A DNA stretch of 34,546 bases from positions 1 through 34,546 of the IMG/VR virus record IMGVR_UViG_3300028844_001594. One strand, 5' to 3'. This DNA comes from a virus. Taxonomy: Duplodnaviria; Caudoviricetes. The notes below the pieces were generated by a model. The model worked only from the letters and a program-made list of their open reading frames with translations. It searched no databases and was not told the origin of the DNA. Shown here piece by piece: positions 1 to 34,546 of the stretch. The translations under genes were made by a program, and so were the position numbers. Each line of letters begins with the position of its first letter. Position 1 is the stretch's first letter.

Positions 1-89
1 AAGTCGAGGTATAACTTGAGGTTGTCCTTGACATAGGTTAAGAGGGATGCACCACCCCTAATTAGCGATGAGCCTAATCCTAAAGCCAT
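1..89 (-). CDS. 5' part of a probable tail fibre/spike-type virion protein (runs off the window edge)
   Basis: ATG at 89 immediately after the stop of the previous ORF. Reads MALGLGSSLIRGGASLLTYVKDNLKLYLD..., and 'NLKLYLD' resembles the lead-in to LamG-type domains in phage tail proteins. Not in the ORF track. Confidence 0.55.
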   Translation of the reverse strand, partial: MALGLGSSLIRGGASLLTYVKDNLKLYLD

Positions 90-90
90 G

Positions 91-390
91 TTAACCTAGG
101 TAAGCTACTACTTTACCGCTTGATAACTGAAACCCAGACCAACGACCAAATACAGTAATTCCTTGAGGAAATGTAACAGTAGCTACACTATCACCACCAT
201 TATTAGTACTTCCTATGTATTGATTAGTTCCTGATTCTGGGGTAAGAGATGTAAATACGGTATCTTCTAAAAATTGTATAGCAAGTATTTTTTTACCTGT
301 TACAATATCACTACTTGTTTCTAACAAAGAGCCTACTTGACCCAATGATACATTACCGCTTTCTACTACATTATATTTATTTATTGCCAT
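91..390 (-). CDS. small virion structural protein, hypothetical
   Basis: The track ORF starts at 429, but the ATG at 390 (MAINKYNVV...) has an AGGAG SD at 399-403. Beta-rich 99-aa protein within the tail gene cluster. Confidence 0.65.
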   Translation of the reverse strand: MAINKYNVVESGNVSLGQVGSLLETSSDIVTGKKILAIQFLEDTVFTSLTPESGTNQYIGSTNNGGDSVATVTFPQGITVFGRWSGFQLSSGKVVAYLG

Positions 391-407
391 CTTGTTAACT
401 CCTGTTC

Positions 408-443
408 TATGCCTTACCGAGCTTGACAATTCTCATGGGCATA
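408..443 (-). promoter_or_regulatory. structured leader hairpin upstream of the SD of ORF 91-390
   Basis: Minus strand reads TATGCC-CAT-GAG-AATTGTCAAG-CTC-GGTAA-GGCATA: a 6-bp outer stem plus a 3-bp inner stem, ending 4 nt before AGGAG. Confidence 0.4.
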
Positions 444-469
444 TCTTGGTTTAATTTACTAAAATTATA

Positions 470-868
470 TTAAAAGTCAATACTATTTATAGACCTAAAT
501 GTGCCTAATCTGCCACGATAAGCATGTTTTCTTCCATTTTTTACATCATCTTCAAACTTACCATTAAAGTATTGAGCAAGTTGTAAAGTCTCTATGTTTC
601 TTTCATAACCCAAAGCAATGGCTTTATTTACTAAAGCATCTTGATATTGTTGAGGTATATCCGACTCCTGCTTGTCCCAATTTCTATCCATAGAAGGTAT
701 ATTAAAATGCCTTGCTTTTTTATTGTAAAATAATGTTAAATTTTGCCCCGCTATTGAAGAATCAGGTGAAGATATTTTTTCTTTATCTACCTTTGATTCA
801 TCATAATAGCCTAATAAAATATTATTATCCTCAACCCACCATACCCATTGTTTTATCATAGTACTCAT
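470..868 (-). CDS. head-tail adaptor/tail tubular-like protein (resembles the C-terminal half)
   Basis: C-terminal motif 'SDIPQQYQDALVNKAIALGYE...AQYFNGKF' resembles podovirus adaptor/ring proteins. TAATG overlap with the upstream ORF. Confidence 0.55.
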   Translation of the reverse strand: MSTMIKQWVWWVEDNNILLGYYDESKVDKEKISSPDSSIAGQNLTLFYNKKARHFNIPSMDRNWDKQESDIPQQYQDALVNKAIALGYERNIETLQLAQYFNGKFEDDVKNGRKHAYRGRLGTFRSINSIDF

Positions 869-1146
869 TAAGTCATATCCCTTTTTACAGCTCTACCTGT
901 AAACCTACTTATAGTTTCTCCATTTAAATCAACATCTTTAATTTCCATTATTTCATCTTTGTCACCATCTACACTTAAAGAATATCTTCTTTGGTCTGCA
1001 ACTACAGTTATTTCTTTTGACGATTCTAGTATTCTTGTTCTAGTAGTATATTCATCTTGAGCCCTATTAATCATTTTTATAATTTCTTGAGCATTCATTT
1101 GGGGATGATGTTGCTGTACTAACTCAACCATTTCTTTTAATATCAT
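868..1146 (-). CDS. head-tail adaptor/tail tubular-like protein (resembles the N-terminal half)
   Basis: 'MILKEMVELV...EIIKMINRAQDE...ITVVADQRRYSL' resembles the N-terminus of podovirus adaptor/ring proteins. Confidence 0.55.
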   Translation of the reverse strand: MILKEMVELVQQHHPQMNAQEIIKMINRAQDEYTTRTRILESSKEITVVADQRRYSLSVDGDKDEIMEIKDVDLNGETISRFTGRAVKRDMT

Positions 1147-2711
1147 TACTTAGCTCCTATTCTAGATATATTTTTATCAGTATTAGGGTTAAATATACTA
1201 GCCCAACCTTCATCTACTAATTGCTTTATAATAGCTAATTGATTTTGCATCATTTGCAAATCAGAACTAAACTTATTTGCTACAGCAGAAGCTCTTTGTA
1301 TTTCTTGTCCAGCTGTATTAAGAGTCCCACTAAGCATTTCAGGGTCTTCTTCTCCTAACCAATATTCAGCATCTTTAGCACTACCAGTAAGTGTAGCATC
1401 GTTATCTATTAAATCTTTTGCTTTATTTATAGCATCATTGTATTCACTAACCATTGTAGTTTTTAAATCACCAATCTTTTTTAATAAAACATAATAAGAT
1501 GCAATTTTTATTATTTGAGTGTGAAATAATCTTGGCATATTAGCTATAGTTTCATTAGAATCGTCAATCGTACCCGGAACAACTTTAGTTATATAAGCTA
1601 ATTCTGTAGCACTTGGTTTAGGATAAATCTGGACTTTCCCATTTTCAATAGAATATACCGGTGATTTAGAATCTGCGTAGTAAACACTATTTAAATCTTG
1701 AACTTGAGTTATAAATTTTTTATCTACTAAAGAAGCGTCAAACTTATTACTCTCAACAGTAGTATTTGTTAAGGTAAGGTCACCTTGATTACCTTTTAAA
1801 TCAGCTAATGTATTTTTTGTAAAATCATAATAAAGAACTAAATTACTAGAAGAAGTGTAGTCTTTGTAATTATTAAGTAAATCTATATAATTAGCATTGT
1901 TATATATTGCGTAAATATTAGAATCGTCTAATAAGGTGTTGTAAATACCAAAGTTTTTTAAATTAAAATTACCTGCGTATTCAGTTGGAGAACCAGCTCC
2001 ACTAATTAAATCTATATGATATCCGATATGAGCCCTAGAATTTGAATCGTAATAGTAAAAAGTTGAAAGAGGAAAAGAACCTGTTGTTATTAAATTTGTT
2101 TTTACCCCATTAATAAATATATCCGTAGTGCTTGCATTTGATTTTACAATAATGTTATACCAAACATTTGGTTCTATTGTATAATCAGAGATTATCCTTT
2201 TATAAGTGCTTTCATGATGACTATATGAAAACCCACCTCCCACTTTTCCATATTCAAAATAAATATTATTCTTTGCATTTCTTCTAATTCTATAACCATT
2301 AGTACCAGCCCCGCCAGCAGTTAAGTTATTAGATGTAAATATTGGACAATCAGTATCTCTATCTAAGAATTTTATTATCATAGATACTGTAACTGATTGA
2401 GCGTTATACGCATCACTACTTGAAGAATTTGCATCTACTAAAGCGACAGCTCCTGTTTTACTTACTAAATATCCTGTTGTACTATCTACTCTAGTTACAT
2501 TTAATACTATATTATTTACTAAGTTATTATCATTGTCTGTATTAGAGTTACTCTCAACCTCAGAAGACATTAAATGAAGCATCTCAGGCTGTATTTGGGA
2601 TACTTTTTGTATAGTATCTATTTGAGCATTCTCTAATGCTTGTGCTATAGTAGTAGCATCATTAGTACTAGCATCGCCTGTTAATTGTCCTATTTGTTCA
2701 GTAAAGCCCAT
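1146..2711 (-). CDS. tail ring/adaptor-like virion protein with an inserted LamG (ConA-like) domain
   Basis: The central region has LamG-like motifs (TVSMIIKF, IEPNVWYNII, IFINGV, FNLKNFGIYNTLL, LVLYYDF). The flanks ('SPVYSIENGKVQIYPKP', 'NMPRLFHTQIIKIASYYVL') resemble ring/adaptor proteins. Confidence 0.6.
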   Translation of the reverse strand: MGFTEQIGQLTGDASTNDATTIAQALENAQIDTIQKVSQIQPEMLHLMSSEVESNSNTDNDNNLVNNIVLNVTRVDSTTGYLVSKTGAVALVDANSSSSDAYNAQSVTVSMIIKFLDRDTDCPIFTSNNLTAGGAGTNGYRIRRNAKNNIYFEYGKVGGGFSYSHHESTYKRIISDYTIEPNVWYNIIVKSNASTTDIFINGVKTNLITTGSFPLSTFYYYDSNSRAHIGYHIDLISGAGSPTEYAGNFNLKNFGIYNTLLDDSNIYAIYNNANYIDLLNNYKDYTSSSNLVLYYDFTKNTLADLKGNQGDLTLTNTTVESNKFDASLVDKKFITQVQDLNSVYYADSKSPVYSIENGKVQIYPKPSATELAYITKVVPGTIDDSNETIANMPRLFHTQIIKIASYYVLLKKIGDLKTTMVSEYNDAINKAKDLIDNDATLTGSAKDAEYWLGEEDPEMLSGTLNTAGQEIQRASAVANKFSSDLQMMQNQLAIIKQLVDEGWASIFNPNTDKNISRIGAK

Positions 2712-3419
2712 TTAACCTTGAACACCATACGATGATACCCTAGAAGATGGAGCTGTAAAAACAGAATCATTACTCTGATACTCGTCTAAAAGACCTCTAT
2801 CTTTCATTAAATTATTAAAAGCATTTGATGTTTTTGGGCCTAATATTGAATCTACTTCACCTTCATAATAACCTTCGTCTTTCATAAGTTGTTGTAAAGA
2901 GCCTAAATTTTCTTGAGACACATCTTGTATATTCATACCTTTTTTTAACATACTCATTGCTTCTTGAGGATTGTAAGTATTATTACTTTCCTCTGTAGGC
3001 ATTTCAGTATTATAAGTACCACCACCTGCTTCTGTAAAAGCGTCAGGGTCTTGCTTTCCACCAAACATACTTCTTAACCTACTCCCTAATCCACCTATAA
3101 AATCTTTAGTAGATTGGTCAACTCCCCGTTCTTTTCCAAATCTTATTTTACCAAGTGCTTGCATAGTTGATGGGTCGATGCCTTTTTGTTCTCCTAAATA
3201 AGGTTTGTCTATTCCTGCTTTTTCTCCCATAATAAAAGCTCCGGGGCCTTCAGGATTGGCTTTTATTAAACCTTTATCATCGTAAAGTCTTTCTTTTATA
3301 CCTTTGCCAATAGCTGTTGCTCCTCTTCCTAGCATACCACCTAAGGCTTCACCAAGAGTACTATCTACCAATGGTTCCCCATAAGCATTCATTCTATTTC
3401 CACCACCAAATATTGCCAT
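2712..3419 (-). CDS. Gly-rich protein with a C-terminal peptidoglycan-binding (PG_binding_1-like) domain
   Basis: 'LQQLMKDEGYYEGEVDSILGPKTSNAFNNLMKDRGL' matches the PGBD pattern LQ..L...GY..G.vDG..Gp.T..A...fq...gL. Confidence 0.65.
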   Translation of the reverse strand: MAIFGGGNRMNAYGEPLVDSTLGEALGGMLGRGATAIGKGIKERLYDDKGLIKANPEGPGAFIMGEKAGIDKPYLGEQKGIDPSTMQALGKIRFGKERGVDQSTKDFIGGLGSRLRSMFGGKQDPDAFTEAGGGTYNTEMPTEESNNTYNPQEAMSMLKKGMNIQDVSQENLGSLQQLMKDEGYYEGEVDSILGPKTSNAFNNLMKDRGLLDEYQSNDSVFTAPSSRVSSYGVQG

Positions 3420-3529
3420 TATTTCTTTCCTTTTTTAGTTTTAGGTTTTATAGGTTTTCTTCTAGAATTATTATTAACCCTTTCTGAACCTGATTTAAAT
3501 TTACCACCTATGCTATTAGAAGTTATCAT
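3419..3529 (-). CDS. small basic peptide (36 aa)
   Basis: MITSNSIGGKFKSGSERVNNNSRRKPIKPKTKKGKK. TAATG-coupled at both ends. Below the ORF-track cutoff. Confidence 0.6.
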   Translation of the reverse strand: MITSNSIGGKFKSGSERVNNNSRRKPIKPKTKKGKK

Positions 3530-3642
3530 TACTTACCTCTTTGAGTATAAACGCCTCTAGTTACGACTGGTTTTTCAACTTTAGGAACTTCTTTAATTTC
3601 AACTACTTTTTTTACTTTTTTCTTTATTTCTTTTTTAGCCAT
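3529..3642 (-). CDS. small Lys-rich peptide (37 aa)
   Basis: MAKKEIKKKVKKVVEIKEVPKVEKPVVTRGVYTQRGK. AAGGA SD upstream, and the stop overlaps the next ATG. Confidence 0.6.
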   Translation of the reverse strand: MAKKEIKKKVKKVVEIKEVPKVEKPVVTRGVYTQRGK

Positions 3643-3663
3643 TTTAAATCCTTAGTTATCCAA

Positions 3664-3681
3664 GGCCCCTGTTAAGGGGCC
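3664..3681 (-). terminator. GC-rich hairpin downstream of the capsid gene (terminator or mRNA-stabilising hairpin)
   Basis: ggcccct-gtta-aggggcc, a perfect 7-bp stem 18 nt after the MCP stop. There is no clear U-tract. Confidence 0.55.
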
Positions 3682-3699
3682 CTGAATTGGTTATTATTA

Positions 3700-5118
3700 T
3701 TAAGAGAACTTAAGAATAGTATGTGTCTCAGGCAAAGAGATTTCTAGACCAGCTTCGGTCATAACGATATCTTTTCTTCCGTCTACATTATTATTCTGTA
3801 CATTCGTAATAATATGAGTATCACGATTAACACCATTACCTGCTAATGGGCGATAAGCCACATTTGCAAGGTCAATCATAATAGCATAATCTTTGTGCAT
3901 TCCTCTAAGTAGAGGCTCTGCAACTAAGTTTAAGTTACCATAGATTGTATTAACCACAGATACATTGTGCCCAAAGGCACCTTTTATATTCTGTACATCC
4001 AGACCATAGCCATTAGAACCACCAGAAGTAGATGCTGTATGACCAAGAGCTACTGTGTTACCCAAGAATGAATCACCGCCTAGTTTATTAAACCAAGAGA
4101 TTACTTTCCTAGAAGCAAGTACAAGCTTATTTCCGCTATTTCCTGTTTCAGGAGCAAAAATATCTTCCATTGAAGTTAGAAAGTCATCATAACTTGAACT
4201 AGCATATGTAAAGGATTCGACCCTTCCATATCTTTCAGTGTAAGGTAGAATACCCCAAGTGCGTCTTACAGGGCCACTAACTGTTGAATCATCAGAACCA
4301 ACACCAAAAAGCATTGCATGCTCGATGTCCATTTTGTGTTCCATTAACTTAGATTGCCATACTCTCTTGTATTCATCTGCCTTACCTCTGTAACGAGTAG
4401 CCATTGCTGTACCAGAGAACATAGGAATTGCAGTTTTAAAAATCTGCGCATACCCTTCTCTGTCGTACATTTCGTCTTTCCAACCCTCTGGGTCAGTTCC
4501 ACCTTCTGCAAAGGCACTACCAACTACCTGAGCCTGAGCTCCCGCCTCCATCTTTATCTTACTATTAGACTCTGGAGTTTGTGCTCCAGTTCCGGGTAAA
4601 GATAAATCAATGAAAGTAAGCGCTAATTGTGCTTTAGAAGCACTAACTACAGGCGCTCCTGCAATTTTAAAAGTAGCATGATATTTATCAGCCGCATAAG
4701 TTGAACCATCAGATGCGTACTTTACTTCTACTTTTATTAACTGGTCTTGTAATAAGAAGTTTGGTGCAACTCCTGTTGACACCTCACGCCCATACTTATC
4801 ATATAGACACTCAACTTCTAGTACCTCACTACCTCCAGCCGCTAAATCCCAATCTGCGTTAGAACTATATGCTGTTGGAGATTCTTCTTCCGTCTTTACT
4901 TGAAAGTTCCTGCGTTGCCACTGATGACGCTGTTCTAAGAATTTGAACACTGGGTCATCGGTAGGCTTCTTTGCAACTTTCGAGAGGTATGTAAAGAATG
5001 GACTTTGCTCTGGAGCGAGTTCTGCAACTCTTTCTCCAAAGTTAAACATCCGTCTGCTATCATTAATAGTAGACGACTGCATACTGCCACCAGTAGATAT
5101 ACTGTATTTGTCAGCCAT
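3700..5118 (-). CDS. major capsid protein (SU10/DUF5309-like, HK97 fold)
   Basis: 472 aa, positioned after portal and scaffold. Motifs 'VAELAPEQSPFFTYLSK', 'GSAFAEG', 'YAQIFKT', 'EHKMDIEHAMLFG', 'TEAGLEISLPETH'. Confidence 0.88.
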   Translation of the reverse strand: MADKYSISTGGSMQSSTINDSRRMFNFGERVAELAPEQSPFFTYLSKVAKKPTDDPVFKFLEQRHQWQRRNFQVKTEEESPTAYSSNADWDLAAGGSEVLEVECLYDKYGREVSTGVAPNFLLQDQLIKVEVKYASDGSTYAADKYHATFKIAGAPVVSASKAQLALTFIDLSLPGTGAQTPESNSKIKMEAGAQAQVVGSAFAEGGTDPEGWKDEMYDREGYAQIFKTAIPMFSGTAMATRYRGKADEYKRVWQSKLMEHKMDIEHAMLFGVGSDDSTVSGPVRRTWGILPYTERYGRVESFTYASSSYDDFLTSMEDIFAPETGNSGNKLVLASRKVISWFNKLGGDSFLGNTVALGHTASTSGGSNGYGLDVQNIKGAFGHNVSVVNTIYGNLNLVAEPLLRGMHKDYAIMIDLANVAYRPLAGNGVNRDTHIITNVQNNNVDGRKDIVMTEAGLEISLPETHTILKFS

Positions 5119-5143
5119 TTTTAACTCCGTTTTATGTTATATC

Positions 5144-6073
5144 CTATTTCCAAGGATTTTTTGATTCATAATCACTAATCAGGTCATCCATAATTAAATC
5201 GCTGGCACTCTTTCCAGTTTGTTGCATATTAGCGCTACTCTGGACTCCCATAGGTGCCGGAACTGATTGTGCTCTCTGAACTTGGTTGAACTGGGGAGAA
5301 GGCTGTGCAACGGGTTGCTCAGGTACTTTACCTTTGTCCATTTGGTATAAACGCCATAGGTTTTCAATATTTAATGATTCAGGGTCGCTCATCTTTTTTA
5401 TAAAGTCATTGACCTCTTCATCATTAGCATTGTATTGACTCTTTATCTGTTGTGAAATAGTATTCACTTGTTCTTGATTACGCCTTTCAGCATCAAAAGC
5501 TTCTGTTTGCCTTTTTTGTTCTTCGGCTAACGCATCTCTTTCTATCTGTAATAAATTAGCCTCATAATCTAATTTATCAGCGTTATAAGAATCCATCTCA
5601 TCCCTGTAGTTGTCCATAGTATCTAAATACTGCGCACTAGCACTATTAGGGTCATCAATAGCTTCTGCTCTATTAAAGCCTGCTGGTTTTACTGGTTTCT
5701 GTGGTGCATCACGAAACGGTTCAATTTCAGGTTCTGAAGATACTTCTTCAGGCTGATTAGTCGTAGGATTTTGAATAGTCTGCTGTAGAATTTCTACAGT
5801 TTTCTTTAACTGTTCATTCTCATTCTTGGCTTTATCTGCTTCAGACTGCCAATACTGATATCGAACTTCTCCGTTATCTGATGTAGTTTCATAACCTACT
5901 TCTGGAGTTTGTTCAGAACTAGTTTCTACAGATTGCTCAACTGGAGCTACTGTTTCTTCTGGTTCACTTCCAAAACCCGGAGTAAATACACTATCTACAC
6001 TATTTTCTATGCCAACAACAGAATCCACCAAATTCTCTTCTGTTACTTGACCTTGTTGATTTTCTTGAGCCAT
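5144..6073 (-). CDS. capsid scaffolding protein (probable)
   Basis: Acidic, coiled-coil-rich 309-aa protein between portal and MCP. GAGGA SD. Confidence 0.7.
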   Translation of the reverse strand: MAQENQQGQVTEENLVDSVVGIENSVDSVFTPGFGSEPEETVAPVEQSVETSSEQTPEVGYETTSDNGEVRYQYWQSEADKAKNENEQLKKTVEILQQTIQNPTTNQPEEVSSEPEIEPFRDAPQKPVKPAGFNRAEAIDDPNSASAQYLDTMDNYRDEMDSYNADKLDYEANLLQIERDALAEEQKRQTEAFDAERRNQEQVNTISQQIKSQYNANDEEVNDFIKKMSDPESLNIENLWRLYQMDKGKVPEQPVAQPSPQFNQVQRAQSVPAPMGVQSSANMQQTGKSASDLIMDDLISDYESKNPWK

Positions 6074-6096
6074 GTCACTTTCCTCAATTAAGAGCC

Positions 6097-8268
6097 CTAA
6101 CTAGGAATAGGGGTATCTTGGTTTTTGCCAACTTCTTTTTTAGTCCTCCTGACTTCAGAAGCCATTTCACTAGTAGCGTCATCAAGGCGTTTCTCATACA
6201 AAGTACCTGCGGACTGAGCCCGGTTAGATATCTTATCAAGACCTGCCTTAAATTTTTCAACTTCAACTCTTTGTTTTAGATTAACATTTTCTCTATCTCT
6301 ACTCTGCATATCTCCGGATAGACCTTTAATCTGTTCTTGAGCTTGTTGTAATTGTCTCGTGAGTTGTTCGATTGTATCTGTTCTTTCTAGAACTCCTTCG
6401 ACATCAAATATTTCTGTTTTCTTTAATACTTCTTCTTTATCTATTAATCCATTACGATACGCATCCATATATAATTCTAGTTGAGCATATCTATTTGTTG
6501 GAAGCGTTGTTCCTGTAACTACTACAACATCATAGTTACCAATTCCTATGTCATTGTATTTTTGTATTGTTTGTGTAAAATCATCATAGAATCTTTTATT
6601 AATCAAATATTCGCTGGTCATATTGTTAGGTTGCACCAGACGGATAACTTTTTCTTCTTGGTACAGTTGTTGCATAAGTGGGATTGCAACTTGACATACC
6701 CTACTCAGACCAGCTTCTATGTCCATTAACTTTGATTTTATCTTTCTTTGACCGAAGTCATCAATAGATACAGTGGCTTTATAAGTATGAGGAGCGGCTT
6801 GAGAATTACCCATCATTAACTCATAAAGACCAAGTTGATGGTCAATATCTGATTTAGCAGTTTGTTCGTTTTGATATAATTCGTTTGGTAATGGAAGTGG
6901 TTGCACTGGTTGAGGTGCTCCTTGGTCGAAGTCTACTTCTATAGCAACACCGGGTTGTGACCACTTTTGTTCAAACTCTCTCATATCAACAGAGCCTGCT
7001 GGGACTAAAATTTTTACATTTGTGCTAGTAGTAGCATGAGCTATAATAAGTGACCTAGTTTTATTAATATATTCTTGCATATCCTTACACATTCTAACAT
7101 CAGAAAGAGGATAAGGTGTTCTTGTGTGTATATTCATAAAAGGAACTATCGGGTACTTATCAGTCGGTAGTACTCTTTTGTAAAGAAGCTGGTCACCTAT
7201 TACAACAATTTGACAAACTCTACATGCTTGAATCTCTACTACCTTTATTAAACCTTCGTCAATAAACTGAGCCATTGTTGTTATTTCTAATGAAGGTGGC
7301 TCTGGCAGTTGATTTGGGTCTAACCCTTGTTGTTCAGCTTGCTCAACCATCATTTGATAAGATTGTTGAAGTCTTTCCATTGTCATTCTAGCAACATCTT
7401 CTCTTACAATAGGTCTACCTTCTATAATATAAGCTTGTTTATTTTGATATTCTTTATATTCTTCATCGTCAAAAACATGTTCAACCCCAGTAAATGTTTC
7501 ATGTACACGAAATCTACTAACCATTTCTTTGTAGTATCTTTCATATCCCCTTACATATTCATCTGACTCTCCTAATGCAGAATCAGTAAGAGTTTCTACA
7601 TCCTCTGGGAATATAGCTTTACCATCATGTTCTCTACCAGTTTCAGGCCTATCTGAAAGCCTATCTGAATTAGCGTTTTTAATTTTTGTTTCATACTGAG
7701 GATACATTTTTTTAGCTTGGTCTCGAGTAAACATTCTAGACACAATCATGTTTTCTGCATCATCTCCGAATCTATCTCTTGAATTAGGGTCTATGTATAA
7801 ATCTAATGGGTCTATATCTTTAATGACTACATCGCCCTTTGCATTATCACGCATTGGGTCTTGATATACCATCATTACTCCCATTCCGCAAGTATAGTAA
7901 TCATCTACGACATTACGGAGTACGCTAATCCCATCTGATATATCCCACATATAAGCTATTAAAGCATTAAATAATTGAGCTATTTTATTATCACTGTCTT
8001 CTCGTGGTGACACTCTGAATTGAGGTCTGTTAGCAGTTAATAAAGCTTTTGCCATTTCTACTGCGGGATGTATTCTATTTACAACAATAGGAGCTTGTCC
8101 ACGCTCTCTAAGTACTCGAGCCTGTTCTTTAGTCCATTGTTGTCCTAAACGAAACTCTCTGTCTTCTTGAGCTTGAATAGCCCACTTTTCTCTATTGTTA
8201 GAATAGTCGGTAAAAAGTTTTTGGGTAGCGTCAACAACGCTATCTTTCTTATTATAGTTCTCAGCCAT
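6097..8268 (-). CDS. portal protein (P22/podovirus-type)
   Basis: 723 aa, directly after TerL. Motifs 'FRLGQQW', 'PIVVNRIHP', 'DLYIDP', 'YPIVPF', 'KDMQEYINK', and a C-terminal coiled coil. Confidence 0.88.
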   Translation of the reverse strand: MAENYNKKDSVVDATQKLFTDYSNNREKWAIQAQEDREFRLGQQWTKEQARVLRERGQAPIVVNRIHPAVEMAKALLTANRPQFRVSPREDSDNKIAQLFNALIAYMWDISDGISVLRNVVDDYYTCGMGVMMVYQDPMRDNAKGDVVIKDIDPLDLYIDPNSRDRFGDDAENMIVSRMFTRDQAKKMYPQYETKIKNANSDRLSDRPETGREHDGKAIFPEDVETLTDSALGESDEYVRGYERYYKEMVSRFRVHETFTGVEHVFDDEEYKEYQNKQAYIIEGRPIVREDVARMTMERLQQSYQMMVEQAEQQGLDPNQLPEPPSLEITTMAQFIDEGLIKVVEIQACRVCQIVVIGDQLLYKRVLPTDKYPIVPFMNIHTRTPYPLSDVRMCKDMQEYINKTRSLIIAHATTSTNVKILVPAGSVDMREFEQKWSQPGVAIEVDFDQGAPQPVQPLPLPNELYQNEQTAKSDIDHQLGLYELMMGNSQAAPHTYKATVSIDDFGQRKIKSKLMDIEAGLSRVCQVAIPLMQQLYQEEKVIRLVQPNNMTSEYLINKRFYDDFTQTIQKYNDIGIGNYDVVVVTGTTLPTNRYAQLELYMDAYRNGLIDKEEVLKKTEIFDVEGVLERTDTIEQLTRQLQQAQEQIKGLSGDMQSRDRENVNLKQRVEVEKFKAGLDKISNRAQSAGTLYEKRLDDATSEMASEVRRTKKEVGKNQDTPIPS

Positions 8269-8294
8269 AAGTTATCCTATATAAAATATACTAG

Positions 8295-9794
8295 TTAGAG
8301 AGTTAGCCAGTCAAGTACTTTTTTTCCTAACCTATCAGAAGTGTCAACCTCTTGGTATTCTTTTCTTTTACTAGCTCTTGAGCCATCTAATGCTGTCCAC
8401 ACAGCATCCATAACATCATCATGCTTACCACGGGGGTAAGATAAAAATTCTGCTTGTGCTTCTATATCTTGAGGTCTAAAAAATAATTGACCCTTTGCAA
8501 GTATCGGGACTAGTGAAAGTAATCGCTCTGATTTTCTATTTCTGGGTTTAACGCCTTTCTCTAGTCCCGGTATATATAAATTTTGTTCTTGCATTTGTTT
8601 CCTTACTGCAGACCTTAAAGCCTCTTGATAAGCAACTGTTTCTATTTTCATCCTTTTAGGTCTATATTTTTTATATTGCTTAATAATAGCATCAGGCTGT
8701 TCTGCTGGGTCTAATTTAGTCCGTACTATGTTTATTATATAAATATTATTTTCATGGTCTATACCAAGCGTTACTATAACAAAAAAATCAGCTTTAGCTG
8801 ACAATGAAGATGCTGGGTCTACCCCTGAATATACAGCCACTGGTATTATTTCTTCTTTATCATCAGGTAGTTTCTTAACAAGTATGTTTTGTCCATCTCG
8901 TATCTCATAATCATAATGATGAATTTTAATATAATCTGGTTTAAAAGGAGCATCATCAGGTGATTGAGCTATATTCATATACTCCTGATAGAATCCATTA
9001 AGATTACCTACGCTAGCAAATTCATCTTTTATTTGTAGGATACGAGTTTTAGGAAATCTTTCTGGCCATATACTCACCTCGTCATCATTCCATATACTAT
9101 ACCAAAGAACATCCCAGCTAGGAGACTCTTTAGCCCAACATAAGAAACAATCTTCAGAGATAACTGTTCCAATCATCGCTATTCTACCATCATCAGATAA
9201 TGATGGTATAACAGCTTCTGTTATCCACTTTCTATTTTTAGCTCTAGCTTCTGGGGTATAGGCATTTAGTTCTGACTCAAAGTCGTCAATAATAATGAGG
9301 TTAGGTCTAGTATCACCCTCGATAAACCCCCTAACCCTTTGCCCAGTTCCAACAGCAATAATACGAGCACCATTTGAAAGAATAATATCATTATTAGTCC
9401 AACGCCTAGCAGTGTTAGGGCCCATGTCTCCAAAATTTTCTTTATATGTTTTACTATATGTGAGATGATATTTTATCCTTGATAAGAAGTTAATACTTTG
9501 ACTTTGACTTTCTGAAATAATAACAATAAATAAATCTTCAGTATCTAATTTAAAAGCACACTTCCAAAGAGGGTATATAAGAGATACTGTTGTAGACTTA
9601 GCTGTTCCTCGAGGAGCCGCAATTAAAAGCCTTTTACGAGATTCATCTCTGAGGTGTTGATATAACTCATTATGAAAAGGGGGTATATCTTTATTTAATG
9701 CGGTTGGGAAACAAACTTTTCCAAAAAGACCTATACTATTCCTGAATTTCTTTAGTACTTGAAGTTTCTCGTATTGAGCTTCGTAGTTCTCCAT
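8295..9794 (-). CDS. terL: terminase large subunit
   Basis: Walker A-like 'APRGTAKST', Walker B 'LIIIDDFE', 'MIGT' coupling motif, 'FYQEYMN', RNase H-like nuclease 'GVDPA' and 'HDDVMDA'. Confidence 0.93.
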   Translation of the reverse strand: MENYEAQYEKLQVLKKFRNSIGLFGKVCFPTALNKDIPPFHNELYQHLRDESRKRLLIAAPRGTAKSTTVSLIYPLWKCAFKLDTEDLFIVIISESQSQSINFLSRIKYHLTYSKTYKENFGDMGPNTARRWTNNDIILSNGARIIAVGTGQRVRGFIEGDTRPNLIIIDDFESELNAYTPEARAKNRKWITEAVIPSLSDDGRIAMIGTVISEDCFLCWAKESPSWDVLWYSIWNDDEVSIWPERFPKTRILQIKDEFASVGNLNGFYQEYMNIAQSPDDAPFKPDYIKIHHYDYEIRDGQNILVKKLPDDKEEIIPVAVYSGVDPASSLSAKADFFVIVTLGIDHENNIYIINIVRTKLDPAEQPDAIIKQYKKYRPKRMKIETVAYQEALRSAVRKQMQEQNLYIPGLEKGVKPRNRKSERLLSLVPILAKGQLFFRPQDIEAQAEFLSYPRGKHDDVMDAVWTALDGSRASKRKEYQEVDTSDRLGKKVLDWLTL

Positions 9795-10545
9795 TGTCCT
9801 TTTCTGTTGTTTCTGTTAATTTTATCTTTTGTTCTTCTTGGAGCACATCTGCAATAAGTTTCTTTGTACTAACACCTTCTATTTGACGAGTAGTTTTTAT
9901 TGTATCCTTATCATCCATTCCATGTAGAGACATAAGTTTCTCAGTTGCTCTCATAAGATTACTAACATCTTCTTTTTTCTTAGCCATTGTAATTGCTTCT
10001 TCTAGAAGTTCCATTACATATTCTTTATCTTTGCCACTTTCTTTTAAAAGGACATCTAATTCTTCTCTTACCACGCTTTTAAACTCCTCTGTCCTGATGT
10101 TTCTTTTCCATCTCCTTCTTTGCTGAGGAGTTGTTTGACCCATAACGAGGTCAATAGCCAAATCTGCGTCAAAGTTTGTAGAAACATATGCGAGGGCGAG
10201 GTTTTTCCATTTATGTGATTTAGACTTAACTTCGAGTGCGGGCTTACCAGAGAGAGTCCATGGAGTACTTCTGCCCTCAGCATAAAATTTTTGTGTTTTA
10301 TAGTTGGGGTTGTGCATAATATAGCCATATGGTGTTCTAACATAAAGAGTGGCTTCATTTCTATCGGATTCATAATTTTTTCTTTTTAGTACTTCTGCTA
10401 TATACCCGTCATCTGATATGCAATAAGTCCCTTCTTCAGCTTCCTTCCAATGTTTAAAATCTATCCCTTTTTCTAGAGCTTCTATCTCTGAATATATAGG
10501 GTATGATTTTGCACCGGATTTATGATTTATTGTTATTTCGAACAT
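9736..10545 (-). CDS. probable terminase small subunit
   Basis: Immediately upstream of and overlapping terL. The helical C-terminal region 'KEYVMELLEEAI...NLMRATEKLMSLHG' resembles TerS oligomerisation helices. Confidence 0.5.
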   Translation of the reverse strand: MFEITINHKSGAKSYPIYSEIEALEKGIDFKHWKEAEEGTYCISDDGYIAEVLKRKNYESDRNEATLYVRTPYGYIMHNPNYKTQKFYAEGRSTPWTLSGKPALEVKSKSHKWKNLALAYVSTNFDADLAIDLVMGQTTPQQRRRWKRNIRTEEFKSVVREELDVLLKESGKDKEYVMELLEEAITMAKKKEDVSNLMRATEKLMSLHGMDDKDTIKTTRQIEGVSTKKLIADVLQEEQKIKLTETTEKDNGELRSSIRETSSTKEIQE

Positions 10546-10621
10546 TGTCTAAGTGTTGTTTCCATAACCTAGAATTTATCCAAACTAATACTAATACAAA
10601 TGTTAAGCTAAGTTCAATCAT
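10520..10621 (-). CDS. small single-TM peptide (33 aa)
   Basis: MIELSLTFVLVLVWINSRLWKQHLDNVRNNNKS. Starts at a TAATG overlap with a GGAGG SD. Not in the track. Confidence 0.5.
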   Translation of the reverse strand: MIELSLTFVLVLVWINSRLWKQHLDNVRNNNKS

Positions 10622-10836
10622 TAATAATCCCTCCCAAATAGGTTTTCTTTTTTTTCTCGTTGCAATTCAATAAGTCTTGCTGTTAGGTAAACCATTCCAT
10701 CTAAAAGCTCTTCTAATGTTTCTTCTTCGTAATCTCTTTTATCGTAAAGAGGTACTTCCTGCCCGTATTTTTTTCTACCTAAGTCAAGTCTTTCTTGGAC
10801 TTTTTTTATAATAAGTTTATTTATACCCTTAGACAT
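10621..10836 (-). CDS. small all-alpha protein, possibly of the MazG-like/NTP pyrophosphohydrolase superfamily
   Basis: 'G..KYG' followed by the acidic helix 'EEETLEELLDGMVYL' (ExxEExxD pattern). Confidence 0.45.
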   Translation of the reverse strand: MSKGINKLIIKKVQERLDLGRKKYGQEVPLYDKRDYEEETLEELLDGMVYLTARLIELQREKKENLFGRDY

Positions 10837-11311
10837 TCAAAGCTCTCTTAAACCACCCATACCAATATTTTTCTTGGTTATGCTTGGACACTACAATAGT
10901 AGCAAACTTTAAGACCCTATACGCTCTGAGTCTATCTGGCTCCAAGTTTTTAAGGGCTTTGAGCGTCTTAGGGCCGACTCTTCCATCGAGCTCCAATCCT
11001 GCTTTATACTTCCCATTAATAGCTCTTTGAAGAACTTTACCAGCACCAATAATGCCAAAATTAACGCACATATCAAAATATATATGTTGTAGGTCATGAT
11101 GTATAAGATAAGCCTTTGAAGGTTTCCAATACTTGTTGTAGTAGATATCTTTTGCCTTATCTATAGTAAGGTTTTTAATATCTTCCTTTGGGAATGCTCT
11201 TTTAGATATACCATACTTTGTCTCCCCTCCCGGGTCTACAGGGTCATCTACATACCCTCCTTCTTTTTCAATGACATCCTCAATGATTTCATTAAAGTCC
11301 TCTGAATACAT
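10829..11311 (-). CDS. endolysin, glycoside hydrolase family 108 lysozyme with C-terminal PG-binding region
   Basis: Signature 'EGGYVDDPVDPGGETKYGIS', plus 'FDMCVNFG', 'LQRAIN', 'DGRVGPKT' and 'YGWFKR'. Confidence 0.92.
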   Translation of the reverse strand: MYSEDFNEIIEDVIEKEGGYVDDPVDPGGETKYGISKRAFPKEDIKNLTIDKAKDIYYNKYWKPSKAYLIHHDLQHIYFDMCVNFGIIGAGKVLQRAINGKYKAGLELDGRVGPKTLKALKNLEPDRLRAYRVLKFATIVVSKHNQEKYWYGWFKRALNV

Positions 11312-11373
11312 AGTCCACTCCTTGTTGTATTTTTAAATTTAGCCTTATTAATCCAGCTTGTGTACGAATATAG

Positions 11374-11631
11374 TTAACTTTTATCTTTAGAGTCAACAGG
11401 TTTGCCACTGCTGTCAACAATCTTAGGGGTTTGTTGTTTCTGAGCTTTTTTCTTAGCAAGCTCAGTGAGGTAATTAGTGAGTTCATCTGTATCTCCTTTA
11501 TATTCTATATAAGATGCTATAAGCTGATACAATTCACTAACCTGCGCTTGTAATGAAGAGATAGCATTGCTATGCAATGACAATGCATAGTCCCTATCTT
11601 TATTGGATGGTTTAGTTTTGCCCGCTTTCAT
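11374..11631 (-). CDS. hypothetical protein
   Basis: 85-aa ORF with a strong GGAGG SD and a short coiled coil. Confidence 0.7.
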   Translation of the reverse strand: MKAGKTKPSNKDRDYALSLHSNAISSLQAQVSELYQLIASYIEYKGDTDELTNYLTELAKKKAQKQQTPKIVDSSGKPVDSKDKS

Positions 11632-11648
11632 AGTTCCTCCTTTTGTTG

Positions 11649-11745
11649 TTAGGTACCTTACTTAGTTACCTAAGCTAAGTTACTTTTAAAAACCTTTATT
11701 AATTCAAACTTTATTAAGTTACTATACTTAGGTACCTTAGGTAGT
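11649..11745. repeat. cluster of short direct and palindromic repeats
   Basis: TTAGGTACCTTA at 11649 and 11728, TAAGTTACT at 11676 and 11715, CTTTATTAA at 11694 and 11709. Confidence 0.6.
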
Positions 11746-11763
11746 TAGAATTTAAAGTAAGAA

Positions 11764-11997
11764 CTATTTCGTGTCAACCCTTTTTTCCAGTTTTTCTGGT
11801 ATTTTATGCTCATAACACCATTTAGAACCTAAGCCTAAGTCTTTATAGAGGTGCCTTTGTCCGTCAATAGTCCTTACTTCAATAAGTTTATTATAGGCAT
11901 AGTAATTAACCTCAGTAATATAGGGGCTTTTGGGAGTACTTTCATTTGATTTAGTACCTAATAGCGTTAAAAGTAACAATATTGCTAGTTTTTCCAT
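11764..11997 (-). CDS. hypothetical protein with an N-terminal hydrophobic/signal-like segment
   Basis: 77 aa, starting MEKLAILLLLTLLG. First gene of the minus-strand block. Confidence 0.55.
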   Translation of the reverse strand: MEKLAILLLLTLLGTKSNESTPKSPYITEVNYYAYNKLIEVRTIDGQRHLYKDLGLGSKWCYEHKIPEKLEKRVDTK

Positions 11998-11999
11998 AG

Positions 12000-12455
12000 G
12001 TGAAATTACAAAAAGTATCTGTAACTACAAGGGGGTTTTCTAAAATTTGCAGTAGAATGTGAGTGTGCAATATACACTCGCAGGTACCCCCTCGAAATTC
12101 ACCCCATGGGGGGTGATTCTCGTTGAAACTTGACCTATATAATAGTTCAGTCCAGTGAAGTAGCTAACTACTCGCACTCACCTAGCAAGTAGCACAACTA
12201 ATAGCCCAGCTATTAGACGCTTTACGCTTTGCGCTATTGCTGGCTCTGTGCTGTTCACTGGCCAGTCCTATCATGTAGGCGTGTGTAGTCTACTTTCGTA
12301 GACATACCACTTCACAAGTCTCTTCCTCACCTCACTCCCCCAGCTCTGCTACCGCAGACCCAAGTGGGGTTCATTCGAGGTACCTGCTTAATCCCGTACT
12401 TGCTATCAGCAACGGATTTTCCTTGCTATAACCATTAATGATATAGGAGTATATT
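12000..12455. other. non-coding strand-switch region (divergent promoters, possibly origin or genome terminus)
   Basis: Visibly GC-richer than its flanks, with no credible ORF. Contains the hairpin CACCCC-ATGG-GGGGTG near 12100 and separates divergent gene blocks. Confidence 0.55.
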
Positions 12456-12761
12456 ATGAGTTTAACTGGAACTATTACCAATACATTTGCTGGTTCTCGC
12501 AAGGGAAGTAAGTGGGTTTTTAAGCTTGATGAGAATGAGCAGAGAATTGCTACTAACTCTTTAAAGCTTACTGTTAGTGATGACCAAGAGTTACCAGCTG
12601 TTTTAACTGCAGAGAGAATTGCTAATGCTAGTAAGCAGTTAAATAACCTTAAATTCATCGCTGGTTCTGATTACCGTAAAGCCAGTGAAGAAACTCACTT
12701 CGAGGAGAGTCAGCAGATATCTGCAACTTATAAGCCTCTCCCGAAGAAGATTAGTTTCTAG
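12456..12761 (+). CDS. hypothetical protein, first gene of the early block
   Basis: 101 aa with an AGGAG SD, followed by a strong hairpin. Confidence 0.75.
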   Translation: MSLTGTITNTFAGSRKGSKWVFKLDENEQRIATNSLKLTVSDDQELPAVLTAERIANASKQLNNLKFIAGSDYRKASEETHFEESQQISATYKPLPKKISF

Positions 12762-12767
12762 AGGTTT

Positions 12768-12820
12768 TAGCCCCCTTAGTCCTTACAAGGATTGAGGGGG
12801 TTATAGGGTTTCATCCCCTA
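12768..12820 (+). terminator. tandem hairpins after the first early gene
   Basis: TAGCCCCCTTAGTCCT-TACA-AGGATTGAGGGGGTTA (long stem with G-U pairs), then TAGGG-TTTCATC-CCCTA. Confidence 0.55.
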
Positions 12821-12824
12821 AAAG

Positions 12825-12924
12825 AAATAAAAGTAAGGCAGTCAGGAGGTTGCACAGTAATGGAGACAACATCAGTGCATACCGTTTCCTACCTACCTCG
12901 ACCTAAGTGTCCTTACTTTTATTT
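12825..12924 (+). ncRNA. candidate structured RNA A
   Basis: A perfect 14-bp inverted repeat, AAATAAAAGTAAGG (12825-12838) / CCTTACTTTTATTT (12911-12924), encloses the inner pairings GGT-TGCAC / GTGCA-T-ACC. A T-tract follows. Confidence 0.45.
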
Positions 12925-12969
12925 TTTTATTAAGGTTACATAGTAATTAACAAAACAATGGAGTAAATA

Positions 12970-13188
12970 ATGATTGATACATTAATGCCAATAGCAATGT
13001 TAGTAGCAGTAATATTAATCTTTTGTCTTTTATGGACACTTAATATGTTAAGACAAGAGCTTGAACATAGTGAGACTAAGATTAAATTACTATACAGGCG
13101 AATTGAAGATGTAAATAATGAGATGTTTATGATTAAGGAAGAAAGAAACGAGTATCTTGATAAGTTAAGTGAAATCAAAAACAGATGA
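12970..13188 (+). CDS. membrane-anchored coiled-coil protein
   Basis: N-terminal TM helix followed by a coiled coil. GGAG SD. Confidence 0.7.
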   Translation: MIDTLMPIAMLVAVILIFCLLWTLNMLRQELEHSETKIKLLYRRIEDVNNEMFMIKEERNEYLDKLSEIKNR

Positions 13189-13322
13189 ATAGTATACCGC
13201 CTTGGGGTAAAAAAGAATTAGTATTATGGCTAGTTAAAAAGAATCCTAATACACCCAAGAGCAAGTTTATAGCAATGAAAAAGAATCGTCTTTGGGCTAT
13301 ATTCTTTAGTCAGAGTAATTAA
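13185..13322 (+). CDS. small basic protein (45 aa)
   Basis: MNSIPPWGKKELVLWLVKKNPNTPKSKFIAMKKNRLWAIFFSQSN. ATGA overlap with the previous gene. Not in the track. Confidence 0.6.
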   Translation: MNSIPPWGKKELVLWLVKKNPNTPKSKFIAMKKNRLWAIFFSQSN

Positions 13323-13420
13323 GAGATAGAAGTGGTTTTTAATCCTTGTGTGCAATTTTTATACAAAGATGACTATGAGATTGGCGTTTCATTATTCCAA
13401 ACTAACTAACCTATCTCTTA
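13320..13420 (+). ncRNA. candidate structured RNA B
   Basis: Perfect 10-bp closing stem TAAGAGATAG / CTATCTCTTA, inner pairings (TTGTGT / ATACAA), and a T-rich tail. Confidence 0.4.
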
Positions 13421-13447
13421 TATTTTTATATAGGTCTCGAGACCAAT

Positions 13448-13541
13448 AGAGTGGATACTGAAATAAAATCAGGGCGTGATGAACATGCGTGTGAAGCGTA
13501 AAACATTGAAACCATGGTTTTCCTTGGTTTATATCCACTCT
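13448..13541 (+). ncRNA. candidate structured RNA C
   Basis: Perfect 10-bp closing stem AGAGTGGATA / TATCCACTCT, with inner hairpins CTGA..TCAG and AAACCATGG-TTTT-CCTTGGTTT (one mismatch). Confidence 0.4.
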
Positions 13542-13548
13542 TTTATAA

Positions 13549-13596
13549 AGGGAGTATAGTTTTGATTGTTCTATGCTCCCTAAAGTTTAATTTTTT
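13549..13596 (+). terminator. hairpin followed by a T-rich tract
   Basis: AGGGAGTATAG...CTATGCTCCCT stem (one G-U pair), followed by aaagtttaatttttt. Confidence 0.4.
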
Positions 13597-13665
13597 ATTT
13601 ACCCTAAGTAATGCAAGAGCATTACCTCTATAAGAGTAAATAACATCCCTAAAAAAGGAGGTAAC

Positions 13666-13839
13666 ATGAGCAGAGTAGAGGAAGCTATCGATACATTGAT
13701 ACAACAACTTGAAAACGCAGGTTACGAAACAAAAGACGCTATCAAAAAGGTAAACGAAGACCTTGATGGTGCTAAAGCAGAAATACAAGCTTATAATGAC
13801 TGGGTTCAAGATAGAATCGAGTTGTATTTGGAAGTATGA
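13666..13839 (+). CDS. small acidic helical protein (57 aa)
   Basis: MSRVEEAIDTLIQQLENAGYETKDAIKKVNEDLDGAKAEIQAYNDWVQDRIELYLEV. Near-perfect AAGGAGGT SD and an ATGA overlap with the next ORF. Not in the track. Confidence 0.8.
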   Translation: MSRVEEAIDTLIQQLENAGYETKDAIKKVNEDLDGAKAEIQAYNDWVQDRIELYLEV

Positions 13840-14108
13840 ATTACGCTTTAATTGAATGTATTACCTTTCATCGCAAGATACAAAAAGGAGAATACAAAGG
13901 AGACAATACATATAAGAATAATCTTATCGGCATCTATAAGAGTTACGAAGAAGCTGAGTTTATCCTGTCTAAAGCTAAAAAGCATTTAGTCGCAAAGGAT
14001 GCAGTTAAGAGTATTGAGTATGATATTGTGAAGACAGATAAACAGGTAACAACAAGCAAGGTTGGTAATTATATCAATCGTAATAAACAGGAGGTTAGTA
14101 ATGGCTAA
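13836..14108 (+). CDS. hypothetical protein
   Basis: 90 aa, coupled to both neighbours. Contains 'LIGIYKSYEEAE', a pattern common in small phage proteins. Confidence 0.7.
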   Translation: MNYALIECITFHRKIQKGEYKGDNTYKNNLIGIYKSYEEAEFILSKAKKHLVAKDAVKSIEYDIVKTDKQVTTSKVGNYINRNKQEVSNG

Positions 14109-14334
14109 CAACAATCCAGTAGTAATAAGATACATGGCGTATCACACAGGTGGAGTACCAAAGACTGTAGAGGCATCTACCCCAGCAGAGATTGCTGAAA
14201 AAGAAGGATTTGGCATTGACGATAATCAAGTAGCGATTTTCGTTGGTGGTAAATCTGCAACTGCAAACACTCGATTAAAAGAGGGTCAGGTTGTATCTTT
14301 TCAGAAAGCTCGCCAAGAGTCTGGTAATAAATAA
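14101..14334 (+). CDS. ubiquitin-like (beta-grasp, ThiS/MoaD-like) protein, 77 aa
   Basis: True start is the ATG at 14101 (AGGAGG at 14089-14094). Pattern 'AIFVGGKSA..NTRLKEGQVVSF' matches the Ubl/ThiS 'i.vNG....d..L.eGd.v.f' pattern. Tail ...QESG-NK. Adjacent to E2/JAB/E1-like genes. Confidence 0.8.
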   Translation: MANNNPVVIRYMAYHTGGVPKTVEASTPAEIAEKEGFGIDDNQVAIFVGGKSATANTRLKEGQVVSFQKARQESGNK

Positions 14335-14343
14335 CCTGTTACA

Positions 14344-14377
14344 CCCCCCTAAGCAATTAGGGGGGTTTAATTTTTTT
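14344..14377 (+). terminator. intrinsic terminator between the Ubl and E2-like genes
   Basis: CCCCCCTAA-GCAA-TTAGGGGGG (9-bp stem, GNRA loop), followed by TTTAATTTTTTT. Confidence 0.75.
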
Positions 14378-14398
14378 CTAATTTAAAAGGAGTTAAAC

Positions 14399-16390
14399 AT
14401 GAAAATAACACACGAAAGATTAAATATTGATTCAACAATATTATGTCCGATATCTGTTACAAAAAAAAGTGCAACAACAATGCTTAACAGATTCTTTAAT
14501 TTAAATGAAGACGAATCTTTTTGGGAAACATTTCTAAATGATTATGAGTTGTTTTATGATTATGACCATAAAAGTTTCTTTTATATCGTAAGAAATGCAA
14601 GACTAAGGTTGCGTAAATATTTTTATATGCCACCTATATATGTAAAGCTTAATTTACTACAAAAAGAACAATTTGGAAGCTTAGAGCCTCAACATATTAG
14701 ATATCTTCAAAAGCTTGATTATTATAGCAATACAATAAATGAAGATGATTCAAAATCTTATGAATTTGATAATGAATTTTCATTTATGTCAGCTTATCAT
14801 CCTCATGTAGATAGCAATGCTTGCGCATGTTATGGTAGATGGGCTACTCAAATACAAGAAGTATATAACGAAGGTTTGGTTTATCCATTTATGGAAACTA
14901 TTAGAGCTTATTTAAATGACTATAATGGTAGAAGTACATTTTACAGTATAGACCCTTATGCTTTTGATGATAAACATACTTTTCAAATGCTAAATTTTGG
15001 TACCTATAAAGAAGATTGGCAATCTATAAACACTAATATGGAATTTATTTATGGCACTCAATGGTTAATGGATTTTTGTGAATATAAAAATCTTAACTAT
15101 GATATGTATTATAAAATATTTCTCTATTATCAAAATAATGATGTAAGAATGTTTGATAATGCTGACCAATTAAATAGCATATTGTTTAATGATGTATTAA
15201 GTCAATACTTAACTGATTACAGTGAATATATTCATTACAAATACGACATGACAGAAGAAGAATGGACTGTTTACAGAGAGTTTAAAGAATGGCTTAAGCC
15301 TTATACTCAAGAAGGAATAAACAAGTGGTTAACTGAATTTATTCTTAATCATTATGAATCTCCTATTAAAAATGGAGATATTAAGGTAATACAGTATGCA
15401 ATAGGAACTAGTATATACAAATTAAACAACATGGAGCATCTTTGGGATAAATTAAAACCCATATTAGAAAGATATTCTGCTATAAGTGTTATTAATAGCT
15501 TGAGCAATGTTTTACTTAATGATGATACTAGAGGATATGGAAGACGAAGAGAAGCCAATCTGTTTTTATTATTATCTACCAACATTAAACCCAGTCAAAT
15601 CTATGAATCATATATTAAATGGGCTGAATATAAGATTGGTAATGATAATACATCGTTTTTGATGGAGAATTACATCAATATATCTAATACATCTAGAATG
15701 CAAAGTCAAGGTTCTTTTGTAAATACCGATATGGAATTAAAGACTATAAATTATGATATTGATTGGGAAGGTATACAGATAGAAGGTTTTAGGCACACAT
15801 GGATTAATAACTCTAAAGAGCATTGGAAACAGATATTAGGATTAAAATTAGTTAGAGAGCTAAATCGTTATTGTAATAATATAGTTGAAGACAATGATAT
15901 AACCATTAGCAATAGTGATAAAAAATATCTTTTAGAAATAATGCTTAATAGAGAAGAAGTGGTTGAAACAACAAGTGTTAAAAAACCTAAAACAGAAGAT
16001 ATAATTAGACTTGGACTTGTATCAATGCTTAAATACCATAATCTAGGCTTAACAGCTGATGTTTACCATGAGTTAGTTGATTTCTTATCAAAACAAAACA
16101 CTGAATATAGTACAAATGAGTTAGTAACATTAATGTCAGGAATTGTAAATAATGACCAAAATAATCTAGAACAAAAAAGAGAAAATATGATAGATATGAT
16201 ATACATAGCAATACCAGATTTTCCAAAAAAGCTAGATGATTTTCACGATTATACAATGAAATCTTGGGCAATAATACTAAAAAATGCATTTGCACACTAT
16301 AAAACAAATATAACAAATAAAATAAAGGAGTTAAACAATGTACTTAACAATACCTCTAGAGATATATCTCAAACTGAACTATTTTCTTAA
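14399..16390 (+). CDS. large protein with an N-terminal E2/UBC-like conjugating domain
   Basis: H134-P-H-V-D-S-N-A-C-A-C144-Y-G has the same spacing as the E2 motif HPNxxxxGxICL (Cys 10 residues after the His). The ~500 aa C-terminal region is unassigned. AAGGAG SD. Confidence 0.65.
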   Translation: MKITHERLNIDSTILCPISVTKKSATTMLNRFFNLNEDESFWETFLNDYELFYDYDHKSFFYIVRNARLRLRKYFYMPPIYVKLNLLQKEQFGSLEPQHIRYLQKLDYYSNTINEDDSKSYEFDNEFSFMSAYHPHVDSNACACYGRWATQIQEVYNEGLVYPFMETIRAYLNDYNGRSTFYSIDPYAFDDKHTFQMLNFGTYKEDWQSINTNMEFIYGTQWLMDFCEYKNLNYDMYYKIFLYYQNNDVRMFDNADQLNSILFNDVLSQYLTDYSEYIHYKYDMTEEEWTVYREFKEWLKPYTQEGINKWLTEFILNHYESPIKNGDIKVIQYAIGTSIYKLNNMEHLWDKLKPILERYSAISVINSLSNVLLNDDTRGYGRRREANLFLLLSTNIKPSQIYESYIKWAEYKIGNDNTSFLMENYINISNTSRMQSQGSFVNTDMELKTINYDIDWEGIQIEGFRHTWINNSKEHWKQILGLKLVRELNRYCNNIVEDNDITISNSDKKYLLEIMLNREEVVETTSVKKPKTEDIIRLGLVSMLKYHNLGLTADVYHELVDFLSKQNTEYSTNELVTLMSGIVNNDQNNLEQKRENMIDMIYIAIPDFPKKLDDFHDYTMKSWAIILKNAFAHYKTNITNKIKELNNVLNNTSRDISQTELFS

Positions 16391-17240
16391 ACAATTTCCA
16401 ACAACAGAATGGTCAGGGCCAGCATGGTATAAGCCTCATTATAGAAAAGGAGAGAAATTTCCTAAAGGCTTTACCCTTGTTCACTTTCACCCTGTTGATT
16501 TAGGACATGGTACAGCAACAACAATAGAAGCTGAAGATACTGCAAAAATACTTCAGAAAACTTGGAAAGATTATCCAGAAACAGAAAAATGTATGATGGG
16601 AATTATACATTCTCACCATAATATGGGTGCGTTCTTTAGTGGAACGGATAAAAACTGTTTAAAAGATAATGCTCCAATACAAAACTTTTATTGTTCAACA
16701 GTTGTAGCAAGTAAAAAAGAAAAGTTCGCATTTGCTATTAGCTATCAAGACCAATACGGTAAAACGCATTTAATAGAATCTAAATCAGAAGATATTAACA
16801 TGCAAATGCCTAATAAAAGCAAAGAACAAGATAAATGGGCTAGAATAGCTAAGAAAATAAAAGATGATAAAAAAGCAACTACTGTTACCAACTGGTATGA
16901 CAAAGGAGGCAGTCTTAATCAAGGCAATCTCTTTCCCATACAAAATAGACCCAGTCAATTCGGTAGTTACTATACTAATAATTTTAGTATTAATGCTTAT
17001 GATGAATACGATACTGTTATAACTGGTCAAGAAAAAATCATAGATAAACACAGAAAAGATTCTATGACAGCTGATGACCCTGATTCTGCTTATATATCAA
17101 GTTTATATAAAAGTATGAATGCAGGAGAAATAGACCAATTATTAGTAGAAGAAGAACTTGAGCTAATGAATCTAAATCCAGCAATAGTAATAGATGAAAT
17201 AGGTAAGGAGGACAAAGATGAATCAAAAGCATCTGCGTAA
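16338..17240 (+). CDS. JAB/MPN+ (JAMM) metalloprotease, deubiquitinase-like
   Basis: Catalytic Glu in 'TEWSG' and a complete H-x-H-x7-S-x2-D motif, 'HSHHNMGAFFSGTD'. Acidic low-complexity C-terminal tail. Confidence 0.88.
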   Translation: MYLTIPLEIYLKLNYFLKQFPTTEWSGPAWYKPHYRKGEKFPKGFTLVHFHPVDLGHGTATTIEAEDTAKILQKTWKDYPETEKCMMGIIHSHHNMGAFFSGTDKNCLKDNAPIQNFYCSTVVASKKEKFAFAISYQDQYGKTHLIESKSEDINMQMPNKSKEQDKWARIAKKIKDDKKATTVTNWYDKGGSLNQGNLFPIQNRPSQFGSYYTNNFSINAYDEYDTVITGQEKIIDKHRKDSMTADDPDSAYISSLYKSMNAGEIDQLLVEEELELMNLNPAIVIDEIGKEDKDESKASA

Positions 17241-17961
17241 TAAAGACCTTATACCACAAGAAAAGCTCAACGATGTAACAGTCGTTGGGCTAGGTGGTAT
17301 AGGTAGTAGTGTTATTATGTTATTAGCAACTATGGGCTTTAAGTTTATAAGAGGCTATGATAATGATAACATGGAAGAGCATAATTTTGGCACTACATTA
17401 TATCCAGAAATATGGTATAATGAGGTTGATAATTCTAAGGCTTCAATGGCTGAAAAAATTATCAAAAGCTACGGAAGTAGTAATGTTGAAATAGACATGC
17501 AACAAACTTTGTTTACAGGAGAAGGTCAAGTACTTTCTCCTAAGACAATAGTTTGTACAGATAGTATGAGCAGTAGAAAGTTAGTATATAACAAGTGGCT
17601 TGAAAGAGAAGATAGAGAAGTGTTTATAGACCTTAGGATGGATGCACTTTCTATGAGCTGTGTAACAGCAACGCAAGGACTTGATAAATATCAAGATTAC
17701 TGGTTTCCTAATGGAGAGAGTGGGCAAGAAGCTCCCTGTACTATGAAACATACAATATTCTGTGCAAACCTAATTAGTGGTATTGGTGTGAATCAACTGT
17801 TTAATTACTTGACAGGGAGACCTTTTTATGGCTATATTTGGCAAGGTCTTTCGCCTTTAGTAATAAAGACAGAAGACTTCAATAGTGGAGAAGTAAATAA
17901 CACAAACAATATAACTGAGGAGAATGCGTATGCAAATACAAACTCGTACAGTTACAACTAA
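17218..17961 (+). CDS. E1-like ThiF/MoeB-family adenylyltransferase
   Basis: 'VTVVGLGGIGS' nucleotide-binding loop, 'YDNDNMEEHN', 'CTDSMSSR', 'IDLRM', and candidate catalytic Cys174 in 'EAPCT'. Confidence 0.9.
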   Translation: MNQKHLRNKDLIPQEKLNDVTVVGLGGIGSSVIMLLATMGFKFIRGYDNDNMEEHNFGTTLYPEIWYNEVDNSKASMAEKIIKSYGSSNVEIDMQQTLFTGEGQVLSPKTIVCTDSMSSRKLVYNKWLEREDREVFIDLRMDALSMSCVTATQGLDKYQDYWFPNGESGQEAPCTMKHTIFCANLISGIGVNQLFNYLTGRPFYGYIWQGLSPLVIKTEDFNSGEVNNTNNITEENAYANTNSYSYN

Positions 17962-18769
17962 TTGGAACGAACAACCTGCGGGGCTGACTTGGTATTTTAT
18001 AGGTCAGCCCAAAACAGGTAAAACCACAGCGGCCGCTAACTGGTCTGCAAAAGGTGCTAAAGGTGTCTTAATGATAGATACTGACCTTGGTGCAGACTTT
18101 GTTGACGGTGCTAATGTTGTAACAGTTACATCACTTAACCCACCTTTTACAGGAGAAGGGGATGATAGAAAAATGATACCCCCTCTTGAACGAGGATTTT
18201 ACCATAGAGTTGGCCCTAAAAGAGGCGAACCAATGGAGGTTTATTCTTTATTCGAGGTATATACTTGGATAAAAGATAATTGGAAATCTCTAGGCTATGA
18301 AAGCTTGGTAATAGACACAATAGATACTATTAACGAATGGATACAGGAAGCTGTATGCGAAGAGTTAGGTATAAGTGCAATGGGTCAAGGAGAATGGGGA
18401 GCTGATTGGGGTAAAGCAAGGAAGAAAAATGTGGACATAGTTAAGAGATTACAAACTCTAATGAAAGCACATGGCTCTAACTTAATACTCACTTCCCATA
18501 GTAAACAATCCCAAATGAATGATGGCAAAGTGCAATTAAGTCCTGAATTACCAAGAGGTCTTGGATATGCGCTATGTGCTAAAGCCGATGTAATAGGATA
18601 CTCAACCGTAGTTAAAGATGAATTGATACCAAAAGTATCTTTTCAAGCTTATGACGAAAGAACAGTTGGCTCTAGACTTAAGCCATTAAATGGGCTTGTT
18701 CTGCCTTTTACATATACTGATGTAAATAAGGCAATAACCGAATACAAAGAAGATGAAGGAGAAAGCTAA
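17930..18769 (+). CDS. Sak4-like/AAA_24 P-loop ATPase (recombination/annealing protein)
   Basis: Walker A 'GQPKTGKTT', 'IDTDLG', Walker B 'LVIDTID', 'ILTSH', 'ADVIGY'. Start moved to the ATG at 17930, 7 nt after GAGGAG. Confidence 0.82.
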   Translation: MQIQTRTVTTNWNEQPAGLTWYFIGQPKTGKTTAAANWSAKGAKGVLMIDTDLGADFVDGANVVTVTSLNPPFTGEGDDRKMIPPLERGFYHRVGPKRGEPMEVYSLFEVYTWIKDNWKSLGYESLVIDTIDTINEWIQEAVCEELGISAMGQGEWGADWGKARKKNVDIVKRLQTLMKAHGSNLILTSHSKQSQMNDGKVQLSPELPRGLGYALCAKADVIGYSTVVKDELIPKVSFQAYDERTVGSRLKPLNGLVLPFTYTDVNKAITEYKEDEGES

Positions 18770-19380
18770 TGGCGTTATTACAATCAAGTAGTAATACAAA
18801 AATGAATAGTGATTTTACTGGTTATTTTGAAGCTGGTATAGAAAGAGTCGAAGATAAGAGCGGTCAATATGACTGGGCTGATTGTTGGCTTGATGTACAC
18901 TTTAAAATAAAAAATAGTAAATACCCACAAGTTCATTCTATCAAAGGTTCTTATGAAAAGAATCCTGACGGGACAGTAAGTATTAATAGAGTAGTTAGAC
19001 AGTTTAACTACTTAAAAGATGCTATCGGTTTCGAAGGTGGAATCAATACTGAAGGAGACTGGGAAATGGCTAATGGTGAAAAAATAGACAGTATAGAGTC
19101 TACTTTAAACAGCTATATTTCAGAAATGAACGGTAGTGATAATCCTTTGCTAGAACCGCCTCATAACTACCTAATATATGTTTATAGAGAAGCACCAAAA
19201 AAACAAGGTGATAAAACATATAAAAGGGTGTTGGGTAAAATAGTCGATAATGATAATGCAGGTAGAAGTGACTTAGAAAGTTATGTAACCTACATGAAAC
19301 AAAAAGGCTATTTAAAGGAAGCGTCTGAAAACGACATCCCTTCCACACCAACTCAACCTCAAAGCGATATGCCATTTTAA
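18769..19380 (+). CDS. single-stranded DNA-binding protein (probable)
   Basis: Follows the Sak4-like gene. Beta-rich body and a flexible tail ending 'SDMPF', similar to SSB C-termini. Confidence 0.65.
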   Translation: MALLQSSSNTKMNSDFTGYFEAGIERVEDKSGQYDWADCWLDVHFKIKNSKYPQVHSIKGSYEKNPDGTVSINRVVRQFNYLKDAIGFEGGINTEGDWEMANGEKIDSIESTLNSYISEMNGSDNPLLEPPHNYLIYVYREAPKKQGDKTYKRVLGKIVDNDNAGRSDLESYVTYMKQKGYLKEASENDIPSTPTQPQSDMPF

Positions 19381-21179
19381 TGGAGCTTTATGTTGAAGTA
19401 GCTATAGGGAGCCCCCACCAAAGGGGGCTTCTTATGACTTTAGGTAAATATGAAAAAAATATGTCTGAGTTTTTAGAGCGGGGACAATACATACCCATAT
19501 ACAGGTCTCATTATCTATATGATAAAGATGCTTATCTATTTGTACAAGATAACAAATCACTAAAAGACTACACGGGTAAAAGGTATGTTGATAATATACT
19601 TATTGATATTGACCGCAAAGATGATAGTGACGATAGAGTATTAGAAAAAGCTAAGCTTGCTGTAAATGAACTTAATTCAATGGGACTAAAAGATGGTAAT
19701 TATAGTATCTTTTATAGTGGTACAGGTTACCATATATTAGTTTCTGCTGATTGTTTTGACTTTACACCAAGTGAACAGTTACCTTATATAGTAAAACAAA
19801 CAATGACACAGCTATTTACTACAGTTAATATAGACCCTGCTGTGTATATGAGAACTTCTATATATAGAGAACAAGCTACTAAAAATGCTAAATCAAACTT
19901 GTTTAAAACAAAGCTATTAACACAAGGTTTTATGCAATTAACTTTTGATAAAATAAAAAAGCTTGCATCAAAACCTTCAAATATAGACTGGAAAGAAACT
20001 CTTTGGGGTGATGGCAGTTTAGAAGACAAAGTAAAGACTAATGTAGAGACTGTTCGTTCTTTTAAAGCTGTACAAGAACCTACAAAAGTTGCACCTTGTG
20101 TTCAACAAATGTTTGCTGAAGGCCCTAATGAAGGCAATAGAAATAATGTTATATTGCGTATGGCTTCGCATTTTAGACGAAATGGTATACCCTCTGATGC
20201 TACAAAAGCATCCTTACTACACTGGAACAATAATCAACTCCGTGAAGAGATTGTATTAGAAAAAGTAGAAAGTGTATACAATAACGGGTATCAATACGGT
20301 TGTCAAGATGTTGAAATGAAAGCTAGATGTAAAACGCATTGTATACATTATAAAAAGAAAGACTATGACATAGAAGTTAAAGACTTTCAACAACTACAAA
20401 AAAGACTAGAAGAAAGAATGTCAACTGACTTTAGTGGGAAAACAATAAATTTATCAAAGATATTTGGGTTACCAGATGTTGATTGTACAATTTATCCCGG
20501 TGAGTTAGTTACTATATTTGGGCCTACTGGCGCAGGTAAAACTACTGTTGCTCAAAACATTATCTTAGGGTATAATTCTGCTCAAGACAGAATAGACCAA
20601 GATTCACAACTAAATACTTTGTATTTAAGTTTAGAATTGAGTGATTGGTATATGCATAAAAGGCATATTCAAATAGTCGCTGATGTAGATAAACAACAAG
20701 TCGAAGGAGATGTTTCTAAAATAGCAGAAGACCACAAAGACTTACTAGACCATGTTGTTATACAAACTGTTCAACCAACCTTAGATAGTATTCAAACAAA
20801 AATAAGAGAACTAGACCCTCAGGTTGTTGTGATAGATTATATAGACTTAATAGACCCGGGCCCTACAAAGCGTGGAGAGTACGAAGCTATTAGATATATT
20901 AGTCATTCACTTAGTAATATGGCAGTTAATAACGACATTATTATTATACAGCTATCACAAGTAGCTAGAGAATATAGTAAAAATGATGTTCTTGATTTAT
21001 ATGCTGGTAAGGGTAGTGGTGCTATAGAAAATGCATCTCGTAAGGTATTAGGTATTAATGGGCAAGCAAAAGACCCTGTTAAATATCTATCCTTATTTAA
21101 AAACAGTGATGGTGAACTTTTTAGTGATATTCCACTAAGATGGAGACCTTCATTTAGACTAAGGAGAGATTATGAATGA
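19380..21179 (+). CDS. AEP primase(-polymerase) fused to a DnaB-like SF4 helicase
   Basis: AEP motifs 'LIDID', 'YSGTGYH', 'DPAVY'; PriCT-like 'EGNRNN'; helicase motifs 'GPTGAGKT', 'YLSLE', 'VVIDYIDLI', 'QLSQ', 'GSGAIEN'. Confidence 0.88.
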   Translation: MELYVEVAIGSPHQRGLLMTLGKYEKNMSEFLERGQYIPIYRSHYLYDKDAYLFVQDNKSLKDYTGKRYVDNILIDIDRKDDSDDRVLEKAKLAVNELNSMGLKDGNYSIFYSGTGYHILVSADCFDFTPSEQLPYIVKQTMTQLFTTVNIDPAVYMRTSIYREQATKNAKSNLFKTKLLTQGFMQLTFDKIKKLASKPSNIDWKETLWGDGSLEDKVKTNVETVRSFKAVQEPTKVAPCVQQMFAEGPNEGNRNNVILRMASHFRRNGIPSDATKASLLHWNNNQLREEIVLEKVESVYNNGYQYGCQDVEMKARCKTHCIHYKKKDYDIEVKDFQQLQKRLEERMSTDFSGKTINLSKIFGLPDVDCTIYPGELVTIFGPTGAGKTTVAQNIILGYNSAQDRIDQDSQLNTLYLSLELSDWYMHKRHIQIVADVDKQQVEGDVSKIAEDHKDLLDHVVIQTVQPTLDSIQTKIRELDPQVVVIDYIDLIDPGPTKRGEYEAIRYISHSLSNMAVNNDIIIIQLSQVAREYSKNDVLDLYAGKGSGAIENASRKVLGINGQAKDPVKYLSLFKNSDGELFSDIPLRWRPSFRLRRDYE

Positions 21180-21744
21180 TGTAATCTACAAAAAGAAAGA
21201 AACAGCTAAGGAAATAGTTGGAGAGTATATGGATGTTATCATGGAGTTATCAATAGTTGATGCTGATGATAGAGAACAATGCACAAAACTAGAACTAAAG
21301 CGTGATTCTTTACAAACAAAAATGAAAGATAAAGTCAAAGGTATTGACTATTTTTCACAAAACATAACGCAAAGAGACTATTTATTAAGTGCAGAAATAG
21401 AAGCTCATAAAGATGAAATAGAAAGATTAAGGACTAGACAAAAAGCCTTAACAGCTACTAATGATTACTTAAATAAAATACTCTTGCCTATGTTAATTGA
21501 AGAACTTGGTGATAATAATGGTGTATTAGAAACAGATACAGCTAGGTATAAACTATATGAAACATACGGAAGTGTGATAGTTACAGACCAAGATAAAGTT
21601 CCTAATGACTTTATAAAAACCAAGATAACTCAAACAATAGACAAAGCTAAAGCAAGAAAGGTATGTATGCAACTTCATAGAGAAAATACAGAATTACCTG
21701 ACGGCTTAAGTATAACCAAAGTCAAAAGAGTAAAACGGTCTTGA
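21172..21744 (+). CDS. Gp157-like (Siphovirus Gp157/Gam-like) coiled-coil protein
   Basis: Motifs 'KDEIERLRTRQKAL', 'SVIVTDQDKVPNDF', 'IDKAKA', 'LPDG'. Confidence 0.7.
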   Translation: MNDVIYKKKETAKEIVGEYMDVIMELSIVDADDREQCTKLELKRDSLQTKMKDKVKGIDYFSQNITQRDYLLSAEIEAHKDEIERLRTRQKALTATNDYLNKILLPMLIEELGDNNGVLETDTARYKLYETYGSVIVTDQDKVPNDFIKTKITQTIDKAKARKVCMQLHRENTELPDGLSITKVKRVKRS

Positions 21745-21938
21745 TACGAAAGTATTTAATAGACCTTAACTGGACAGAGGCAGGGTTTCTTATAGATTTC
21801 TTATACTTTTTTAGTATAGGAGCTATATTATACAATGCCCCTGCCAGTTATGACTCAAACAAAGAAACAAACTATATATTAGTTCAGTTTAGATTTTGGA
21901 TAATAACAACAAACCTAGAACTAGGAGTTCAAATATGA
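21741..21938 (+). CDS. hypothetical hydrophobic protein
   Basis: TTG start overlaps the previous stop (TTGA), and its stop overlaps the next ATG. Confidence 0.55.
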   Translation: MIRKYLIDLNWTEAGFLIDFLYFFSIGAILYNAPASYDSNKETNYILVQFRFWIITTNLELGVQI

Positions 21939-22132
21939 AATTACTGTATAACCCATTTAAGAAAAAAAATACTAATAATTCTATATGGAATAGACTTAGG
22001 CAATTAAGTTCTTTTACATGGGAAAATAAAGTAAAAATAGATAAATTATCATCTATAATTAATGAAATGCAGTTGATTATAGAAAGTCTTACTAAACCTA
22101 AAAAAAGAGGAAGACCTAAGAAAAATGCATAG
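21935..22132 (+). CDS. small basic protein with a C-terminal AT-hook-like motif
   Basis: Starts at ATG 21935 (AGGAG at 21923-21927) and ends KPKKRGRPKKNA. Confidence 0.65.
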   Translation: MKLLYNPFKKKNTNNSIWNRLRQLSSFTWENKVKIDKLSSIINEMQLIIESLTKPKKRGRPKKNA

Positions 22133-22289
22133 TTTACCCATAGGTGGAGACCAAGTTGATTACAAATGCACAGAGTGCTGGAATGATTCTTTAATTTGGG
22201 AAGAATATGGGAATAGTAAGTCTGATGAATCAGAGCTTGGTACTTTTTGTGAAAAGTGCGAAGATGTTAAATTACCAGACGAACTATAA
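22125..22289 (+). CDS. small zinc-ribbon protein (54 aa)
   Basis: MHSLPIGGDQVDYKCTECWNDSLIWEEYGNSKSDESELGTFCEKCEDVKLPDEL, with two CxxC motifs. Not in the track. Confidence 0.65.
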   Translation: MHSLPIGGDQVDYKCTECWNDSLIWEEYGNSKSDESELGTFCEKCEDVKLPDEL

Positions 22290-22301
22290 ATAACTAAACT
22301 C

Positions 22302-22365
22302 GGGGGCTCCGACTTCTCCACATACCAATGCCTACACGCATAGGAGTCCCCATTATTTTGGAGAA
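22302..22365 (+). promoter_or_regulatory. candidate SD-sequestering pseudoknot leader
   Basis: Stem GGGGGCTCC (22302-22310) / GGAGTCCCC (22343-22351). The loop sequence TTCTCCA (22314-22320) is complementary to TGGAGAA (22359-22365), just upstream of ATG 22369. Confidence 0.45.
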
Positions 22366-22368
22366 AAA

Positions 22369-22908
22369 ATGTCAAACCTTAAAGATTTAAAAGACCTTGA
22401 TAAAACTGCAAGGACATTAATAAAACAATTTGATGGCACTATAGATAGTGATGGTGACTTTGAATTAAGAAATACAAATAGAATAGACATAGCGCAAATA
22501 AAAGCAGAAGAATATCTAGATAAAAAACAAATACCATATAAAAATATAGGATTTGATAGTAAAGAAGATAGAATACCTTCTAATATATGGTTTAATATGC
22601 CAGAGTTTTTAAGATGTATGCCTGATATGTTTGTATTTGTAAATAATACTTTTCATTTTTTAGAAATAAAAGGATGTAGAGATTCAGTTAAGTTTAAAAT
22701 AGATGATTTACATCAATATAATTTATGGAATGGTATAGCTCCTGTATTAATGTTTATATATTCTACTAAATTAGATAAAAATTACTTATTGAATTTAGAC
22801 TTAATATGGGATAACTTACATAATGGTACTTGGGGAAGGTATAATGACAATAATAAGTTATATATAGATATACCCTGTAGTACATTAAATAATTACGAAA
22901 GAGAGTAA
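22369..22908 (+). CDS. PD-(D/E)XK family nuclease
   Basis: 'MPDMFV...FLEIKG' is a PD-x(n)-EIK motif, preceded by the 'AEEYL' helix. Confidence 0.75.
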   Translation: MSNLKDLKDLDKTARTLIKQFDGTIDSDGDFELRNTNRIDIAQIKAEEYLDKKQIPYKNIGFDSKEDRIPSNIWFNMPEFLRCMPDMFVFVNNTFHFLEIKGCRDSVKFKIDDLHQYNLWNGIAPVLMFIYSTKLDKNYLLNLDLIWDNLHNGTWGRYNDNNKLYIDIPCSTLNNYERE

Positions 22909-23342
22909 TGAATAAACAAGACTTTAAAAAAGTACTAGTACCTGTACATGGTACCCATTGGCAAAAGGCTTATAAAAAGCTATTGCGTAAGATAAGTGCA
23001 TTAAAGTCTAGTTTAAAAAGAAGAGCGATAGAATCAGGCACTAAGTTTGATATAGAGCTAATTGAGATAAAACAAATGTTTCTAGATATTTATGGTAATG
23101 ATTGTAAATATTGCCCTAAAAAGCTTAATTATAGAAACATAGCTTGTGACCATATAATACCATTAGTTAAAGGAGGAGATAGTTTAATTAAAAACCTGCA
23201 ACTAATATGTAAAACATGCAACACAAGAAAAGGGCCACTTAATGAAGATGATTTTAGTTTACTAGTTCATTTAGTAATGGAATTACCTGAAGAATTAAGT
23301 AGCTATGTAATGCGTAAACTAGCCAAAGGAGGCAGATACTAA
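22908..23342 (+). CDS. HNH endonuclease
   Basis: 'CKYC...DHIIPLVKGG...NLQLICKTCNTRKG'. Confidence 0.9.
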   Translation: MNKQDFKKVLVPVHGTHWQKAYKKLLRKISALKSSLKRRAIESGTKFDIELIEIKQMFLDIYGNDCKYCPKKLNYRNIACDHIIPLVKGGDSLIKNLQLICKTCNTRKGPLNEDDFSLLVHLVMELPEELSSYVMRKLAKGGRY

Positions 23343-23677
23343 TGAGAGTAAAAACACAAAACCCAATTAAACTTCAAACAAAACAAAGAGGATGGAATTA
23401 TGATAAAAGATACACAATGAAAAATGTAAGTAATACAGAACTATTAAAATTCTATCTAATTATGATATCTAACGGCCAATTAGAACTTGGTTCAGCTGGC
23501 TATAAAAGAATGTGTGAGATATTGCAAAAAGTAATAGTAGATGAAATAAAAGTTAAAAGAGTAAGTTATCTAAGAAACTCTCCTGCAAGAAAGGAAGCAT
23601 CAAGAATCATTGCAACTGCGAATACTTATATTAAAGAGTATGAGTCATTTATGAAAAAGATTGGCGCTCAAGCATGA
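23342..23677 (+). CDS. hypothetical protein
   Basis: 111-aa ORF, translationally coupled at both ends. Confidence 0.7.
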   Translation: MRVKTQNPIKLQTKQRGWNYDKRYTMKNVSNTELLKFYLIMISNGQLELGSAGYKRMCEILQKVIVDEIKVKRVSYLRNSPARKEASRIIATANTYIKEYESFMKKIGAQA

Positions 23678-23886
23678 ATCAACCAAATGCTACAATTAAA
23701 CTTAATCTTAGTGAGTTAAATGTACTTCTTAAATCTTTAAGAACAGCAGGGATGGATAAAAGTGATTTATTCTTGTTTATTGATAATACTATAAATAAGT
23801 TAGAAGCCATGAAGCAAGAGCAATTAGATAAAGATATACACGAAGTAACTAACGGTTTTTGTCAACCGGGAGTTAATTGTGAGTAA
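23674..23886 (+). CDS. hypothetical protein
   Basis: 70-aa ORF with an ATGA overlap and a C-terminal CxxxxxC. Confidence 0.65.
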   Translation: MNQPNATIKLNLSELNVLLKSLRTAGMDKSDLFLFIDNTINKLEAMKQEQLDKDIHEVTNGFCQPGVNCE

Positions 23887-24073
23887 AAAAAACTTAGCCT
23901 TACTGCATTGTGCCAATTATAATAGAGGTAAATGCAGTGGGGTTTTGTTTGTTAGAAGTGAAAGTGGCAATCAAATAGGTCAAATAATTAACTCTGACTA
24001 TGAACAAAAAGAATGTTTCATAGATAAGGGTTGTGAATATTACGATAAATGCGTAAGACCTATTATCGTTTAA
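23879..24073 (+). CDS. small Cys-rich protein
   Basis: GTG start after GGGAG. Five Cys residues (CANY..GKC...C...C..Y..C). Confidence 0.6.
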   Translation: MSKKNLALLHCANYNRGKCSGVLFVRSESGNQIGQIINSDYEQKECFIDKGCEYYDKCVRPIIV

Positions 24074-24087
24074 CTCCGTAGTCACTT

Positions 24088-24125
24088 AAGGGGGGATTAT
24101 AGCTCTCTATCCCCCTTTCACTTTT
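24088..24125. terminator. terminator between convergent gene blocks
   Basis: AAGGGGGGAT...ATCCCCCTT stem followed by TCACTTTT. Lies at the junction of the plus and minus blocks. Confidence 0.65.
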
Positions 24126-24173
24126 AAAAAAATCTCATAGTACACCCATCAGATTTTAAAAAAAAACTTTTAT

Positions 24174-25607
24174 TTATTCATTGTCTTTTAAATAACTATA
24201 ACCAAGTAAACCTGAACTTGCTAAGCCTGCAATACCTGCCCCTGCTTGCACTCTATTCCTCATAAAGTAATTGTTGTACTGTGCAAAACCTTTTTGGTTT
24301 TTAGCATTTTTTACTATATTATCATGTTCTTTATATAACTTATTAATATTTACCCTATCTGTTTTAGCTAAGGGACTATAATTAGATAATATTTTTACTT
24401 GCTCTGCTTTTGTTGGGTCTAATTGTTTAGGTGTAGGCATAGCAAATCCACTATCTTTAATAGCTTTTCTTTGTGCTCTTCTAGCCATAATTTCTGCGTA
24501 TGCATCTGTATTATCAGAACCCTGCAAAGACTCTTTTAGTAAATCATCTGCCTCATCGTATAGCTCTTGTATGTTTTTTTTAGCCTTAGGTATACTTATT
24601 TCTCTAGCTTTAGTTATATTAAGTGTACTTCTACCTTTAGTTTCTGCTGATAAACCAAATAAATCAGGCCTATCACTTGCTAACATTTTTATCTTAGTTG
24701 GGTCTTTTTTAGGATTAAATTTTATTAAACCTTTATATCCACCCCAATCATAATTAGGTTTACCCTTAGGAGACATAGATATATAAATATCATCACCAAC
24801 CTGCGATGTATTAAAATCATTAAATATAGCTTTTACAGCTTTATAATTTCTATCCTTAGGTGTTTTTATATTATCCAATCTTTGTAATCCATTATATACC
24901 CTTCTGTCAAATTGTATCATTCTTAATACATCACTATGGGGTACATTTTTATATACCGCAAATTGATTATATAAAGTAGGGGTTTTTTGAAACCCTATAC
25001 CAAGCATTTTTAAGTCTTGTCCACTAAAATCATCAAGCACATTATACTTGTTTTTCATATCAACTAAAACGCCTTTGGCTGTACCACCTTCTCTGTTTAT
25101 AAATCTATTTATACCTTTATATGGTGATTTACCTGTGTACATATATGTATTTCTATAATCATTAGTAAGTTTAGCAAACACTTTTTTATCGGCATTTTTT
25201 ATTAAGCCTCTAGCTTTGGTATAACTTATTTCATCTCTTTTAAACATATCTATAGCTTCTTTTTTAACTATTTTAGATTGTTGATATATATCACTGCTAA
25301 CTTTAGATACACCAGTTTTTCTATATGCAAAAGATTGTGATGGACTTAATGATTGTTGAGCCATTCTTGCAGTGCCTTTAATCCCTTCTTTGCTTGCTAA
25401 AAATGCTTTACCTACTCCTCCTACTCCTTTACCATAAAAACCCTGAAGAAAGTTATTCATGCTTGATACAAACAAATTTCTAGCTCTACCTCCACCAAAT
25501 AATATTGCTCTACTAGCTAATCTTGCACTTGGTACAGCAATACTTGCTACTGTTGCAAGTTTTAATAAGTTATCTGCAAATTCATTATTATCTTTTTGTT
25601 CAGCCAT
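24174..25607 (-). CDS. basic virion/ejection-type protein, hypothetical
   Basis: 477 aa, TAATG-coupled to the giant gene. Ala/Gly-rich hydrophobic segments at both ends. Confidence 0.55.
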   Translation of the reverse strand: MAEQKDNNEFADNLLKLATVASIAVPSARLASRAILFGGGRARNLFVSSMNNFLQGFYGKGVGGVGKAFLASKEGIKGTARMAQQSLSPSQSFAYRKTGVSKVSSDIYQQSKIVKKEAIDMFKRDEISYTKARGLIKNADKKVFAKLTNDYRNTYMYTGKSPYKGINRFINREGGTAKGVLVDMKNKYNVLDDFSGQDLKMLGIGFQKTPTLYNQFAVYKNVPHSDVLRMIQFDRRVYNGLQRLDNIKTPKDRNYKAVKAIFNDFNTSQVGDDIYISMSPKGKPNYDWGGYKGLIKFNPKKDPTKIKMLASDRPDLFGLSAETKGRSTLNITKAREISIPKAKKNIQELYDEADDLLKESLQGSDNTDAYAEIMARRAQRKAIKDSGFAMPTPKQLDPTKAEQVKILSNYSPLAKTDRVNINKLYKEHDNIVKNAKNQKGFAQYNNYFMRNRVQAGAGIAGLASSGLLGYSYLKDNE

Positions 25608-28600
25608 TACATTATTCCAGAAAATAAATCAGATGCTTTAGCTCCGGGAGGAGACCAAGATTCTTCACCCTTTTCTTCCTTTTCCTTTTCCTTTACACTT
25701 AGTCTCTTTGCACTTACTACTGGTATACCCGTTAACTTGTCTATACCATAATAAGGATTATCTGTTAAACCACCCGGGCCAACAAGGTCTCTTGCTAATC
25801 TTCCAAATGGAAACATTGTCCAAGCGTAATAATTGCCCATCTTTTCCCAATCATCATTAATAAAACCATTAAGTATAGGCCCTGATAACCTAAATGATGG
25901 AGGCGTAATAAGTTGTAATGGAGCAAGAGCAGTTGGGTAAGAACCAAAAAAAGCTCTGTCTCTTTCTTTTTCATTTCCAAATACCCAATCAGATAAATCT
26001 TGGAACCAAGCATATGGTTGTGGCATTTGTGAGCCAAATAATGAATACATAAACATTGAACCAAGTGCTAAAGATACCATATCGGCCATCATAAGCCTTT
26101 TAAAGCGCTCATATTGCTGACTATTTGGGTCTACACCATAGATACTAGCTTCTTTTAAAATCTTATTTCTAAATCTTACACTATTCCAAGCCCATAATTG
26201 AAACCTAGTCATCACCTTACCCATAGCAGTACCTGCAAATAAAGGCCTAAATGGAACGCTATATAAAAATTGAGTAGCCTTAACCCCTCTTTTACCAAGT
26301 TCTATTAAGAAAGGATGGTCTCTTTCAAGTATTCTACCGCCAAGTTTATTTTTTGCTTGTATATAATGAGCTATAAATGAATCTCTACGCAATGCTCTTT
26401 CTGGCATTGACATAAATTTACCAGCTACATCCATCATTCCTTGACTTATTCCGTGCTTTTTACCTAAGTCTCTAAATTTAACATCAGGTAAATCAGGGTC
26501 TTTCTTAACAGCTTGTTTAAAGTCTTTTAAGAAGGAATTAAATTTAGCTCCAGTTAACCTTGGGTTGGCACCTATTTCACGAATTATAAATTCTTCAATG
26601 ATGCCTAGCTCTCTAACCCAAGTATTAACATCGTTCCAAGTTTTAAATTTGCTATCAATATTCCTTCTTAAAAAATCTAAATCTTTAGCTTTTCTAAAAT
26701 TATTCCACCCTGCATTAACAACAGTCATTTGTGTACCGCCTAAATAGTTACCAACACTTGACTTAGGGTGAGCAAGTAATGTAGCTAATGAATACTTAGC
26801 TTCTGCATTACCTATATTTATTACAGTTTGTGCATCTATGCGACCTAAGTCTTTTAACTCAGGTGGTAAATCTTTACCTACTAAATTTAACTTTTTAGCT
26901 ATTTTATCAAACCTTTGTGCTACCATATTATCAGCAAAAGCACTATAAAGTGTGCCTTTAATGTTCATATTCTTGTTTTCATATAATTGAGTAGGTATAA
27001 TACTAGGGAATCCTAAAGCTTGTTGACTGTAAAGTTTAAAAAAGTTCATCCAATTACTTTTTAATTCTGCAGGCATATCTCTATGTTTATCAGCAAACTT
27101 GACTATAGTTTCTCTAGCCATAAGCTGACCCACTTGTCTATATAACATTCTGTTAATACTATTACTATATTCAAGATAAGCTTCTGGGCTTAAATTCCAA
27201 CCATCAATATGATTTTCTCTTGAGAACTGACTGCCTATTTTACCTGTGTTTTCAAACCAAGTTATTTGCTCTTTTAAATCTTTTTTACCTTGATATTTAA
27301 CAATAGCATCTGTTACAGTTTCCCATGCTTCATTTTGTACATCCATTTCTACAAAATCACCACTAAGTTGTTTAGTTTGCATATAAACCTTAGCAATCTT
27401 TTCTTTCTTTTCAGCTTCGGGTAGGTTGCTTTCCCAAATCATTTTAATCTTTTTTCTTAAATCACCTGTAACAATTCCTCTTTCAAACATTTTAGATACA
27501 TGCGGGAAATAACCAAACAGTGCTTTCTTGTCTTTTACATATCCTTCAAAACCTAATTTACCCGTGCTTTGTAATGGCATTCTTGTTAATGCAGAGCTAG
27601 CTCCATTTCTTAAGGTTTTTCTTATTGGATTTTTATCTCCAGCTTGTCTTTCTGCGTTTCTTAATTGTTGTATCTGAAAGCTTAATATAATTTTACGCAT
27701 ACCATCTATGCCAATTTTATCCTCAGGCATAGCTTTACCATGTTTCATATGGTCTAAGAAAAAATCAATTACCTTTTTTCTATTAAAAAGGGGTATTTCT
27801 GTTTTATATCTATTCCCACTTGCATCAACACCTTCTATGTATTCTACATTTCCTCTACCATCTTTATTAGCAAAACTATTTACAAAGTCTACATCTCCTG
27901 TTAGCTTAACCCAGTTTTCTTGGTTTTTAACTGCTACTAAATCTTGTATTTCTCTAACAACTTCAAATGCAGGTTTTCTTTCACCGCCTACCATAGTTAG
28001 TAATTTTTCTCTGTTTTTATCCCATTCTACTTTTTCAGTCCATTCTTTTAGCCTGTTTTCATATGTTTGTGCGTAACTTTCTGATATAGCGTCTCCATCT
28101 TTAGCTCTTTGTCTTAATCTTGGTATTTCAAACTTTGCTTCTGCATCAGCCATAGCATACCACCATAAGTTTTCACCTAATTCAGTATTCATGTACTTTT
28201 CAGTAGCTTCACCCCATTTACGCTCTTCTCTTTGGCCTTGCATAGTACCAAGTTCTTGAGATAAATATATATGATTTTGTATTTCACCCATCCATCCTTG
28301 AGCTGATTTAGATTTACCCGTAACCCAATTACCGTATTTATCTTTAAATATAGTCTCTGAATCATTCCACTCTATTTCATGTCTCATTATGTCTCTTTCA
28401 ATAGCCTCAGGAAACATATGATAAAATCTTTTAGCTAATTTAGGAAATTTACCCTCTACTTTTGCAAAAGTTCTTTGAAACCAAGTACCATCTCTATGGC
28501 TTTTAAATATGTTATTTACAATTTTCCAATCAGTAGCGTTCATTACATTGATATCTTTATTAATCATATCTCTTACAATGTAATTTAAATTTTCTGCAGT

Positions 28601-31600
28601 TTTAGGGCCATAATAGTCTATATGGTCTCTTAATTCATTATACACCTTTACCATTGATTTATTTAATTTACCCTCTTTAAGGCCTTTAAATGGGGCGTAT
28701 TCGTCTAAATATTTATTAGTCTTTGAACTATAGTCTCTAGAATTAATAGCTAAACCCTGTGTTCTTTTACCGTCTTTATCAAACAATGGTTGTTTTTGAA
28801 ATTCTGCTTCAAAATTATCTACTATTTTATCAGCTGACTCTATAGGTAGTTTATCAGGTTTCATTTTATTAAATGCTTCATCCATGATATCAAGCTGTCT
28901 GCGTATTATATAATCACTCACTTCTTTAGATGCAAACCCAACCTTACTAAATTTAGTATTGTTTAACATCTTTTTTCTAGCTTCTAGATATCTTAATGCT
29001 TGGTTCTTTGACTTACCCGCAGGCATTTTATTTATACCTGTTTCTAGCTTTTTAACAAAAGCAGGGTCTCCTTTTTGCCAACTACTAATAAGTAAAGCAT
29101 CGTAAAGGTCTTGCCAAGCCTGTGGTTTTCCTTGTTTATCCATAGCAATCATACTATCTACCTGTATTTGGTCAAGCTCTGCAGATGTTTTTTCACCAGC
29201 GCTAGTTCTTTCTATTTCTAAAAGCCTGTTTTTTTCTGCATCAGATAAGTCCATTCTTTCAAGCTCGTCTACGGCTTGTCTTTCCTTGTCTAGTCTGCTT
29301 TTTATATTAGCTTTTTCTTCAGCAAGTCTAGCTATATTACTAAATTCTTCTTTACTTATTGCGTCTTTACGCCACACTTCATTTATAAGTTTTATACTAC
29401 TAGCGTCACCCATATCTTCAGAAACATATTCAGATGCTTGACGAACTAGATTGTCAATAACACTAGCTTTATCACTTCTGCTTTTTAGCATCTCAGGTAG
29501 CATTTTATTAATATCAGATTGAGTGAGGTTTTTATTTAAATCAAGTCTTTTATTGTAGTCTTTTTGCAATGATAAAAAATCATTTACATAATCCCTTCTT
29601 TTGTCTCTAGTAGTAGGAAAAAATAAATCATTATGAGGATTACTATTATACAAACTTCTAATTTTTGACAAGAATAAGTCAGGATTACTCGTTATTAGTC
29701 TATTGTACTCAACATCATTATCTATCATTCTAGACCTAGCTTCATAATCCCATAGTTTATTACCTCTTACTATTTGTATAGGTCTTTGCATACCAACTAC
29801 TAAACTTTGTCTTCCAAGTACATCTTTAATCTCTGTATACTCAGGCGTTTTTAAAGTTTCGTTTAAATCTCTATACCAAGTATCTAGTTTACCCTGCTCT
29901 ACTCTATGTAAAAATGAATCAGTCCAATCAATAGGTGTAACTAGCTTAGCAACTTTACCATAAAAAGTAATATCTGTTCTTTTGTTTTTACCAACGGGTG
30001 GAAGATTCTCACTCTGAACCATTCTATCTTTAAACTCAGGGTATGTATACATTCTATGAGTTCTTAAATTTCTACCAAACCCTGCGCTATTTATACCACT
30101 CATGATACTTAATATCATTTTACGCTTTTGATTTGCTTGCACATCTTCATTTTTAAATTTCCAATAACCTTTGCCTTCTTTTTTAGGATAAAACATAGTT
30201 ACATCAAATAAACTTTCATAAACCCTGTCAAAGAAAACTTCCATATTCTTTAATCCTGCTTCATCCATAGGGTCAGATGCTAAAGCAACACTAGCTCTAG
30301 CTCTTTTTCTAAATTCTGCTAAATCTTTTTGACTTGTTTTAGGAGTTATAATTCCAAAATTACCTCTGCCTAAATCTATTTTAAGCTCTTTTAAATTGTT
30401 AGCTTCTAAATGACTGCGGATATGATTATAAGTAGCAAGTACTGTTGCTCTATTTACAACAGCAGGGCCCAACATAGCTCTTCCCTCATAAGCGCCTTTA
30501 CTAGCCTGCATTCTCATAAGAGGACTATATCTTAAAGTAGGGCTTTTAATCCTTTTTAATGTTTCTGGATTACTCTCAGCAAACATTTTTCTCATATCAT
30601 CAGGTTTATTAAAACTTACTACAGGGTTTCCATCTTTATCTTTAGTGTAAAATTCTTCTTTTTGTTTCCCGTAAGCATCTCTCCAGTCTTTTCTAAAACC
30701 ACTTTTTTCTCCACCAAAAAATATAGTGGCCTTATCACCGTCTAAATCAGCCCCTCCCAAAGCTTCCATTGTTCTTGGATGTAGTATACTACCATAGCCT
30801 TTTCTACTTGTAAAACCAGCAAATGCGAGCTTATGAGCACCACTTAAAGAATCCATAGGAACTCGTACACCTACTCCTTCAAATATATTCTCATACATTT
30901 CTTTAGTGTTTTTATCCATTGTAGACTTTCTATCTACATACTCATTCCATAATTCGCCAAGTTTTCTTTGTTGACCATTATCCATATAGATTCTAGTCTC
31001 TCTATGTCCTTCATCTAAGAAAAATATGCTATCATTCTTTTCAAGTAATGTTAAATCACCATACTTGTTTTTAAGAGTTCTTACATAGGGGTCATACCCA
31101 GTCATCCTAGTAGCTACGCTATTTTTAATTCTTGGTTTAACTATTTGCGCCATAATATAGTTACGCATAGCTGATTGTCTATATTGATTTCCAACCTTGT
31201 GTAATAAAGGAATAAGCGAATTAGGCTTTAATTGAGTCATTCTTTCAAATGTACTAGTCCATTCCATAGCATCAAGTTTCATTAAATTAGCATCTCGACT
31301 ACTTATTTCACCTTCTTCCATTAATTCAGATGTTACTTCTTCATTGATTTTTAAAATCTTTTTATAAGCCTTTATAGCAAATGATTCATTTTTAGTATTA
31401 GACATTAAGCTTAATAGTTTTTGTACACCAACATCTTCTATATTAGCTATTATCCTATCTTCTAATTTTTCATTCATTGGTTCAGCAAGTAATTTATCTG
31501 CTTCTTTATTCCAAAGCTCTTCACCTTTAAAAGAGCGCTCAGACACTTCATTAAAAATATTATCAATTACTTTTTGTTCTATTTTTTTAAATCCAAATGG

Positions 31601-34546
31601 TGTAAGATTACTCTGCATTTGTTTTGGAAGTCTTTGTGGCTTAGTATACTTTTCACTTGTTATCTCCGATGGAACAGTTCTAATATCTTGTATAGGTAAA
31701 TCATGTAATACAGGCTTTGTTATAAAACTACCATCAGTATCTTTAAATCTTACTCTGCCATTATTCCAATCCCATTCTTGATAGTCTTTTCTTCCCCCGT
31801 ATTGTTTAGCGGCCGATTCAGGTACAATCATATGAATACCTTCTTTGCGCATAGCATCTGCTAATTCTCTATGAGCACCTTTGAACTGATACTTCCCCAG
31901 CATAGCTCCATACTCAGGGTTTTTTGACACAATAAAAGACTTGTTAACATTACCACTGGTTGGTAACCCCATTTCTATATTATGAGCTTCTACTATTTCA
32001 GGAAGTACTACTATCTCACCGTCTACTGTATGAACATAATCACTAGCCTTACTATTAAGATTAGTTTCTTTTGATGGGTCTTTTATTATTACTGCTTTAT
32101 ATCCAGTATCTTCAATATCAAGTCCATGCCTAAACTTTAATTCTTTTTTAATATAATTAGGGTCAGATGGTAAACCATTAGTAAACCATATCTGACTTCT
32201 TTTATTAAAAGCTTTAGCGTCTTTTATCATGTTAGGTGCATTAAGTTTATTAAAGCTATTAACACTTAAATCAAGTCCATTCATACCAAGGTCATATAAA
32301 AGATTATTCAAATATGTAGTCTCAAAGACCTCTTTAGCCTCTGCTTCTTTCATTATACCTTTTGTAAATTTTACATATCTATCCTTTTCTAATCTATATT
32401 CTTTACTAGACTCTGGGTCTAGCTTTTTTAAACTAGATAGAAATTCCTTAACAATATCTTTTCTGCCATAGATAACTTCTTTACCATCTTTAAGTTTTAA
32501 TTTCATACTAGATTTTAACTTAGGACTAGCTTTTACAAAATACAACCTCTCTGCATCACCTCTACCACCAAGATAATAATAACTTCTTTCATCCATTTGT
32601 TTAATACTACGAGTTATCATATCGTTGTATCGTTTTTCTGTTGTGTCTTGAATAAATCTTTTTTTAGTAGCTTCTATATCCTTTTTCTTACCAGTCCCAA
32701 ATATTCCATCACCTTCCATCATTACTGCATCATATTCAACTTCTTGCTTAATATCTCGTTTCATTTGAGAAAAGCTTCTTTCAGAAAAATACTTACCATT
32801 ATTTGGAACATTAGTTACAAAATGGTCAACTGCTACATAAACTGGTTCTTTTCTTACATCTGGCTCAACGCCTTTATTTTCTTCAGCAAATGCTCTAACA
32901 TACTCGTCTTCTATTATTTTAGTAGGCTCTCTTAATTCTTTACTATTACCTGCTAAATTTATAGCCCTAGCTTCTAACTCAGGGTTTATTAATTGAACTT
33001 GAGAACTAGGTCTTTGGCCTTCTTCTTTTACTGTGTTAATATCTACAGCAATAGAACCAACTGCTACTGGCTTAGTATGCTTTCTAGCTTGACCCCATTT
33101 AACCCAAAATTGATATTCTGGAGTGTCGGGAACAATGCCTCTTTTGTATACAGTATTTAACCAATTTATCATTTCGCCTGCAGGATTAGGTCTTTCTGGA
33201 AGCGCTAATTGTTCTTGTACCGTATCGTTCCATTTTCTATTAACAGTTCTCCATATATTTTCCATTTCAGCTTTAGGGTCTGATAAACCCTTATATTGCT
33301 CTTCTAAATAGCTTTTGACATAATACTTAGTCTTTGTAAATAAAGCTTCATATGGGGTACTTATATCGGCTAATTCAGGGCTTGTTTCTCCATCATTGCC
33401 CCTATCTCTACTAACTGTAAGTTCTTCTTCGGGTCTTTTAATTCGCTCTACAGGTTCTCCTTCATATATCTCTTTAGCCATTCCTTCAGCTTCTTTAATT
33501 GCTTTTGACTTATTCATCAAGTCTCTAGCTACTATATATGATAAACCACCCCCTTGAGCTATTTCAGTCTCCACTATGTCTTTTACAACTTTACGACTTG
33601 CTCTATCTAAATCTTGCCAACCATCTACTATTTCAGGAACTTCAGTACCAATAGTGCCTGTTTCAGCATCCTTGTACTCAGTTTTCATTTTCTTTATATG
33701 GTCAAGTGCTCTTCTGTTTTTAACACTCATTTCATTGCTACCAAAAAAAGCACCTAATAAATAGTCGTATATTTGCTCTTCTGTAGTAGCTCCACGCTGT
33801 GTAGCAGGTAATCCTTGCATTAACGCACCAGCTATACCACGCAATGCTTTTTCATTTACTTGTTCTTTAGTTAATTCTTTTAAAGGAGTTCCGGGAATAA
33901 CAGGTTTAGCTCCGGGTACTTTTACTAAATTACCAATAGCTCTAAATCCTGCGCCAAATATTGCACCACCAAACATAGAGTCAGCTACCGCACCTATTCC
34001 TTCTTGCCAAGAGCTTACACCGCTAGCAATACCTAGATTAACTGCACCTTCTACAGCGTCTCCAGTTGGTGTAGATAAAAACTTTGTAACAGTATTGACG
34101 GCATCAGACTTAGCATCTGTGCCACGCTTACCAAATTGCTTAGCTACTCTTCTTATACCTTTAGTAGCACTTCCTGCAACAAGCAAAGGAACAGATTTGC
34201 CTTTAGCTTGCATCATTAAGTTACCAATAGTTTTAGCCCCTGCTAACTTAACTATACTACCACCGGGTATATACCCTACAAAACCTGCAAGGTGACCTAA
34301 GCTTCTAGCTATTCTTTCCCATGATGTATCTGGTTGCCCTTCAGTTTTACCATGGTCAATATCAAGTGTAGTAAAGCCATGTATAAATCCTTTACCGGCT
34401 TGTGATAATAAACTACCAAAAGAAGTCTCTGCTAATTGTATATCAGGAGATTCTATTTTATAGTGATTTGCGTGGTCTCTGAGTAAGTTTGACTGGTCAT
34501 AGTCAAATTTATCAGGTTGTTGTTTATACTGCTCTAGAAGTTGATT
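25607..34546 (-). CDS. giant virion protein containing a single-chain two-barrel RNA polymerase (5'-partial, at least 2979 aa)
   Basis: The frame stays open from 34216 to the window end (NQLLEQYKQQPDKF...). Catalytic-type motif 'LGGADLDGDK' (DLDGD at 30734-30748), preceded by 'VRVPMDS', with upstream 'TVDGEIVV' and 'GKYQFKG'. Confidence 0.78.
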   Translation of the reverse strand, partial: NQLLEQYKQQPDKFDYDQSNLLRDHANHYKIESPDIQLAETSFGSLLSQAGKGFIHGFTTLDIDHGKTEGQPDTSWERIARSLGHLAGFVGYIPGGSIVKLAGAKTIGNLMMQAKGKSVPLLVAGSATKGIRRVAKQFGKRGTDAKSDAVNTVTKFLSTPTGDAVEGAVNLGIASGVSSWQEGIGAVADSMFGGAIFGAGFRAIGNLVKVPGAKPVIPGTPLKELTKEQVNEKALRGIAGALMQGLPATQRGATTEEQIYDYLLGAFFGSNEMSVKNRRALDHIKKMKTEYKDAETGTIGTEVPEIVDGWQDLDRASRKVVKDIVETEIAQGGGLSYIVARDLMNKSKAIKEAEGMAKEIYEGEPVERIKRPEEELTVSRDRGNDGETSPELADISTPYEALFTKTKYYVKSYLEEQYKGLSDPKAEMENIWRTVNRKWNDTVQEQLALPERPNPAGEMINWLNTVYKRGIVPDTPEYQFWVKWGQARKHTKPVAVGSIAVDINTVKEEGQRPSSQVQLINPELEARAINLAGNSKELREPTKIIEDEYVRAFAEENKGVEPDVRKEPVYVAVDHFVTNVPNNGKYFSERSFSQMKRDIKQEVEYDAVMMEGDGIFGTGKKKDIEATKKRFIQDTTEKRYNDMITRSIKQMDERSYYYLGGRGDAERLYFVKASPKLKSSMKLKLKDGKEVIYGRKDIVKEFLSSLKKLDPESSKEYRLEKDRYVKFTKGIMKEAEAKEVFETTYLNNLLYDLGMNGLDLSVNSFNKLNAPNMIKDAKAFNKRSQIWFTNGLPSDPNYIKKELKFRHGLDIEDTGYKAVIIKDPSKETNLNSKASDYVHTVDGEIVVLPEIVEAHNIEMGLPTSGNVNKSFIVSKNPEYGAMLGKYQFKGAHRELADAMRKEGIHMIVPESAAKQYGGRKDYQEWDWNNGRVRFKDTDGSFITKPVLHDLPIQDIRTVPSEITSEKYTKPQRLPKQMQSNLTPFGFKKIEQKVIDNIFNEVSERSFKGEELWNKEADKLLAEPMNEKLEDRIIANIEDVGVQKLLSLMSNTKNESFAIKAYKKILKINEEVTSELMEEGEISSRDANLMKLDAMEWTSTFERMTQLKPNSLIPLLHKVGNQYRQSAMRNYIMAQIVKPRIKNSVATRMTGYDPYVRTLKNKYGDLTLLEKNDSIFFLDEGHRETRIYMDNGQQRKLGELWNEYVDRKSTMDKNTKEMYENIFEGVGVRVPMDSLSGAHKLAFAGFTSRKGYGSILHPRTMEALGGADLDGDKATIFFGGEKSGFRKDWRDAYGKQKEEFYTKDKDGNPVVSFNKPDDMRKMFAESNPETLKRIKSPTLRYSPLMRMQASKGAYEGRAMLGPAVVNRATVLATYNHIRSHLEANNLKELKIDLGRGNFGIITPKTSQKDLAEFRKRARASVALASDPMDEAGLKNMEVFFDRVYESLFDVTMFYPKKEGKGYWKFKNEDVQANQKRKMILSIMSGINSAGFGRNLRTHRMYTYPEFKDRMVQSENLPPVGKNKRTDITFYGKVAKLVTPIDWTDSFLHRVEQGKLDTWYRDLNETLKTPEYTEIKDVLGRQSLVVGMQRPIQIVRGNKLWDYEARSRMIDNDVEYNRLITSNPDLFLSKIRSLYNSNPHNDLFFPTTRDKRRDYVNDFLSLQKDYNKRLDLNKNLTQSDINKMLPEMLKSRSDKASVIDNLVRQASEYVSEDMGDASSIKLINEVWRKDAISKEEFSNIARLAEEKANIKSRLDKERQAVDELERMDLSDAEKNRLLEIERTSAGEKTSAELDQIQVDSMIAMDKQGKPQAWQDLYDALLISSWQKGDPAFVKKLETGINKMPAGKSKNQALRYLEARKKMLNNTKFSKVGFASKEVSDYIIRRQLDIMDEAFNKMKPDKLPIESADKIVDNFEAEFQKQPLFDKDGKRTQGLAINSRDYSSKTNKYLDEYAPFKGLKEGKLNKSMVKVYNELRDHIDYYGPKTAENLNYIVRDMINKDINVMNATDWKIVNNIFKSHRDGTWFQRTFAKVEGKFPKLAKRFYHMFPEAIERDIMRHEIEWNDSETIFKDKYGNWVTGKSKSAQGWMGEIQNHIYLSQELGTMQGQREERKWGEATEKYMNTELGENLWWYAMADAEAKFEIPRLRQRAKDGDAISESYAQTYENRLKEWTEKVEWDKNREKLLTMVGGERKPAFEVVREIQDLVAVKNQENWVKLTGDVDFVNSFANKDGRGNVEYIEGVDASGNRYKTEIPLFNRKKVIDFFLDHMKHGKAMPEDKIGIDGMRKIILSFQIQQLRNAERQAGDKNPIRKTLRNGASSALTRMPLQSTGKLGFEGYVKDKKALFGYFPHVSKMFERGIVTGDLRKKIKMIWESNLPEAEKKEKIAKVYMQTKQLSGDFVEMDVQNEAWETVTDAIVKYQGKKDLKEQITWFENTGKIGSQFSRENHIDGWNLSPEAYLEYSNSINRMLYRQVGQLMARETIVKFADKHRDMPAELKSNWMNFFKLYSQQALGFPSIIPTQLYENKNMNIKGTLYSAFADNMVAQRFDKIAKKLNLVGKDLPPELKDLGRIDAQTVINIGNAEAKYSLATLLAHPKSSVGNYLGGTQMTVVNAGWNNFRKAKDLDFLRRNIDSKFKTWNDVNTWVRELGIIEEFIIREIGANPRLTGAKFNSFLKDFKQAVKKDPDLPDVKFRDLGKKHGISQGMMDVAGKFMSMPERALRRDSFIAHYIQAKNKLGGRILERDHPFLIELGKRGVKATQFLYSVPFRPLFAGTAMGKVMTRFQLWAWNSVRFRNKILKEASIYGVDPNSQQYERFKRLMMADMVSLALGSMFMYSLFGSQMPQPYAWFQDLSDWVFGNEKERDRAFFGSYPTALAPLQLITPPSFRLSGPILNGFINDDWEKMGNYYAWTMFPFGRLARDLVGPGGLTDNPYYGIDKLTGIPVVSAKRLSVKEKEKEEKGEESWSPPGAKASDLFSGIM

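Follow-up and report, generated by a model that had tools for sequence, protein, structure and literature searches.

A phage-borne ubiquitin-like conjugation-type cassette with candidate clamp-binding motifs beside replication genes

What would a virus do with a ubiquitin-like (Ubl) conjugation pathway? In the literature, prokaryotic Ubl conjugation has been characterised as a means by which bacteria defend themselves against phages; here the pathway is owned by the virus and is kept beside replication genes across a large clade. The window, a 34,546-nucleotide stretch of DNA from an uncultured seawater tailed phage, contains terminase, portal and capsid genes that identify it as phage (Pfam and PHROG matches), and within it the genes for a Ubl, an E2-like protein, a JAB protease and an E1 lie adjacent to one another in one block (Table 1).

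A four-gene cassette and its conservation

An earlier sequence-only reading had described four consecutive, co-oriented genes that take up roughly a third of the early block and lie directly upstream of replication genes, and this description holds throughout. All four open reading frames were found where it had placed them, each with a purine-rich Shine-Dalgarno-like stretch 5' of its ATG; the cassette occupies 3861 of the 11,618 bases of the plus-strand block (33%), and genes for Sak4, an SSB-like protein and a primase-helicase follow. The catalytic motifs that had been read from the letters were likewise all present: HPH-x7-C144 in the E2-like protein, E24...H91-x-H93-x7-S101-x2-D104 in the JAB, and GLGGIG and PC174 in the E1.

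Table 1. Positions of the cassette genes, associated elements and downstream genes in the window
Feature	Position	Strand	Length or detail
Ubl	14101-14334	+	77 aa
Terminator-like hairpin and T-run	14343-14376	+	Between Ubl and E2; 10-bp stem, 6 G-C pairs
E2-like	14399-16390	+	663 aa; N-terminal UBC-like domain (H134-P-H136...C144), large helical region, disordered tail
JAB	16338-17240	+	300 aa
QTELF	16370-16384	+	E2 C-terminus; encoded where E2 overlaps the JAB start
QGNLF	16920-16934	+	Variable, poorly aligned linker behind the JAB domain
E1	17218-17961	+	247 aa
Sak4-like annealase, SSB-like protein, AEP primase-DnaB helicase fusion	17924-21179	+	Directly downstream of the cassette

The JAB matches PF14464 at 27.4 bits (cut-off 25), and its domain gave no plasmid match. 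Residues E24, H91, H93, S101 and D104 are invariant in 30 sequences and the full motif is kept in 114 of 127 distinct JABs; the predicted role of the protein is both to trim the tag and to take it off targets. The E1 is a single-domain, ThiF-family protein (PF00899 at 43.8 bits, cut-off 28.1) with a GxGxxG loop. Its C174, the putative catalytic cysteine, is invariant in the alignment, and the cysteine is kept in all 113 distinct E1 sequences that cover the site. The protein has four cysteines only (113, 148, 174 and 182), without CxxC zinc pairs.

Neither the Ubl nor the E2-like protein matched any entry in Pfam, PHROG, NCBIfam or PADLOC. The small ORF, proposed from sequence to be a beta-grasp protein, does model as one (AlphaFold2, pLDDT 79), and its best Foldseek matches are SUMO1, ISG15 and SUMO2 (E 6e-4 to 1e-3), with an E2-SUMO-Siz1-PCNA entry also among the matches. 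S74 and G75 are invariant in 35 aligned sequences while the tails beyond them vary, and the terminal Ser-Gly is found in 64 of 65 distinct Ubls, of which 59 continue into a tail and five end there. In the window this tail consists of two residues (NK) that would need trimming, which would make the 77-aa product a precursor. The terminator-like hairpin that follows the Ubl would result in more tag transcript than enzyme transcript, and a comparable hairpin with a T-run is found 3' of the Ubl in 14 of 68 distinct downstream regions. Promoter-like sites occur at chance level (33 versus 33.1). RNA libraries give contigs over the Ubl and JAB-E1 regions of close relatives in 4 of 24 listed runs, which is no measure of transcription or its level.

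In the E2-like protein, the His, His, Cys and Gly residues are invariant in an alignment of relatives, while the UBC fold itself is modestly supported. The BubB chain and Cap2 are among the structural matches and an Atlas search gave a lead to Prok-E2_D; no Foldseek match to the full 663-aa model fell under E 0.001, and when 49 E2 members were scanned against Pfam, no E2 family was among the 25 of 39 families listed. The helical region matches no known family, yielded no usable match in the Atlas search and varies widely among relatives, whose E2 proteins span 412 to 712 aa.

The order Ubl-E2-JAB-E1 is kept in 44 of 45 related viral loci, a synteny count that the sequence-only reading had proposed and that covers loci in which 3350 bases or more precede E1, near-duplicates included. 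Because of this recurring order and the invariant catalytic residues, the cassette is more than a chance arrangement. Seven primase-helicase loci that a profile scored as 'missing' were not counted as losses; the six inspected contain divergent Ubls ending in GG and, where the E2 would lie, a long ORF. Taken together, the Pfam matches, folds, conserved residues and recurring order support a complete enzyme set of the Ubl-conjugation type, as had been proposed, and the cassette very probably conjugates the tag to proteins.

Replication genes and candidate clamp-binding motifs

Of the genes downstream of the cassette, Sak4 and the primase-helicase have PHROG and Pfam matches; the SSB-like protein, which matched no family, is a putative assignment from its position and DMPF tail. 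Genes for the SSB-like protein and the primase-helicase lie downstream in all 66 loci with 2500 bases past E1. Searches for PolA, PolB, Pol III alpha and the beta clamp each gave none in five relatives (four to five of them at least 90% complete), and a PHROGs scan of 118 ORFs from relatives likewise gave none of the four. The phage likely borrows the host replisome. As to the host, none of 16 pattern matches to an E1 relative in GTDB genomes was confirmed, and primase-helicase scan matches (two 2-kb MAG contigs, one distant) were rejected as host evidence. The central part of a giant ORF matched no solved structure.

New here are two motifs, QTELF on the E2 tail and QGNLF in the JAB linker, that by their residues resemble beta-clamp-binding motifs. 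Clamp ligands have been defined by Gln at position 1, Leu or Met at position 4 and Phe or Leu at position 5 or 6 (PMC11139829), and both motifs fit this rule. An aliphatic residue at position 2, a position that the same review calls tolerant (PMC11139829), is missing in the window (Thr, Gly) and is found in relatives, for example in QVHLSF and QVQLF. The motifs sit in a flexible tail (E2, whose residues 657-663 have pLDDT under 50) or in a poorly aligned linker (JAB).

Among 40 JABs with under 70% core identity, 14 linkers contain Qxx[LM]F, as 14 different pentapeptides, compared to a mean of 0.48 and a maximum of 4 in 1000 shuffles and to 0-3 for other first residues. A relaxed motif is present in 14 of 33 E2 tails (shuffle mean 1.7, maximum 7), and 20 of 33 lineages have the motif in E2, JAB or both. 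At the base that decides for Gln in the E2 motif, 19 of 33 representatives have C, versus 12% elsewhere before Lys codons. Two further candidates were set aside: QKVLEF in Sak4 was rejected as a clamp motif, as it lies within a conserved protein end and is absent from the window's copy, and QAALL in the JAB of DAC15 was put down to chance.

In a complex model with the E. coli beta clamp as a stand-in, the E2 tail occupied the clamp pocket with a score of 0.69 (best of three controls, 0.14), a value that may reflect likeness to solved complexes; the mark for this score was reached by 116 of 157 solved pairs and by 2 of 215 mismatched pairs. At least 97% of contacts recur between runs, the partner pLDDT is at least 69, and the modelled contacts join E2 residues 655-662 to clamp residues 172-177 and 360-366, the ligand pocket named in PMC11139829. 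On this evidence, motifs of the QTELF/QGNLF type probably bind the clamp.

A proposed mechanism and other readings

The reading that we prefer, in which our confidence is evenly balanced, is a reversible phage Ubl tagging system whose E2 and JAB dock on the host beta clamp and which acts at the host replisome; the tag would be attached and removed there because both enzymes are predicted to dock on the clamp. The JAB would cut the precursor behind Gly75, as suggested by the conserved Gly, the variable tail and the precedent of BilC and BubC. The E1 would then adenylate Gly75, hold the tag on Cys174 and hand it to Cys144 of E2. In the weakest step of the scheme, QTELF would hold E2 on the clamp while the tag is transferred, without an E3, to a lysine on the clamp itself or on a protein bound to it, with the variable helical region perhaps setting reach or specificity. 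The JAB, held via QGNLF, would later remove the tag. All this would probably serve to direct the host polymerase and clamp to phage DNA primed by the phage primase-helicase. A bolder version, in which the phage Ubl is put on and removed from the bacterial beta clamp itself and so switches the host replisome to viral DNA, in this seawater clade and in gut crAss-like phages alike, is unlikely in our estimate; if true, it would be a viral, bacterial counterpart of PCNA ubiquitination.

Conjugation could also be genuine and have its targets outside replication, in host defence proteins or competing phages, with Qxx[LM]F binding another partner such as the E1 or a phage protein. The characterised prokaryotic relatives do work in phage-host conflict, the E2 helical region varies in length as an arms-race target reader might, and the motif is missing from both proteins in 13 of 33 lineages, and the cassette can be lost. 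We nevertheless consider such targets somewhat unlikely, as the cassette has a fixed place just ahead of the replication genes, five- and six-residue forms of the clamp-ligand motif are both found among relatives, and the E2 tail models in the clamp pocket. Alternatively, the clamp could serve only to localise the enzymes, with the tag going to phage Sak4, the SSB-like protein, the primase-helicase or E2 itself and timing replication or recombination. Overlaps between reading frames link E1 to Sak4 and the genes after it, and one RNA-library contig reaches from JAB through the primase-helicase (not proof of a single transcript), but relatives without E1 still keep the Sak4, SSB-like and primase-helicase genes and some cassette-bearing relatives have no Sak4, leaving this reading improbable. 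Finally, a sulfur-carrier or small-molecule pathway (ThiS/MoaD-type thiocarboxylate) in place of protein tagging would suit the small single-domain ThiF-family E1, the weak MoaD or SAMP2 matches of two Ubl relatives (E about 0.006) and the processing of sulfur carriers by JAB proteases, but is highly improbable given a putative E2-fold protein with invariant His-x-His...Cys, the lack of any match to a sulfur-pathway family other than that of the E1 itself (no rhodanese, desulfurase or synthase) in the window and in 118 ORFs of relatives, and E1 scores far below the ThiF and MoeB cut-offs.

Comparison with known systems

In the literature searched, we found no description of such phage cassettes. 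Similar to BilABCD (types I and II), a bacterial anti-phage system, the cassette combines the same four predicted functions in the order Ubl-E2-DUB-E1, with a Ubl precursor that would be processed to end in Gly, an E1 and E2 that would each act through a Cys, and no E3 gene. Unlike Bil, it is phage-borne and lies inside a replication module. BilD has an inactive adenylation domain and a four-Cys zinc site, whereas the window E1, one 247-aa domain, has neither; the window E2 has a helical extension of 450 residues and ends in a clamp-type tail, and PADLOC gives no match for the window Ubl, E2 or JAB. In operon type 6d (Iyer, Burroughs and Aravind 2006)/PRTRC, Ubl, E2-like protein, JAB and E1 likewise have a gene each, on mobile DNA. 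Matches to PRTRC_A and PRTRC_ThiF are weak and far under cut-off (14.9 vs 101.8 and 18.5 vs 144.75), and none of 35 Ubls matched PRTRC models. In the 6d E2, the classical His before the Cys is absent and a His follows it, whereas H134 and H136 precede C144 in the window, and the extra alpha-helical protein found there has no separate gene in the window cassette. The cassette would work like Bil, yet it is neither Bil nor PRTRC.

Type II CBASS Cap2/Cap3 and Bub share the E1 and JAB folds and the putative E2 fold; the window cassette is without the cyclase, effector and E1-E2 fusion of type II CBASS, and it keeps both the E1 and E2 cysteines, whereas Bub forms Tyr/Ser oxyesters. Use of clamp-binding motifs on the host clamp by a phage protein has a precedent in MuC of phage Mu, a transcription factor without conjugation (PMC12867686).

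The same gene order is found in crAss001, a phage of Bacteroides intestinalis, as gp79-gp78-gp77-gp76, with like sets in other Steigviridae and in Flavobacterium phage FpV4, where annotation goes no further than hypothetical, metalloprotease or thiamine biosynthesis. The crAss001-type JAB is homologous to that of the window (hhalign probability 99, E 1.7e-18), and the sets share a Ubl-like N-terminus ending in K-S-G, an HxH...Cys protein in the E2 position and a Cys-bearing E1; QxxLxF occurs in 4 of 9 crAss-like JAB linkers. They differ in usually having a long C-terminal part fused to the Ubl, and the similarity of their Ubl and E2 to those of the window is not significant by hhalign.

Ubiquitination and SUMOylation of PCNA in eukaryotes provide a functional analogy to clamp-directed tagging. 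With a predicted host-clamp address on both writer and eraser, this uncharacterised class of cassettes gains a concrete candidate target, and whether a Ubl mark regulates the bacterial clamp becomes a testable question, for which crAss001 and its commensal host offer a cultured model.

Conservation and setting of the cassette

The sequence-only reading had proposed that four consecutive genes of this phage form a Ubl-E2-JAB-E1 conjugation cassette, and the synteny check shows that this gene set is real: among the loci found by E1 (best 80 of 142), 45 had enough upstream room and 44 of these keep the genes in that order. The sole miss, L027, was regained using a broader profile, and the cassette was recognised by profile in 20 of 23 loci of a second, more distant set. 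Loci picked by the primase-helicase (best 80 of 544) provide a test depending less on E1. Of these, 29 viral loci extended 6.2 kb upstream, eight of them on contigs already sampled. All four genes were found by profile in 20, and seven more have JAB and E1 plus upstream ORFs unrecognised by profile; inspection of six of these seven showed a long ORF at the E2 position and Ubls that are divergent and end in GG. E1 had no match in the records of two relatives, each 96% complete (L190/G007 and L200/G008). Possession of the cassette is thus typical in this clade, though loss can occur, and these E1-less relatives offer a natural comparison for its role. In both, a 196-aa cysteine-bearing ORF precedes Sak4 where E1 is absent.

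Coordinates of features in the window and in related loci
Feature	Position	Strand	Remarks
Early block	12456-24073	+	cassette, Sak4, SSB-like gene, AEP primase-DnaB helicase, Gp157/Gam-like gene, HNH gene
Ubl	14101-14334	+	
Ubl hairpin	14343-14376	+	between Ubl and E2 genes
E2-like	14399-16390	+	
QTELF	16370-16384	+	E2 C-terminus
JAB	16338-17240	+	
QGNLF	16920-16934	+	JAB linker
E1	17218-17961	+	
Giant ORF	25607-34546	-	at least 2979 aa
Structural and lysis genes		-	terminase, P22-like portal, SU10-type capsid, endolysin
Fused Ubl	L050:5371-5820		related locus
Fused Ubl	L027:3905-4210		related locus
Fused Ubl	L081:2193-2870		related locus
JAB with Tyr/Gly-rich end	L044:7193-8008		related locus
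JAB with Tyr/Gly-rich end	L074:4488-5342		related locus

In the 34.5-kb virus record, Sak4, the SSB-like gene and the AEP primase-DnaB helicase follow the cassette on the plus strand. Relatives are 49-55 kb (estimated completeness 97-100%). Among 24 listed metatranscriptome runs, from seawater and other marine samples, 4 yielded contigs of close relatives. The giant ORF has no Pfam or PHROG match, and a search of solved structures with its central part found none; near residue 1266 it carries GGADLDGD, an octamer identical in the giant ORFs of the three relatives read in frame. The octamer resembles the catalytic-loop sequence in two-barrel RNA polymerases, so the ORF may be a crAss-type virion RNA polymerase.

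Several relatives vary the cassette. In a sister clade (L166, L181, L182, L206, L215, L217, L218, L224), a short tail follows Gly-Gly at the Ubl end, the ORFs at the E2 position carry an insertion as well as HPY or HPF, and the JABs contain WWHSHH. Three Ubls have longer C-terminal parts fused behind Ser-Gly, from which JAB cleavage would free a second protein. Many JABs, the window's not among them, have Tyr/Gly-rich ends such as YGGYYGGY. In L131, L133, L139, L172 and L192, JAB and E1, or E1 and Sak4, lie several hundred bases to 1 kb apart, presumably because of inserted genes.

Clamp-type motifs in E2 tails and JAB linkers

The E2 alignment is 21% conserved, with Q658 and L661 at its extreme end nearly invariant; the tails read QTELF, QGELF, QVQLF, QVHLSF, QIPLFF and alike. 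PMC11139829 defines the clamp-binding motif as Gln, aliphatic, any residue, Leu/Met, and Phe/Leu at position 5 or 6, and by comparison with this definition both forms of the putative motif are present among E2 tails. The pattern falls within the last 25 residues of 43 of 46 distinct first-set E2 proteins. After thinning (JABs below 70% core identity), 14 of 33 E2 tails retain the relaxed motif (shuffles: mean 1.7, maximum 7), and 20 of 33 lineages have it in the E2 tail, the JAB linker or both. The strict motif occurs in 2 of 41 E2 tails and 6 of 41 JAB linkers of the second set, and position 2 of the window's own motifs is Thr (E2) or Gly (JAB), not aliphatic.

The E2 motif could be a by-product of overlap with the JAB start. 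The Gln-making base is C in 19 of 33 E2 representatives, under six different JAB residues (expected, 12%), an excess that speaks against such an origin, though the binomial value overstates it, the lineages being related. The JAB motif is clear of this reading-frame problem: Qxx[LM]F occurs in 14 of 40 thinned linkers as 14 distinct pentapeptides (shuffles: mean 0.48, maximum 4), and eight other first residues gave 0-3. At the nine of ten loci parsed outside the clade, the relaxed pattern was found in five of nine JABs, four being QxxLxF (shuffles: mean 1.05, maximum 5), and in none of nine E2 tails.

Sak4 proteins also fit the pattern (31 of 43), matches that look structural in origin. At L098, L112, L117 and L126, E2 tail and JAB linker share one pentapeptide per genome (QATLF or QGTLF), as though both were fitted to a single pocket. 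Some lineages that lack the standard motif keep other ends, of QIENLNL and QLSIETF types (the L120-L138 group; L133, L134, L213), possibly variant docking motifs.

Modelled clamp docking and a proposed tagging cycle

When E2 residues 628-663 were modelled in complex with the E. coli clamp, the score was 0.69 (best control, 0.14); 116 of 157 solved pairs and 2 of 215 mismatched pairs attain the score mark. Across runs, contact agreement was at least 97% and partner pLDDT at least 69. The modelled contacts join E2 655-662 to clamp 172-177, 242, 247 and 360-366, including H175 and M362 of the pocket described in PMC11139829. Because clamp-peptide complexes have already been solved, the model indicates likeness, not binding, with the E. 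coli clamp as a stand-in.

Separate searches for a DNA polymerase (PolA, PolB, Pol III alpha) and for a beta clamp each matched none of 5 relatives. A PHROG scan took in 118 of the 193 listed ORFs of four relatives that are nearly complete, covering two of the genomes for the most part and the other two through chosen early ORFs, with four giant ORFs omitted. It identified no polymerase or clamp, many ORFs being without match. Given these searches, the phage likely borrows the host polymerase and clamp, unless its own AEP primase also polymerises, for which precedent exists.

We infer both the chemistry and the target of a reversible, clamp-tethered tagging cycle, in which JAB would mature the tag, E1 would then activate it, clamp-docked E2 would pass it on, either to the clamp itself or to a neighbour of the clamp, and clamp-docked JAB would take it off again. 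The terminator-like hairpin behind the Ubl gene, comparable in 14 of 68 relatives, would give surplus tag. Alternatively, the cassette could act on targets outside replication, tag the phage's own proteins or perform sulfur transfer. The cassette offers the host sliding clamp as a specific lead that can be tested.

Comparison with known systems

Full-text searches of open PubMed Central and bioRxiv, a scope mostly excluding subscription literature, turned up no account of a phage cassette complete with Ubl, E2, JAB and E1, nor of a link to the clamp; annotation tables in papers on crAss-like phages could already name these genes. The phage passages seen in PMC1779556 deal with tail Ubl-JAB only, bioRxiv 2021.07.29.454249 reports ThiF/E1 genes alone in an Asgard virus, and term searches of PMC7824862 and PMC7886860 returned neither JAB nor ThiF.

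The cassette resembles Bil in its working and gene order (bioRxiv 2023.09.26.559546), but lacks Bil's E1 architecture (PMC11601596; bioRxiv 2023.09.26.559546) and differs in genomic location. Unlike PRTRC systems, it scores below the PRTRC cut-offs, and its E2 misses the operon 6d E2 pattern presented in PMC1779556. Similarity of the crAss001 Ubl and E2 to the window's is not significant, whereas the crAss001 JAB is clearly homologous, and the cultured phages crAss001, DAC15 and FpV4 have the same gene order as the cassette.

Follow-up and report, generated by a model that had tools for sequence, protein, structure and literature searches.

The locus studied here raises the question of why a phage should carry an E2-like enzyme with an extension of about 470 residues, and what that extension does. 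On the minus strand of the window, by which we mean the whole 34,546-nucleotide stretch analysed (a 34.5-kb virus record from an uncultured phage), lie genes for terminase, portal, capsid and endolysin; the plus strand has a block that includes Sak4-like and primase-helicase genes, and in this block sits a cassette encoding, in this order, a ubiquitin-like protein (Ubl) of 77 residues, the E2 protein, a JAB metallopeptidase and a ThiF-family E1. The order Ubl-E2-JAB-E1 recurs in the related loci examined. A preliminary description of the E2 reading frame (14399 to 16390, plus strand; 663 residues, with a Shine-Dalgarno-like AGGAG upstream) had proposed that its extension is a substrate-selecting, E3-like module. 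From our comparison of sequences, we propose that the best-supported job of the extension would reside in a short terminal motif, by which the E2 would be brought to the sliding clamp of the host.

The cassette and its neighbourhood

The 77-residue protein (14101 to 14334, plus strand) reads as a Ubl from ThiS-like signals that are weak but consistent: Pfam ThiS matches below the cut-off were obtained for the proteins of two relatives (L059, E 6e-4, and L086, E 0.03), and its Atlas features are ThiS/MoaD-like (score 0.92; ThiS on 19% of members). In seven relatives, the Ubl is 73-82% identical to that of the window. A conserved Ser-Gly75 is followed by a tail of 0-19 residues that varies among the relatives, giving about 40 distinct C-termini, and this tail is predicted to be cut by the JAB after Gly75. 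Between the Ubl and E2 genes lies a terminator-like hairpin with a T run (14343 to 14376, plus strand; 10-bp stem), from a hairpin scan that found 3 in the window vs 2.3 expected in shuffles; such an element would yield the tag in excess over the enzymes. Hairpin-like stretches were also seen by eye 5' of the E2 gene in several relatives. A promoter scan was at chance (30 vs 28).

The JAB gene (16338 to 17240, plus strand; Prok-JAB, E 3e-6) shares 53 nt with the E2 gene, which it overlaps, and its product has the EWSG and HSH...S..D signatures. The E1 (17218 to 17961, plus strand; ThiF, E 2e-11) is a single ThiF domain of 247 residues with Cys174 in the sequence APCTMKH and no CxxC zinc motif. 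The cassette adjoins, and runs co-oriented with, replication genes (17924 to 21179, plus strand) that keep their order in relatives: a Sak4-like annealase, a 203-residue protein and a primase-DnaB helicase. Family searches with the 203-residue protein gave no match; we infer that this protein, with its acidic ...DMPF tail, is SSB-like. A search with the Pfam models of PolA, PolB, Pol III alpha and the beta-clamp came up empty in 5/5 related contigs, in which controls were detected; these contigs are linear, with an estimated completeness of 83-98%, and may be incomplete. The phage appears to be without a replicative polymerase of its own, and its primase could itself polymerise. Since no clamp gene was found in these five contigs, the clamp in question would be that of the host.

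Elsewhere in the window, a gap between divergent gene blocks (11998 to 12455) contains a perfect hairpin (12099 to 12116), with raised GC content and a flip in GC skew, and is a candidate origin or control region. The first plus-strand gene (12456 to 12761) encodes 101 residues without a family match and is kept in all close relatives examined. On the minus strand, a protein of 2869 residues (25607 to 34216) has no Pfam or PHROG match; judged by its size and place, it might be a virion protein that is ejected, for example a virion RNA polymerase.

An E2 domain with a variable extension

The E2-like motif that had been placed at residues 134-146 was confirmed in the reading frame. It reads HPHVDSNACACYG (14798 to 14836, plus strand), that is H134-P-H136...C144-x-G146, and His134, His136, Cys144 and Gly146 are all present in 36/36 full-length relatives from the loci; Cys144 is predicted to be the thioester residue. 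The second cysteine reported two residues before it, Cys142, does exist in the window but is conserved in only 3/36 of these relatives, all three near the window's sequence, and we rejected it on this ground as a second catalytic or metal-binding residue. The core closes with another conserved motif, NDYNGRSTF (residues 173-181; 14915 to 14941, plus strand), which in distant relatives reads N/S-x-W/Y-N-x-x-S.

Searches of Pfam, PHROGs, NCBIfam and PADLOC with the E2 gave no match. Homologues were collected as 9 proteins by a first search and then 28 by profile, and an AlphaFold2 model was built from 23 sequences (pLDDT 78, pTM 0.70). When this model was compared by VIA with 48,161 chains, the top two rows and most of the top 30 were E2/UBC proteins; UbcH10 was the best match (5a31_Q; Z 5.8, rmsd 4.6, 131 residues aligned) and BubB had Z 4.0, values that are middling. 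With the full model as query, Foldseek found no PDB or viral model at E<=0.001, the best viral row being the unnamed A0A516LW79 (E 5.5e-3). In profile-profile comparisons of the E2 cores of seven subfamily groups, six matched the window's group at 95-99% probability. An E2/UBC fold is thus supported, from models and profiles, for the N-terminus of the protein (residues ~1-189; 14399 to 14965, plus strand). Many of the VIA alignments stop at residues 334-337, which suggests, judging only from alignment ranges, that a helix of the extension may replace the usual last E2 helix.

Beyond the core, the extension consists of a variable helical body (residues 190-611; 14966 to 16231, plus strand) and, after a P-x-F-P sequence, a long terminal helix (residues 612-651; 16232 to 16351, plus strand) that leads to the end motif. 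It is mostly helical in the model, with one small beta-hairpin region at 450-467, and reaches pLDDT 74 when residues 190-663 are modelled alone. It matched no known enzyme or fold in any of our searches. Foldseek with residues 190-663 alone gave nothing at E<=0.001; VIA returned generic helical bundles (best Z 4.8) and barely covered residues 190-400; Atlas gave no feature match and, when queried with a poor model, TM <=0.36; and a PDB sequence search had a best E of 0.033. By these searches, neither a new nor a known fold is shown. The Tyr/Asn/Ile-rich composition described earlier is present (7.0%, 10.5% and 9.1%), although Tyr is more frequent in the E2 core (10.1%).

By identity, the extension is the fastest-changing part of the locus, a possibility that the preliminary description had raised. 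In seven relatives, its identity to the window is 19-26% and that of the E2 core 35-48%, vs 61-88% for the Ubl, JAB core, E1, Sak4-like, SSB-like and primase-helicase proteins of the same seven; in an eighth, close relative, the E2 core and extension are at 78-81% vs 96-100% for the neighbouring genes. Between the window and this close relative, the extension has a dN of 0.11-0.12 (0-0.017 in the neighbouring genes) and a raised dS of 0.36-0.49; most neighbours have a dS of 0.03-0.15, and the JAB tail reaches 0.37. Positive selection on the extension is not shown, its dN/dS of 0.24-0.34 in this one pairwise comparison being below 1; the dN and dS values agree with an exchange of alleles combined with relaxed or episodic selection. 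Proteins of the different subfamilies are 415-712 residues long and their E2 cores align well, but their extensions can be aligned in the last 40-60 residues only, or nowhere. The long last helix and the tail motif are the only part of the extension that is alignable across diverged phages.

As had been noted for the cassette, no separate RING/E3 gene was found: none of the 22 window proteins matched a RING or E3 family, and the five reading frames of the cassette region have no CxxC. The extension has two cysteines in 474 residues, no CxxC and no catalytic-type residue kept across subfamilies; C227 is kept in 14/18 of the window's group only and is not conserved family-wide. With no RING signature and no Cys kept across subfamilies, a catalytic "E3-like" role is not supported. 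What stands of the E3-like proposal is a fast-evolving module without a known fold or enzyme match, in a cassette in which no E3 gene was found. Whether the variable helical body picks the target is, in our judgement, an even question.

Clamp-binding-like motifs in the E2 and the JAB

The preliminary description recognised no motif in the extension, which was wrong in one respect: QTELF at residues 658-662 (16370 to 16384, plus strand), inside the overlap with the JAB gene, is conserved and resembles a beta-clamp-binding motif. Just before the stop codon, the E2 proteins read QTELF, QGELF, QAELF, QTDLF or QVQLF, or else QVHLSF, QVPLSF or QVPLFF, corresponding to Q-x-x-L-F and Q-x-x-L-x-F. In the literature, the clamp-binding consensus is given as QL[S/D]LF, often C-terminal (PMC9690074, PMC3716654), and a six-residue form as Q-phi-x-L-x-L, with QVELEF of Pol III as an example (bioRxiv 10.64898/2026.05.27.728225). 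Judged by sequence, both the five- and the six-residue clamp-binder forms occur in the E2 family. The pLDDT is <50 at residues 657-663, which places the motif in a flexible, low-confidence tail. The window's own QTELF, and the QGNLF of its JAB described below, deviate at position 2, where the residue is not aliphatic. MuC of phage Mu binds DnaN via QHDLF/QPDLF (PMC12867686), from which it follows that position 2 need not be aliphatic; MuC is, like the proposed E2, a phage protein with Q-x-D/E-L-F on host DnaN, but it is a transcription factor, and no homology is claimed.

The reading frame upstream of the JAB overlaps the JAB gene with the same frame offset at 46/46 distinct junctions, and the K-x-x-Y-F/L-L of the JAB supplies much of the overlapping E2 motif and nearly dictates its Leu. 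As a null, the JAB codons were resampled synonymously by locus codon usage with the E2 frame kept open. The strict motif, defined as Q..L[FL] or Q..L.F at the E2 end, was found at 42/46 junctions and in 24/27 clusters vs 2.1 expected, although the clusters share ancestry, so that this and the other motif contrasts overstate independence and their P values are too strong. The Gln depends on a base that is C in 25/27 clusters (about 4.3 expected), and the JAB residue at this base varies (L, S, T, N, H, D). For the held-out set, 80 loci of 370 were kept, with 57 junctions and 17 new clusters. Its E2 ends had the strict form in 6/17 clusters (0.41 expected) and the broad form in 10/17 (1.13 expected); five of the 11/17 that missed the strict form read QLS[LIA], with no Phe at position 5 or 6. 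These counts argue that the tail motif is kept far beyond what the JAB overlap forces, more weakly in the held-out loci. A further pattern, fitted to the data only afterwards, was set aside. The strict motif is absent from the E2 in 3/27 clusters (L036, L037, L059). At these loci (L036:4452-5864, L059:5880-7127, L037:981-2309), the JAB linker motif is missing as well, and the L036 JAB ends in QGDLYD.

Near the end of proteins, the strict pattern was found in one other family, the Sak4-like proteins (31/273 reading frames). At many loci, Sak4-like proteins are encoded 3' of the E1, and most of them have Q-K-V/T-L-x-F near the C-terminus; this fits the six-residue pattern and is probably a structural strand. 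The Gln of that pattern is missing in the window's own Sak4-like protein.

The second clamp-binding-like motif, QGNLF at JAB residues 195-199 (16920 to 16934, plus strand), lies in a poorly conserved linker. This linker is unalignable, follows the catalytic domain and is overlapped by no cassette gene; in relatives it carries QMDMF, QSNLF, QTRLF, QTSLL or QVNMF. The strict form occurs in 8/27 clusters (0.3 by shuffling) and the broad form in 16/27 (1.4), in a stretch of linker that was picked after seeing this first set; the held-out linkers have the broad form in 12/17 clusters (0.9 expected) and the strict form in 0/17 (0.2 expected). That two enzymes of one cascade bear the same short motif, in sequence that is otherwise free, is our main evidence for a shared docking site. 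Among crAss-like relatives (79 junctions, 10 clusters), the JABs have the strict motif in 4/10 clusters (0.3 expected). The E2 candidates have it at their end in 0/10, so the tail motif is not needed by every such cassette.

A proposed clamp-docking scheme, its alternatives and related systems

We propose the following scheme for the cassette, which is predicted to be a working protein-conjugation system. By analogy with Bil and Bub, the JAB would trim the Ubl to Gly75. The E1 would adenylate the Ubl and carry it on Cys174, from where it would be transferred to Cys144 of the E2, a residue that is invariant. The QxxLF tail of the E2, in which both the motif and selection on it are seen, would then enter the clamp pocket, and the helical body may, with an even chance, position or select the acceptor instead of an E3. 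Using its own motif, the JAB would reach the same clamp site and take the tag off. The cassette would likely serve a phage apparently without a replicative polymerase, by redirecting or regulating the replisome of its host. We hold docking on DnaN through the E2 and JAB motifs to be probable; that the E2 extension docks there and the cassette tags the clamp, or a clamp-bound protein, has in our view somewhat better than an even chance. A more speculative form of this scheme, which we advance tentatively and consider less likely than not, is that many phages, crAss-like relatives included, covalently tag DnaN or the polymerases on it with a ubiquitin-like protein of their own, with E2 and deconjugase both in the clamp pocket, as a bacterial-viral counterpart of PCNA ubiquitination that switches the replisome to phage DNA. 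PCNA ubiquitination by Rad6-Rad18 brings a conjugation enzyme to the sliding clamp in eukaryotes and needs a RING E3. No RING E3 was found in the window, and the comparison is an analogy only, with no claim of homology.

The alternative that survives best is that the helical body is the true target selector for a variable host protein, for example a defence factor, the clamp motif serving to concentrate the enzymes on replicating DNA or being secondary. We consider this unlikely, although much of the divergence speaks for it: identities of 19-26% against 61-88% in the neighbours, a dN of about 0.12 vs 0-0.017 with dS raised as after allele exchange, and bodies that are unalignable between subfamilies. 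BilB has also been proposed to choose its targets by a divergent E2 loop (PMC10557695). However, such a selector leaves the same motif in the JAB unexplained, and a body of 470 residues would also diverge fast under relaxed constraint, its dN/dS being <1.

It is less probable still that the partner which both Q..LF motifs bind is not DnaN but a phage protein or a cassette member, and that the tag goes onto phage replication proteins. The co-oriented Sak4-like, SSB-like and primase-helicase genes would suit such a role, and five-residue clamp motifs are described as degenerate (PMC9690074); against this, the five- and six-residue forms are both present, as in known DnaN binders, and no phage clamp was found in the five contigs. 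We regard as very improbable, and disfavour, the reading in which the overlapping start of the JAB gene produces the E2 tail motif incidentally and the extension is a drifting scaffold. The fixed frame (46/46), the near-dictated Leu and the absence of the motif from 3/27 clusters and from the crAss-like E2 candidates would fit it, but synonymous resampling yields 2.1 of 27 clusters against 24 observed, the JAB linker motif has no overlap, and five held-out clusters in which the JAB has E/K before the Lys regain the Gln two codons on, as QLS[LI]. Just as improbable is a ThiS/ThiF-type sulfur relay, or a small-molecule or nucleic-acid modifier with the extension as an enzyme of an unrecognised type: the Ubl is ThiS/MoaD-like, the E1 is a minimal ThiF and databases label the crAss001 E1 "thiamine biosynthesis protein", but an E2 fold with an invariant Cys, together with a JAB, is a hallmark of conjugation operons (PMC1779556), and the extensions of different subfamilies have no residues of catalytic type in common.

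Returning to clamp-directed conjugation, the window cassette would work like Bil (a Cys relay, no E3) with the gene set of operon type 6d; it fails the tested defining features of operon 6d, Bil and Bub. For operon 6d, which we take to be the PRTRC cassette, no NCBIfam PRTRC model reached its cut-off in the window (PRTRC_A 14.9 vs 101.8 bits, PRTRC_ThiF 18.5 vs 144.75, none for the E2 or Ubl). As described by Iyer, Burroughs and Aravind (2006, PMC1779556), 6d resembles the window in that a mobile element carries Ubl, JAB, E1 and E2 as separate genes, and its function is predicted; but its E2 misses the upstream His and has a downstream one, and its helical protein is encoded separately, whereas in the window the E2 has H-P-H before the Cys, as classical E2s do, the helical body is fused to it, and the host element is a phage. 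Across the window's E2 family, the upstream HPH is invariant and no conserved His was found after the Cys. BilABCD types I and II (PMC10557695) share with the window a Ubl tail trimmed by the JAB, as predicted here, a Cys-based E1 and E2, the lack of an E3, and a divergent E2 part proposed for target choice, as proposed for the window's extension. Bil belongs to bacterial defence, however, its BilD being an IAD-AAD-CYS E1, and BilB is without a 470-residue extension; the window's E1 is a ThiF of 247 residues carried on a phage, and PADLOC gave no match for its Ubl, E2 or JAB. Bub (6E) operons have a minimal E1 and a diverged UBC fold, as the window does, but they use Tyr/Ser oxyesters, gene fusions and BubE (PMC11601596), in contrast to the window, whose four genes are separate and whose E1 and E2 each have a conserved Cys. 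No window protein matched DUF6527, and Cys144 of the E2 is invariant, in contrast to the Ser of the Bub E2 site.

Among cultured phages, related blocks of four genes in the same order were found in crAss001 (gp79-gp76; L090:2193-6603), Flavobacterium phage Fpv3 (L091:2565-6576) and two further loci (L092, L093), and related four-gene cassettes also occur in DAC15 and Fpv phages. The crAss-like/Flavobacterium phage block encodes a Ubl-like protein with ..SG and a long tail, an H-S-H...C protein, a JAB and a ThiF protein, with the same type of overlap; it is annotated as hypothetical, metalloprotease and thiamine genes, and not as a conjugation system. Its H-S-H...C protein (the crAss001 gp78 type) is only remotely alignable with the window E2 (probability 0.7-13%), with a shorter extension and no tail motif. 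The JAB of crAss001, gp77, has QGELPF, and that of cr106_1 has QTNLPF. The first gene of cr106_1 is interrupted by an HNH gene right after the Ser-Gly. Scans of GTDB genomes gave no relative of the E1 and, for the JAB, 9 loci, most of which are crAss-like contigs that had been placed in unrelated MAGs; those of L094-L100 lie in MAGs labelled Bacilli, Clostridium, Spirochaetia, Nitrososphaerota and Tissierellaceae, and are likely mis-binned phage DNA. Just 5' of one crAss-like cassette (L095:4288-6237), the translation contains a repeated unit, CRISPR array-like.

Among the papers listed by our searches of the open literature, we found none on a phage-borne Ubl-E2-JAB-E1 cassette or on clamp motifs in one. 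The main text of PMC7886860 contains none of "ubiquitin", "ThiF", "JAB" and "clamp", and that of PMC7824862 none of "JAB", "Ubl" and "ThiF". Scans of IMG/VR confirmed 142 matching stretches for the E1 and 370 for the JAB. To our knowledge, the prokaryotic ubiquitin-like systems that have been characterised (Bil, CBASS Cap2, Bub) are bacterial and tied to defence; here the tagging kit is on the phage side and is common. The shared motif offers a concrete, cheaply testable target site for a system without a known substrate, and shows how a cascade without an E3 could gain specificity. Should the clamp itself prove to be the tagged protein, eukaryotes would not be alone in using clamp modification as a replication switch.
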